NCBI GenBank assembly: GCA_964035575.1
Contig: OZ037835.1
Coordinates: forward strand, 806,001-870,000
Origin: Rhynchopus sp. YZ270_cl-10
Taxonomy: Eukaryota
Reading direction: 5' to 3'
DNA length: 64,000 nucleotides
The notes under the pieces are model-generated. The model saw only the letters and a program-made list of their open reading frames with translations. It ran no database searches and was not told the origin of the DNA. Position 1 is the stretch's first letter; each line of letters begins with the position of its first letter. This document shows, in pieces, positions 1 to 64,000 of the stretch. The translations under genes were made by a program, and so were the position numbers.

Positions 1-622
1 TCCAAAAACTGGTTTTCAAAAAAAAACAGAGAAATCTGGAGGGAAAAAAAAACCGACACTTTTCACCAGGCCTTTCTGTAAATGTCGTCCCCAGATTAGG
101 GCGGACTCGATTTTTTTCCCCGCATTTTTTCCCCGCCTGGTAGAACCGTGGTTGAACCACGGGAGTGCCTTGGAGAAATGGATGTTCCTTGAATTTTTTT
201 TTGCCTGCGGCGCCATTTTTCATTTTTTGCTCCGCAAAGAAGGGTTCGTTGAGTGGCTCTGTGGTGTAAAAAGCTAGATTTTTACACCGTACCCTCAAAA
301 ATTTTCGCTTGCGGCGCCATTTTATACAGTACAGTCCCTATGTTCCCAATGTCTACCCTGGGTCAGCAGCGCCGAAATATTTTGAGCAAAAAACAAGCTG
401 ACCTCCCCAACTTGAAATCTGGATTGAAATCCTGGATAAGACACTGACCCCACCCCCGAAAAACCCAAAAAAGGTGACTGTGTCCGTCCGGTGGAGGTTT
501 TCGCCGGAAACACTAGTTTTCGCCACCCAGGAGAGAAAACCAGAAAAACCAGTTTTTTCCGGAATTTCGGATTTTTACCCTAATACCCTGGTTCTACAGG
601 CACAAGAAATAACAAAGCAACC

Positions 623-2258
623 TCAGTGCAGAAGCACAACGTACGGTGCATAAGCCTTCTGCTCCACATAGCCGGCAAGCTCTTCGTACTGTGTGCGTTG
701 GTCCTGAGCGACGGTGTCCAGCAGAGAAGACGCCTTCTCAAAGTCCTGTTTGATGATGTGCTCGAAGACCTCGTTCCACACTGCGTGCGGGTTGTTTGCG
801 GCAGACTCCAGCTGGTACATCCACTCCTCGTTTTCGCTGCTGCACAGCCCACGTACGGTAAACACAGTCTGTGCCTTCTCGCTCAGCTTCTCGTACAGCA
901 TCGCACCAGCACAACGCAGTACCACCTGTCCCTCCGCCTCACGCGAAATGTTCTGGTCAACCACACCAGGGAGGTCACGCTTCTTGTTCCAACGCTCCAG
1001 CACAACCACCCACGACATGGACTGCGAAAGAATCGACATCTTCTTCATCCCGTTGCAGCCCATGTTCCCGACACGTGCCTCGCCTGTCGTGCACCCGTAC
1101 GAGATCTTGTGCACATCCCCAAGTGCTGTTGCCACTTCGTGTGCAGCCTTCACACAGGCAGCACTGTGCGACGGCTTCGGAACAAAGGCGTTGAAGGTGG
1201 CAAGCATCTTGTCCCCTGCGAACGTGTCGCACACACCTTTGTTGTGCTGCACTGCTGACATGATGTGCTCCACAATACCACCGTGTGCGGAGAGCGTGCC
1301 ACGACACGACGTTCATGTGTGCCAGCGACACCTTCTTCTTCTTCATCCCTTCCACACGTAGTAGTGCCTTCTGGTTCTGCATCGCAACAACTGAACTCTG
1401 TGACGTACCTGAAGGGGACATGCCTGACTTCTGCGACTTCATAGTCGAAGAGTCCTCTGTCACGGATGCTTCTTTGTCGCTGTCGTTGACAAGCACACTC
1501 TGCGGCATGTAGTTCCGGTACTCCACCAGGTTCGCCACCATGGTAACAAAGCTGCGCTGCATCATCCCGACTTCACTCAGCTGCGACACTGCACGGCCCG
1601 TGTCCACAGCCTCCAGGTCCATCACAGCCACACTTGCCCATCTCACTCCCAAGCTTCAGCAGAGGGGACGTGATGTAGCGTGTGAACACAACAGCAACGG
1701 TCAGAAGTCCTATGACCGCAAGAGCCGTCACAATCGCCATCACAATCACCGCATCCTCCTTCTGTGCGTCTGCAGAGGACAGATCTGATGCCACCTTCGC
1801 ACGGATTGCATTCGTCGACGCATCAATTGTCTCCATCACAGACACCCTCGGCACAAGAAGGTTCGCGAATAATTTGATCGTTTTGTGTTCAATTTTCGAC
1901 GTGATTGTCCAGTACTCCGTGCCGTTCGAGTCAGACCACTTCAGGAAGGAGTCCTCTATCATCTCCACAAGGTCTCTGTAGTTCTGTGGGTGTGTGAACA
2001 CAAACCGCCCATGCTCTGCAATCACTGAGGGGATGTGCAACGTCGCGTCTTCCATTGAGTGGTTCGTTACGTTGAAGCTGGAAGCTATCGGGGTGGAAAC
2101 ACCCCAGGGAAGCGTTATGGTCGTCACCCGCAGTTGCCTTCCTCTGTTGTACGAGACAAGCGTTCCCGTTGAGTCAGCTGCAGAGTCGTACTCCACCAGG
2201 TACAGGGACGCGTCGTCTGGGAGCAGCTGTGAATTCACTGCCTCTGATACCCCCACTG
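623..2258 (-). pseudogene. Receptor-type class III nucleotidyl cyclase-like gene (extracellular region, TM helix, HAMP, cyclase-like domain); 5'-truncated with two frameshifts
   Basis: Three consecutive ORFs join into one protein. 1573..2280 ends in a TM helix (AVIVMAIVTALAVIGLLTVAVVF). 975..1652 has a HAMP-like segment (ASVAVMDLEAV...SQLSEVGMMQRSFVTMVANLVEYRNYMPQSVL). 623..1273 has cyclase-like motifs (DTFAGDKMLATFN, GEARVGNMG). Extra G in a GGG run at ~1637-1639 and a second break near 1275-1295. The 5' end abuts the NLR 3' flank at ~2258. Confidence 0.7.
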
Positions 2259-2393
2259 CCGCCCTTCTGTCCTCGCACAACGCACCCGCAGTGGCATGAG
2301 GGCACTACCGCACGAGGCAGTGTCAACGTCGTACTCAGACTGCATTCGTCTTGGAAAAGAGGCAAACACAAAGAGCAAGTACGAACAGTGCGC

Positions 2394-5300
2394 TCACTCC
2401 TTGCTGTCCAAAATAATCCGTCTCGCAAGTTCAGGTTCCACAGCATCAGCATTGCGACAGCCTAATGCACGAGGAACTGTTGGAGGGACACCGATCACTC
2501 TCTTCAGCCGAAACCCATCAATCGTCCCGTCTTCCCCAGTGCAGATGCTCCACACACGCACGGTGTCGTCCGAGCAACCACATATCACTTCGCGTCCATC
2601 GGGGCTCACAGCAATACTGAAAAAATTAGTACAATGCCCTTGAATCTCTGCCACCTGCTCACCAGTGGTCATGCTCCACACACGCACATACGCACTGCCA
2701 CCGTGCCGAGCGCACGACACCACGTGGCCTCCATCAGGTGTGATTGCCACTCCGCACATCCAACCAGATTGCTGCAAGGTAAAGACCTCCTTCCCGCTGC
2801 CAGCATCCCACACACGCACAGCTTCGTTACAGTATGAAACAACACGAGACCCATCGGGAGTCATAGCCACACCTTCGGCATCATTGTGTTCGAACTCCAT
2901 CATGTTTTCTCCAGTGTGAAACATCCACAGATGTACATTGTTGTTACAGCACGAAACCACATGCACTCCATCAGCGCTCACTACTATATTCTGTCCGACT
3001 GTGAGTCCTTTAAATCTTCCGTGAGCTGGACAGGATCCCACCTCCTTCCCAGTCAGCATGTTCCACACACGGACAGTGTCCCTACGCCAAGAACATGTCA
3101 CCACGTGAGATGCATCGGGAGACAATGCGATACCTGCCTGTTCTGAACACTCCTTTGCAAACTCACTGGAAGCTGTGCATAACGTCATTTCCTTCCCCGT
3201 CGCAACGTTCCACACATGCACACTGCTTTCGCCAACGTCGTCGGAAGAGCAATCAACTAGATGAGATCCATCTGGGAACACCGTCACAGCCATACGATTC
3301 TTTGTGTCTGGTGCAAACACCTGTGTCTGCTTGCCGGTGGATGCGTTCCACATGTGTATCTTCTTCTCACTGCGCGAAATGATAGATCCATCAGGGGTCG
3401 CTCCCACAGAACCCACTGAGGATGAGGGTGCCTCGAAACCTGGTGCCTCCTTCCCTGTCATTATGTTCCACACTCGAATAGTTTTGTCGTAGGAGCATGA
3501 AACCACGTGGCATCCATCTGGTGACACTCGCACTGCATACACAGCTTTCGTATGTCCTTGCAACGCCATCACCTCCTTCCCAGTCGAAATGCTCCAAATA
3601 TGCAAATTGCCACTAAAGGATCCAGCGACCACGTGACATCCATCGGGAGTTACTGCAACACAAATCAACCGAGTGTGAGAATGGAACACCATCACCTCTG
3701 CCCCAGTCGAGAGGTTCCAAAGATGTGCATCCTCCTTAAAGCACGAAACAACATGCAATCCATCGGGGGTGACAGCTAGGGCATGTAGTGACGCCACACA
3801 GCAAGGCCACTGCCTCTCCTGCTTCCCCGTCACCAGATCCCATACGCACAGCTGCTTCTTCGAGCACGTCACAATGTGACTTCCGTCCATCGTAAGAACC
3901 ATGCTGTAAATGCCAGTCGACTCCATTGCCAGCAGTTCCTTCCCCGTCGAGAGATGCCACACACGGACGTCGGCTTGAGAACATGAAACAACTTTAGAAC
4001 TGTCGGGAGTGACTGCCACCTCGGTCACTTTACCTTCGTGACGTTCGAAAGTAACCACTACCTCACGAGTGTGCACATCCCACACACGCACCGTCTTGTC
4101 ATCAGAGCAGGAAACTATGCGATTGCAGTCAGGTGTTACTACTACTCCACATACACCTTTCACATGCCCTTCCAAGACCATCACCTCTTCCCCAGAAGAC
4201 ATGCTCCATACATGAATAGTTCCATCAGAGCCACCTGTCACAATTTGAGTGCCATCAGGAGTGACTGCTACATCTTTGGCACCAAGCTGCAGTACAGGAA
4301 GTGGTGTGCCAAGGGAGCAGTCAGGCAGCATCGTGCCACCCATGTCGCAGGTGTGGAACTCAGCGTGCTCCAGCCAGCAGTTCGAGAAGGAAGCACCCGT
4401 CAGCGCCGTCTCCACAAACAGAGACCCGCGAAGGTCGCAGTTCGACACACGGATCCCGCTCAGGTCCTCCCCACTCACAGGGATGCGTGCACGTGCCAGC
4501 AGTGCTGCTGCATTCGACCCTGCTGTCACAGCACCCTCACTACAGACACCTGCATCTCCATCTGAACTGCCACGTGTCGCCTTCACAGCCGCAAGCAGCT
4601 CTGTGCAGGCACGTTCGTACAGCACACTGTCTCCATACACCAGCGCCGCAAAGAACCCAAGCACACGCTGCGAGTCCTTGCTGAAGCTCCGCTGCACCAG
4701 CGTCCCCAGTGTCCCTGCTGGGTCACGTGCAAGCCGCCGTGCTGCAAGGTGCTCCCCAAGCGACTTGTGCCGGAACGTGAACGCACTCCGCTCCTCCCCA
4801 AAGTCCTCAATCCGGAACGGCAGGCAGCGGAAGCACGCATCCCACACAGCCTCACACACACCGTGCTGCGAATCAAGAATCTGCGACGCCACACCCACAG
4901 TCCCCTGCCACTCGTTTGTCTCCAGCATCCTGCATGCAACAAGCTCCCCTGCACGCACCACATCCTCCAAAGACACATCCGAAACAGCAACAGCAACAGC
5001 AACTCCACCAGACGCCATCTCCTTCTTCGTCCACGTCTCCAGGTAGGCCTCGTAGATCACCTCCTCAGAAGCCTTCCCGCTGCACTGTGCGTGGCACGCC
5101 ATGTGCAGCACAAACGGGTTCCGCAGCTGCACAAGTCCCTCAACGTCCTCCTCACGCACGAAGACTGTCCGCTCTCCATCCTTCTCCTTCTCCTTCCCCT
5201 CTTTGTGTTCCTTCTCCCAGGCTGTGTTTGCACGCTCGATGTACGTTCTCGCATCCACCTCTGTGAACGGCTGCATGTACACAGCACGCACACCAGCACC

Positions 5301-7541
5301 ACACACACCAGACGGAGACGTGTCCACACCCTTCAGGTACTCACCACGCACAGTCACAACAACGCTGCAGTGTGCCTTCACCCACGGATGCCGGCACAGA
5401 AGGCCACCCTCAGCCACCACAGCACCCACATCCTCCTGCGTCAGCCCCACCTCGTCCAGCGAGTCCAGCACCAGCACCACCTCGTACGTCTCCGCAAGGT
5501 ACGCACGGTCCGCCTCCCGCAGCGCAAACGACTCCAGCACAAACCTGTCCAGCCCTCCCTTCTCAAGCAGGTGCTGCTTCACAGTCGGCAGCGCCACAAA
5601 CACAGGGAAGTACGGCTTCGCATCCACATCCGCAGTCACATCACTCACCACGCTGTTTCTTTTCCTGTTCGTGTCTTCGTTGCTGGTGCTTTCGCTCTTC
5701 CTCGCAGACGTTGCAAGGTCGCTCAGAATTGCAATCGAAGCAGACGTCTTCCCGCTCCCTCCTTCTCCGATCACACACAGCACACCACACGTCCCTTGTC
5801 TTTCTTCTCTCGCATCCACATCAGGCTTGCGCTCTGTGCCCGCTGCCTGTGTGCACACGGAAGACGTCGGCCTCCTACGTACACGTGCACGAAGCCACCT
5901 CCGCACCTCCTCCATCAGCGGACGTGTCTCCGACTCATCCACACGTGTGTCGTCCCCCACACGCCCCTCCACGTACTGCGCAAGGTAGTCCTTGAACAAC
6001 GCGACTGTGTGTCCCATCACCTCCTGCAGCGCACCCACCTGCTCAGCCGCACTCGTCTCCCCCACACCAGCACACACCTCCTGCATCACAATCACGTCAA
6101 AGCGCAGCCCCATCATCCGCAGCAACGTCGGCGAAAGCTTCCACTGCACCCGGTACTCGATGTTCGCTGTGTACAGCAGCTCGTCCTCCGAAGCATACAC
6201 AGACGAGAACTTCACGTCTGCAGCACCCTCCTTCGCCACCACCACAAAGAACGTCCCACCCTTCCCGTACATGAAGCTCCGAGCCACATCCCGCTTCAGT
6301 GTTGTTGACGTGAAGCAGTTCCACACAATGTGCGTATTAAGAGCGTACTTCGCAGACACGTTCACATTGATCCCACGGAACACAGTCCGCAGCTGCTTCC
6401 GACGGCTCCCAATCAGCCGGTCCAGACCACGGATCAGCGGCGCAAAGGTCGCAATCACGTGCAGCTGCGGGGGTGCGGGTGACAGCTCAAACACGTTCGG
6501 TGCTGTCTTCCCAGGTGTCCCCTTCCACTCCTTCACTGCAGCCAGCTGCCCCACAGCACGCATCGCAGTGTTCATCGTCATGTACAGCGCAAGCGACTGT
6601 GACTTCACATCAGCAGCACTCCCGTGGTTGTCCAGCACAGCCCGCTCCGTCAGTCTGATGTACCGCAGCTTCCCGTCAGGCCCTTTTGCAATCTGCGGTG
6701 TCCCGTCCTCGTCACACACAACATCCCCGCCGCTGTCCAGCACATACTCCACGCAGTCAGACGTGAACAGGAACCCCGACAGCAGCAGCTCAAACGGGTC
6801 GCGTGCCGCCATCCAGTCCTCCACCTCCACGTGCCCACCACGTGTCCCCGCAGCCTCCCTCCGTCCTCTCATGTCCTCCAGCAGACGCTTGCACACCACA
6901 CGGAACCCCGCCTCCATGTGCCGCACGTGTTCGTCTGTGTAGCCCAACGGCGGATCCACCTTTGGCAGACCACGCAGCCAGCACAGCAGGTCTTCACCTC
7001 CATTGCTGTTCTTGTTGTTGTTGTCGTCTGTTTTCCGCAGCCACTCCACCTTCCGTCCGTCTGTGTGCCGCAGTGCACCCGTGTCCCCGTCAAGATCGTC
7101 CTCTCCCAGCTGTCTGTCACCTGTCGAGGTGTTCGTGTCTTTCGCCATGTCCATGTGAGGATCAGTAAGAGGTGCTGTCGTTGCATCACCTGTTGTTGTT
7201 GTTGTTGTGGCGACACCGTGAGTGAGGTACACCTGCACAGCATCCTCCACCTCCACAAGGATCTCTGCTGCATGCACCCCCAGCTCCGCCTCAAGTCGCC
7301 CCCGCACATCCGCGTCCCTGTGCTGCAGTGCGTACCACAGCGGCACCTTCCCGTCCCTGTCACGCACGTTCCCTGCCCCGTTCAAAACAAGAAACCGCAC
7401 TGCCTCCACGTCCCCCGCAAGCACAGCACTGTGCAGCATTGTCCTCCCGTCCACGCTGTCCACTGCGTCCACGGGCCTCTCCTTCCCAGTAATTCCTTTT
7501 GCAATCTCGTCCTTTTCAGGCTTCGACGCTCCGGATCCCAT
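2394..7541 (-). CDS. NLR-like protein copy 1 (1715 aa from MGSGASK): ankyrin, ADP-ribosyltransferase, NACHT, pentapeptide, WD40
   Basis: ANK: GRTMLHSAVLAGDVEAVRFLV...GKVPLWYA. ART: LYMTMNTAMR, VFRG, FTSTT, SEDELL (~6140-6600). Walker A GEGGSGKT (~5745-5769), Walker B VVLVLDSLDE, distal FRHKSLGEHLAA. Pentapeptides DLSGIRVSNCDLRGSLFVETALTGASFSNCWLEHAEF. More than 12 WD40 repeats (VAVTPDG...VRVWD). ATG at 7541 matches the start of copy 3. Confidence 0.92.
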   Translation of the reverse strand: MGSGASKPEKDEIAKGITGKERPVDAVDSVDGRTMLHSAVLAGDVEAVRFLVLNGAGNVRDRDGKVPLWYALQHRDADVRGRLEAELGVHAAEILVEVEDAVQVYLTHGVATTTTTTGDATTAPLTDPHMDMAKDTNTSTGDRQLGEDDLDGDTGALRHTDGRKVEWLRKTDDNNNKNSNGGEDLLCWLRGLPKVDPPLGYTDEHVRHMEAGFRVVCKRLLEDMRGRREAAGTRGGHVEVEDWMAARDPFELLLSGFLFTSDCVEYVLDSGGDVVCDEDGTPQIAKGPDGKLRYIRLTERAVLDNHGSAADVKSQSLALYMTMNTAMRAVGQLAAVKEWKGTPGKTAPNVFELSPAPPQLHVIATFAPLIRGLDRLIGSRRKQLRTVFRGINVNVSAKYALNTHIVWNCFTSTTLKRDVARSFMYGKGGTFFVVVAKEGAADVKFSSVYASEDELLYTANIEYRVQWKLSPTLLRMMGLRFDVIVMQEVCAGVGETSAAEQVGALQEVMGHTVALFKDYLAQYVEGRVGDDTRVDESETRPLMEEVRRWLRARVRRRPTSSVCTQAAGTERKPDVDAREERQGTCGVLCVIGEGGSGKTSASIAILSDLATSARKSESTSNEDTNRKRNSVVSDVTADVDAKPYFPVFVALPTVKQHLLEKGGLDRFVLESFALREADRAYLAETYEVVLVLDSLDEVGLTQEDVGAVVAEGGLLCRHPWVKAHCSVVVTVRGEYLKGVDTSPSGVCGAGVRAVYMQPFTEVDARTYIERANTAWEKEHKEGKEKEKDGERTVFVREEDVEGLVQLRNPFVLHMACHAQCSGKASEEVIYEAYLETWTKKEMASGGVAVAVAVSDVSLEDVVRAGELVACRMLETNEWQGTVGVASQILDSQHGVCEAVWDACFRCLPFRIEDFGEERSAFTFRHKSLGEHLAARRLARDPAGTLGTLVQRSFSKDSQRVLGFFAALVYGDSVLYERACTELLAAVKATRGSSDGDAGVCSEGAVTAGSNAAALLARARIPVSGEDLSGIRVSNCDLRGSLFVETALTGASFSNCWLEHAEFHTCDMGGTMLPDCSLGTPLPVLQLGAKDVAVTPDGTQIVTGGSDGTIHVWSMSSGEEVMVLEGHVKGVCGVVVTPDCNRIVSCSDDKTVRVWDVHTREVVVTFERHEGKVTEVAVTPDSSKVVSCSQADVRVWHLSTGKELLAMESTGIYSMVLTMDGSHIVTCSKKQLCVWDLVTGKQERQWPCCVASLHALAVTPDGLHVVSCFKEDAHLWNLSTGAEVMVFHSHTRLICVAVTPDGCHVVAGSFSGNLHIWSISTGKEVMALQGHTKAVYAVRVSPDGCHVVSCSYDKTIRVWNIMTGKEAPGFEAPSSSVGSVGATPDGSIISRSEKKIHMWNASTGKQTQVFAPDTKNRMAVTVFPDGSHLVDCSSDDVGESSVHVWNVATGKEMTLCTASSEFAKECSEQAGIALSPDASHVVTCSWRRDTVRVWNMLTGKEVGSCPAHGRFKGLTVGQNIVVSADGVHVVSCCNNNVHLWMFHTGENMMEFEHNDAEGVAMTPDGSRVVSYCNEAVRVWDAGSGKEVFTLQQSGWMCGVAITPDGGHVVSCARHGGSAYVRVWSMTTGEQVAEIQGHCTNFFSIAVSPDGREVICGCSDDTVRVWSICTGEDGTIDGFRLKRVIGVPPTVPRALGCRNADAVEPELARRIILDSKE

Positions 7542-8367
7542 TTTCCTGATGTGTCTTGTGTTGTCCCTGTTCGTGTGTTGTGGGATGTGGTCAGGGTTGT
7601 GGGACCCAGCCATCAAGTGAAGGATGACAAGACACTATCTTACGTGCAACACAATGTTGATTTAGCACACATGGAAGGGGAACAGAGGGGTGGTTGGGTA
7701 TCGTTTGTTTTACGTTCTTTCTTTTTTGTGAAAACTGTTTTTGAAAAGGTTCTCCGTCAAGGATGCGAAGATGTGTGCAGGTGTGGTGGGGGCGTTTGTT
7801 AGCTGAGAGGGGACACACTGTCGTTTCTCTACTGAGGGCAGAGAGGTCACCACAGATACACCTCACAGGTAAAGGTGTCTCATGCCTCTTGTGGTGTTTT
7901 CTTGGGTCGTAATCATCATGTGACGAAGTTGATACATTCCGCACAATCCGACAAAAAAGAGAGAAATCACACAACACAATAGAGGAGTGCATCCTCAGGT
8001 ATGTACATTAATACAACGAAGCATTTAGAAGTGTTGTTTCATATACATTATATTCTGACGAAAAGAAGGTGTGGGGGGTGCTAAAAATGTACCCTTGCTT
8101 TTTTTTATGTTTTCTGTGGTTATGATAAGCATTTAAAAGCAGTAAAAACATACATTCTCGAACATTTCTACCGTGATTGTCATTGGGCGTCTCCCCTAAA
8201 AAAAAGAAGAAAGCACACAACACAGCGATCATGAGGACAGTCTTAAGAAAAGGTCGAAGAGCTAACCCGTTGGTGTGTTGTGTTTTTTTAAAATGCTCGA
8301 GAGACGTTCCCTTTGCTTGTTTGCTCAAAAAGACTATAAAACGGGGAGAAGGGAAAAAATAGAAGGC

Positions 8368-9062
8368 AAAGGGGGGGTCCAAATAACTATATTATTCGGT
8401 AACTTTGAAAAGCCAAAATCGCGGCAAAAAAAAAAAAGTTATTTGGAACCTAAGTTATTTGGGGGTAAACTTATTTGGGCACTGAAAACAGGGTTTTTTC
8501 TCGTTGCCAACTTGGTGAAGATTTTAGACACCGGTATTTGCATTTTTGGAATCCGTACGGCCAGTGGTGGGGTCAATTTGCCAAAATGGACAAGTTCTCG
8601 TTTTTGATCAATTTCCTCATAGTACACAGTAGCAGGACAGCACCAGAGGTCGGGGGTTGGGGTCCAAAAGTCGGGAGTCGGCGGGAGGGTCAACTCTTAT
8701 TTTCTGTTTTCCTGTTTTGTAGTTTGGTAAAGACCCCAGAAGACCCGACCGCCCGAATGATGATGCTGCTTTAAATCTGTTTCGCCCCAGACTTCCTTCT
8801 CCAGCGTGGCTGCCGCCTAGATGATTATATCTGTGGTGTAAAAAACTAGCTTTTTACACCGTACCATAAAATTTTTTCGCCTGCGGCGCCATTTTATATA
8901 GTACACATATCAGTTTGGGGGAAATTTTTGAAAAATAAAAAAGGAGGTGAGAGGGGGCGAAGTTATTCGGTAACTTTTTCGGCACCCAAAATCTGAGGAA
9001 AAAAAAAGTTATTTGGGAAAATAGCTATTATTTGGGGGTAAACTTGTTTGGGCCCCCCCTTT
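8368..9062. mobile_element. Composite non-autonomous element with imperfect TIRs and internal repeats
   Basis: AAAGGGGGGGTCCAAATAA at 8368 is inverted at ~9044-9062. Internal direct repeat TTATTCGGTAACTTT...TTATTTGGGGGTAAACTT (8392-8480 vs 8962-9052). Contains segments shared with 42130-43680 and with 200-330. No clear TSD. Confidence 0.5.
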
Positions 9063-9641
9063 ATTTGCTGGTCGCTTCCAAACTCAAAGCGGGCCATATT
9101 CTGCGCAAGAATTACCCCCTATTAGTTATCAAACACAAAAAATACACCACAAATGGAAATGTGCGCACAACGGGAGATCCCCGGGGTTGACTGGGAGCTG
9201 CCTCCCAGTAAGCTTAAAGAGGGGTTTTTTTAGAGTAAGTTGAAGAAATAAATTTCTTTTTAAAACAAAAGGGCGCTCCGTATCCAAAGTAACCCTAAAG
9301 AAAGGGGAGATTGTAGAAAGTTAAAAAAATGGGGACAAAAGGTGAAAAAAAAAGGGTCTTCTGTTTTTGTCTCCCATATCCAAGGTAACCCTAAATAAAG
9401 GGGAGGTGTGTGCTAAGTGCGAAGCACAGAAGGGTACGTTTGTGAACAAAGTGTGGAGATGGAAGCAAAGGCTAGGATGGGCAAAGGGGTACATCGAAAC
9501 TCTTACGTACCATGAACGTGGCAGATCCAAAAAGAAACAATAATTAAAAAAAACCCCGTTCGTCTTTTGTTTTGTTGGTACGATACCTGCATAACGGTAC
9601 CAAGTGCACAGTAAGTTGTGTGTGAAGTGCAGGTGGAAGAC

Positions 9642-9898
9642 ATCTTAACGTACACACTCTGTTGATTCTAAAAACGGGGGGTGGGGGGAAAAAAATCTCG
9701 AATAGAAAAATGGGGGAGATATTGAAAAGTTGGAACGCTTCCTCATCCAGATCACAATAAAATGGTGCGCTTTTTATCTTTTTTTGTGTGATCTGGGGTG
9801 AGGAAGCGTTCCAACTTTTCAACCTCTTCCCCAATTTACCTTTCACGCCTTTTTTACCCTCCCCCGTTTTAGAATCAACAGAGAGTGTACGTTAAGAT
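9642..9898. mobile_element. MITE with ~35-bp TIR
   Basis: ATCTTAACGTACAC(A/T)CTCTGTTGATTCTAAAA..GGGG at both ends in inverted orientation. Its right half recurs inverted at ~36531-36658. Confidence 0.65.
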
Positions 9899-12800
9899 TT
9901 TTTTTTGAAAAATTGATGACGTGTAGACACCTCGCTTTTTTTCTCGTGTGAACTCCACGCACCCTTTTTTTTTGCACCCGATTGCGGGTTTTTCGGGGAA
10001 ATGCCAAAATATTTGGCAAGCCTGTTCCGCAATCCATGAAGAAAGGTACAAGATGAACATGTCTTAAGCACATGAACCATCTTTGAAATAATGGTAAAAA
10101 ATGGTAATAATAAAAGACCAGAACTAATACAGACGCCAAATACATAGGTTGTAAAAATAAAAATGTTCAAAATACATTAATTTTGCATTTCTGGTTTCTT
10201 GCACTGTTAGTCTACAGTGAAAAAGGGGAGGGGATGGGTAATGTGAAGGGGTTTTTTTTTTGATATCGACGTTTGATTAGTGCGTCACTTCGTTGCTTTG
10301 AACTCTTAGTTGTATTAGTGCGTGCACCTGAGCATGAGCTCCACGTTCTTGTTGTTTTTTTTGTTGATTTTTTTCCCCGCCCCCTTTTTTGGGTTATCCA
10401 TCGTCTCCGTGAGAAACGTAACAGGCTTGTGAGAGAGCTTACTGAGAGCTAGTGAAAAAAAAAAATCTCTCCCCGTTCATAGATCACCCACTTTTTTTGT
10501 GTTGCGTTGTGAATTTAATAAAAAAACCCCATCTTTTTGTTTAGTTGGTACGCTATCATATGCCGTACAACTCTACCTTAAAAGTTGACTTGAAATACAA
10601 AAACTCTTCTCATTACAGTGTACCTTTAGCACACCTGACCGGGTGTACCAGGTGGACTCCCCCCCCCGGGGAGTCCCCCCCCCAACCATGCAGTCCTACA
10701 TTCATTTTTCGAGATTTTAACACCTGATATGTTCAACTCCCGCTTCCTCGCATCAGTCAGATGAAAGAAAAAGGGTCATTAAAGACATACTGTTAGGCCT
10801 GTGATGTAGGGTCCGGTTGGGGTCCAATTGAACAAGAGGAAAACAGTCCGTGTACTCCACCGCTATTGTGCGCCCTTTGTATTGACACACCCACCCCTTT
10901 TGCAAAATAAAATAAACAAACACAGAAAGAAACGTTGGCGAAAAAAACCGAAGACCCCCCACCACAGTACAGAGAACCTACCTTCCCATAAAGCCAGAAC
11001 CAAAACCCGTACATCCCCCACCTAGCCCCAAACCCCGTTGTTCAGGATCGTCATCTTCGGACGGATTCACAAAGCGTCGTCAAAGATCCGTACAGTTCCT
11101 GTAGTGCGGTGCGTTTTGGTGTCTTTTTTGAGCAAGCTTCCTTGTAGAATATGGTTTTATTTCCTAACCCAACAATAAAGCGTGACAAATGAAAGCGACG
11201 TATAAATTTGATGTTTTGCGAGGCACTCAACGAGTGGAGGCACGGAGCCAACAACACTACCCAGTATTTTTTACCAGCGCTGCTAGGAAAACTCGCGTAT
11301 GCGACTAGGGTTTATTGTCACTTTGTCAAAATACAGACAACAAAAACCGGGTGGGGTAAAAACACCGGAGGGGTAAAAACTAAGGTGTATTTTGGAATTT
11401 CAAAACTCTAAGGAGGGTTTTTACCCCCTCCGATGGTTGTTGTCTTACTGCATCTTTGGTTTTCTCTTTGTCTATTTTTAATGCATTTCTTATCCTCTTC
11501 TTGTAAATGTGATAATAAAGTACCCCCAGAGTACCGACATAACACGGTAGAAAGCGGGGAAATAATCTAAATAAAAGTGGTGTTTACGTTTTGGGTACGG
11601 GGCGGAGAATAAAATCTGTTCAATAAAAACGCGAGCTTATTTGTTTTATCTTTGTTCAGATAGTCTGGTCTACCTTTGTCATGCGCACAGCAACGTCGCA
11701 GTCGTCATTTGTAGAGCTGTCGTGTATTCAGTTCCCCCATGCATACCTCAAACTTCTCGGCCTGAGAATGGAAGTTGTGCAGCACGTAGTTCATGGAGTC
11801 GCCGTTCTGGAACAGCTCTTCCTGCAGAGAAAGGATCTGTGTTTTGTGGGGTGGGGTATTTATTACCATTTTTTGTACGAATATGCAATACGTCGTGGAA
11901 ATGAAAGACGCGCTCTTCGGTTGCCATCAGTCTTACCGTTTTCCCCCCTTCCCCCCTTTTGTGCCCCTCCCCGGATCATTCTTCAGGAAGAAAACGAACA
12001 ATTTGAAGAAAACAGCTTATATCAGAGGTCATATCTGACTTCTCCCCTTTTGTGGTATCCACATGGAAGAACGTTGAAGAACAGCAGAATTTGTAAGGAG
12101 ATCCGCGATAAAGTGGAGTAAAGTAAGACGTTCAGAGAGTCCTCTCCCCCACTTTCGACAACGCCCGAGAATACCAAAAACAGCCTCAGATGTTTTCACC
12201 CCTTGTGGGCTTGATGTACACAGATGGGTATACACCGAAGAATTCCCTCCGCACCAGAAATGCCCGTGTTCGGTTGTCCCTTGCCCTCTTGAATCTTCAG
12301 ACAGGACTTTTCTCGCCCGGTCTAACTGTGGTTGACCTAAAAAAAAAAGCCGTTTAAAGCTTATGAGCACTACACCCTGCAGAATCAGTTAGAGGAGCTG
12401 GGTGGGGTCAAGGCTTTTGGACAACTCTTTGGCGTTGATTGGGGACACCAAGGAGCCACAAAATTCCTCACCCCTATCCACAATACGATCATCGAGCTGA
12501 CGTCTACTATGGTTGGCCACATGCAGGGAAGGAGTATTACGAATAAGGGCTAAGGGAGACGCAGTTGTTTTCTGTGTGTAGGACAAGAATATCGCAAATT
12601 GGTGGGGGCGCGAAGGCGCGAGCCAAGCGCTTCAGTCAAGACGTGGCGGCCCTGCAGGAATGATTTACCGTGGAACACGGTAATGAAAACATGAAGACTA
12701 CTTCAAGAAGTGCCGCACACAGAACGTGAAGGCTTCTACACCTGGCACTCCCTCGAGCTCATCCAGCTAGGTACGACCAGGTGGATCAGGCACGAGAAGG

Positions 12801-13078
12801 ACGCAAAGAGACTCCTCGCGCTATGTCGAGGGGTGCTGTTGACTGGCGAAGATGACGGCTGATGGGGGTGGCATGGCAGATTCAAGCCGTATCCTTGTTT
12901 GTTGATCGCATCCATCCCTAGGAATCTTCTGGTTCCCCCTTCCCCAACCAAAAAAAAATCTCGAGAGACTCATTACTCTTGCTAGCGTTGTGTCAAACAC
13001 TATGCGATGCAGCAGGACAAGAAACTTATAAAATTTTGGTTTTCTAAACTTTTTGGTCGCCAATATTTCCTACTGTAA

Positions 13079-15979
13079 CTATAAAAACCCCCCTTCCCCC
13101 CTTCGTCTCCATACCGGGTGTTTGTAGGTATCGTTGGATGAAGAGCACATGGAGAGACGCATGCTTGAGTCGCCGTCGCCTCCGTCCTCATCTTCGTAGT
13201 ATGCAAAGGATTTGCTGAGGATGTAGCTGAGACCGTGCAGCCAGTGCACCCACTGCCTTCCGTAGAGAAGGTTGATATACAACGAACACACAAAGTCGTC
13301 CTCGCCCAGCTCCGAGCCTGGCCGCACCGCGTCGTTCTCGCCTTCAATCTTTCGTAGTTCTAGAACAAAGAGCTTCGGGGACATTACCGTTGTGAAGGCG
13401 AGCTGGCATAGGTCCATCTCCCGGATAGCTTGTGTATAGGTGGCGGTGTGCTTTCTGACCAAGGGACCCAAGTTTGCCCATGTGTTCACCACCCTCGGCT
13501 CTGTGAACAACTTATGATGGATATCATCAAAAAGCGCCTTTTTGTCTCGTTTTGTTGACAAAGATGACAAATAAATGTGGTATTTTCCTGCGCATTTTTG
13601 ATAGAGTTCGTCAACGAAGAGAGGGATAAAACCACGTCCTTCAGTGTAAAAATCCGTTTTTGGGTCGGTTTTGCCGATAGTCAAACAGGTTTCTCCTGAA
13701 TAGACCATTGCAGTGCAGGCAAGCGATATTTTTTTATTGCGACATTTTGGGAGCGGAGCGTTTGGAGTGAGGGGTTCTGGTGGGGAGGCGCGGTCCATGA
13801 GCATGGTCTCGAGGATGGGGACTCCAATGCGGGTGAAAAAATCGCTTGGGCGTGTAGTTTCATCGAAGAAGACATCGAATTTGAAGTTCTTATCGGCTTC
13901 TGACTCATTTGGAATGGTTGGGGAAGATGCGACATTCTTCTTCGGTCTCGGATTAGATCCGCTCGATGCACTGCTTCCTTCCTCTTTCACCGCTATCTCT
14001 GGAGCGAACAACCCCGTTTTTGGATTTTTCGCAATCGGTTGCGTCGCTACAGTGCATGTCGAATGCTCCCCATCATTTTGGTCTGATATGGTAGTAGGAC
14101 TGCCCGGTTCCATTTGTTCGGTTTGTTCGGAGTCTTGGCGTTCTTCTAAAATGCTGTCAGCAGGGATCGCTCCGCAAAGCCGTTCATAATCTTTCGAAAA
14201 ACGGTCTGCAGAAAAGACGGTGTTGTTTCGAGAATCGTGCAGAATCGAGCTGGTCCCCGTGGATTGCCGGAACGAATCGTTGCTTGGATCGGTAAAGCAC
14301 GCCAAACTCCTTCCCAATCCTCCCACCGCCTCCCTCAATACCAAAGGAGAGGTCTGCGGTGGGGAGCCTTCCCCTTCGCTCCGCACAGAATGTGCGCCAA
14401 TATCACTGTAGTGTTCCTCCTGAGGGGGTCCTTCCGGGAAGAGTTGTGCCTGCATTCTAGCTTCCAAGCCTTTGAGTACGATTAGCCCGTCTTTTGTTCC
14501 GGAAACTGGAATGTATTTTTTTTGGCGGTCGGTTCGGTCGAAGAGTCCATCATCAAAATCGATGGTTCGGTCTGCAAGAAAAGTAGGAGATCCAGAGACG
14601 TTAAGGTTTGAGAGGGACTGTCCGGGGGGTACGCAGTGACGGAGGGAAACGGAGGAAGCAGCGTTGGACCGATCAACGATTCCGTCGAAGAGTGTCACTG
14701 CGATGTCTTCATTGCAAAAATGCGCAGCAATAAAAACACCCCGCATATCAGTCACAGCGAGGTCCTCCTTTTCCCCTTCTGGGGTAGACGTTGCGAGATG
14801 TGCCTCCCGTTTTACCTCTTGATTATCCACATTGATCTCCCCTTCGTCCTCGCTCTCACACACATGGTTGATACATTCAAATGGGTCGGCGATAGGTGCC
14901 GTTTGTGTAGATGGATCCACCACACTCTTTCCCACCTCCGTCATTACCCCGGATGTCAAAACCCCAGACCCCATGATAGGCAGTGAAAACGACGCGCTAT
15001 GGTCAAATGAATAGAGAAAAGGGTGCGCAGCAAGCGTTTGGAGGGTTAACCGCTTGCTAGGGTCGCGGTGGAGGCAGCCGGCAAGAAATTTTCTGAGCGT
15101 GGAGGAAAGAGAGGTGGGGATCAGCGGGGTGGCGTCTGTGTTTGCCACCTTTAACATAAACTCCAGAGGGTTGTCGCACGAAAGGACGCCTTCCCACGCA
15201 GACCTCCCGGTCGCCAGCTCGCACATTGTCATTCCCATTTCCCAGACGTCGCTTGCCTTTTGGTTCCGCCCTTTGATCGCTTCGGGGGAAGCGTATGCTA
15301 CTGTACCCACAAATTTTCCTGCCAGGGTTCTAGCCCCTTCGTCATCTTCACAGATCTGGCAGGTTCCAAAATCTGCCAATTTGACGACCCCTTGAGTCGT
15401 ATAGAGGAGATTAGCTGGTTTAATGTCTCTGTGAAGCACGCCGTTGCGATGAAGATAGCTGAGTCCACTGATGATCTGCGTTGCATAGCAGGATATGACC
15501 TGCTCCGTCAAATGGCCAAACTGTTGGACCAAGGAGAGGAGAGACCCGCCGTCTACGAGCTCCATATAAATTATCAACGTCCCACACGGCTCCTTGTCAC
15601 ATTCGTAGTAGCGTACAATGTTTTTGTGGTCCAGCTTCTGGAGCGTCTCGATCTCCTTCATGACTTCCTTTGAGGCACTGTTTTTGATCTCCTTGATAGC
15701 AACGAATTGCCCCGTCAGCTGGTCGTGCCCTTGAAAGACCTCTCCGGTCGCGCCGGTGCCAAGGAGCTTTCCTTTGCGATACCGACCGCATCGGCGACGG
15801 TGCTTTCGATACACCAGGCGTGTGCTGCTGAGGGATTGTCCAAATGCAGACCGTTTGGACCGTGAAGGGGCAGACAAAGCGTCAACGGTGCTTGTCATGT
15901 GTGGGCTGGACGCAGTAGATGGTGCAACACTGCAGGAGCCTCCGAAGTTGCTTTCGTTCCCTTTCGTCCATAAAGACAT
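13079..15979 (-). CDS. STE/MAP3K-like Ser/Thr protein kinase (966 aa) with long C-terminal extension resembling a degenerate kinesin motor
   Basis: GTGATGEV, VAIK, HRDIKPAN, DFG, GTVAYASPE, SDVW motifs (~15015-15785). C-terminal FKFDVFFDE and GFIPLFVDELY are kinesin-like. Confidence 0.88.
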   Translation of the reverse strand: MSLWTKGNESNFGGSCSVAPSTASSPHMTSTVDALSAPSRSKRSAFGQSLSSTRLVYRKHRRRCGRYRKGKLLGTGATGEVFQGHDQLTGQFVAIKEIKNSASKEVMKEIETLQKLDHKNIVRYYECDKEPCGTLIIYMELVDGGSLLSLVQQFGHLTEQVISCYATQIISGLSYLHRNGVLHRDIKPANLLYTTQGVVKLADFGTCQICEDDEGARTLAGKFVGTVAYASPEAIKGRNQKASDVWEMGMTMCELATGRSAWEGVLSCDNPLEFMLKVANTDATPLIPTSLSSTLRKFLAGCLHRDPSKRLTLQTLAAHPFLYSFDHSASFSLPIMGSGVLTSGVMTEVGKSVVDPSTQTAPIADPFECINHVCESEDEGEINVDNQEVKREAHLATSTPEGEKEDLAVTDMRGVFIAAHFCNEDIAVTLFDGIVDRSNAASSVSLRHCVPPGQSLSNLNVSGSPTFLADRTIDFDDGLFDRTDRQKKYIPVSGTKDGLIVLKGLEARMQAQLFPEGPPQEEHYSDIGAHSVRSEGEGSPPQTSPLVLREAVGGLGRSLACFTDPSNDSFRQSTGTSSILHDSRNNTVFSADRFSKDYERLCGAIPADSILEERQDSEQTEQMEPGSPTTISDQNDGEHSTCTVATQPIAKNPKTGLFAPEIAVKEEGSSASSGSNPRPKKNVASSPTIPNESEADKNFKFDVFFDETTRPSDFFTRIGVPILETMLMDRASPPEPLTPNAPLPKCRNKKISLACTAMVYSGETCLTIGKTDPKTDFYTEGRGFIPLFVDELYQKCAGKYHIYLSSLSTKRDKKALFDDIHHKLFTEPRVVNTWANLGPLVRKHTATYTQAIREMDLCQLAFTTVMSPKLFVLELRKIEGENDAVRPGSELGEDDFVCSLYINLLYGRQWVHWLHGLSYILSKSFAYYEDEDGGDGDSSMRLSMCSSSNDTYKHPVWRRRGEGGFL

Positions 15980-16010
15980 CTTTTAAAAAAAAGGCAAAAA
16001 AAAAGGGGGA

Positions 16011-16051
<41 letters not shown>

Positions 16052-16054
16052 GGG
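15980..16054 (-). promoter_or_regulatory. (CT)n/T-rich polypyrimidine tract followed by AG directly before the kinase ATG; candidate trans-splice acceptor
   Basis: (GA)n microsatellite on + at ~16013-16050. Minus strand reads CTCTCT...TTTTTTTTAAAAG-ATG. Confidence 0.45.
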
Positions 16055-16940
16055 GTACTGGAAGGTGAATAAAGTAGGGGTTTTGAAGATGGGTGTGGGT
16101 GTGATGATCAGTTGTGGGGTAATTAAAAAAAGGTACCCCTCCCCGCCATCTGAGTTTGCCCTCAGAGATAAAACACCCTCTAGTCGTGGAGATGACTGGG
16201 TCCTCTAACTTGAGTAAATACGGACAGACCCGGTCTACAACCCATTTTTTATTTTGCGCAACAATGCCGGACGCTCTGACCGTTCCACAAGTACTGAGCA
16301 TTACGAAGGGAATGGCCCCAGGTGACCGAGTGACTGTAACGTGGAGACACAACAAGACGGACCAGTGCTGCGAGACATCTGTAGGCACGGTGAAGCGTGT
16401 GCGCAAGGACGGGAGGATGTTTGTGGTGTATGACGGGAAGGAGGTTGGGAATTATTGAACCGGGGAATTAACAGAATGGAAGTACTGGATTGTGCGTGAC
16501 CACCCAGAGAGCGATTGCAGAAAATATGCAGCGCAGCCAGCACACCCCGAGACTTCAATCCACTCGGGTCGGGTCTCCACTTGGAAATCGGTGCTGTGCC
16601 TTTGGCGAAGCTGGTCTCCTTACAGGGGTGAACACATATGGGATATCTATGTGACAACAGTTTCTATCCGTGTCGCGTACGGTGGAGTAGGCGATGATGG
16701 CATTGGATGATGTGAAAAGGGTTGGGTTTTGGGGTTGGATAGCTCGTGATGTATACTTTTTTTTTTGACAAAACATTCAAAATGAACATAAGGGGGAAAT
16801 GCACATCGGGAGGGTGGAGGTGTGTAGCAGCATGTTTCCAAGAAGACAGTGCTGCTGCAGTTTCTGTTGTCTGCAGTGCTTTGCGGGAGGAGGGTGTGTG
16901 CGTCGTGCAGCTTCGAGGGTCGCAGTGCGCGTGGGTGGCG

Positions 16941-17983
16941 TCACTCTGCGTGTCTCTGTCGCTTGCGGGATTCCTCCGGTGGTTCGTCTCTGCTGCGTTT
17001 CGGGCGGGATTCAACAACTAAATGCTCCAGTCGTTCGCTCATCACTGTGCTGGATATGACATCGCTGCAGCCAGAGAGGTAGATGCTCCTCAACGAAGTG
17101 CAGCCAAACAGGAAGCCAGGTTCAATGTATGTTACACTGCTGAGTGGTGACACGTCCAGTGAACACACAGCGCTGCATCCTGAAAGGAAGTAGCGACCAA
17201 TGAGTGTCACACTGCTGAGTGGTGTCAAGTCCAATGTACATAAAGAACTGCACCTAGAAACAAGAAGAAGCTCCCAGTTTTTGTAACACTGCTCAGCGGT
17301 GTTAAGTCCAGTGTACACAAAGAACTGCATCCATAAAGGAAGCTGTGGTTGATTTGTGTGACACCGCTCAGTGGTGTTAAGTCCACTGTTCGCAAAGCGC
17401 TGCAGCCGAGAAGGAAGGCGCTCTCGAGTTGTGTGACACTGCTCAGTGGTGTCAAGTCCAGTTCACACAAAGCACTGCATCCACTAAGGAAGCTACGCCC
17501 AATTTGCGCAACATGGATCAACCCAGAGAGATCGATGCTTGTCAATGAAGTGCAGTTCTTAAGAAAGCTGTTCCCGATTTGCGTCACAACAGACACAGCA
17601 CTCAGATCAAGACTCGTCAACAGTACACTCAGCAAGAAGCCATCGGGAATCGCCGTCGCAACCTCCGCCTGCAGAAGCAAACACGCAACCTCCGGATCCT
17701 CCACGCTCTTCAGCCTCTCAGCCGAGACGTCCTCACCCAACGCATGAAGTGCTGCTCTGGCCTCGAACTTCTTCACAGTCGTCAATACCACTGCATCCCC
17801 AGCACTCAGCTGCGTCATGTCGTATCCTTCGACCATGGCCTCCCCTTCGAAACTCATCACAAAGCCGTCTTCAGGCAACCCCACTGCAGACGCGACCTTC
17901 CTACTCAGATCCACAGGTGTGTCATCCTCACCCAGCTCAACCGTATGCTTCACCCCGTCCAACCCTTTGATGGTCAAATCCAT
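16941..17983 (-). pseudogene. Ubiquitin-like N-terminus plus BspA-like leucine-rich repeats (25-aa period); one frameshift near 17255-17262
   Basis: MDLTIKGLDGVKHTVEL...DAVVL is UBL-like. Repeats LDLTPLSSVTQIGxxFLxGCSxL. ORF 17225..18109 continues in ORF 16941..17330 after the shift. Could be a sequencing indel. Confidence 0.75.
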
Positions 17984-18152
17984 TTTTAAATTCTTTGTTA
18001 TGCCCACGAGGTTTTCCCGTTGTTGTACTGCGGTGATGTTGATGTTGATGTTGGTGTGGGAGGTGTGAGGAAAGAAACAACACGGGCACATCTGCAGCAC
18101 ATTCTGCATAAAGATAACAGAGATTTTTCAAGAAAAAATGGTAACTCTGATA

Positions 18153-18685
18153 CTGTAAAATCGTTTAATTTGTCACCTACAATAATGTGACAGAATGGCA
18201 AAAATGATGACAAAAGGACAAATTATATAAGTGACACATTATTATGATGATTTAATTATGTTTTGGGACCACAGACGGGGAGCTGGTTCTGATACTGCAG
18301 CGGAGAAGGTGCTCAGGGTGTTGGTTTTGAGAAAAGACGCTGCAGACCAAGGGGGTTCTGCGGAGCAGAACCCCCTTGGTCTGCAGCGTCACAGGAAGCA
18401 ACGCTTTCCCGCTGGCACTGGCTGTTATCGGGAAGGATTCGTATGTGAGCGGCCGCGGCCGCTTCCGTCCCTACGGGGATCTGCTGTCTACTGAGGATCG
18501 GTTGCAGTGCTAATACATAAAGTATCACTCAAGGCTGTACTTTAAAAAGTAGACACAAAATAACCATAAACATAAATTAAATCATCATTTAATGTGACAC
18601 ATATTATTTGGGTGTGACAAAGTTTATTTATGACTGATATTTCAAATCAGTTAATTAAATTGTGACAAATTAAACGATTTTACAG
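18153..18685. mobile_element. Tc1/mariner/pogo-type MITE
   Basis: Perfect 24-bp TIR CTGTAAAATCGTTTAATTTGTCAC / GTGACAAATTAAACGATTTTACAG, flanked by TA on both sides. Confidence 0.85.
18336..18390. repeat. Perfect 26-bp-stem hairpin with 3-nt loop inside the MITE
   Basis: GACGCTGCAGACCAAGGGGGTTCTGC-GGA-GCAGAACCCCCTTGGTCTGCAGCGTC. Confidence 0.9.
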
Positions 18686-20072
18686 TAAGTAAAAGGAAAA
18701 AAGGTTTTTTTCGTTGATTGCTCAATTACCGTGTTGAGGGGGTCGTATCTGAGGAACTACTTCTCCTTTAAGCTACGCTTGTAGGTATACACGGTGATGG
18801 TGTTACTAAGGTTTTTGGTATTATGGCATGTTATAAAACAACATGTTACGTAGCATGTCATGTCACCAAAAACCTTAGTAACATCATCACCCCCCCGTTC
18901 GTCTTTTGTGTACGTGTTGGTACGCTACCCACGGTATACGCTAGGAGCTATAAGAGCCATCAGTATTGCACAGTTCCCCGACGTATTGAAAACATGGTAT
19001 AAGAACCATGACACATTTCTCCACTTCTCCAATATGGTATAAGAGCCATTTATTGCACACTTCTACTGCTTGACGCCAGGACAGAATGGTGTCACCGTCA
19101 TCCTCATCTTTCAAGGCGTCCACGCTGAGCAAACCGAGGGTTTGAAGAGCTTGCGTCGGAACAGGAGATGTACCACACCCGAGCCTGCAGACAAGACGTT
19201 CGTCGAAAAAAAAGTGAAGTTGACATCGAACGAACCAATGGTTTCTCTGTCATAGTATGCCTAGAAACACCGCGACGAGCATAGACACCTGGTGCAGTCC
19301 ATGTGAACTGCGCAAACAAGAGTGAGAGTGGAACGAGGTTTGCGTCATAAAAAGGGGGCCAGGTTAAGGGTGTGCTTTTGAGGTATCTACTTTATACTTT
19401 TTTTTTGACAAAAACAATCAAAACGAACAAAAGGGGGAAATGCACATCGGGAGGTGTGGGGGTGTACAAATAGCAGCATGTCTCCAGGAAGACACACTGC
19501 TGCTAAGGATGCAAGGGAATAAGATGGTATTTTTTAACAAACAGGCTCTACGGTTGAGGCAGCCCCCTCGGCAGTGGAGGGAAGGGGCTTGGGGAAGGGC
19601 TTGGGGGGGAAAGCAAAATCTCTAAAACAGCATTTTGTTAATAAGGTAATTCGACAAATGTACAAAAGAGTCCGCTTCTGTCGTGCGCATCTTCGTGTGT
19701 AGGACCCTATGTTGGCCGGAAGTCAAATGCAGTTCCGTGCAAAAAAACTCAAACAAATGTAACACAGCTTTTTCACCGTTTTTTCTTTCTTCAAAAATTG
19801 ACTAAACATGAGAGTCTTGGGTTCTTCTTCTCATAGCACACCAAATGCACACCAAATAATCAAAAAAAAGATTGCGTCTTTTGTTTCTGCTCTCAAATCC
19901 GGAAAAACAAAAAAAGGTACTCAAAAGAACAAGCTTTCTTGTCTTTTTCAATCCCCGCAGCGCTCTGCCTCCCATTTAGAATTTGACAAAAAAAAAAAAA
20001 TGGTTTTAAAAAGGTTGACTTGAAATACAACCCTCTCGTGTACCTAAAAAAGCTTCTCTTTCCTCATCTGAA

Positions 20073-22649
20073 TCATCGCTGCCTTTTTGGTGATGTCGAC
20101 GCTAACACATTCGCGCAGACGATACTGTTCACCATTTGATGATCTGCTGTAGGTGGCGGCGGGTTTGCCGCCACAAACCCCGGCCGCGGGCTTGTCGGCA
20201 GCCACGGTGGCGGCTCCATATGACGTCTCTGTGTGAGCAGAAACTTCTTCACCCTGTCGTCCTTCTGGGACGACCTGCGGTCCATTGCAGAAGACCCTTC
20301 TGAGGCTTCCTTGGTCAACGCAGTTTGAATGGTATCCAATGCGGCAGCACTTTGCCATTCCGATTGCAGCTTGATGCATCCGGCATGTGGCGTGCCAGAT
20401 ACGGCCTTCTTCAATCGCAATGACGACAACGGTGGGACCAACATTTCTGCTTCTTTTGGATACTTCGAAATGCTGCTCAAAGCCAGCGCAGGGATCTTCC
20501 CTTCAACCGAGAACAAGATGCTGTCACGCTCCCCCTTCGCTCCTCCACCGCTTCCTGGTGTCTGCGCGTTCGCTGCATTTCCCATAAGATAGTCGACAGC
20601 AATTTTTGGATCAACTGCGCAAGACGACGGGGCAGTCCAAGTGAAGGAGTCGCCAGGTTTGAGGAGAGTGTGTGCGGAGACGACAGAGCCAGGGAGTCCG
20701 GTGATGCCTCGGGAGAGGGGGGTGCGGGTGCAGTCGGTCTGCCTGGAGGAGGTGCACAAAGCGTGGAGGTGGCAGATGCATTTTACCCATCTGGACACAG
20801 CACGCCAGTCGCATTTTGCGATGTCTGCGACCCCGCGCATCAACCCATTGACCTCTGAGAACAGCGCTTTGTTCCGATCCTTATTCTCTTCTGTGTAGGC
20901 CTTCCACTTTTCCTTTTCCTTTGCATAGTCCGGCACGTCGTTGTACCCCATAAGCGCGTCGATGTCGGGTCCAGACATTGTGTATAAAACCATCAGGAGA
21001 AGTTGAACTTTGCACTTTCCTGGATAAAGACCACCTTTTGTACGCGCAAGTTGTGCGGCAGCTTCCGAGAGAAGAAGCAATTTGTCAACGTGTGGAGGCG
21101 CAACGAGGTTCCAACAGAGCTCTTCCAGGACCCCTTTTGGTTTGTTGGTGAACGCTGAGGACAGACGTTTTGCCACAGCGGGGAGATCCGCTTGGAGGGA
21201 GCTGAGTGTAGGCATGGCGGCACCCCCTGCCTTTGCGTCGCAGACTTCATCAGACGTTTGCAGGGTCATCTTCGCCGCCCGCTTCGAAAGCGCAATCTCC
21301 CTCAACACTTCCTCATTCTCCTGCAACAGACGGTCCGCCTTCCTCCGCAGGGATCTGGTCGTCACCATGCCAGTTGCCTTATCTTTCATCGCATCGAAGT
21401 CATCGCTCAACCCTGTATCACGGCAAAGGTCTTCATAATCCTCTCTCGAGAGGGTGTCGCTTCCTTCATCAGAGTAGGCGGTGATAAGAAGACGTGCCAC
21501 ATCCTCCCCTTTGATTTGCACTGCAACAGGGGTCGCTCTTTGAGGTTCGAAGTCACGAAGCCTGCCGATCCCGCTGATACATTGGCGGTCCACCCAAAAG
21601 ATGTTGTGCTCGGGGGTGGAGGGCACCGCGATTTTGATGCGGGAAGTGGAGCCTCTCGGGGGAGTCGTACTGTCCGCTGTGGCGAAGGTGTTCCGGGCGA
21701 GGTACGTCGTGGTGTAGTGGGTCTCAAAGCTGAGGTCGTCGGTGGTGGTGTCAGTGTCCCCTCCTCCACCTCCACCTCCGCCAACCCTCTTGCATCGCAG
21801 CTCAACAGGGTCCAGCAGCACCACCTCCCCGCCCTGCTGAGGAGCCGGACGCACAAACGTCACAACAATCTGACAGCCCTGCTTCAGAACCGCAGCGGTA
21901 TTCCCAGAGTCGCTCTCGGGGTCCTCCTTGACCCCACCGCGGAAGACCCTTTCCCCTCCATTCTTTGCGACCATTGCTGCGATTTCCTCTCCATCCGTTA
22001 TCACAACTGTGTCCCCGCTCATCAACGTTGCTTCGAAGCGGAGAATCTCTGCCCCAGGGGAAAGCGGGGTGGAGGGTGGTGTCGTGCCCTCCCGGATAGG
22101 GGCGATGTCGCGGTGCTGTGGTGCATCGACTTCGGGGCTGTCATGATGTAGCACCACATTCTCGCCAACGGCCAACCCCCTGCACGACGTAAGCACACAG
22201 CAGCGCTCCCCAGCCCGCCTCTCTGCGGCGCGCAGCAGGCCCGACAGCAGAAGGTTCTTTGGGTGTGTCTTCTCTGTCGTGGTTTCCTGATACGCGAGCT
22301 TCTTGACAAGGTACCGCGTCGCCATTTCCTGCGTCCGTCCTGGACCCGCCTTCCGCGGCCCGGCGACGAACTCCTGAGGAATACGATACGCTTTGTCGGC
22401 ATCAACCAAGGTGCTGAACGCAAGAAGCGCAGCCTCCTGTCTGGGCCCCAATCGTGCCTTGGGCATCATGTGCGTGCGTTCGTGAAGTGGAAGCGGAAGC
22501 GGGTCCGGAGCCACGTGGCCATGCCCTGCATACAGCACAGCAGGGTTCACTGCAGCAAGCGATTGAGGTGCAACGAAATGCATATGTGGCACCGGAGGGT
22601 GCCTGCGTGGTGACTCAACGTTCGAGCTCCATTCGGCGATGGAAGGCAT
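20073..22649 (-). CDS. 858-aa protein with C-terminal R-S-E-type ADP-ribosyltransferase-like domain and a possible EF-hand
   Basis: LYTM...LFSEVNGLMR, PLSRGITG, FTWTAPSSCA, ILFSV, ISKYPKEAEMLVPPLS occur in ART order (~20410-20995). DEGSDTLSREDY is EF-hand-like. Confidence 0.75.
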   Translation of the reverse strand: MPSIAEWSSNVESPRRHPPVPHMHFVAPQSLAAVNPAVLYAGHGHVAPDPLPLPLHERTHMMPKARLGPRQEAALLAFSTLVDADKAYRIPQEFVAGPRKAGPGRTQEMATRYLVKKLAYQETTTEKTHPKNLLLSGLLRAAERRAGERCCVLTSCRGLAVGENVVLHHDSPEVDAPQHRDIAPIREGTTPPSTPLSPGAEILRFEATLMSGDTVVITDGEEIAAMVAKNGGERVFRGGVKEDPESDSGNTAAVLKQGCQIVVTFVRPAPQQGGEVVLLDPVELRCKRVGGGGGGGGDTDTTTDDLSFETHYTTTYLARNTFATADSTTPPRGSTSRIKIAVPSTPEHNIFWVDRQCISGIGRLRDFEPQRATPVAVQIKGEDVARLLITAYSDEGSDTLSREDYEDLCRDTGLSDDFDAMKDKATGMVTTRSLRRKADRLLQENEEVLREIALSKRAAKMTLQTSDEVCDAKAGGAAMPTLSSLQADLPAVAKRLSSAFTNKPKGVLEELCWNLVAPPHVDKLLLLSEAAAQLARTKGGLYPGKCKVQLLLMVLYTMSGPDIDALMGYNDVPDYAKEKEKWKAYTEENKDRNKALFSEVNGLMRGVADIAKCDWRAVSRWVKCICHLHALCTSSRQTDCTRTPLSRGITGLPGSVVSAHTLLKPGDSFTWTAPSSCAVDPKIAVDYLMGNAANAQTPGSGGGAKGERDSILFSVEGKIPALALSSISKYPKEAEMLVPPLSSLRLKKAVSGTPHAGCIKLQSEWQSAAALDTIQTALTKEASEGSSAMDRRSSQKDDRVKKFLLTQRRHMEPPPWLPTSPRPGFVAANPPPPTADHQMVNSIVCANVLASTSPKRQR

Positions 22650-23113
22650 GTGTCAGGGGTGGGGGGTGGGGGGTGAGGATGGGATGGGAAGGTGTTTGCA
22701 AGCTAGTGTGTGGTGTTGGTGGTGTGGGTCCGAGCGGGAATGTGTGGTGGGTGGGGTTGCATGGCATGGTGATTATCCGTAAACTAAGTAATGTTGTCGA
22801 AATAGCTACAAACTCCAGGGAAAAAGCAAAGTCGGAAATGAATAGTGTACATGTGGAAGTGGCAGTGTGTGACACTCCAAAAAACGAAGTGGTCAAAGCA
22901 CAAACTAACGTAAACATCCACAAAACGAACAGAACACATGTGTAATCGCAACACATCTTGGAAAAGATGTGTGAATATGCCGCCCTTCTGTCCTCAAGGC
23001 ACCCGCAGTGGCACCACCGCACGAGGCAGTGTCAACACCATTCGTGCTCGTCACTCAGACTGCATTCGTCTTGGAAAAGAGGCAAACACAAAGAGCAAGT
23101 ACGAACAGCACAC

Positions 23114-26100
23114 TCACCCCTTGCTGTTCAAAATAATCCGTCTCGCAAGTTCAGGTTCCACAGCATCAGCATTGCGACAGCCTAATGCACGAGGAACTGT
23201 TGGAGGGACACCGATCACTCTCTTCAGCCGCAACCCATCAACCGTCCCGTCTTCCCCAGTGCAGATGCTCCACACACGCACGGTATCGTCCGAACAACCA
23301 CACATCACTTCGCGTCCATCGGGGCTCACAGCAATACTGAAAAAATTAGCACAATACCCTTGAATCTCTGCCACCTGCTCACCAGTGCTCCACATACGCA
23401 CAGTGCCGTTCCGAGCGCACGACACCACGTGACCTCCATCAGGTGTGAATGCCACTCCGCACACCCTGCTAGAGTGCCGCACGGAGAAGACCTCCTTCCC
23501 GCTGCCAACATCCCACACACGCAGAGATTTGTCCCCAGAGTGTGAAGCAACACGAGACGCATCGGAAGTAACAGCCACACCTTGCACCACAGACGTGTGT
23601 TCGAACACCATCGTCTCTTCTCCAGTGTGCAGTTTCCACATGCGTACGGTGTTGTCATCGGAGCACGACACCACATGCACTCCATCAGGAGTCACTGTCA
23701 CTCCATTGACGATGTCTGTGTGTCCTGTAAATACTGCCACCTCCTTCCCAGTCAGCATGCTCCACACATGGACAGTTTCATAAAACCCACGTTTACCACT
23801 GGAACGGGACAGCACGTGAGATGCATCGGGAGACACCGCCACGCACGTAAATTTTGAACGTTCCTTCCAGATATCTGCAAACTCACTGGAAACTGTGCCG
23901 AAAGTCACTTCCTTCCCCGTCGCAACGTTCCACACATGCACACTGCTTTCGACGTCATCGGAAGAGCAATGAACTGCACTGGATCCATCTGGGAACACAG
24001 CAATACGATTCTTTGTGTCTGGTTCAAACACCTGTGTCTGCCTGCCGGTGGAGGCGTCCCACATGTGTATCTTCTTCTCACTGCGCGAAATGATAGATCC
24101 ATCAGGGGTCGCTCCCACAGAACGCACTGAGGATGAGTGTGCTTCGAAACCTGGTGTCTCCTTCCCGGTCATTATGTTCCACACTCGAATAGTCCCGTCG
24201 TAGGAGCATGAAACCACGTGGCATCCATCTGGTGACACTCGCACTGCACTCACCCCCCTAGTATGTCCTTGCAACACCGTCACCTCCTTCCCAGTCGAAA
24301 TGCTCCAAACGTGTACAGTGCCGCTCTCGGATCCAGCAACCACGTGACATCCATCTGGAGTTACTGCAACAGAATGCAACTCAGCGGCGGCATGGAACAC
24401 CATCACTTCTGCCCCAGTCGAGAGGTTCCAAAGATGTGCTTCCTCCTTGTCGCACGTAACAACGTGGCATCCATCGGGGGTGACTGCCAGTTGATAAATG
24501 AATTCCACACAGCAAGGCCACTGCCTCTCCTGCTTCCCCGTCACCAGATCCCATACGCACAGCTCTTCCTCAGAGCATGTCACAATGTTACGTCCGTCCA
24601 TCGTCACAACCATGCCAGCGCTACAATGCGACGTTACTGCCAGCACTTCCATCCCCGTAACCAGATCCCACACACGGATGCCGTCTTCAGGAGAAGATGA
24701 AACAACTTTAGAACTGTCGGGAGTGACTGCCACTGCAGTCACTTTACCTAAGTGTCCCTCCAAGACGAACACTGCCTCCCCAGTGTGCACATCCCACACA
24801 CGCACAGTTTCCTCAGAACTGGTAACTATGCGGGTTCCGTCAGGTGATACTGCTAATCCATATACACAAGTCTCATGTCCTTCCAAGACCATCACCTCTT
24901 CACCAGAAGACATGCTCCACACATGAATGGTTCCATCAGAGCAACCTGTCACCATTTGAGTGCCATCGGGGGTAACTGCCACAGAATTCGTAGGAAGGTA
25001 GACTACAGGAAGTGGTGTGCCAAGTGCGCAGTCAGGCAGCATCATGCCACCCATGTCGCAGGTGTGGAACTCAGTGTGCTCCAGCCAGCAGTTCGAGAAG
25101 GAAGCGCCCGTCAGCGCCGTCTCCACAAACAGAGACCCGCGCAGGTCGCAGTTCGACACACGGATCCCGCTCAGGTCCTCCCCACTCACAGGGATGCGTG
25201 CACGTGCCAGCAGTGCTGCTGCATTCGACCCTGCTGACACAGCAGCCTCCTCGCTAACACCTGTACCTGAACTGCAACGTGTCGCCTTCACAGCCGCAAG
25301 CAGCTCTGTGCAGGCACGTTCGTACAGCACACTGTCTCCACACACCAGTGCCGCAAAGAACCCAAGCACACGCTGCGAGTCCTTGCTGAAGCTCCGCTGC
25401 ACCAGCGTCCCCAGTGTCCCTGCTGGATCACGTGCAAGCCGCCGTGCTGCAAGGTGCTCCCCAAGCGACTTGTGCCGGAACGTGAACGCACTCCGCTCCT
25501 CCCCAAAGTCCTCAATCCGGAACGGCAGGCAGCGGAAGCACGCATCCCGCACAGCCGCACACACACCGTGCTGCGAATCAAGAATCTGCGACGCCACACC
25601 CACAGTCCCCTGCCACTCGTTTGTCTCCAACATCCTGCATGCAACAAGCTCCCCTGCACGCACCACATCCTCCAAAGACACATCCGAAACAGCAACAGCA
25701 ACAGCAACTCCACCAGACGCCATCTCCTTCTTCGTCCACGTCTCCAGGTAGGCCTCGTAGATCACCTCCTCAGAAGCCTTCCCGCTGCACTGTGCGTGGC
25801 ACGCCATGTGCAGCAAAAACGGGTTCCGCAGCTGCACAAGTCCCTCAACGTCCTCCTCACGCACGAAGACTGTGCACTCTCCATCCTTCTCCTTCTCCTT
25901 CACCTCTTTGTGTTCCTTCTCCCAGGCTGTGTTTGCACGCTCGATGTACGTTCTCGCATCCACCTCTGTGAACGGCTGCATGTACACAGCACGCACACCA
26001 GACCCACACACACCAGACGGAGACGTGTCCACACCCTTCAGGTACTCACCACGCACAGTCACAACAACGCTGCAGTGTGCCTTCACCCACGGATGCCGGC

Positions 26101-28282
26101 ACAGAAGGCCACCCTCAGCCACCACAGCACCCACATCCTCCTGCGTCAGCCCCACCTCGTCCAGCGAGTCCAGCACCAGCACCACCTCGTACGTCTCCGC
26201 AAGGTACGCACGGTCCGCCTCCCGCAGCGCAAACGACTCCAGCACAAACCTGTCCAGCCCTCCCTTCTCAAGCAGGTGCTGCTTCACAGTCGGCAGCGCC
26301 ACAAACACAGGGAAGTACGGCTTCGCATCCACATCCGCAGTCACATCACTCACCACGCTGTTTCTTTTCCTGTTCGTGTCTTCGTTGCTGGTGCTTTCGC
26401 TCTTCCTCGCAGACGTTGCAAGGTCGCTCAGAATTGCAATCGAAGCAGACGTCTTCCCGCTCCCTCCTTCTCCGATCACACACAGCACACCACACGTCCC
26501 TTGTCTTTCTTCTCTCGCATCCACATCAGGCTTGCGCTCTGTGCCCGACGTCTGCCTCCTACGTACACGTGCACGAAGCCACCTCCGCACCTCCTCCATC
26601 AGCGGACGTGTCTCCGACTCATCCACACGTGTGTCATCCCCCACACGCCCCTCCACGTACTGCGCAAGGTAGTCCTTGAAGAACGCGACTGTGTGTCCCA
26701 TCACCTCCTGCAGCGCACCCACCTGCTCAGCCGCACTCGTCTCCCCCACATTTACTCCCACACCACCACCCTCACCCACACCAGCACACACCTCCTGCAT
26801 CACAATCACGTCAAAGCGCAGCCCCATCATCCGCAGCAACGTCGGCGAAAGCTTCCACTGCACTCGGTACTCGATGTTCGCTGTGTACAGCAGCTCGTCC
26901 TCCGAAGCATACACAGACGAGAACTTCACGTCTGCAGCACCCTCCTTCGCCACCACCTCAAAGAACGTCCCACCCTTCCCGTACATGAAGCTCCGAGCCA
27001 CATCCCGCTTCAGTGTTGTTGACGTGAAGCAGTTCCACACAATGTGCGTATTAAGAGCGTACTTCGCAGACACGTTCACATTGATCCCACGGAACACAGT
27101 CCGCAGCTGCTTCCGACGGCTCCCAATCAGCCGGTCCAGACCACGGATCAGCGGCGCAAAGGTCGCAATCACGTGCAGCTGCGGGGGTGCGGGCGACAGC
27201 TCAAACACGTTCGGTGCTGTCTTCCCAGGTGTCCCCTTCCACTCCTTCACTGCAGCCAGCTGCCCCACAGCACGCATCGCAGTGTTCATCGTCATGTACA
27301 GCGCAAGCGACTGTGATTCCACATCAGCAGCACTCCCGTGGTTGTCCAGCACAGCCCGCTCCGTCAGTCTGATGTACCGCAGCTTCCCGTCAGGCCCTTT
27401 CACAATCTGCGGTGTCCCGTCCTCGTCACACACAACATCCCCGCCGCTGTCCAGCACATACTCCACACAGTCAGAGGTGAACAGGAACCCCGACAGCAGC
27501 AGCTCAAACGGGTCGCGTGCCGCCATCCAGTCCTCCACCTCCACGTGCCCACCACGTGTCCCCGCAGCCTCCCTCCGTCCTCTCATGTCCTCCAGCAGAC
27601 GCTTGCACACCACACGGAACCCCGCCTCCATGTGCCGCACGTGTTCGTCTGTGTAGCCCAACGGCGGATCCATCTTTGGCAGACCACGCAGCCAGCACAG
27701 CAGGTCTTCACCTCCATTGCTGTTCTTGTTGTTGTTGTCGTCTGTTTTCCGCAGCCACTCCACCTTCCGTCCGTCTGTGTGCCGCAGTGCACCCGTGTCC
27801 CCGTCAAGATCGTCCTCTCCCAGCTGTCTGTCTCCAGTCGAGGTGTTCGTGTCTTTCGCCATGTCCATGTGAGGATCAGTAAGAGGTGCTGTCGTTGCAT
27901 CTCCACTGCTCCGTTTCACCCCCACACCTGTTCTTGTTGCTGTTTTTGTGGCGACACCGTCAGTGAGGTACACCTGCACAGCATCCTCCACCTCCACAAG
28001 GATCTCTGCTGCATGCACCCCCAGCTCCGCCTCAAGTCGCCCCCGCACATCCGCGTCCCTGTGCTGCAGTGCGTACCACAGCGGCACCTTCCCGTCCCTG
28101 TCACGCACGTTCCCTGCCCCGTTCAAAACAAGAAACCGCACTGCCTCCACGTCCCCCGCAAGCACGGCACTGTGCAGCATTGTCCTCCCGTCCACGCTGT
28201 CCACTGCGTCCACGGGCCTCTCCTTTCCAGTAATTCCTTTTGCAATCTCGTCCTTTTCAGGCTTCGACGCTCCGGATCCCAT
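23114..28282 (-). CDS. NLR-like ANK-ART-NACHT-pentapeptide-WD40 protein copy 2 (1722 aa)
   Basis: Uninterrupted ORF with the same motifs as copy 1. MGSGASK ATG at 28282. Confidence 0.92.
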   Translation of the reverse strand: MGSGASKPEKDEIAKGITGKERPVDAVDSVDGRTMLHSAVLAGDVEAVRFLVLNGAGNVRDRDGKVPLWYALQHRDADVRGRLEAELGVHAAEILVEVEDAVQVYLTDGVATKTATRTGVGVKRSSGDATTAPLTDPHMDMAKDTNTSTGDRQLGEDDLDGDTGALRHTDGRKVEWLRKTDDNNNKNSNGGEDLLCWLRGLPKMDPPLGYTDEHVRHMEAGFRVVCKRLLEDMRGRREAAGTRGGHVEVEDWMAARDPFELLLSGFLFTSDCVEYVLDSGGDVVCDEDGTPQIVKGPDGKLRYIRLTERAVLDNHGSAADVESQSLALYMTMNTAMRAVGQLAAVKEWKGTPGKTAPNVFELSPAPPQLHVIATFAPLIRGLDRLIGSRRKQLRTVFRGINVNVSAKYALNTHIVWNCFTSTTLKRDVARSFMYGKGGTFFEVVAKEGAADVKFSSVYASEDELLYTANIEYRVQWKLSPTLLRMMGLRFDVIVMQEVCAGVGEGGGVGVNVGETSAAEQVGALQEVMGHTVAFFKDYLAQYVEGRVGDDTRVDESETRPLMEEVRRWLRARVRRRQTSGTERKPDVDAREERQGTCGVLCVIGEGGSGKTSASIAILSDLATSARKSESTSNEDTNRKRNSVVSDVTADVDAKPYFPVFVALPTVKQHLLEKGGLDRFVLESFALREADRAYLAETYEVVLVLDSLDEVGLTQEDVGAVVAEGGLLCRHPWVKAHCSVVVTVRGEYLKGVDTSPSGVCGSGVRAVYMQPFTEVDARTYIERANTAWEKEHKEVKEKEKDGECTVFVREEDVEGLVQLRNPFLLHMACHAQCSGKASEEVIYEAYLETWTKKEMASGGVAVAVAVSDVSLEDVVRAGELVACRMLETNEWQGTVGVASQILDSQHGVCAAVRDACFRCLPFRIEDFGEERSAFTFRHKSLGEHLAARRLARDPAGTLGTLVQRSFSKDSQRVLGFFAALVCGDSVLYERACTELLAAVKATRCSSGTGVSEEAAVSAGSNAAALLARARIPVSGEDLSGIRVSNCDLRGSLFVETALTGASFSNCWLEHTEFHTCDMGGMMLPDCALGTPLPVVYLPTNSVAVTPDGTQMVTGCSDGTIHVWSMSSGEEVMVLEGHETCVYGLAVSPDGTRIVTSSEETVRVWDVHTGEAVFVLEGHLGKVTAVAVTPDSSKVVSSSPEDGIRVWDLVTGMEVLAVTSHCSAGMVVTMDGRNIVTCSEEELCVWDLVTGKQERQWPCCVEFIYQLAVTPDGCHVVTCDKEEAHLWNLSTGAEVMVFHAAAELHSVAVTPDGCHVVAGSESGTVHVWSISTGKEVTVLQGHTRGVSAVRVSPDGCHVVSCSYDGTIRVWNIMTGKETPGFEAHSSSVRSVGATPDGSIISRSEKKIHMWDASTGRQTQVFEPDTKNRIAVFPDGSSAVHCSSDDVESSVHVWNVATGKEVTFGTVSSEFADIWKERSKFTCVAVSPDASHVLSRSSGKRGFYETVHVWSMLTGKEVAVFTGHTDIVNGVTVTPDGVHVVSCSDDNTVRMWKLHTGEETMVFEHTSVVQGVAVTSDASRVASHSGDKSLRVWDVGSGKEVFSVRHSSRVCGVAFTPDGGHVVSCARNGTVRMWSTGEQVAEIQGYCANFFSIAVSPDGREVMCGCSDDTVRVWSICTGEDGTVDGLRLKRVIGVPPTVPRALGCRNADAVEPELARRIILNSKG

Positions 28283-30395
28283 TTTCGTGATGTGTGTCTT
28301 GTGTTGTCCCTGTTCGTGTGTTGTGGTGATGTGGAAAACCTTTGTACCCACGTCGCAGACACACTGCCTCGAGCTTGCGGCAACACACAGGGACGAAGAA
28401 GCACCGCTCCTAGAAGGTGGAAGACATCATGATCGTGTGGCTACTACATTCTGGCGAAGCTGACATATACTGGGATAACTCAGTTAGTATCGCATAAGGC
28501 GTAAGACCAGACGCCGACATATGTGGACCGGTGTTGATTTCTCTCTGCAAAGAAGTTCACGACTGCCTGCTTAATAATAAATCAGGCACAGTACAAGAAG
28601 AACACAACCCTGGCTCTCGAAGATCTAGACCACCCCCTCACTAAGGGCTCTTCTGCAGTCCTCATTCCATCTGGAACGTCATGAAGTAGTGCGTGCAGAA
28701 GTCCGAGGTGATTTACGAGGTACTACGTAAAGCTGCCGGGGCTTTTGGACGGCACCGGCAAGAGAACAGAGGGACGTTGCCTTGCAGAAAAAAGGCCCTC
28801 TCCAAGGAGACTCAGGAGGTGTCGGAAGAGGACCTGCTGCTTGTTTGGCTTTGTGGAAGCCCAACAGGCAGGTACACTTCTGGATGGGGAGGTTGAAGGT
28901 TGTGCAGAGTCACAATATTGTGACACAAAACCCTTCTGCAGGAGCTTGAGGAGGATGAGGCACTTTGGAGAACAGCGACACACTTCGCAAACTACTGACC
29001 ACTGCCCCGCAAGCAGAGAGAGAGCAGCACCCTCCATCGCAGGAGGAGAAGGCACGAGGTTGTCGTCTACAACAAGACTGTTAACACGTCACGCAACGCG
29101 TAGATGTGTTCAGAGGGTTTGTGGCTTCGGAATGTGTCCAGTTTGGATACACTCCCGCTTTAAAGAACTCCTTAAATAGTGGGCGACGAAGGGTGGAAGA
29201 GTATAATGGCGCAGGTCACAGAGCGCATGAAATCTTGGCCCTTGGGGAATTGGTGGATAATGTGGCAGATAAAAGACGAGACGTCCTACCTCACTGAGAG
29301 GCTTCGATGTGGAGTGGTGCAGGGAAGGTGCCACGCCAGCTGCACAGGTGTGCAGGTGGACATGGTGTCGCTGATGTCCTTGCTGCACGCAAACCTTCCT
29401 GCAAAGTGGTACCGCAGTGTCATGGCCGACTCGGCAGTCGCGTCACACAGACACATCTGCAGCACAGTCGTCCTTATGCATGAAGCGCACCCATTTGCTC
29501 GGGAAGGTGCTGTCCTTGCACACCGTCGCAAGGAGTCACCGAACGTCGTGTCTTCACCGACCTCCCTCTACAGGCTGTGGGGCGATGTTCGCGTTCTCGG
29601 TGTTCTCCAGGAAGAGCTCTATTGGTGTTGTGTGGACCAGAGTTGTGCTGTGTGTTGTGGGTATTCGGCATACGGTGCATGTGACACTGTGCAGGGCTTG
29701 TCTCATGTCCAAGACACGAAAGGGGAACACACATTGTTGGCCAAAGAAGTGTTGCTGGGGAAATTTTCTCCCTTATAATCTTTGGGTAAAAGCACAAAAC
29801 ATAAAATCACTTCTGGTACTGGGGGTTCTTGACCGCTTGCCTTCCCCAATCCCGTGTCAACGTAGTAGGGCAGGCACGTGTACTCGTCCAAGGTATTAAC
29901 AGGCACACAGCCCTCATGCCAGTCATCGAAGCAGAACAGATCGCAATACTGAAACTCTCAATCATTCAACAAAAGTATGGAAGGTGTGTGGAATTCCTCA
30001 ACGCTCCACCTTGGTAAAAACAAAACAGCAAGAGCCCCAAACTCCAGGGAAAAACAAAGTCGGAAATGAATAGTGTACAGATGTGGAAGTGGCAGTGTGT
30101 GTCACTCCAAAAACTAAGTGGTCAAGCAAACAAACGTAAACAACCACAAAACGAACAGAACACATGTGTAATCGCAACACATCTTGGAAAAGATGTGAAT
30201 ATGAACAGACAGCACACTTAGTGCACTGGCAGTGTAACACCTCGACAAGCCGCTCTTCTGTCCTCGCACAACGCACCCGCAGTGGCATGAGGGCACCACC
30301 GCACGAGGCAGTGTCAACACCATTCGTGCTCGTCACTCAGACTGCAATCCTCTTGGAAAAGAGGCAAACACAAAGAGCAAGTACGAACAGTGCGC
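28283..30395. repeat. Spacer of the ~7.34-kb tandem NLR duplication unit
   Basis: 28283-28935 is repeated at 35625-36297. 29850-30395 is repeated at ~57350-57935 and partly at 22810-23113 and 2259-2393. ATG-to-ATG distance of copies 2 and 3 is 7342 bp. Confidence 0.8.
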
Positions 30396-33300
30396 TCACT
30401 CCTCGACATCACAAAGAATCCGTCTCGCAAGTTCAGGTTCCACAGCATCAGCATTGCGACAGCCTAATGCACGAGGAACTGTTGGAGGGACACCGATCAC
30501 TCTCTTCAGCCGCAACCCATCAATCGTCCCGTCTTCCCCAGTGCAGATGCTCCACACACGCAGCGTGTTGTCATTGCAAACACAAATCACTTCGCTTCCG
30601 TCGGGGCTCACAGCAAGTCTGCGCAACTTGCAATATCCCCTGATCGCTGCCACCTGCTCACCAGTGGTCATGCTCCACACAGTCACACTGCACGTGCTCG
30701 ACACCACGTGATTTTCATCGGGTGTCAGTGCCACTCCGAACACGCTACTATCATGCTGCAAGGTGAAGACCTCCTTCCCGCTGGCAACATCCCACACACG
30801 CAGAGTCTTGTCGGTAGACCATGAAAGAAGACGAGATCCATCGCGTGTCACAGACACGCCCACGACAGAGAATACAGTATGTCCTTTGAACACCATCGTC
30901 TCTTCTCCAGTGTGAAGTATCCACCTGTGTACGGTGTAATCCTCATAGTACGAAACCACATGCACTCCATCAGGAGCCACTACCACTCCTCGGGGACGGC
31001 ACGTAGTTCCTGCATATTCTGACACCTTCTTCCCAGTCGGCATGCTCCACACATACGTACGGTAAGTGCCTTTCTCCTGTGAAGACTCTGAACAGGTCAC
31101 CACGTGAGATGCATTGGGAGACACTGCCAGCTTAAGTGATACAGACTGTTTCAAGAACACCGCAAACTCACTGGAATCTGTGCACACAGGCTGCACTTTC
31201 CCTGTCGCAACGTCCCACACACACACTCTCCTTTCGCCAGCGTCGTCGCAAGAGCAAGAAACTACATGAGATCCATCTGGGGACACAGCAGCAGCATCAC
31301 CACGTTGATATGTTCCTGCTTCAACTACCTGTGTCTGCCTGCCGGTGGATGCGTTCCAGATGGAGCTCCTCTTGCCACCGTACGAAATGATTGATCCATC
31401 AGGGGCCACTGCCACAGACCCGCCTGACAGTCCTTCGAAACCCGGTGTCTCCTTCCCAGTCGTGATGTTCCAAACACGAACAGTATCATCTTCGTAGGAG
31501 CATGAAACCACGTGGCATCCATCTGGTAACACTGCTACTGCATACACACGAGAGGTATGCCCTTGCAACACCGTCACCTCCTTCCCAGTCGAAATGCTCC
31601 AAACGTGCACAGTGCCCCTCTTGGATCCAGCAACCACGTGACATCCATCTGGAGTGACTGCCACTGCCGACAACTTATCGTCGGCATAGAACACCATCAC
31701 CTCTGCCCCAGTGGAGAGGTTCCAAAGATGTGCGCCATCAAAGCACGAAACAACATGGCATCCATCTGGAGTTACTGCCAGTGCATGCGGAGACTTCACA
31801 CAAAAAGGCCACTGCATCTCCTGCTTCCCCGTCACCAGATCCCATACGCACAGCACATCCCCCGAGCATGTCACTATTTGGCTTCCATCCTTGGTAACAA
31901 CCATGCTGCGAATGCCAGGCGACTCCACTGCCAGCACTTCCATCCCCGTCGAGAGATCCCACACACGGATGCCGTCTCCATAAGAAGATGAAACAACTTT
32001 AGAACTGTCGGGAGTGACTGCCACTTCCTCAACCTTACATTCGTGGCCTTCGAAGACATACACTCTCTCCCCAGTGTGCATATCCCACACATGCACAGTT
32101 TTATCAGCAGAGCAACCAACTACGCGGGTTTCGTCAGGTGTCACAGCCACTCCAAACATCTCCCATGAAGGTCCTTCCAAAACCATCACCTCTTCCCCAG
32201 AAGACAGGCTCCACACATGTACTCCGCCATCAAAGCCAGCTGTCACAATTTGACTGCCATCAGATGTCACTGCTACATCTTTGGCATCATGCTGCAGTAC
32301 AGGAAGTGGTGTGCCAAGGGAGCAGTCAGGCAGCATCGTGCCACCCATGTCGCAGGTGTGGAACTCAGTGTGCTCCAGCCAGCAGTTCGAGAAGGAAGCG
32401 CCCGTCAGCGCCGTCTCCACAAACAGAGACCCGCGCAGGTCGCAGTTCGACACACGGATCCCGCTCAGGTCCTCCCCACTCACAGGGATGCGTGCACGTG
32501 CCAGCAGTGCTGCTGCATTCGACCCTTCTGTCACAGCAGCTTCAAAAGGAACTGCACTTGATTCTGCACCTGTACCTGAACTGCCACATGTCGCCTTCAC
32601 AGCCGCAAGCAGTTCTGTGCAGGCACGTTCGTACAGCACACTGTCTCCACACACCAGTGCCGCAAAGAACCCAAGCACACGCTGCGAGTCCTTGCTGAAG
32701 CTCCGCTGCACCAGCGTCCCCAGTGTCCCTGCTGGGTCACGTGCAAGCCGCCGTGCTGCAAGGTGCTCCCCAAGCGACTTGTGCCGGAACGTGAACGCAC
32801 TCCGCTCCTCCCCAAAGTCCTCAATCCGGAACGGCAGGCAGCGGAAGCACGCATCCCGCACAGCCGCACACACACCGTGCTGCAAATCAAGAATCTGCGA
32901 CGCCACACCCACAGTCCCCTGCCACTCGTTTGTCTCCAGCATCCTGCATGCAACAAGCTCCCCTGCACGCACCACATCCTCCAAAGACACATCCGAAACA
33001 GCAACAGCATCAGCAACTCCACCAGACGCCATCTCCTTCTTCGTCCACGTCTCCAGGTAGGCCTCGTAGATCACCTCCTCAGAAGCCTTCCCGCTGCACT
33101 GTGCGTGGCACGCCATGTGCAGCACAAACGGGTTCCGCAGCTGCACAAGTCCCTCAACGTCCTCCTCACGCACGAAGACTGTGCGCTCTCCATCCTTCTC
33201 CTTCTCCTTCTCCTTCTCCTTCCCCTCTTTGTGTTCCTTCTCCCAGGCTGTGTTTGCACGCTCGATGTACGTTCTCGCATCCACCTCTGTGAACGGCTGC

Positions 33301-35624
33301 ATGTACACAGCACGCACACCAGCACCACACACACCAGACGGAGACGTGTCCACACCCTTCAGGTACTCACCACGCACAGTCACAACAACGCTGCAGTGTG
33401 CCTCCACCCATGGATGCCGGCACAGAAGGCCACCCTCAGCCACCACAGCACCCACATCCTCCTGCGTCAGCCCCACCTCGTCCAGCGAGTCCAGCACCAG
33501 CACCACCTCGTACGTCTCCGCAAGGTACGCACGGTCCGCCTCCCGCAGCGCAAACGACTCCAGCACAAACCTGTCCAGCCCTCCCTTCTCAAGCAGGTGC
33601 TGCTTCACAGTCGGCAGCGCCACAAACACAGGGAAGTACTGCTTCGCATCCGCATCCGCAGTCACATCACTCACCACGCTGTTCCTGTTCGTGTCTTCGC
33701 TGTCGGTGCTTTCGCTCTTCCTCGCAGACGTTGCAAGGTCGCTCAGAATTGCAATCGAAGCAGACGTCTTCCCGCTCCCTCCTTCTCCGATCACACACAG
33801 CACACCACACGTCCCTTGTCTTTCTTCTCTCGCATCCACATCAGGCTTGCGCTCTGTGCCCGCTGCTGCCTGTGTGCACACGGAAGACGTCGGCCTCCTA
33901 CGTACACGTGCACGAAGCCACCTCCGCACCTCCTCCATCAGCGGACGTGTCTCCGACTCATCCACACGTGTGTCGTCCCCCACACGCCCCTCCACGTACT
34001 GCGCAAGGTAGTCCTTGAAGAACGCGACTGTGTGTCCCATCACCTCCTGCAGCGCACCCACCTGCTCAGCCGCACTCGTCTCCCCCACACCACCACCACC
34101 CTCACCCACACCAGCACACACCTCCTGCATCACAATCACGTCAAAGCGCAGCCCCATCATCCGCAGCAACGTCGGCGAAAGCTTCCACTGCACCCGGTAC
34201 TCGATGTTCGCTGTGTACAGCAGCTCGTCCTCCGAAGCATACACAGACGAGAACTTCACGTCTGCAGCACCCTCCTTCGCCACCACCACAAAGAACGTCC
34301 CACCCTTCCCGTACATGAAACTCCGAGCCACATCCCGCTTCAGTGTTGTCGACGTGAAGCAGTTCCACACAATGTGCGTATTAAGAGCGTACTTCGCAGA
34401 CACGTTCACATTGATCCCGCGGAACACAGTCCGCAGCTGCTTCCGACGGCTCCCAATCAGCCGGTCCAGACCACGGATCAGCGGCGCAAAGGTCGCAATC
34501 ACGTGCAGCTGCGGGGGTGCGGGTGACAGCTCAAACACGTTCGGTGCTGTCTTCTCAGGTGTCCCCTTCCACTCCTTCACCGCAGCCAGCTGACCCACAG
34601 CACGCATCGCAGTGTTCATCGTCATGTACAGCGCAAGCGACTGTGACTTCACATCAGCAGCACTCCCGTGGTTGTCCAGCACAGCCCGCTCCGTCAGTCT
34701 GATGTACCGCAGCTTCCCGTCAGGCCCTTTCGCAATCTGCGGTGTCCCGTCCTCGTCACACACAACATCCCCGCCGCTGTCCAGCACATACTCCACACAG
34801 TCAGACGTGAACAGGAACCCCGACAGCAGCAGCTCAAACGGGTCGCGTGCCGCCATCCAGTCCTCCACCTCCACGTGCCCACCACGTGTCCCCGCAGCCT
34901 CCCTCCGTCCTCTCATGTCCTCCAGCAGACGCTTGCACACCACACGGAACCCCGCCTCCATGTGCCGCACGTGTTCGTCTGTGTAGCCCAACGGCGGATC
35001 CACCTTTGGCAGACCACGCAGCCAGCACAGCAGGTCTTCACCTCCATTGCTGTTCTTCTTGTTGTTGTTGTTGTTGTCATCTGTTTTCCGCAGCCACTCC
35101 ACCTTCCGTCCGTCTGTGTGCCGCAGTGCACCCGTGTCCCCGTCAAGATCGTCCTCTCCCAGCTGTCTGTCTCCAGTCGAGGTGTTTGTGACTTTCGTCA
35201 TGTTCATGTGAGGGTCAGTGAGAGGTGCTGTCGTTGCATCTCCACCGCTCCGTTTCACCCCCACACCTGTTGTTCTTGTTGCTGCAATTCTGGCGACACC
35301 GTCAGTGAGGTACACCTGCACAGCATCCTCCACCTCCACAAGGATCTCTGCTGCATGCACCCCCAGCTCCGCCTCAAGTCGCCCCCGCACATCCGCGTCC
35401 CTGTGCTGCAGTGCGTACCACAGCGGCACCTTCCCGTCCCTGTCACGCACGTTCCCTGCCCCATTCTCCACAAGAAACCGCACTGCCTCCACGTCCCCCG
35501 CAAGCACGGCACTGTGCAGCATTGTCTTCCCGTCCACGCTGTCCACTGCGTCTACAGGCCTCTCCTTCCCAGTAATTCCCTTTGCAATCTCGTCCTTTTC
35601 AGGCTTCGACGCTCCGGATCCCAT
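30396..35624 (-). CDS. NLR-like ANK-ART-NACHT-pentapeptide-WD40 protein copy 3 (1742 aa)
   Basis: Uninterrupted ORF starting MGSGASK. All ART, Walker A/B, pentapeptide and WD40 motifs are present. Confidence 0.93.
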   Translation of the reverse strand: MGSGASKPEKDEIAKGITGKERPVDAVDSVDGKTMLHSAVLAGDVEAVRFLVENGAGNVRDRDGKVPLWYALQHRDADVRGRLEAELGVHAAEILVEVEDAVQVYLTDGVARIAATRTTGVGVKRSGGDATTAPLTDPHMNMTKVTNTSTGDRQLGEDDLDGDTGALRHTDGRKVEWLRKTDDNNNNNKKNSNGGEDLLCWLRGLPKVDPPLGYTDEHVRHMEAGFRVVCKRLLEDMRGRREAAGTRGGHVEVEDWMAARDPFELLLSGFLFTSDCVEYVLDSGGDVVCDEDGTPQIAKGPDGKLRYIRLTERAVLDNHGSAADVKSQSLALYMTMNTAMRAVGQLAAVKEWKGTPEKTAPNVFELSPAPPQLHVIATFAPLIRGLDRLIGSRRKQLRTVFRGINVNVSAKYALNTHIVWNCFTSTTLKRDVARSFMYGKGGTFFVVVAKEGAADVKFSSVYASEDELLYTANIEYRVQWKLSPTLLRMMGLRFDVIVMQEVCAGVGEGGGGVGETSAAEQVGALQEVMGHTVAFFKDYLAQYVEGRVGDDTRVDESETRPLMEEVRRWLRARVRRRPTSSVCTQAAAGTERKPDVDAREERQGTCGVLCVIGEGGSGKTSASIAILSDLATSARKSESTDSEDTNRNSVVSDVTADADAKQYFPVFVALPTVKQHLLEKGGLDRFVLESFALREADRAYLAETYEVVLVLDSLDEVGLTQEDVGAVVAEGGLLCRHPWVEAHCSVVVTVRGEYLKGVDTSPSGVCGAGVRAVYMQPFTEVDARTYIERANTAWEKEHKEGKEKEKEKEKDGERTVFVREEDVEGLVQLRNPFVLHMACHAQCSGKASEEVIYEAYLETWTKKEMASGGVADAVAVSDVSLEDVVRAGELVACRMLETNEWQGTVGVASQILDLQHGVCAAVRDACFRCLPFRIEDFGEERSAFTFRHKSLGEHLAARRLARDPAGTLGTLVQRSFSKDSQRVLGFFAALVCGDSVLYERACTELLAAVKATCGSSGTGAESSAVPFEAAVTEGSNAAALLARARIPVSGEDLSGIRVSNCDLRGSLFVETALTGASFSNCWLEHTEFHTCDMGGTMLPDCSLGTPLPVLQHDAKDVAVTSDGSQIVTAGFDGGVHVWSLSSGEEVMVLEGPSWEMFGVAVTPDETRVVGCSADKTVHVWDMHTGERVYVFEGHECKVEEVAVTPDSSKVVSSSYGDGIRVWDLSTGMEVLAVESPGIRSMVVTKDGSQIVTCSGDVLCVWDLVTGKQEMQWPFCVKSPHALAVTPDGCHVVSCFDGAHLWNLSTGAEVMVFYADDKLSAVAVTPDGCHVVAGSKRGTVHVWSISTGKEVTVLQGHTSRVYAVAVLPDGCHVVSCSYEDDTVRVWNITTGKETPGFEGLSGGSVAVAPDGSIISYGGKRSSIWNASTGRQTQVVEAGTYQRGDAAAVSPDGSHVVSCSCDDAGERRVCVWDVATGKVQPVCTDSSEFAVFLKQSVSLKLAVSPNASHVVTCSESSQEKGTYRTYVWSMPTGKKVSEYAGTTCRPRGVVVAPDGVHVVSYYEDYTVHRWILHTGEETMVFKGHTVFSVVGVSVTRDGSRLLSWSTDKTLRVWDVASGKEVFTLQHDSSVFGVALTPDENHVVSSTCSVTVWSMTTGEQVAAIRGYCKLRRLAVSPDGSEVICVCNDNTLRVWSICTGEDGTIDGLRLKRVIGVPPTVPRALGCRNADAVEPELARRILCDVEE

Positions 35625-37653
35625 TTTATTGATGTGTGTCTTGTGTTGTCCCTGTTCGTGTGTTGTGGTGATGTGGCAAACCTTTTATGTACCCACGTCA
35701 CAGACACACTGCCTCGAGCTTGCGGCAACACGCAGGGACGAAGGATCACCGCTCGTAGAATGGCGGAAAGAGCGTACATCATGACCGTGTGGATACTACA
35801 TTCTCGGGACGCGTTGATTACTGGGATATCCCCGTTATTATAGCATAAGGCCTAACACCAGACACCGACATATGTGACTGACGTATGTGGACCGGTGTTG
35901 ATGCCTCTCTGCAAAGAAGCTCAAGACTGCCTGCTTAATAATAAATCAGGCACAGTACAACAAGAACACAACCCTGGCTCTCGAAGATCTAGACCACCCC
36001 CTCACGAAGGGGCTCTTCTGCATTCCTCTTTCCATCTGGAATGTCGTGAAGTACGCAGAAGTCCGAGGTGATTTACAAGATGCTTACGTACATCTGCCGG
36101 GGCTTTTGGGCGGCACTGACAAGGCAACAGAGGCACGTTGCCTTTTAGAAGGCGCTCTCCAAGCAGAAGGAAGAGGTGTCGGAAGAGGACCTGCTGATCG
36201 TTTCGCTTTGCGGAAGCCCAACAGGCAGGTACACTTCTGGATGGGGCGGTTGAAGGTTGTGCAGAGTCACAAAATATTGTGACACAAAACCCTTCTAATC
36301 AATCAAATTGGAATCCGATTGAGAACACTGTCCTTCCATAGTCTAGACACCTCCTAAGGATCGACCGAGAGAAGGAATATAATGTCGCATCCCGGAAGGG
36401 TGTGAAGCTCTCTCATTCTTGTGGAGCAGCTCTGTAAAATAACTCTGAATCAGGTCCTCAGCTACTCTCTACACCCCCCCTCCTGGGGGTAAGGGGAAAA
36501 CAACAGAAGAAAGGGGGCTGAGCGCTCCAAAATCTTAACGTACACTCTCTGTTGATTCTAAAACGGGGGGAGGGTAAAAGAAGGCGTGAAAGGTAAATTG
36601 GGGAAGAGGTTGAAAAGTTGGAACGCTTCCTCACCCCAGATCACACCAAAAAAAATAACTCTGAATCAGGTCCTCAGCTACTCTCTACACTCCCTTCCTT
36701 GGGGCAAGGGGAAAACAACAGATGAAAAGGTTTTTTGAAAATTTGCCATTTTTTTTTTCCCCCTTTTATTTTACTTTTTTTGGGTATAGAGAAGAAACCC
36801 AACAACCCTGCGAGAGCAGAAGCCGACTATCTCGGCAACGTACTCCCCGCATCTTAAGCGGCGCGCTGTATTTTGTGATAATTACCCTCATCATAAAATA
36901 CACATCGCAGTACAGCTCTATTGCGCTGTGTATTCTAATGGGGAGCAGTTCTCACAATACAGCGTACAACTAACCCTTCAGAAACTGTTTTCCTTTTCTC
37001 GTTTTTTTTTTCCCCCATATTTTTTGAAAATAAAGCAAAATAAAATACAATAACAGCAATGGTTTGGGGAAGTGGGGTATTGAAGATAGAGAGAAACAAA
37101 GAAGGGGGGGGGCAAGCGAAGTGGGTGTTGACTTGCCAAAAAATAATAGAAACTTAACACTCATCACACGATAAAAAAAAAACCCATGGGAGAGAGGGTT
37201 GTGAAACGCACACACCTCGACCTGTTTGGTGAGGGAGTGGATTTGCAGCGCGGTTTCGTCCCCAGAACCGCAAAGGTATGTTCAGAAATGCTTTGTTTCT
37301 ATTTCCTCCTTCATTTCATGAGGTGGCAAAAGGGGGGAAATAAGAGAAAAAAAATTTTAAAGATGAAGTGCGTCTCTCTCGTGTACGCAAAAAAGCCATC
37401 AGAGAAGTAATGAATAAAAAAAATAAAAATTAAAAAAAAAACAAAGTCAAGATGCATACACAGCAACGTGCTGAGTCTCCTGGAGGTGAGAATGGTAAAA
37501 TAACGTAATGCAGCAAAAAAAAAAAAAGAAGAATCTAAGACCAAGGGTGTGCAAAACATTGTATGCATTCCATCGAAATACATATTTTTTTTTACTGGGG
37601 GGGGGCCGAATAGTAGACCCCGGGTCCACTATTAGGCGAACCGACGGGTATAA

Positions 37654-40600
37654 CATGGATGTCCAAAGTACTTCAAGTACTTTTTTGGGGATTTTTATGA
37701 TACTTCAAGTACTTGATGCCCCTTTTTTTTTTCCTCTAAAAAAAAAAAAAACACACAGTCAAGTACTTGAAAATTGATCAAGTACTTGGCAAAAATCAAG
37801 TACTTGATCAGACAAAAAAAAATGTGTGGGTGTTTTTGCGGGTACAGAGGGAACTCTGGGAAAGCCTGTAGTGCTATTTTTGTCTCTTAAACGCAGTTAT
37901 ACTCTAATTTGATCCTCACACTCAGAGAAAAAATCACAAAACATGTCCGCGGCAAATCAGGATGAAGAAGAGCTGAAGAACGAGTTCCGCCCGCTGGTTA
38001 GTGCGAGGGATGCTGTGTGGAACGCGACGCTGAGGGAGAAGAGGAAGGCGTCGAAGCGGAAGCTGGAGGCGGAGGATGCACAACTGGAGCCCAAAAAAAA
38101 AAAAACAAAAACACGCACCTTCATAGAGAAGGAGGAGCACCTCCTGTCTGTGACAGAGAAGGTGGTGACAGCCTTCATGGCTGATAAAACCGCTGAAGAA
38201 ATTCAGCAGGTTTTTTCAAAAGAAAAAGCTGCGGAGGAAGCCGCTGCGACCAAGAAGTCGAAGAAGGAAGCTACCTCTACACTCATCGACTCCTTGAAGC
38301 AGATAGGGACGACGCAGTCTTCCCAATCTGCCTCAACCCCGCAAGCAACCCCCCCTCACGAGCCCACCCTCAAGGACCTCCCCTCCAGGCTGAAGGATTA
38401 CCAGACCTCCTTCAGCGAGGAGCTGTCCTTCAAGGAGGCCGGGGATATCCCGACCACCTACACCAACAGCGGGAAGTGGAAAAAGGCGTTCCCCCACCCC
38501 CAACAGACCTTCCCCACCTGCACGTTCTGCGGTCACGTGTTTGGACCAAATGTCCAAAAAAAAGACCTAGACCAGCACTTCCTGAAGTCAGGAAGCCACG
38601 ACCTCGCAGTGGCGAAGAAGAAGAAGCTGGAAGAGACGGACACCACCGCCGCAGACAGGAGAGACCGTGACACCCCAAACTCAGTGAACCCGGCACTGTC
38701 GAGACGTCTCGCACTGGCACTCCTTGTTTCGGGAGTCACGTATTCCCAGATTGATGTGCTGCTCGCCGCGCTGGCTGGAGTCATGATTCCTGTGAGAAGC
38801 ACCACTGAATCGCGCAAAGTGATGCCGAGCGTCATACACGGCCTGACAGATGAGTACAAGCAGCTCATAAAGAAGAAGCTGACAGGTATAAAATAGAAAA
38901 GCATTTTCCCTCGCACACTCTTTTGTCACAGGTAGAAACTACTCTGCGTTCCACGATGGTGGAATGCTCGCTGGTCGGCAAGTCAACATCTTGCTGGCAC
39001 AATATAGAACATGGGGAGCTTGCCTTCTTCCCTTAGTCCAACGCACCACATTCACGGGGAATGAGCTTGCTGTGGCCATGACAGAAGCCTTGTTTTGTAA
39101 TGGAGGAATCGAAACGAAGCCGTTTCTGCTGAGATCGGATCGTGGGGGTGCCGATGGGGCCGCAAGCCGCACGTTAGCGCTCAGTTGGGGGGTGGCATTT
39201 TTGTCGTGCCTCGCTCATATTTTCTCAAACATAATTGAGGAATATGAAGCGTCCCTACTGGCCGTAGGGAACCCCCTTATCCGCCTTCACGGAGAAATGA
39301 AGAAGGCCTTTTTCGGGGAGAAAGACGGGTCGAACGGGCGGGCCATGAGGTGGAAGAACTGGCAGGAAACCAGCATTACTTCTGTGAAGACAGATAAGCT
39401 CCGGAAGCTGACCACAGAACTACTTGACGAGGTGAAGTACCATGACCCTGAGGAGGCAGCATGCGCTGTATACGAGGCGCTCGACGATGCAGCGGCGTGT
39501 TTCACTGAAAGGGTAGATTTTCTGGAGCAAGCAAAACTCCAGTTGCCTGCAACCACGATGTCACCTGAAGACTTCGTGGCCAGGCTCGAAGAGACGTCCA
39601 AGGAGAGGAGCGGGCAGAGCAATGCTGGTGAACACATCGCCCCTCTACGAATGCCCCTCGGGTCAGATACCAAGTATCTGCATCGTTTTGAATTTTATTC
39701 GCACCTGCAACAGCGACTGCATTTATTTCCGTCGTTCATTGCCGACGAGTTGGCATCGCACCCTGACCTGAGATCACTGCAAGAAATCGCCACACTTCTT
39801 CCACAAGTACCAGAGGCAGACATACAGGCGTATATCGCCTCTGTTCTCCCTTTATTCACCCTCTTGCAAAAGTACTCAGACCAGGTTCTCGTGCTGCAAG
39901 CTCACAAGGTTTTCTTCGAGGTGCAAACAGCAATCACAACGTTGCTCGGTGGTGTCAACGTGGAACTGGGGGAGGTGTTTGAACGGAGGTGGAAGCAACC
40001 TGAGTCTGGGCGAGACTTTTACACAGTGGCCCGTCTCCTCGATCCAAATCAGTTGCGCGCTGTGAGGAGAAAAGGTGCTGTGATGTCATACGAAGCGGTT
40101 TGCGATGTGTTGCCTGTGTTCAAAGATCTTCCCGAAGGAGAAGCATGCTGGACAGAGTACGTGCAGGAGACGAATTCAGTGGTAGCAGAGGGGAAGCTGG
40201 AGAACTTCTGGAACAGATACCCAAACACCGACCTTGCAACTCTCGCACTCGATATTTTGTATGTATCTCCTTCTTGTACGCTCACGGACAGCGTGTTGAG
40301 CATCGGAGAAAGCCTCTTCCCAGACGAGCGCAGCGCATTGAATAACCAGAGCCTCGCAGAACTCTTGTTTCACAAAGCAAACGGAGACCTCCTAGAGCAA
40401 CTCCCCAAAAGCAAGTTCATCAGAAGAGGGTATCCAGGGAACGTTCCGGACACAAAAGCGAAGAAGAAGGCACCTACAAACGTGGCAGAGCGCGAAGTCA
40501 TATCACTTGATTGAGAGAAGAGCGTCAGTTTTTATTATTTTATCAAGAGTTTAGTTTTTATCATTGGTTTTATGCCCCCCTTTATTCCCCCATAGCAACG

Positions 40601-40852
40601 TGTGCTGTATCCTGTTCTGTTTTCTTGTGTGAAAAATAAAAACAGTTTGTCAAGTACTTGATCAAGTACCACTTTTTTTTTACTTGATCAAGTACTTGAT
40701 ATTTTTTTTGGCAAAAAAGTACTTGATCAAGTAAAAAAAAGTAAAAAAGTACGAGAAAAAAAAAAGGGGGGGTCAAGTACTTCAAGTATCAAGTACTGAT
40801 TTTTTTGGGGGATCAAGTACTTGATCTACTTCAAGTACTTTGGACATCCATG
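37654..40852 (+). mobile_element. Autonomous-looking hAT DNA transposon, 3.2 kb
   Basis: 20-bp perfect TIR CATGGATGTCCAAAGTACTT. GTATAA duplicated at 37648-37653 and 40853-40858. Many subterminal TCAAGTACTTGA palindromes. Internal transposase. Confidence 0.92.
37943..40514 (+). CDS. hAT-family transposase, two exons (37943-38885, 38932-40514), predicted 841 aa
   Basis: A 46-bp GT..AG intron (38886-38931) joins the two ORFs in frame (KKKLTG-RNYSAFHDGG). BED-like CxxC...H...H finger. D motifs SAFHDGG and RSDRG, CLAH motif. C-terminal FWNRYP..LATLALDILYVSPS...ERSALN..SLAELLF dimerisation-like domain. Confidence 0.85.
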
Positions 40853-41950
40853 GTATAAATCGGGGGTCTCAGAAAAAAAAAAATTTTTTTTTCCAAGTTG
40901 AATAGTAGACCCCCCCTAAATAGTAGACCCCCCCAAAGTTTTTTTTCTGTATTTTTACTAAAACCCTCCTGTCGATGAGGCTGATAGGGTGTGTCAAAAT
41001 ATACTGATTTTTGCTTCTTTGGAAAGATTTGTCACAAAATCTATCCAAGGAAAGAAAAATCAATTTGAAATTTGTAGTTGATCCCCTCTAAAATTTTTCC
41101 GTGACTTCCGCAAAAAGTCAAAAAAAACGAAAACCTGGGGGGGGTCCACTATTCAGCGGAAAAAAAATTTTTCCCCCAGAATTTCTCAGGGGGGGTCCAC
41201 TATTCAAAGGAAAAAAAATTTAAAAAAACCCAGAATTCCCAGGGGGGGTCTACTATTCAAGGGGGGGTCCACTATTCGGCCCCCCCCAGTAATAAAAAAA
41301 GAAACCAAAAATTTTTGGTGTTGCTAAGTAGGTCGATATTGACAGGTCACTGACAGATCGTTGACGTAGGGTTCCCATTTTTTTAATTTCCCTTACGATT
41401 TTGGGTGGGGAAAAAAAACACACACAAAATGCAATGGTAAATTTAAAAAGGGCACCCCCCCCTATATTGACATATCGTTGACCGATTTCCCATAGCACTA
41501 CAAAAGCCTTTGATACTGCCTGGGGTCGAAACCCTGGAGTGATGTAAAAACAAAACAAAAAAAAAAGGTGAAGCAGATGAACGTCCACATCCCGTATAAA
41601 AAAATGAATAGAAATATTTAAAAAAAAAAGAGAGAAAAGTGTATGAGATGACCCTAAGCCTCTTGTGCTTAGTAGCCTTTTAATCACATTTGGTGTCGCG
41701 CAGTATCAGCTGACGCGTGGTTCCACAAACGGCGTTTATCAAGGGATGATGTCATTTCCCTAGCCGGAGAGAGGCAAAAAAATGTTTCATATACTAACTA
41801 TTCTACTGAATAGAAGGTATAATAGGGTGACAGAAAGAGCATAAGTAGTACGCAAAATGTAAGGTACTTTTCCGATATTTTTTTCCCTCTTTTTTTAAAA
41901 ATTTTTTTTGTCATCACCATTTTCGTGCAGCCACCTGAATTAGCTGGGTG

Positions 41951-42040
41951 TTGGGAGGTGTTGGGAGGCGTTGGGAGGTGTTGGGAGGTGTTGGGAGGTG
42001 TTGGGGGGCGTTGGGGGGTGTTGGCGGGCGTTGGGAGGTG
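41951..42040. repeat. G-rich decamer tandem (TTGGGAGGTG)x9; shorter run at ~43861-43915
   Basis: Direct reading. Confidence 0.9.
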
Positions 42041-42194
42041 AGGCACTTTTTTTCCCACCGGCGTGAGCCTTTTTCTCGTTGGTGAAGTTTTTTAAACACC
42101 TGCATTATCATTTCCGGAATCCGTCCTCGCTGTGGTGGGGTCAATTTGCCGAAATGGACAAGTTCTGAGTACATACGTGATCAATTTTCTCACG

Positions 42195-42924
42195 CACAGT
42201 ATACACAGTATACACAGTATACACAGTATACACAGTATACACAGTATACACAGTATACACAGTATACACAGTATACACAGTATACACAGTATACACAGTA
42301 TACACAGTATACACAGTATACACAGTATACACAGTATACACAGTATACACAGTATACACAGCATACACAGTATACACAGTATACACAGTATACACAGTAT
42401 ACACAGTATGCACAGTAAAGACAGTATACACAGTCTTCACAGTATACACAGTATACACAGTATACACAGTATACACAGTATACACAGTATACACAGTATA
42501 CACAGTATACACAGTATACACAGTATACACAGTATACACAGTATACACAGTATACACAGTATACACAGTATACACAGCACACACAGTATACACAGTATAC
42601 ACAGTATACACAGTATACACAGTATACACAGTATACACAGTATACACAGTATACACAGTATACACAGTATACACAGTATACACAGTATACACAGTATACA
42701 CAGTATACACAGTATACACAGTATACACAGTATACACAGTATACACAGTATACACAGTATACACAGTATACACAGTATACACAGTATACACAGTATACAC
42801 AGTATACACAGTATACACAGTATACACAGTATACACAGTATACACAGTATACACAGTATACACAGTATACACAGTATACACAGTATACACAGTATACACA
42901 GTATACACAGTATACACAGTATAC
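42195..42924. repeat. 9-bp satellite (CACAGTATA) x ~81
   Basis: Near-perfect tandem array with a few variants (~42361, 42410-42437, 42578). Confidence 0.98.
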
Positions 42925-42970
42925 CATAGCTGCACAGTACAGTACAGTTCTCGTTTTTGGTCAATTTCCG

Positions 42971-43656
42971 CACAGTACGCAGTACACAGTACACAGTACA
43001 CAGTACACAGTACACAGTACACAGTACACAGTACACAGTACACAGTACACAGTACACAGTACACAGTACACAGTACACAGTACACAGTACACAGTACACA
43101 GTACACAGTACACAGTACACAGTACACAGTACACAGTACACAGTACACAGTACACAGTACACAGTACACAGTACACAGTACACAGTACACAGTACACAGT
43201 ACACAGTACACAGTACACAGTACACAGTACACAGTACACAGTACACAGTACACAGTACACAGTACACAGTACACAGTACACAGTACACAGTACACAGTAC
43301 ACAGTACACAGTACACAGTACACAGTACACAGTACACAGTACACAGTACACAGTACACAGTACACAGTACACAGTACACAGTACACAGTACACAGTACAC
43401 AGTACACAGTACACAGTACACAGTACACAGTACACAGTACACAGTACACAGTACACAGTACACAGTACACAGTACACAGTACACAGTACACAGTACACAG
43501 TACACAGTACACAGTACACAGTACACAGTACACAGTACACAGTACACAGTACACAGTACACAGTACACAGTACACAGTACACAGTACACAGTACACAGTA
43601 CACAGTACACAGTACACAGTACACAGTACACAGTACACAGTACACAGTACACAGTA
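42971..43656. repeat. 7-bp satellite (CACAGTA) x ~98
   Basis: Essentially perfect tandem array. Confidence 0.98.
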
Positions 43657-44102
43657 GCAGTACAGCACCAGAGGTCGGGATTTTCCCTTGGAGGGCGTCT
43701 AAATTAATACATTTTTCGCTTTTTTTCCCAAATTTCCACTTTGCCTTTGCCACTATTTTTTTGTTTGACTTGGAACCGGGACCCCCCTGGAACCCCCTCC
43801 AGAAGGGGGTACAGAACACCCTCAAAAAAAAAAAATCCCAAAATTCGGGCTAAATTGGAGGGGTGTTGGGAGGTGTTGGGAGGCGTTGGGAGGGCGTTGG
43901 GAGGCGTTGGGAGGGTTTGCCGTTTTTTGCAAATCAGGTGGTGCAGGTTTCTGCATCTATTTTTTTTTTTTTGTTCGAATTTGGTGTTTTGGCTGAGTCC
44001 AAAAAAAAGGCCACTTTTCCAGGACTTGGTTAGGGCAGGATTGGCTTTTTTTCAGCCACACCACGAATGTTAGCTACTCGAATTTTTTTTGGTAATGCAG
44101 AT

Positions 44103-44210
44103 CCACCTGATTTTTACCCCGCGTATAAGCGCGTAAAGGCCCGAAAAGGCCAAACCCCACCCATTTTCCCCAGCCTTTACGCGCCTATACGCGGGGTAAA
44201 AATCAGGTAG
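44103..44210. mobile_element. Short MITE, CCACCTGATTTTTACCCCGC family
   Basis: Long imperfect TIR. Flanks CAGAT/TAGAT. Homologous to 46235-46370. Confidence 0.8.
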
Positions 44211-44671
44211 TAGATGTAAGAGAAGAGAGTTAAATTGTAAGATTGCATGCGAGACACACAACTTTTCGGACTGTTTGTTATCGTGTTGGAATATGATTGG
44301 TTTTGAAAGTTGGCCGCATCTTCCTTGGTAGGTCAGAGACAGTTGTTCGGGATGAGGCCAAGGCACCGGAAAGTTGCCTCGCGCTAGGGGAAGAGAAAGA
44401 TTTTAAAAAAAAAAAATGTGTGAAGTTTTTTTTTAGTGTCTGACAAAAAACGTTGAGCACGCTCAACGGGGGGGGGGGTGCAGTTCACAAAGAAAAAGGT
44501 ATCCACACACAAAAAAAATAGCTTTGGTCCAGTCGTAAGACTTCGCGACTTGGGTTCTCAAAGTTACGTTTTTTATATTTTTTCAGAAAAAAACAAATCA
44601 AAAAATGGAGAACGGGAGGAATTTTTTTCTTTTCATTTCCAGACGTTTTTTTTTTTTTTTTTGCATTCGTA

Positions 44672-44959
44672 CCAGGCTCTCCGCTAGGATTTCCGATTTT
44701 GAAAAAGTTCTGTTGATGGTCCACGTTGGTGGGTACATGCTTGCGCCGCAGGCGCACGGTACGCAACTTTTTTTTTTTCCAACACCCGGTTTTGACTTTT
44801 TTGGGACGTTTGAGCACTCACCTCTCCAGATCTTCTTCTCCTGAGCTTTTTTGACAAGTAGCACGGGTCTGAACCACTCAACAGAACTTTTTTTTTTCCC
44901 CATTTTCAAAAAGTTCTGTTGACAATCAACAGAACTTTAGTACCTAGCGGAGAGCCTGG
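44672..44959. mobile_element. MITE with 17-bp TIR CCAGGCTCTCCGCTAGG (hAT-like)
   Basis: Perfect inverted termini. ATTCGTAC occurs on both sides (44665-44672 and 44962-44969), slightly offset from the termini. Confidence 0.7.
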
Positions 44960-46027
44960 AAATTCGTACGAAACGAAGAAAAGTTTTTAAAGTGAATCTA
45001 AGCTGCTTCTTCCTATACGACTCATATTAGTAGCCTTTTGCGCTTAGTTCACATTACAACAAAATAGGATGATAAGGAATAGCATCGCACGATGCAAACA
45101 CTCTTTACAAAGAGAAATAGAGCTGCGGATGCAAAATAAAAAAAAAGAAGGGGAAAAAAATGGGGTGTGCTGTGAATACGGGAGGGGACCCACACTCCTG
45201 GAACTTCACCCCTGTAGAAATAATCATCACACTCTGCTCTTCTGCATGCGAAAAGACGCTGTTCGGACGCAGCCAGAACCACTGGGATGCCTGAAATGTT
45301 CCAGAAAGGGCCTACTTCACCGGCACTACAAAACAATGCAACGAGACCGACTACGCCTGAAAAATATAGGCATGTCTGGAAAAGCTCTCTGAGGCGTTGG
45401 CTGAGACGTACATAATACTTACAATCAGCTCAGCCATGTCTAAGTATTGAAAACTTGGTTGTATTCGTGTAGATACCCCCGAGGATCAACTCCACTATAC
45501 AAAACCGCTTTTACGGAACTGATGAACACGATTGATGATCGCTCATGTGTGGCAGATGCCACACTGCTGACTATAAAAGTATACTATAGTCTAATATAAT
45601 AGAGTATTAGTACGTCTCAGTCACGCCTCTATCAGGCCTTAGCGAGGCTTGTTCGGCCTCGTTGCATTGCATGGGAGTACTCACCCTTTTTTTCCAAGTC
45701 ATGTGAATTTAAAAAAAAAATTAATAGTATCAGAACAAAGGTTAGTATGGAGGCTAATAGAAGAACTCCCCTCAGTGGGGGAAAGTTGTTCTGATGACAA
45801 ACGGTCAGAAGTTAACAAAAAAAAACAAAAAAAAAGCAAAAAAAAACCTGCAAAGATACGCCGCATTTTTGCAGGGAGTAAAAATGGGTAAGAACAAAAA
45901 TAATGATTTCATTACAGCTTTCAAATGTCAGGAAAAGTGGAAAGCATGACAGGGGTGGACCATCCCCTTTAAAATATTTATTTATTTTTTCATACAAAGA
46001 TCTCTTTAGACTGGGAACGGAGGGGGG

Positions 46028-46067
<40 letters not shown>

Positions 46068-46234
46068 ATAAGATGATACCTAAGCCTCTCGTGCTTAGTC
46101 ACCTTTTTTTAAAAAAAAAAGTTGATAGTGCAAAACGCCTCTGGGACAAAGGCATTGACGCTCCACGGGTATCGGAGTGTTGCAAAAAAAAAATTCGTGA
46201 TGTAGAGGCTTTCCCCCTACACAAAGGACAAGAT

Positions 46235-46370
46235 CCACCTGATTTTTTACCCCGCATAGGTGCGTATAGTCGCGTAAAGGCGCGTAAAGGCCCGTACAGG
46301 CCAAACCACACCCATTTTTCCCAGCCTTTACTCGCTATACGCACCTATACGCGGGGTAAAAATCAGGTGG
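46235..46370. mobile_element. Short MITE, CCACCTGATTTTTACCCCGC family
   Basis: TIR plus exact 5-bp TSD AAGAT (46230-46234, 46371-46375). Confidence 0.85.
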
Positions 46371-49300
46371 AAGATACAGAGAAGAGGGGGGGAAAAAACA
46401 GAAACGAATACAATCTGTGAATGTGGTGAAACAACAGTGAATCATCACATCTGTGGGAAAAAATAAAAAATTCAAAAAAAAAAAAAATAGTAATGAACCT
46501 TCACGAGCACCAGAAGCTTCTTTTTTTTCTGGGAGGGAGAGACAGAGACAACCGAGAATAGAGAGAGGAAACAATACACCTAAACAATGCCCCCTCATGT
46601 TTCTCTTTCGAAAGAAGAAAGACAAAAATATGTTTTTTTGTGTTTTGTTTTGTTTTTTTTTTGGCCTTTTTTTCGTTTCCTCAAGTCAATTTATTTCCCG
46701 CCTCCATTTTGTACTATTTCTGGTCTTTAGGGTGCTGTGTTGGTTATCAAACAATTTTCTTTTTTTTTTTTTTTTTGAAAATAATATTTTCAAAAAAAAA
46801 AAGGTTTTTTGGGTAAACATGAGACCAAGCCCTCAGTGTTGCTTGGCCGCCTAATAGAGAGTTAGTGGGCGAGGTTAGGGTTCGTAGCTAGATAATAGTT
46901 TTAGAGAAGGGGAAGGGGGAGAGCGGAGAGGGCAAATGGCTACATAAAAAAAGGTAGTCAAAGCCCACAGGCGAGCAGGGAGGGAGGGAGGGGGGAAATT
47001 GCACAACGGAATTTTTGTTTTCCATTACTTTAGTTTTACCGTATTCGTACAAAATTATCGGCTGTACTTACTGTTTGAGCGTTAAAAAAAATGTTCGACC
47101 TTTTCAGGATTTTTTTTTTCTGGAAGTTCGACCTTTTTTTACGATAATTTTTGTACGAATGTGGTATTTCTTCTTTTTTTGAAAACTTGGTTGTAGTGTG
47201 GCCACCCTAGAGTGTGCTCCACTATAATTTTTTTTTTTGCCGAAATGAAGCAAAATAAAAGGGAGCTGATAGGGAGCCTCCTATAACCAACCATGTAGAT
47301 CTGACATTTGACTACCGAAAAAAAAAAAAATTTTTTTTTTTCGGCAGCCGTACGTAGTGGCACCCCCCTTTTTTTTTGGATGGATGCGATCAACAAACAG
47401 CAATGAATAAATAAAGAAGTGGGGGGTATTTCATTTTCCAAATCTATTGGCTTTCACTGTGTTTTATTTTCTGTACCACAGACAGAGAGGAGTAAGTGCA
47501 CGGGGGTAAGTACATAAAAAAAGATAGCCCAAAAAAAAAAAAAAGAAAAAAGAAAAAAGAAAAAAAAAAAAAACGCAAATTAGAGGGAGGGAGGTTGGTG
47601 GTAAAGGGAAATGAGATAATCGGTGGGTTACATGAAACGCAGAGCCTCCTTGCGTCAATATAATCCCCCAGAAAAGAAAAACGTTTTTTCTTTTTTTGAA
47701 AACCTGGTTGTATTAGTAGTAGCTGCTCTAGAGTGTGCGCCATTATACTAAACAGTGTTACGTCACCGCAGACGAGCGCGATGATCTTTCTTGTGCGGCA
47801 GTTTTTTTTTTTTGTTGTCGACAAATCACTTCCGCTCCAAAAAACGGAACAAAAAAGTTCACTGAATCACGTACTCAAAGTTGGTCGAAGCCTTTGTACT
47901 GCAGAAGGCTTAGACGTAGGTCGTCCTCAACCCTGAAGCACAACTTTTATTTCTTCACTTTTTTTCAAAAAAAAAAAAATCTTTAAGACTACGACAAACA
48001 GGGATTGGCAGCCATTTATTTCGGGAACACAGAAAAAAACAAAAGAATTTGGCAAGACGAGGCAAAAGCTTCAATTTTATCATTTTTTTTTCTTTTGAGT
48101 AAATATCAAACCTGCACGGCGTCAAGAGGGGCTACTAGTGGAACTACTAGTCGTAAAACACTGATTATTTGAACTACTGGAAATCCTCCTGACTAGTTTA
48201 CCGTGCGGGGGAGTAAGGGGCAGGGGGGTTTGAAAAGTTTGTTTCAACTTTGTTTTGTTTTTGTTTTTGTTTTTGCTATTCTGTTTGTTTTGTCCTGTAT
48301 TTCATTGTAGTACTTTGTACCGTGTGGTGGGGGGGGGCAAGGGGTAGGGGGGGTTTTGAAACTGCGAGTGAAAAACTCACCGCGCGTTGGTTACGTTATC
48401 TCGATTTAAGATTTTTGTTTCATAAATATTAGTTCTTCCTTCCTCTTCTTTCTTTTTTCCAAATGCAATTTGATGGACAAAATGCATAAAGGAGACCCAC
48501 ATCGAATACGTTAAGATGTCGAAGTGATTAAAGAAAAGGAGTTTCTTTGAAGAAAAGTTAACACAAAAAAATGTACGAAATAAAGTGGGGGTAAACCTTC
48601 GAGCAAGACCAAAAAAAACAAAAAAAACGGGGTTGATTCTGAGTAATCATGTACAGTGTGAAGTGGGTATAGATTTTGCACAAAGCACGGCGACAAAATC
48701 AAAAAACTGCGAGGGGAAAGGGAGAAATCAAGAAAAAAAAGAGAATTTTTTTTTCTAGCAAAATTCTGTAGGTAGGGTTCGGGGGTGGGAACACGCAGTA
48801 CCCATTTGTGGGGTAAGAGGGTACTGTAATCATACAACTTATTGATTGTAAAAAAGGTCGAACTTCCAGAAAAATCCTGAAAAGGTCGAACATTATTACA
48901 ATCAATAATTTTTTTACGATTACGGGAGATCCACGAGCGGTAGGTAGGAGGAAAGACCCTATTGTGTGATGAATGTGCCTCACAGTGCGCATACATGCAC
49001 ACATCTTTGACAAAAAGAAAAAAGGAGACGAAAGAAAGAAATAAAAAAAGAAAGATAAGTTGAAAGTGCAAAACATCGCCTCGCCGGACATCAGCGGGCA
49101 ACAGAGCATCTGGGTCTCTTGGTTATCGAGACTCTAGAGTGCACTTTAACATAAAAAAACAGACACTACCTGATGAGTCACCTTCTCTTGTGTACAGTGG
49201 TGACAACATGATGTAAATTTTTTGTTTTTGAGAAAAAAAAAGAAAAATGGTTGGTTCTCTCTGTTTTGCTCTACGAAATTGTTAAAGAAAGAGAAACAAC

Positions 49301-49398
49301 AAAACAAACAAAAAAAAAATTGATATGAATTATGAAACCTTGGCAGTCCCTACTGATCCCGCTGGACTGTCTTCGCATAACTCCGAAAATAAAATAAA

Positions 49399-49518
49399 GG
49401 GGGATAGTCAGATTTACTCTACCCTATTTTTGAAAAAGTTCAGACTTGCCCTAAAAACACTTTTAGGGAAAATCTAAACCTTTTTCAAAATAGGGTAGAG
49501 TAAATCTGACTATTCCCC
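49399..49518. mobile_element. 120-bp foldback MITE with 9-bp TSD (Mutator-like)
   Basis: GGGG.ATAGTCAGATTTACTCTACCCTATTTT inverted at both ends. TAAAATAAA on both flanks. Confidence 0.8.
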
Positions 49519-50390
49519 TAAAATAAAATAGAAAACTGACCCAAGGAGACGATTGGATACACAGGAGGAAAATGGTTTGTGCTATTTTTTGCTTTGTTTT
49601 GTTTTTTTGTTTTTGTTTTACGGATTTTGCAGGGATATATGCCTATATCATCCTTCATTCCCCACACCTCCCTCTTCTCTTCTGTCATACGAGGATGTGA
49701 TGATCGCCAAAAATCGACAATCCATTTGGATATGCATCTAATAAGAACCAAGCGCATTCGACAAGAAAGAAAATTCACTGTGAGTAAAGCGGGGGGGTAT
49801 AGGGAAGATAGAGATACATACAGAGCATCTAATCCGAGTCAATCGGTAGTATTAAAGAGGGATAAGAAGAAAAAAAAAAACGTTTATAAGATGAACCTAA
49901 GCCTCTCGTGATTTGGTCTGATTAGATTATTCTTTGGTTTATTCATCGGTCATTTGTTTTTTTTGTGTATTTTTGTGTGTGTTATTGCTTTAGTCACCTT
50001 GAAATAAGGTTTTAACTAAAGCTAAATAGAACTCTTGTGACTCCAGAGGTAGTAAAGTGATTGGAAACTAAAACAAGGAAGACATTGTGGTCCTGGGGAA
50101 GTGCAGCACCCTTATAGAAGCAACTGACGTGGCAAGGAACTAGATGTCCCACGACAGATGCAAGACAAAGGATGCCTGCCACCCCCCTTGAGGTACGCAC
50201 AGTGCCGCCTAGCAGTCCGTTGTGGTGAAGGTCAAAAAAAAAAACCTTTGCATTCCTTGCATGAAAAGCAGAGGACGTTGTCAAATAGAGAGAAGAAGGA
50301 GGAGAAAGAAAAGAGTAGTGGAAAAACGTGCCAAAATTGTTTTCATATACTATCTATTCTACTGAATAGAAGGTATAATAAATAAACGTG

Positions 50391-50424
<34 letters not shown>

Positions 50425-51417
50425 GCAGTTTGCTTGTGCTCATGATGAAAGAAAAGAAAATTTTCCAAACTTTCTTTTGTTTCATGTGGATTGTGTGTTT
50501 CTGACAGTGAAACAGAGAAAGAAAGAACAGAGAATAACTTGTCATCGAAAAGCCAAGGGCGAAGGTAACCCCCCAAAACGAAGGTCTTTGACAGCACTTC
50601 GGGCTTTTTGCTGATGACTGATGACTACCTGGAAGGGCAGTTTGAAAAATGTTTTTTTGTTTTTGTTTTGTTTTGAAAAGTGCTTTGTGCTCTGCATGTT
50701 TTTGATTAATAGTGTTGTAGACGAGGGTCGTACCTAAAGAAGGAAAGGAGAGTTGTTCCGTGATGTGTTTAAAGCACATTTTTTTTCTAAATCCAAATAA
50801 GTTAAAGCCTTGTGAGCATAGTCTTTATCACAACCGTGATCATAAAAGGAAAACACAGGGTGCATGTAGGGAAGGAGAAATTTTAAAAAAAAATGATCAC
50901 AAAATGATTTTTAAAAGGGTAACAAGGTACCCAGTCGAGAAGGGATACTGTAGGACAATATTGGCGACCAAAAAAAGTCGCCAATAACAAGAAAACCCTC
51001 AAAATCTGCCGACACTTTTTTTTTTGGTTGCCAATAGTAGTTGAATATTGTAGGTACATTTTCCTTCCAACAACAACGAAGAATATGTTGGGGATATGGG
51101 CCACCTGATTTTGCCTGAAATTTTGAATCGTATTAGTGTTTAAATACCACCAAAAAACACAAAATTTCCAGGAAAAAAATGAGGAAAAGCAGGTGTGATG
51201 AAAAAGATACAAGACTGGTTTTCAAAACATGCCTATACAAAAATGTGGTTCCTGTGCAAGAGAAAAAAAATGCAAAAACCCAGGAAATCTTCAAATAGAG
51301 GCTGCAATGATGTATGGACACACACCCCGAGAAAGTGTTTTGTGTGCTGTCCATGAAATGCAGTGTTTTGGCTTGTTGTTGGGTAGGGAAGCGGTGTTCC
51401 TTTTTAAAACGTTTTGT

Positions 51418-51719
51418 TGGTGTGGCTGAGTCCAAAAGTGTCAACCTGGCGTTCCCTCACCCCTTCCTGTGGTTGTTTGATGCGTTGACGCTTCCACACG
51501 GTTGGGGCGAGAAAACGACGTGACACTTTCCGGATACAGAGTAGTATACGTAAAAAAAATACCGTATTCGTAAAAATATTCGACCGTAAAAAAGGTCGAA
51601 CTTCCAGAAAAATCCTGAAAAGGTCGAACATTAGTACGGTCGATGCAATGAAAAAACCCCGTTCGTCTTTTGTTTAGTTAGGTACGCAACCCGCACAATT
51701 GGCTTTTTCAGCCACACCA
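51418..51719. mobile_element. MITE with TIR TGGTGTGGCTGA and 5-bp TSD; shorter relative at ~43982-44063
   Basis: TTTGT on both flanks. The relative is flanked by CGAAT with one extra T on the left. Confidence 0.7.
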
Positions 51720-54700
51720 TTTGTGAAATGAACTCTCATTTGCAGTTATTTGTAGTTAGTTTTTTTCTCTCAAAAAGTTTTTTAAAAAAATACAATTGTA
51801 TTTCTTGGCTTCTTGTACTATTATGAAAAGTGTGGAGGGGGAGGGGAGGGAACAGAATAAAGGGGTGGGTGATGTTTGCTGTTTACGGTGAAGTATTTCA
51901 ACATATGCAATCAATAAATTGATAGCATAGGAGGGGGGATCAACAAAAATGTTAAGGGAGAAGGGGAAAAAATCCAAAAAGAAAAACAAAAGAAAAAATA
52001 ATCACTATTCAGTAACGGAGGAGTTACACAGCGAAGAAAAAAATAGATCGGGCGTAATTTTTTTTTTTTAAATAAACCAGATGATCGAGATCACCTCAAA
52101 GGGGGTCAGAGTTTTGTTTAAAAAAACGTTTTTTTTTAGAATTCAATTGACCAAGGTTTGGGAGGGGTTTAAAAAAAAAAACAATCCTTGGGAGAGGCTG
52201 GGGGGAAGAGGGTGGGGGGGGTGTTAAGGGTAAAAAAATCTCGAGTTTGCATGAGTCTATTTTCGCTAAAAACGTTTTTGTTTTTTCAATTTTACAAAAA
52301 AAAAAATCGTTTTTTGGGAAATTCGCCGGAAAATAGGGGTTATGCAACCCTAGGTATGGGAGTGAGGCAAAGAACAAGACAAAAAAAAAAAAAAAAAATT
52401 CAATTTTCATATACTTTCCATCCAAAGAAGAGAAAGCACACAAAAGGGACGTTCAAAAAAAAAAAAACACATCCCAAAATCAAATAAACAAAGGGGGGGA
52501 AAAAAACACAAGAACTGCCATTCTCCAAAATCACGTTGAGTCACCGTGACTTCACCAATACTATTTTTTTTTTCTGACTCCGGTGAATCAGAAAGAAAAA
52601 AAATGTCATCGGTAACTCACTCATGATTTCACAGTATGCAGAACATAAAACAAAAAAAAAACAAAAACAAAACAAAACAAAAAAAAAGAATAGAAAAAAG
52701 AAAATAAATGTTGCTTCATATACTATCTATTCTACTGAATAGATGGTATAATAGGGTGCACTAAATGTACCCAAACAGAAAAGAAATGAAAAAAAATATG
52801 AAACCTAAGCTTCTCTGTGCTTGGTCACTAGGTTTGGTAAGATGATGCGCAACTCCCATGCTCAGTCACCTTCGAAAAGAGAGAAAAAAAAATGCGGAAA
52901 AGAAAACAAAATAATATGAAAGAGATGAAGAAATGCGTCGCATGCGCAGTCACCCTTTAATTGTTTTCATATAATAACTATTCTACTGAATAGAAGGTAT
53001 AATAGGGTGCACTAAATAAGCAGTCATCCTTTTAAAAAAAGAAGAACCATTAAAAAGATGATACTTAGCCTCTGATGCTTAGTCTGATTAGATTATTCTT
53101 TGGTTCTCATGCTTAGTCATCTTGCAATCTTACACACTCAAGAAAAGAGAAGTTGAAAGTGCAAAAAAAAAAAACGCCTCACCGTTCATCGGAGGACGGC
53201 AGATACAAAAAAAAAGGGGGTTTTTGGTAAAGATGCAGTTAGGCGAAATAGGGGGAAGGTGAACAAAACGAAATACTCTGACGTTTTTTTACAGTGAGTC
53301 GCATCTCTACGAGGCTGTGTCTAGTTAAGTGTGGACCCAATTTCCCGTCCATAATGAAGTCAACATCCGTAATAAAACGCACCACCCATAAAAAAAATTG
53401 CGACTCCCTGCACTCATTTTCCCCCACTAAATAATGTAGATGCTACCATCCACACCACACCAGTGGGCTATACCGTTCAGGCGGTACCCACTCTAAGTCT
53501 GTTAACAAAGGAAAACCACATCACACACAAAAAACGAAACCTGTTGGGGTAAGCGTAACTACCAAACAGTCTTTTCTCTCCAAAAGACCTTCAAAAAAAA
53601 ATAAAATTTAATTTAATTTTTTTTGTGTTGTATCGACAACCACTCTACGCCTGGTACAAAAAAGATCTGTATATTTTTTGAAATCTTATTCTTGAAGACA
53701 CCCCAAAGGATGTGTTCTGCAGGCTATATCATTCTTTTTTGAAAAATTGTTGGAATAGTATTGTTTGCCACCCTGTGCAAGCTCCATTGTCAGGTTTTGT
53801 TGTATCACGACTACATCGCCTAAGAACCCGCTTGGGGAACCTAGGGTCTGTACTCAATGTTGGCCAAAGAATTTTTTTTGTGTACCCTGCCTACGTCCTC
53901 GTAGTAAAGAGTAGTTGAAAACGAAAGCGAAAGCGAAAAATGTGCTATAAACACGGCTCAATCGAGCTCATGCAAATAGGTGGGATGTGAGTGATGCTCA
54001 CCGTAAGAGAGTGGAGACGGGTTCACAACCGTGTTCTAAACAATAGTGAAAACGATGTATTGTATCACCTATCTCGGATAGGGGTACATGCATGGGCTCC
54101 CACGTTCTAACAATAGCGAAAATGTAACACGAACCTTAGTAGCTCATGTTTTGACACCAAAAAAAAAAAAGGGTTGTCATGATATCTACGCAGCTCCCTG
54201 CATAGGCCACTGAAAGAAACAAAAAAAAAGTTGGCTTAAAATCAGGGAAGTTCCTAAGTGGGACCGAGAACATGAAATTCTGGATTTTAGTTTTTTTTTC
54301 CTTTTTTTTTTTCCTTTTTTCCTTAGGGGGCTTTGTTGTGGTTTCTGGTGGGTTTCACTGTAGGTGACACACCACCAGTGTGGTGAAATGGTCGAAACTC
54401 TCAAAAGCAAGAGTTTTCAGGGGGCAAGAAAAAAAAATTGACAACAAAATCCTGCACCGTCCAGGGCTGTACCCCCAATTTATTTTTGCCTGCGGCGCCA
54501 TTTTTCATTTTTTGCTCTTCAAAAAAGTGTTCGTCGAAGGCTAGATTTTTACGCCGTACTCAAAATTTTTTGCCTGCGGCGCCATTTATATTATTTTCTG
54601 CTCCGCAAAAAGAGAAGTGTAAACGCCTCACCGTTCATCGGCGGAAGCACTGGTTCCACGGGTTATCGAACCCCAGAGAGCACTTCATTGGCATGCACAC

Positions 54701-55435
54701 GGTTACCACTAGGGAGCGTGTATGCAGGTACAAAATCACTGCCCCATCCAAATAATATTCCCAACGTCTTTGGGGATCCCCTTGCATTTTGCAGCCAAAA
54801 ATGCAACTAGGCCAAAGCTGCAAAAAGTTCCGCGCGCGTGTAGCGCGCCGGGGTTTGGGACCCCTTTTTGAATTTCGAGGGGCGGTTAAAGTGGGCCCAG
54901 AATCACAGTTCTGACACTCATTTAGCATTGTGAGCAACTCACTAGTGGTCGTAACCAAAATTTGTATCAATCAAGAACTTGTCCATTTTTTCGAAATGAC
55001 CCCACTACAGTGAGGGTAGAGCTCAGAAAGCCTGAAAAAGGGCAAAAAACCCCCACCCAAAAAAAGGAAAAAAACGGGAACATAAATCCAGAATTTTGCT
55101 GTTTTTTCCGAGAACAAGGAACAACCCTGCTTAAAATACAACAGTCCGCTCGTTGAGAGTATGCCTTGGTACATTACCGGGTGTGCCGAGGTGCACACCC
55201 CAACCCGTGCAGTTCATTTCGTGGTTAACTTCTGGAAAAAAAGGGGGAAGATGAAAGTGCCAACGCCATTGCAATCATCGTTTGAAACCTTAATGTACAA
55301 CGCTCTTGCTGATTCTAAAAAGGAGGGTAAAAAATCGCGGGAAAAGAAAACGGAAAAAGGCGGGGTTAAAATGGCTTCCCCACCCCCCCCAGGATTTCAA
55401 ATTGCATTCTGGAATATTAAAAATCACCCTTCTTT

Positions 55436-56638
55436 TTAACTACAGGCACATCCCTGAGATCTTACCCCTGCTGCTCTCGCTCTTCCGCGCACAGCCTTCT
55501 CCTGCTTCCCGTCGCCTAGAGGGTGGATGTGTGTTCCGAGGCCGTCTGTGAAGACAATTTTGTCCATGGATGGGTTGATCACGCAGGCCCAGATAGGGTG
55601 GCTGTGTTTGAGCAGCCGTGTGACCGATCTGCTTGCCAGATCCCACCGCAGCACTTTTCTGTCCCAAGAAGATGAAAAAACGTACCGCGAGCATTCGCTG
55701 AAGCTGAGGGACGAGATGGTGTCGGTGTGGGAGGTGAAGGTGTGGAGAAGCTGCCCATTCGCTTCAGCCGCGAAAACTGCGACTGAATTTCCCTTCCCGG
55801 GGACTGCAACAAAGTTTGAACACGGTGAAAACGCGGGCACACAGTACGAACTCCGATCCCTCGGTCCTGCGCCGATGCGGAACACCTCCTCCAACTCCCC
55901 GAAGGAATACACGGCAAGACGCGTCGCGATCCAACGTCCGCATGGAGAGATGCCAGCCTCCCACACCTCACCGGACATACGCCGCACACATTCTCCTGTT
56001 GCCACCGAAAAGACCTGAAGGTCCCCTTCACAGCCGACTACGATGTGCTTCTCATCTGGTGTCGCCGCCACAGAACGTACCCTGCTCCCACACTGCAGGT
56101 CATATGCCAGGTCATATGAAGCGTCGAGAATTTGAAGTGTCGTGCTGCCTCGCAGGGAGTACGCAAGGTGGTCGCTGAGGAGCGCCATGGTCTGGATCTT
56201 CCCGCTTGAAATGACGGTGGAGGTGCTGCTGGTCGCGAGGTGTGTTACCGAAAGGCCTTCCGAGTAGAATGCGCTGCCGTGCGCCAGACGGTGTCCACAA
56301 GGGGACAGCGCGGTGCGGCCAAAGCGGATGGGGTAGGTCGCGGCTGTCCAGACAGAGGGCCCGGCGGGTGTGGTGGGGCTTGCTGTTGTCTCCTGCGGTG
56401 TGGGCTCGGCAATGAGGAGGTCCCCACTGCAGAGGCCAGTGGTGCTGACCAGGTCCTCGTCGTCAAAGAGAAAGACAGAGCCGTCGGGCCAGAAGAGGTC
56501 AAAGGGAGGTGGCGTCTTCGTGTCCGGGGTTGCAAGTGAGCCCAAATACTTCTCGTGCAGCCCCTTCACCAATTCCGCCTCTCCAATCTCAAGAAGGTGG
56601 GAGCACCCTGTAAGTCCGTCTTGGACGTAGATGTCCAT
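55436..56638 (-). CDS. 400-aa protein: ubiquitin-like N-terminus plus WD40 propeller, ending GCACS
   Basis: MDIYVQDGLTGCSHLLEI...GLCSGDLLI is UBL-like. WD40 example HTDTISSLSFSECSRYVFSSSWDRKVLRWD. ATG at 56638 follows a pyrimidine tract. Confidence 0.8.
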   Translation of the reverse strand: MDIYVQDGLTGCSHLLEIGEAELVKGLHEKYLGSLATPDTKTPPPFDLFWPDGSVFLFDDEDLVSTTGLCSGDLLIAEPTPQETTASPTTPAGPSVWTAATYPIRFGRTALSPCGHRLAHGSAFYSEGLSVTHLATSSTSTVISSGKIQTMALLSDHLAYSLRGSTTLQILDASYDLAYDLQCGSRVRSVAATPDEKHIVVGCEGDLQVFSVATGECVRRMSGEVWEAGISPCGRWIATRLAVYSFGELEEVFRIGAGPRDRSSYCVPAFSPCSNFVAVPGKGNSVAVFAAEANGQLLHTFTSHTDTISSLSFSECSRYVFSSSWDRKVLRWDLASRSVTRLLKHSHPIWACVINPSMDKIVFTDGLGTHIHPLGDGKQEKAVRGRARAAGVRSQGCACS

Positions 56639-57056
56639 TGTTTGAAAAAGAGGAGAAGAAGAAGAAGAAAGAATAAAAAAGGTGTTTTGAACGAAGATTA
56701 AAAAAAAAAAACGAAAGTCAGGGGTGCTTTTGTCTTTTTGTGTGGAGGGGATATACCCTGTGGTGGTGGTGGTGGTAGGGAAAGGAGGTGTGTCGAGGGT
56801 TGTCGGGTTGTGTCCATCTAAGGTGCATGTTGTGCATGATGGGTGCTGTCTTGCATGCAAGGGGTACACACACCACTGCAGCCAGGATGCTATCGTGTAG
56901 AGAGCATCTGTGCCTACTGGTCGCAGCACCTTCTGGGTAGTGGAGTGCCCAGGTGCACTGCATCGATGCCACACTGCCTTGTCGTGCACAGAGTGCGTGG
57001 GGAAGGGGGAAAGTGTGCTTCTTCAGGATCCTTCTGTCCAGCAGGACACACGCACC

Positions 57057-57222
57057 ACAGCATCCTCCACCTCCACAAGGATCTCTGCTGCATGCACCCC
57101 CAGCTCCGCCTCAAGTCGCCCCCGCACATCCGCGTCCCTGTGCTGCAGTGCGTACCACAGCGGCACCTTCCCGTCCCTGTCACGCACGTTCCCTGCCCCG
57201 TTCAAAACAAGAAACCGCACTG
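57057..57222 (-). pseudogene. Isolated ~165-bp ankyrin-region fragment of the NLR gene
   Basis: Matches ~7237-7403 (AVRFLVLNGAGNVRDRDGKVPLWYALQHRDADVRGRLEAELGVHAAEILVEVEDAV). Confidence 0.9.
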
Positions 57223-57934
57223 CGGAAAGCCCCTTGGGAAAACTGGTCCACAATTTGGTGCACTGGGAGCAACTTGCACAGTTCGCAACAAAAAACGCTG
57301 AGTGAAGAGGAACTGGTTTAGGGGTGATTCACCGCTGGCCCCCCCAAACCCGTGTCAACGGAGTAGGGCAGGGTGCACTCGTCGAATTACATACACATCA
57401 ACATGCACACAGCCCTCATCTTAAACACAACACATCACAACAGTGGAACACTCAATTATTTGAAATCATATTATGGAAGTGTGTGTGGACTCAGCACTCA
57501 CATTGGTAAAAACGAAACAGCAAGAGCCCGAACTACAGGGAAAATGAAATACCCCCCCTTCTTTATTTATTCGTTGTTTGTTGTTTGTTGATCGTATCCA
57601 TCCAAAGCAAAGTCGGAAATGAAAAGTGTACAGATGTAGAGAGTGTGTCACGCTCCAAAAGCCAAGTGGTCAAAGCACAAACTAACGTAAACAACCACAA
57701 AACGAACAGAACACATGTGTAATCGCAACACATCTTGGAAAAGATGTGAATATGAACAGACAGCACATTTAGTGCACTGTAAGTGTAACACCTCGACAAG
57801 CCGCTCTTCTATCCTCGCACAACGCACCCGCAGTGGCATGAGGCACCACCGCATGAGGCAGTGTCAACGTCGTACTCAGACTGCATTCGTCTTGGAAAAG
57901 AGGCAAACACAAGAGCAAGTTGCTGACGAACAGT

Positions 57935-59873
57935 GCTCACAGCAAGTCCATACAAACCACAATATGCACTGATCGCTGCCACCCTCCCACCAGTGGTCAT
58001 GCTCCACACAGTTATACTGTGCGAACTCGACACGACGTGAGCTCCATCAGGTGTCAGTGCCACTCCGTACACGCCATACTCATGCTCCAAGGCGAAGACC
58101 TCCTTCCCGCTGGCAACATCCCAGTCTCGTCGAAAGAGCATGAAACAAAACGAGATCCATCGCGAGTCACGGTCGCACCGGTGATAATATCAGTATGTCC
58201 TTTGAACACCATCGTCTCTTCTCCAGTGTGAAGTTTCGACATGTGTACGGTGCCGTCAGAATAGTACGAAAGCACATGCATTCCATCAGGAGTCACTACC
58301 GCTCTCGCTGAACGGCAAGTAGTTCTTGCATATGCTGACACCTTCTTCCCAGTCGGCATGCTCCACACATACGTACAGCTACGGTCTTCCTCCTCTGTCT
58401 CCTGTGAAGACTCTGAACAGGTCACCACGTGAGATACATCGGGAGACACTGCAAAGGATAGCAGTGTTCCTGACTGTCTCAAGAACACCGCAAACTCACT
58501 GGAATCTGTGCACAAAGGCTGCACTTTCCCTGTCGCAACGTCCCACACACGCGCTCTCCTTTCGCCAGCGTCGTCGCAAGAGCAATAAACTATATGAGAT
58601 CGATCTGGGGACACAGCATCAGCATCATCATGGTTAGTCATTCCTGCTTCAACTACCTGTGTCTGCCTGCCGGTGGATGCGTTCCAGATGGAGTTCCTCT
58701 TGCCATCGTACGAAATGATAGATCCATCAGGGGCCACTGCCGCATACCAGCCTGAGACTCCTTCGAAACCTGGTGTCTCCTTCCCGGTCGTGATGCTCCA
58801 CACTCGGACAGTACCGTCCCAGGAGCTTGAAACCACGTGGCATCCATCTGGTGACACTGCCGTCACCTTAGCAGTATGTCCTTGCAACACCATCACCTCC
58901 TTCCCAGTCGAAATGCTCCAAACGTGCACATTGCCACTCTCGGATCCAGCAACCACGTGACATCCATCGGGAGTGACTGCCACTGCTGTCAACTCAGTGT
59001 CGGCATGGAACACCATCACCTCTGCCCCAGTCGAGAGGTTCCAAAGATGTGCACCATCACAGCACGAAACAACATGGCATCCATCGGGAGTGACTGCCAG
59101 TGCATGCGAAGACTTCACACAGCAAGGCCACCGCCTCTCCTGCTTCCCCGTCACCAGATCCCATACGCACAGCACATCCCCCGAGCATGTCACTATTTGG
59201 CTTCCATCCTTGGTAATAACCATGCTGCGAATGCCAGGCGACTTTATTACTATGGCCAGCACTTCCATCCCCGTCGAGAGATCCCACACACGGATGCCGT
59301 CTTGAGGAGAAGTTGAAACAACTTTAGAAGTGTCGGGAGTGACTGCCACTTCGTCCACCTTAGCTTCGTCGTCGTGGCCTTCCAAGACGAACACTGTCTC
59401 CCCAGTGTGCACATCCCACACACGCACAGTTTTGTCAGTAGAGCACGAAACTACATGGGTTCCGTCAGGTGTTACTGCCACGCCATGGATTTCTTCGTAA
59501 TCTTCCGTGCGTGCGTGCCCTTTCAAGACCATCACTTCTTTCCCAGAAGACATTCTCCACACATGTACTGTGCCTCTTCCGCCAGCTGATACCATGTGAC
59601 CACCATCAGGTGTCACTGCCACAGCACGGGCACTATGCTGCAGTACAGGAAGTGGTGTGCCAAGGGAGCAGCATCGTGCCACCCATGTCGCAGGTGTGGA
59701 ACTCAGTGTGCTCCAGCCAGCAGTTCGAGAAGGAAGCGCCCGTCAGCGCCGTCTCCACAAACAGAGACCCGCGCAGGTCGCAGTTCGACACACGGATCCC
59801 GCTCAGGTCCTCCCCACTCACAGGGATGCGTGCACGTGCCAGCAGTGCTGCTGCATTCGACCCAGCTGTCACA
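57935..59873 (-). pseudogene. NLR copy 5 remnant: pentapeptide plus WD40 region only
   Basis: Begins at VTAGSNAAALL, fused to the 3' flank of copy 4. 8-bp deletion at ~59670, 10-bp deletion at ~58123, and ~210-bp deletion at ~57935 removing the C-terminus. Confidence 0.9.
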
Positions 59874-59920
59874 CGTCTTGGAAAAGAGGCAAACACAAAG
59901 AGCAAGTACGAACAGTGCGC

Positions 59921-62900
59921 TCACTCCTCGCTGTCCAAAATAATCCGTCTCGCAAGTTCAGGTTCCACAGCATCAGCATTGCGACAGCCAAATGCACGAG
60001 GCACTGTTGGAGGGACACCGATCACTCTCTTCAGCCGCAACCCATCAATCGTCCCGTCTTCCCCAGTGCAGATGCTCCACACTCGCACAGTGCTGTCATT
60101 GTAACTACACATCACTTCGCTTCCAACGGGGCTCACAGCGCGGTTCAAAGAAAATCCCTCGATTACTGCCACCTGCTCACCAGTGGTCATGCTCCACACA
60201 CTCACACTGCGCGTAGTCGACACCACGTGAGATCCATCAGGTGTCAGTGCCACTCCGTACACGGCCTCATCTTGCTGCAAGGTAAAGACCTCCTTCCCGC
60301 TGGCAACATCCCACACACGCACAGTATTGTCGAAAGAGCATGAAACAACACGAGATGCACCACAGGTCACGTCTAATACCCTGGAAGTATGTCCTTTGAA
60401 CACCATTGTCTCTTCTCCAGTGTGCAGTTTCCACATGTGTACGGTGAAATCGTCATAGTACGAAACCACATGCACCCCATCAGGACTCACTACCACTCCA
60501 GCTGAACATCCAGTAGTTCCTGTGTATACCGACACCTTCTTCCCAGTCGGCATGCTCCCACATACACGCAGTACGTGCCTTCCTCCTGTGAAGACTGTGA
60601 ACAGGTCACCATGTGAGAGGCATCGGGAGACACTGCCCAGTGACCCCGTTTTCCTGACTGTTTCAAGAACACCGCAAACTCACTGGAATCTGTGCACAAA
60701 GGATGCACTTTCCCCGTCGAAACGTCCCATACACACGCTCTCCCTTCGCTCCAATCGTCGGAAGAGCAATAAACTACATGAGAGCCATCTGGGTACACAG
60801 CAGCAGCATAACAATGTTTATAGATCCTTCCTTCAACCACGGATACTGCTTGTGTCTGCCTGCCGGTGGATGCGTTCCAGATGGAGGCCGTCTTCCCACC
60901 GTACGAAATGATAGATCCATCAGGGGCCACTGCCACAGACCGGTCTGGGAATCTTTCGAAACCTGGTGTCTCCTTCCCGCTCACGATGTTCCACACTCGA
61001 ACAGTCTTGTCGTTGCAGCAGCATGAAACCACGTGGCATCCATCTGGTGTTACTGTCACTGCACTCACAATGGAAAAAGCATGCCCTTGCAACACCGTCA
61101 CCTCCTTCCCAGTCGAAATTCTCCAAATGTGCACATTGGCTCTCACTTCGGTTCCAGCAACCAAATGACGTCCATCGGGAGTGACTGTCACTGCTGTCAA
61201 CTCACCGCCGTCATCAGTGTGAGCATGGAACACCATCACCTCTGCCCCAGTCGAGAGGTTCCAAAGATGTGCACCATCACAGCACGAAACAACATGGCAT
61301 CCATCGGGAGTGACTGCCAGTGCATGCGGATACCTCACACAGCAAGGCCACTGCCTCTCCTGCTTCCCCGTCACCAGATCCCATACGCACAGCACCTCCT
61401 CAGAGCATGTCACTATTTGACTTCCGTCGTTCGTAATAACCATGCTGCGAATGTCAGGCGACTCCACTGCCAGCACTTCCATCCCCGTCGAGAGATCCCA
61501 CACACGGATGCCGTCTTCAGGAGAAGTTGAAACAGCTTTAGAACTGTCGGGAGTGACTGCTACTTGGTCCACCTTAGCTTCGTGGCCTTCGAAGACGAAC
61601 ACTGCCTCCCCAGTGTGCACATCCCACACACGCACAGTTTTGTCAGTAGAGCACGAAACTACGCTGGTTCCGTCAGGTGTTACTGCCACCCCAAAGATCC
61701 GCCCCGAATGTCCTTTCAAGACCATCACTTCTTCCCAAGAAGACATGCTCCACACATGTACTGTGCCGCGACGTCCACCTGTTACCATTTGACCACCATC
61801 AGGTGTGACTGCTTCATCTAAGGCTTGATGCTGCAGTACAGGAAGTGGTGTGCCAAGGGAGCAGTCAGGCAGCATCGTCCCACCCATGTCGCAGGTGTGG
61901 AACTCAGTGTGCTCCAGCCAGCAGTTCGAGAAGGAAGCGCCCGTCAGCGCCGTCTCCACAAACAGAGACCCGCGCAGGTCGCAGTTCGACACACGGATCC
62001 CGCTCAGGTCCTCCCCACTCACAGGGATGCGTGCACGTGCCAGCAGTGCTGCTGCATTCGACCCAGCTGTCACAGCACCCTCACCACCAACACCTTCACC
62101 TGCACCTCCACCTGAACTGCCACGTGTCGCCTTCACAGCCGCAAGCAGTTCTGTGCAGGCACGTTCGTACAGCACACTGTCTCCACACACCAGTGCCGCA
62201 AAGAACCCAAGCACACGCTGCGAGTCCTTGCTGAAGCTCCGCTGCACCAGCGTCCCCAGTGTCCCTGCTGGGTCACGTGCAAGCCGCCGTGCTGCAAGGT
62301 GCTCCCCAAGCGACTTGTGCCGGAACGTGAACGCACTCCGCTCCTCCCCAAAGTCCTCAATCCGGAACGGCAGGCAGCGGAAGCACGCATCCCGCACAGC
62401 CGCACACACACCGTGCTGCGAATCAAGAATCTGCGACGCCACACCCACAGTCCCCTGCCACTCGTTTGTCTCCAGCATCCTGCATGCAACAAGCTCCCCT
62501 GCACGCACCACATCCTCCAAAGACACATCCGAAACAGCAACAGCAACAGCAACTCCACCAGACGCCATCTCCTTCTTCGTCCACGTCTCCAGGTAGGCCT
62601 CGTAGATCACCTCCTCAGAAGCCTTCCCGCTGCACTGTGCGTGGCACGCCATGTGCAGCACAAACGGGTTCCGCAGCTGCACAAGTCCCTCAACGTCCTC
62701 CTCACGCACGAAGACTGTGCGCTCTCCATCCTTCTCCTTCTCCTTCTCCTTCCCCTCTTTGTGTTCCTTCTCCCAGGCTGTGTTTGCACGCTCGATGTAC
62801 GTTCTCGCATCCACCTCTGTGAACGGCTGCATGTACACAGCACGCACACCAGCACCACACACACCAGACGGAGACGTGTCCACACCCTTCAGGTACTCAC

Positions 62901-64000
62901 CACGCACAGTCACAACAACGCTGCAGTGTGCCTCCACCCACGGATGCCGGCACAGAAGGCCACCCTCAGCCACCACAGCACCCACATCCTCCTGCGTCAG
63001 CCCCACCTCGTCCAGCGAGTCCAGCACCAGCACCACCTCGTACGTCTCCGCAAGGTACGCACGGTCCGCCTCCCGCAGCGCAAACGACTCCAGCACAAAC
63101 CTGTCCAGCCCTCCCTTCTCAAGCAGGTGCTGCTTCACAGTCGGCAGCGCCACAAACACAGGGAAGTACGGCTTCGCATCCGCATCCGCAGTCACGTCAC
63201 TCACCACGCTGTTTCTGTTCCTGTTCGTGTCTTCGCTGTCGGTGCTTTCGCTCTTCCTCGCAGACGTTGCAAGGTCGCTCAGAATTGCAATCGAAGCAGA
63301 CGTCTTCCCACTCCCTCCTTCTCCGATCACACACAGCACACCACACGTCCCTTGTCTTTCTTCTCTCGCATCCACATCAGGCTTGCGCTCTGTGCCCGCT
63401 GCTGCCTGTGTGCACACGGAAGACATCTGCTTCCCAACTCCACGTACACGTGCACGAAGCCACCTCCGCACCTCCTCCATCAGCGGACGTGTCTCCGACT
63501 CATCCACACGTGCGTCGTCCCCCACACGCCCCTCCACGTACTGCGCAAGGTAGTCCTTGAAGAACGCGACTGTGTGTCCCATCACCTCCTGCAGCGCACC
63601 CACCTGCTCAGCCGCACTCGTCTCCCCCACATTTACTCCCACACCAGCACACACCTCCTGCATCACAATCACGTCAAAGCGCAGCCCCATCATCCGCAGC
63701 AACGTCGGCGAAAGCTTCCACTGCACCCGGTACTCGATGTTCGCTGTGTACAGCAGCTCGTCCTCCGAAGCATACACAGACGAGAACTTCACGTCTGCAG
63801 CACCCTCCTTCGCCACCACCACAAAGAACGTCCCACCCTTCCCGTACATGAAGCTCCGAGCCACATCCCGCTTCAGTGTTGTCGACGTGAAGCAGTTCCA
63901 CACAATGTGCGTATTAAGAGCGTACTTCGCAGACACGTTCACATTGATCCCACGGAACACAGTCCGCAGCTGCTTCCGACGGCTCCCAATCAGCCGGTCC
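59921..64000 (-). pseudogene. NLR-like copy 4 (5' end beyond the window), single 1-bp frameshift in the WD40 region
   Basis: ORF 60490..63960 continues in 59921..60553. CATGCTCC-CACATAC at 60551-60565 lacks the A present in other copies. May be a sequencing error in an otherwise intact gene. Confidence 0.85.

Follow-up and report, generated by a model that had tools for sequence, protein, structure and literature searches.

Five copies (A-E) of one intronless gene lie on the minus strand of the window, the whole 64-kb stretch of DNA analysed in this study (Table 1). Copies A, B and C are intact, and copies D and E are broken. In gene order, the product comprises an MGSG start, an ankyrin region, an ADP-ribosyltransferase (ART) region, a P-loop NTPase (NACHT), pentapeptide repeats, 14 WD40 blades and a tail of 50 residues. 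This arrangement corresponds to the NLR-like tripartite layout of N-terminal effector, central STAND module and C-terminal repeat sensor. The 5′ boundary of copy D falls into the linker between NACHT and pentapeptide repeats and directly adjoins the 3′ flank of copy E, of which the first 45-47 bp are identical to those of each of A, B and C. For two of the three lesions of copy D, an assembly error is ruled out by error-free short-read contigs, from runs that may include the source sample, which cross the 10-bp deletion and the 3′ truncation. At the frameshift of copy E, one contig bridges the site gap-free with four differences, and others carry an extra base and differ at 6-9 sites.

Table 1. 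Gene copies in the window and features of copy A
Feature	Position	Strand	Remarks
Copy A, intact ORF, 1715 aa	2394..7541	-	MGSG start, ankyrin, ART, NACHT, pentapeptide, 14 WD40 blades, conserved tail
Ankyrin repeat(s), copy A, residues ~31-71	7329..7451	-	Pfam Ank_4 E=3e-8, Ank_2 E=2e-7, above cut-off
ART region, copy A	6084..6995	-	PF01129 29 bits vs cut-off 22.3; Atlas ART clusters 0.96; Foldseek Vis, HopU1, ExoS, C3
NACHT module, copy A	4581..5790	-	AF2 pLDDT 86; Foldseek NLRC4 E=2e-12, NOD2, NLRP3; DSLDE 54/54
Walker A GEGGSGKT, copy A	5745-5768	-	NACHT motif
Walker B VLVLDSLDE, copy A	5451-5477	-	NACHT motif
Winged-helix motif FRHKS, copy A	near 4780	-	NACHT module
Pentapeptide repeats, copy A	4311..4466	-	PF00805 above cut-off
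14-blade WD40 region, copy A, two predicted propellers	2547..4310	-	Hypervariable at P-8, P-6, W-7, W-5 of each blade
Hypervariable positions P-8, P-6, W-7, W-5, blade 7 of copy A	3543-3545, 3537-3539, 3489-3491, 3483-3485	-	Example blade
Conserved C-terminal tail ICTGEDG...RLKRVIGVPPTVPRA...VEPELARR, copy A	2397..2546	-	Alignment of copies
Copy B, intact, 1722 aa	23114..28282	-	WD40 at 23267-25021
Copy C, intact, 1742 aa	30396..35624	-	WD40 at 30549-32315
Copy D, 5′-truncated pseudogene	57940..59873	-	8-bp and 10-bp deletions; C-terminal tail deleted
Copy E, 5′ end beyond window	59921..64000	-	WD40 at 60074-61854; 1-bp frameshift near 60558

A search with the N-terminal half found 78 proteins among 8000 scored candidates. 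The close relatives (P0001-P0061) show 80-100% identity, with P0003 at 72%. Fifty-four proteins that reach the tail were retained, copies A, B and C among them, and seven truncated or fused ones (P0002, P0003, P0010, P0015, P0032, P0040, P0042) were removed. The retained proteins bear 18 contig labels, with 24 of the proteins falling on a single 1.54-Mb label, and we infer that all come from one genome. This fits the short-read contig depth, which in two runs was 6348 and 6167 over conserved stretches vs about 100 over copy-specific ones, a roughly 60-fold ratio that is a depth and not a copy number. The family probably comprises about 60 copies. More distant relatives, at about 24-40% identity, include Diplonema papillatum, the transcriptome ‘Hpha’, Lacrimia, Flectonema, Euglena and Pigoraptor, and the ART region also matched Namystynia and Papus; 20 of the 150 matches listed were checked, and ten of these carried names. 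All named relatives among these 20 are eukaryotic and mostly euglenozoan, and the host is therefore likely a diplonemid. In the Atlas, the NACHT-pentapeptide part lies closest to bacterial clusters (score 0.90-0.92), Cyanobacteriota being common among them, and a bacterial origin of this part is a lead only.

A profile search was dominated by WD40 matches, and NCBIfam gave only weak pentapeptide matches. The NACHT profile PF05729 scored 15.6 bits in copy A, under its cut-off of 26.7, and is listed for the relatives P0069, P0070, P0073, P0076 (from D. papillatum) and P0077. The NTPase motifs are intact in essentially all of the 54: the Walker A form GxxGxGKT occurs as GEGGSGKT in 52 and as GDGGSGKT in 2 of the 54 proteins, and all 54 carry VLVLDSLDE, a Walker B of the type D[GAS]hDE. 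According to one report, this Walker B separates NACHT from other STANDs (10.1101/2022.07.19.500537). An AlphaFold2 model from the ART region to the pentapeptide repeats, based on a 32-sequence alignment, reached a pLDDT of 86. Its predicted NBD-HD1-WHD-HD2 fold best matches the NACHT modules of NLRC4, NOD2 and NLRP3 in Foldseek, with a TM to target of up to 0.56, and its ART part matches the arginine-type ARTs Vis, HopU1 and ExoS. Searching the PDB with the ART sequence gave no meaningful match. Copy A possesses the ART motifs R389, T-S412-T and E452-x-E454, and the catalytic motifs TVFRG, [C/S]FTSTT and E-D-E are each kept in 54 of 54 proteins. The WD40 model, calculated from a single sequence with a pLDDT of 68.6 (mostly 70-89 in the first propeller, weaker in the second), matches double propellers including Apaf-1 (Foldseek E=1e-30). 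Sequences and models together suggest a large family of ankyrin-ART-NACHT-pentapeptide-double WD40 propeller genes, putative receptors resembling NLRs.

Location of the variable positions

Among the window copies, pairwise amino acid identity is 97-100% in the ART, NACHT and pentapeptide parts, 61-76% in the WD40 region and 86-94% in the tail; the 54 full-length relatives are 94-97% identical over ART and NACHT. The original prediction had described a nearly invariant ART-NACHT half followed by a variable sensor, and its observations agree well with the present data: GTPLPV, the point after which copies were said to diverge, is present in 5/5 copies, all ten quoted loop motifs occur, one per copy, and the WD40 spans lie close to those given (starts at 4310, 25021, 32315, 59661 and 61854; ends near 2546, 23266, 30548 and 60073). 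The claimed convergence at the C-terminus holds for the four of five copies that have RLKRVIG and fails for copy D, which has no tail.

Mean entropy in the 54 proteins is 0.10 bits in ART, 0.20 in NACHT, 0.87 in blades 1-7 and 1.07 in blades 8-14. Within the blades, positions were counted from the proline of each a-b turn (P) and the tryptophan of strand c (W). Entropy peaks at P-8 (3.0 bits) and P-6 (2.9) with a quieter P-7 (1.1) between them, and again at W-7 and W-5 (2.1-2.2), and the TPDG and W-x-x-x-TG turns mostly stay below 0.7 bits. According to DSSP of the AlphaFold2 model, strand a spans P-7 to P-2 in six of the first seven blades, and W-7 and W-5 lie in the b-c turn, for which variability had been predicted. 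The loop changes that the original prediction placed after a GH dipeptide are real as well, but their peak is the x-V-x before the core of strand a in 14/14 blades, many of which have no GH.

The sites P-8/P-6 and W-7/W-5 are presumably equivalent to codons 7/9 and 25/27 of HET-E, an assignment based on the HET-E repeat. The HET-E paper assigns its selected codons 7/9 to the d-a loop and codons 25/27 to the b-c turn, at the top of the propeller (PMC1805685). Our use of ‘top face’ rests on the P/W register together with that paper. In the first propeller, with loops classified by DSSP, 30/70 top positions exceed 2 bits across the 54 proteins vs 0/64 bottom-loop positions. Entropy exceeds 2.5 bits at 51 sites; over these sites, two proteins agree at a median of 14% of positions, and 53 distinct combinations are found in the 54 proteins. 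Despite this low identity, 54/61 close relatives reach the full tail, which rules out pseudogene decay as the source of the variability. Blades within one gene are 35-38% identical in the median (maximum 57%), the blade anchors are occupied in 96-100% of the 54 proteins, and the number of 14 blades is nearly fixed. Shuffling of repeats within a gene is ruled out by this low identity and the fixed blade number.

Probable gene conversion and tests of selection

The constancy of the N-terminal half extends to silent sites. Four-fold sites, counted in codons with invariant first two bases, vary at 4/259 positions in the NACHT region vs 51/173 in the WD40 region, where variation falls with distance from the hypervariable sites (30/79, 15/48, 6/46; p=0.009). 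The neutral tree of copies A-C is short in NACHT (0.09), ART (0.17) and the tail (0.07) and longer in the WD40 scaffold (about 1.0) and the top loops (3.2); WD40 dS between window copies is 0.15-0.38. Linkage among N-half variants drops along distance (r2 from 0.46 to 0.07, p=0.0005). Six proteins are labelled with the contig of the window, and their nearest N-half is on the same contig in 6/6 cases, their nearest WD40 scaffold in 1/6. The 5′ flanks of B and C are 86% identical and that of A is alignable for only about 50 bases, so that the gene copies are older than their NACHTs look. Since the N-half is invariant at silent sites too and is grouped by contig, unlike the sensors, its constancy points mainly to gene conversion. 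The evidence for conversion among neighbours as the homogenising force is strong, with some purifying selection in addition (ART omega 0.12). Within the sensors, no recent multi-blade or whole-sensor cassette swap was detected in any of 1431 pairs among the 54 proteins. An incompatibility test within the WD40 region was not significant (p=0.12). Both results count against the explanation proposed below. Nucleotide identity between A and B is 95% in blades 8 and 14 vs 65-73% in blades 2, 10 and 11.

Site models (GY94, F3x4) were run in our own implementation on 578 of 620 WD40 columns with frameshifts masked. These DNA-level tests use the five window copies, two of them broken and three also contained in the 54 proteins. 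The one-ratio model M0 gave an omega of 0.95. M2a was preferred over M1a (2dlnL 146, omega 6.9 on 14% of sites), M8 over M7 (2dlnL 152) and M8 over M8a (2dlnL 145, omega 6.3 on 15% of 578 codons), and dN/dS is accordingly not at or below 1 throughout, in line with the original prediction. The signal persists when codons near indels are removed (77 and 48), with intact A-C only (61) and in each third of the WD40 region with its own tree (27, 43 and 65); the N-half showed no positive selection (LRT 1.2, omega about 0.35). Codons with an M8 posterior above 0.9 make up 27/171 of the top-loop codons vs 5/396 of the other WD40 codons (Fisher p=9e-11). Thus, on the predicted propeller, the sites are non-random and concentrated at top-face positions.

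The size of these statistics has to be read with care, since the top loops have about three times the silent divergence found elsewhere in the WD40 region, and this inflates the standard site-model test. In detail, top loops and key sites have neutral trees of length 3.8-4.6, compared with 1.2-1.3 for the scaffold (strands and bottom loops). On their own silent clock, the 171 top-loop codons have an omega of about 1.0 (0.98). For the 52 HET-E-analogous codons, omega is 1.36-1.43 on their own silent clock (p=0.17-0.22, not significant), 1.6-1.7 when the neighbouring top-loop codons set the clock (p=0.0003-0.004) and 4.1-4.7 when the scaffold does. The scaffold strands are under weak purifying selection (omega 0.85-0.93), which we count against a selection reading. 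Third positions at hypervariable codons differ in 26/44=0.59 of informative pairs vs 0.31 simulated from point mutation and omega 6.9. With multi-base changes the LRT is 53.8, with site rate variation 20.1, and with both 12.5 (p=0.002). Under a null with omega at or below 1 and a threefold loop clock, all of seven simulations were nominally significant, with an LRT of 6-36 and omega up to 3.9. The M7/M8-type test thus overstates selection, and the family is a clear case of such overstatement, yet with a null maximum of 36 vs 146 observed an excess remains. The original claim of diversifying selection therefore survives in the combined model, and not at the magnitude of the standard test. We consider the evidence for diversifying selection on the predicted propeller top faces to be moderate to strong.

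Interpretation and competing explanations

The probable explanation, in our view, is a putative NLR-like receptor repertoire in which a conversion-homogenised constant half with an ART effector is combined with selection-diversified sensors. Neighbouring copies would exchange the constant half by gene conversion, keeping it uniform, and diversifying selection would hold the predicted top faces distinct, with a putatively separate recognition specificity per copy. Like the original prediction, we infer that the WD40 sensors serve recognition specificity. Conversion tracts overwriting top-face codons would be selected against, and these codons and their silent neighbours would retain old, deep divergence. 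A divergence peak under conversion, at the place where conversion is resisted, is the published footprint of selection (PMC3924837). Following the example of NLRs and HET-E, the propeller top faces may bind a ligand, most plausibly of an intracellular bacterium or virus, and this binding would free the NACHT switch. Released copies may then oligomerise, and the near-identical NACHTs could permit mixed oligomers. As output, the arginine-type ART at the N-terminus would modify a target by ADP-ribosylation, and the invader would be restricted or the cell killed. All of these steps, from ligand binding through NACHT oligomerisation to ADP-ribosylation, are proposed solely by analogy. A plausible purpose is to defend the cell against intracellular bacteria or viruses, because diplonemids are reported to harbour bacterial symbionts in cytoplasm and nucleus (10.64898/2026.01.29.702485).

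The main rival explanation is a localised mutational process, such as short-patch replacement, error-prone repair or micro-conversion, that rewrites top-face codons, with selection merely purging broken products. It would account for the excess of neutral tree length in top loops and key sites, the about equal divergence at the three codon positions of hypervariable codons (0.57/0.55/0.51), the improvement of M1a by about 99 lnL units through multi-base terms alone, and the location of 26/31 gap events of the five copies in top loops. We judge it unlikely in view of several observations: omega above 1 remains with rate variation and multi-base terms and against neighbouring loop codons, P-7 keeps its residue though flanked by two hypervariable codons, and exact 15-mers common to different blades are almost all in scaffold motifs and not in loops. 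Furthermore, the spectrum is neither adenine-specific nor narrow, with all six exchange types and 14-17 amino acids per hypervariable site, including K, E, Q, W and M; this spectrum and the amino acid repertoire rule out DGR-like adenine mutagenesis. The same silent excess is expected from deep ancestry preserved against conversion, and so the two are not fully separable from five DNA copies. A bolder and likewise doubtful idea is an antibody-like germline repertoire of about 60 ART-armed NLRs with a conversion-maintained constant region, in which a dedicated process of local mutagenesis or short-patch rewriting at the top-face codons of the double propeller outpaces point mutation and selection sorts the products.

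Relaxed constraint, by which top loops diverge neutrally and heterology then blocks local conversion without any selection for diversity, appears quite improbable to us. In WD40 proteins at large, conservation is lower in d-a loops than in a-b and c-d turns, the top loops as a class have an omega of about 1, and a null of this kind produced false-positive M2a tests in 7/7 simulations, all of which speaks for it. However, the observed LRT and omega lie above all seven null replicates. The N-half linkers of the same genes, unconstrained, indel-rich and most with 9-25 different lengths, stay non-hypervariable (1/169 columns above 2 bits vs 71/184 in top loops), which argues against mere tolerance of change. 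Single codons alternate within loops of nearly fixed length, and pairs with 90-91% identical scaffolds have, one identical pair apart, just 9-46% of their hypervariable sites in common. Very unlikely in our estimation is that the diversity was selected for allorecognition, prey recognition or diverse endogenous ART substrates, with the propeller targeting the ART, instead of defence. HET-E and HET-D, in which selection falls on the same register, do work in allorecognition (PMC1805685). About 60 simultaneous paralogues with 53 combinations in 54 proteins, on the other hand, would suit a repertoire facing numerous, rapidly changing ligands more than a system of few alleles, and the symbionts reported for diplonemid cytoplasm and nucleus also point to defence (10.64898/2026.01.29.702485).

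If the reading as a selected receptor repertoire is right, cell-autonomous immune receptors that act through an ADP-ribosylating effector exist in an abundant group of marine protists, and the binding-face pattern of HET-E was reached by another genetic route, namely fixed, position-specific blades and a constant half subject to conversion. Plants, animals, fungi and bacteria are all known to have diversified NLR repertoires. Our literature search, covering listings and the beginnings of abstracts, returned no description of such a repertoire in diplonemids or other euglenozoans, and none of the terms WD40, NACHT, ADP-ribos or immun occurs in the main text of the genome report on Diplonema papillatum (PMC10161547). 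The pattern itself is real and strong: a putative repertoire of NACHT-WD40 proteins armed with an ART, in what is likely a diplonemid, has diversified although the repeats within a gene are not conserved. A constant chassis, about 53 natural sensor variants, mapped variable positions and relatives in D. papillatum would make it testable how free-living protists recognise intracellular invaders.

Comparison with known systems

Apaf-1 is a single-copy, conserved protein of the NB-ARC type with a CARD. The family described here is like Apaf-1 in having a STAND NTPase followed by two WD40 propellers, the WD40 model matching at the E-value given above, and unlike it in being of NACHT type, multi-copy and hypervariable. 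The predicted ART resembles the R-S-E ADP-ribosyltransferases (Vis, HopU1, ExoS and vertebrate ecto-ARTs) in fold (E about 1e-7 to 1e-6) and in the R / T-S-T / E-x-E motifs, but is fused as N-terminal effector to an intracellular NACHT protein. Bacterial NACHT-pentapeptide proteins share the order of NACHT and pentapeptide repeats, and the antiphage protein bNACHT01 is reported to combine a stable NACHT with a C-terminus that diversifies (10.1101/2022.07.19.500537); among the listed matches checked, however, the named relatives of the present family are all eukaryotic, mostly euglenozoan. The NLR-B30.2 genes of zebrafish likewise form a large clustered family, with a NACHT dS of 0.01-0.05 within groups attributed to gene conversion, a positively selected C-terminal recognition domain and discordant domain trees (PMC4852459). 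In contrast to these, the sensor here is a double WD40 propeller, far more diverged, also at silent sites (dS 0.15-0.38), and the genes are intronless, encode a predicted enzymatic-type ART and occur in a unicellular eukaryote.

The HNWD/NWD genes of Podospora (het-e, het-d) share the order effector-NACHT-WD40. In HET-E, selected positions lie at the d-a loop or start of strand a and in the b-c turn, paired around a conserved residue (PMC1805685), and the high-low-high alternation at P-8/P-7/P-6 (mean 3.0/1.1/2.9 bits) resembles that of HET-E codons 7/8/9. The HNWD trait of selection at the d-a and b-c pairs is thus found here, with an own-clock omega not significantly above 1. A further report states that the repeats of one HNWD gene share 80-100% identity and are gained, lost or shuffled as units (PMC13449251), unlike the blades here with 35-38% identity (maximum 57%), a number of 14 and anchor occupancies of 0.96-1.0. 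Also unlike HNWD, homogenisation acts on the N-half between paralogues, and the N-terminal region has ankyrin and ART matches only, the effector being an ART in place of a HET domain. The original analogy with HET-E and HET-D is therefore apt for the selected positions, which on our assignment match codons 7/9 and 25/27, and does not extend to the differing repeat mechanics: the family is not an HNWD and is HET-E/D-like at the level of selected positions.

Further genes among the family copies

The five copies (A–E) of the ankyrin-ART-NACHT-pentapeptide-WD40 gene share the window with the features listed below.

Other features of the window (window positions)
Feature	Position	Strand	Basis or remark
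Broken ORFs	623-2280	-	Nucleotide-cyclase-like by eye
Protein kinase ORF, 966 aa	13079-15979	-	PF00069, E=4e-61; between copies A and B
Ubiquitin-like domain and leucine-rich repeats	17225-18109	-	Domain matches; 75-bp tandem repeat
ORF, 858 aa	20073-22649	-	Weak ADPrib_exo_Tox match (E=0.2), C-terminal part
Two ORFs, 317 and 516 aa	37943-40514	+	No Pfam match
Two adjacent tandem arrays with related units: 9 bp, 81 copies; 7 bp, 99 copies	42195-43664		Purity 97-99%
Separate WD40 ORF	55436-56989	-	WD40 match

The gene combining a ubiquitin-like domain with leucine-rich repeats is predicted to be a further repeat-sensor-like gene within the cluster. By sequence, the 858-aa ORF is possibly a second ART gene of the cluster; BLAST comparison with the family ART gave no significant match, and R/S/E-like motifs were noted by eye. 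In the two forward-strand ORFs, a zinc-finger-like motif was seen by eye, together with a putative hAT-transposase-like C-terminus. By eye, a motif in the broken ORFs suggests putative nucleotide-cyclase fragments; a Pfam search of these ORFs gave no support.

Ankyrin segment and shared sensor

At 57056-57223 lies an isolated 168-bp segment whose sequence agrees at every base (100% identity) with ankyrin-coding sequence in copy A (7236-7403) and in copy B. Judged from its sequence, it is a recent fragment or conversion product. It adjoins an unrelated WD40 ORF. In the separate WD40 ORF at 55436-56989, the N-terminal part appears ubiquitin-like by eye. Among the 54 full-length close relatives from the search with the near-constant ankyrin/ART/NACHT half, a sensor common to two proteins was found solely in P0028 and P0044, which have identical WD40 regions, N-halves of just 96% identity and a common contig label.

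Distant relatives

Relatives combining NACHT, pentapeptide and WD40 parts with ART-like motifs were found in Euglena gracilis (P0113) and in a Pigoraptor transcriptome (P0089), the latter of which could reflect contamination or transfer.
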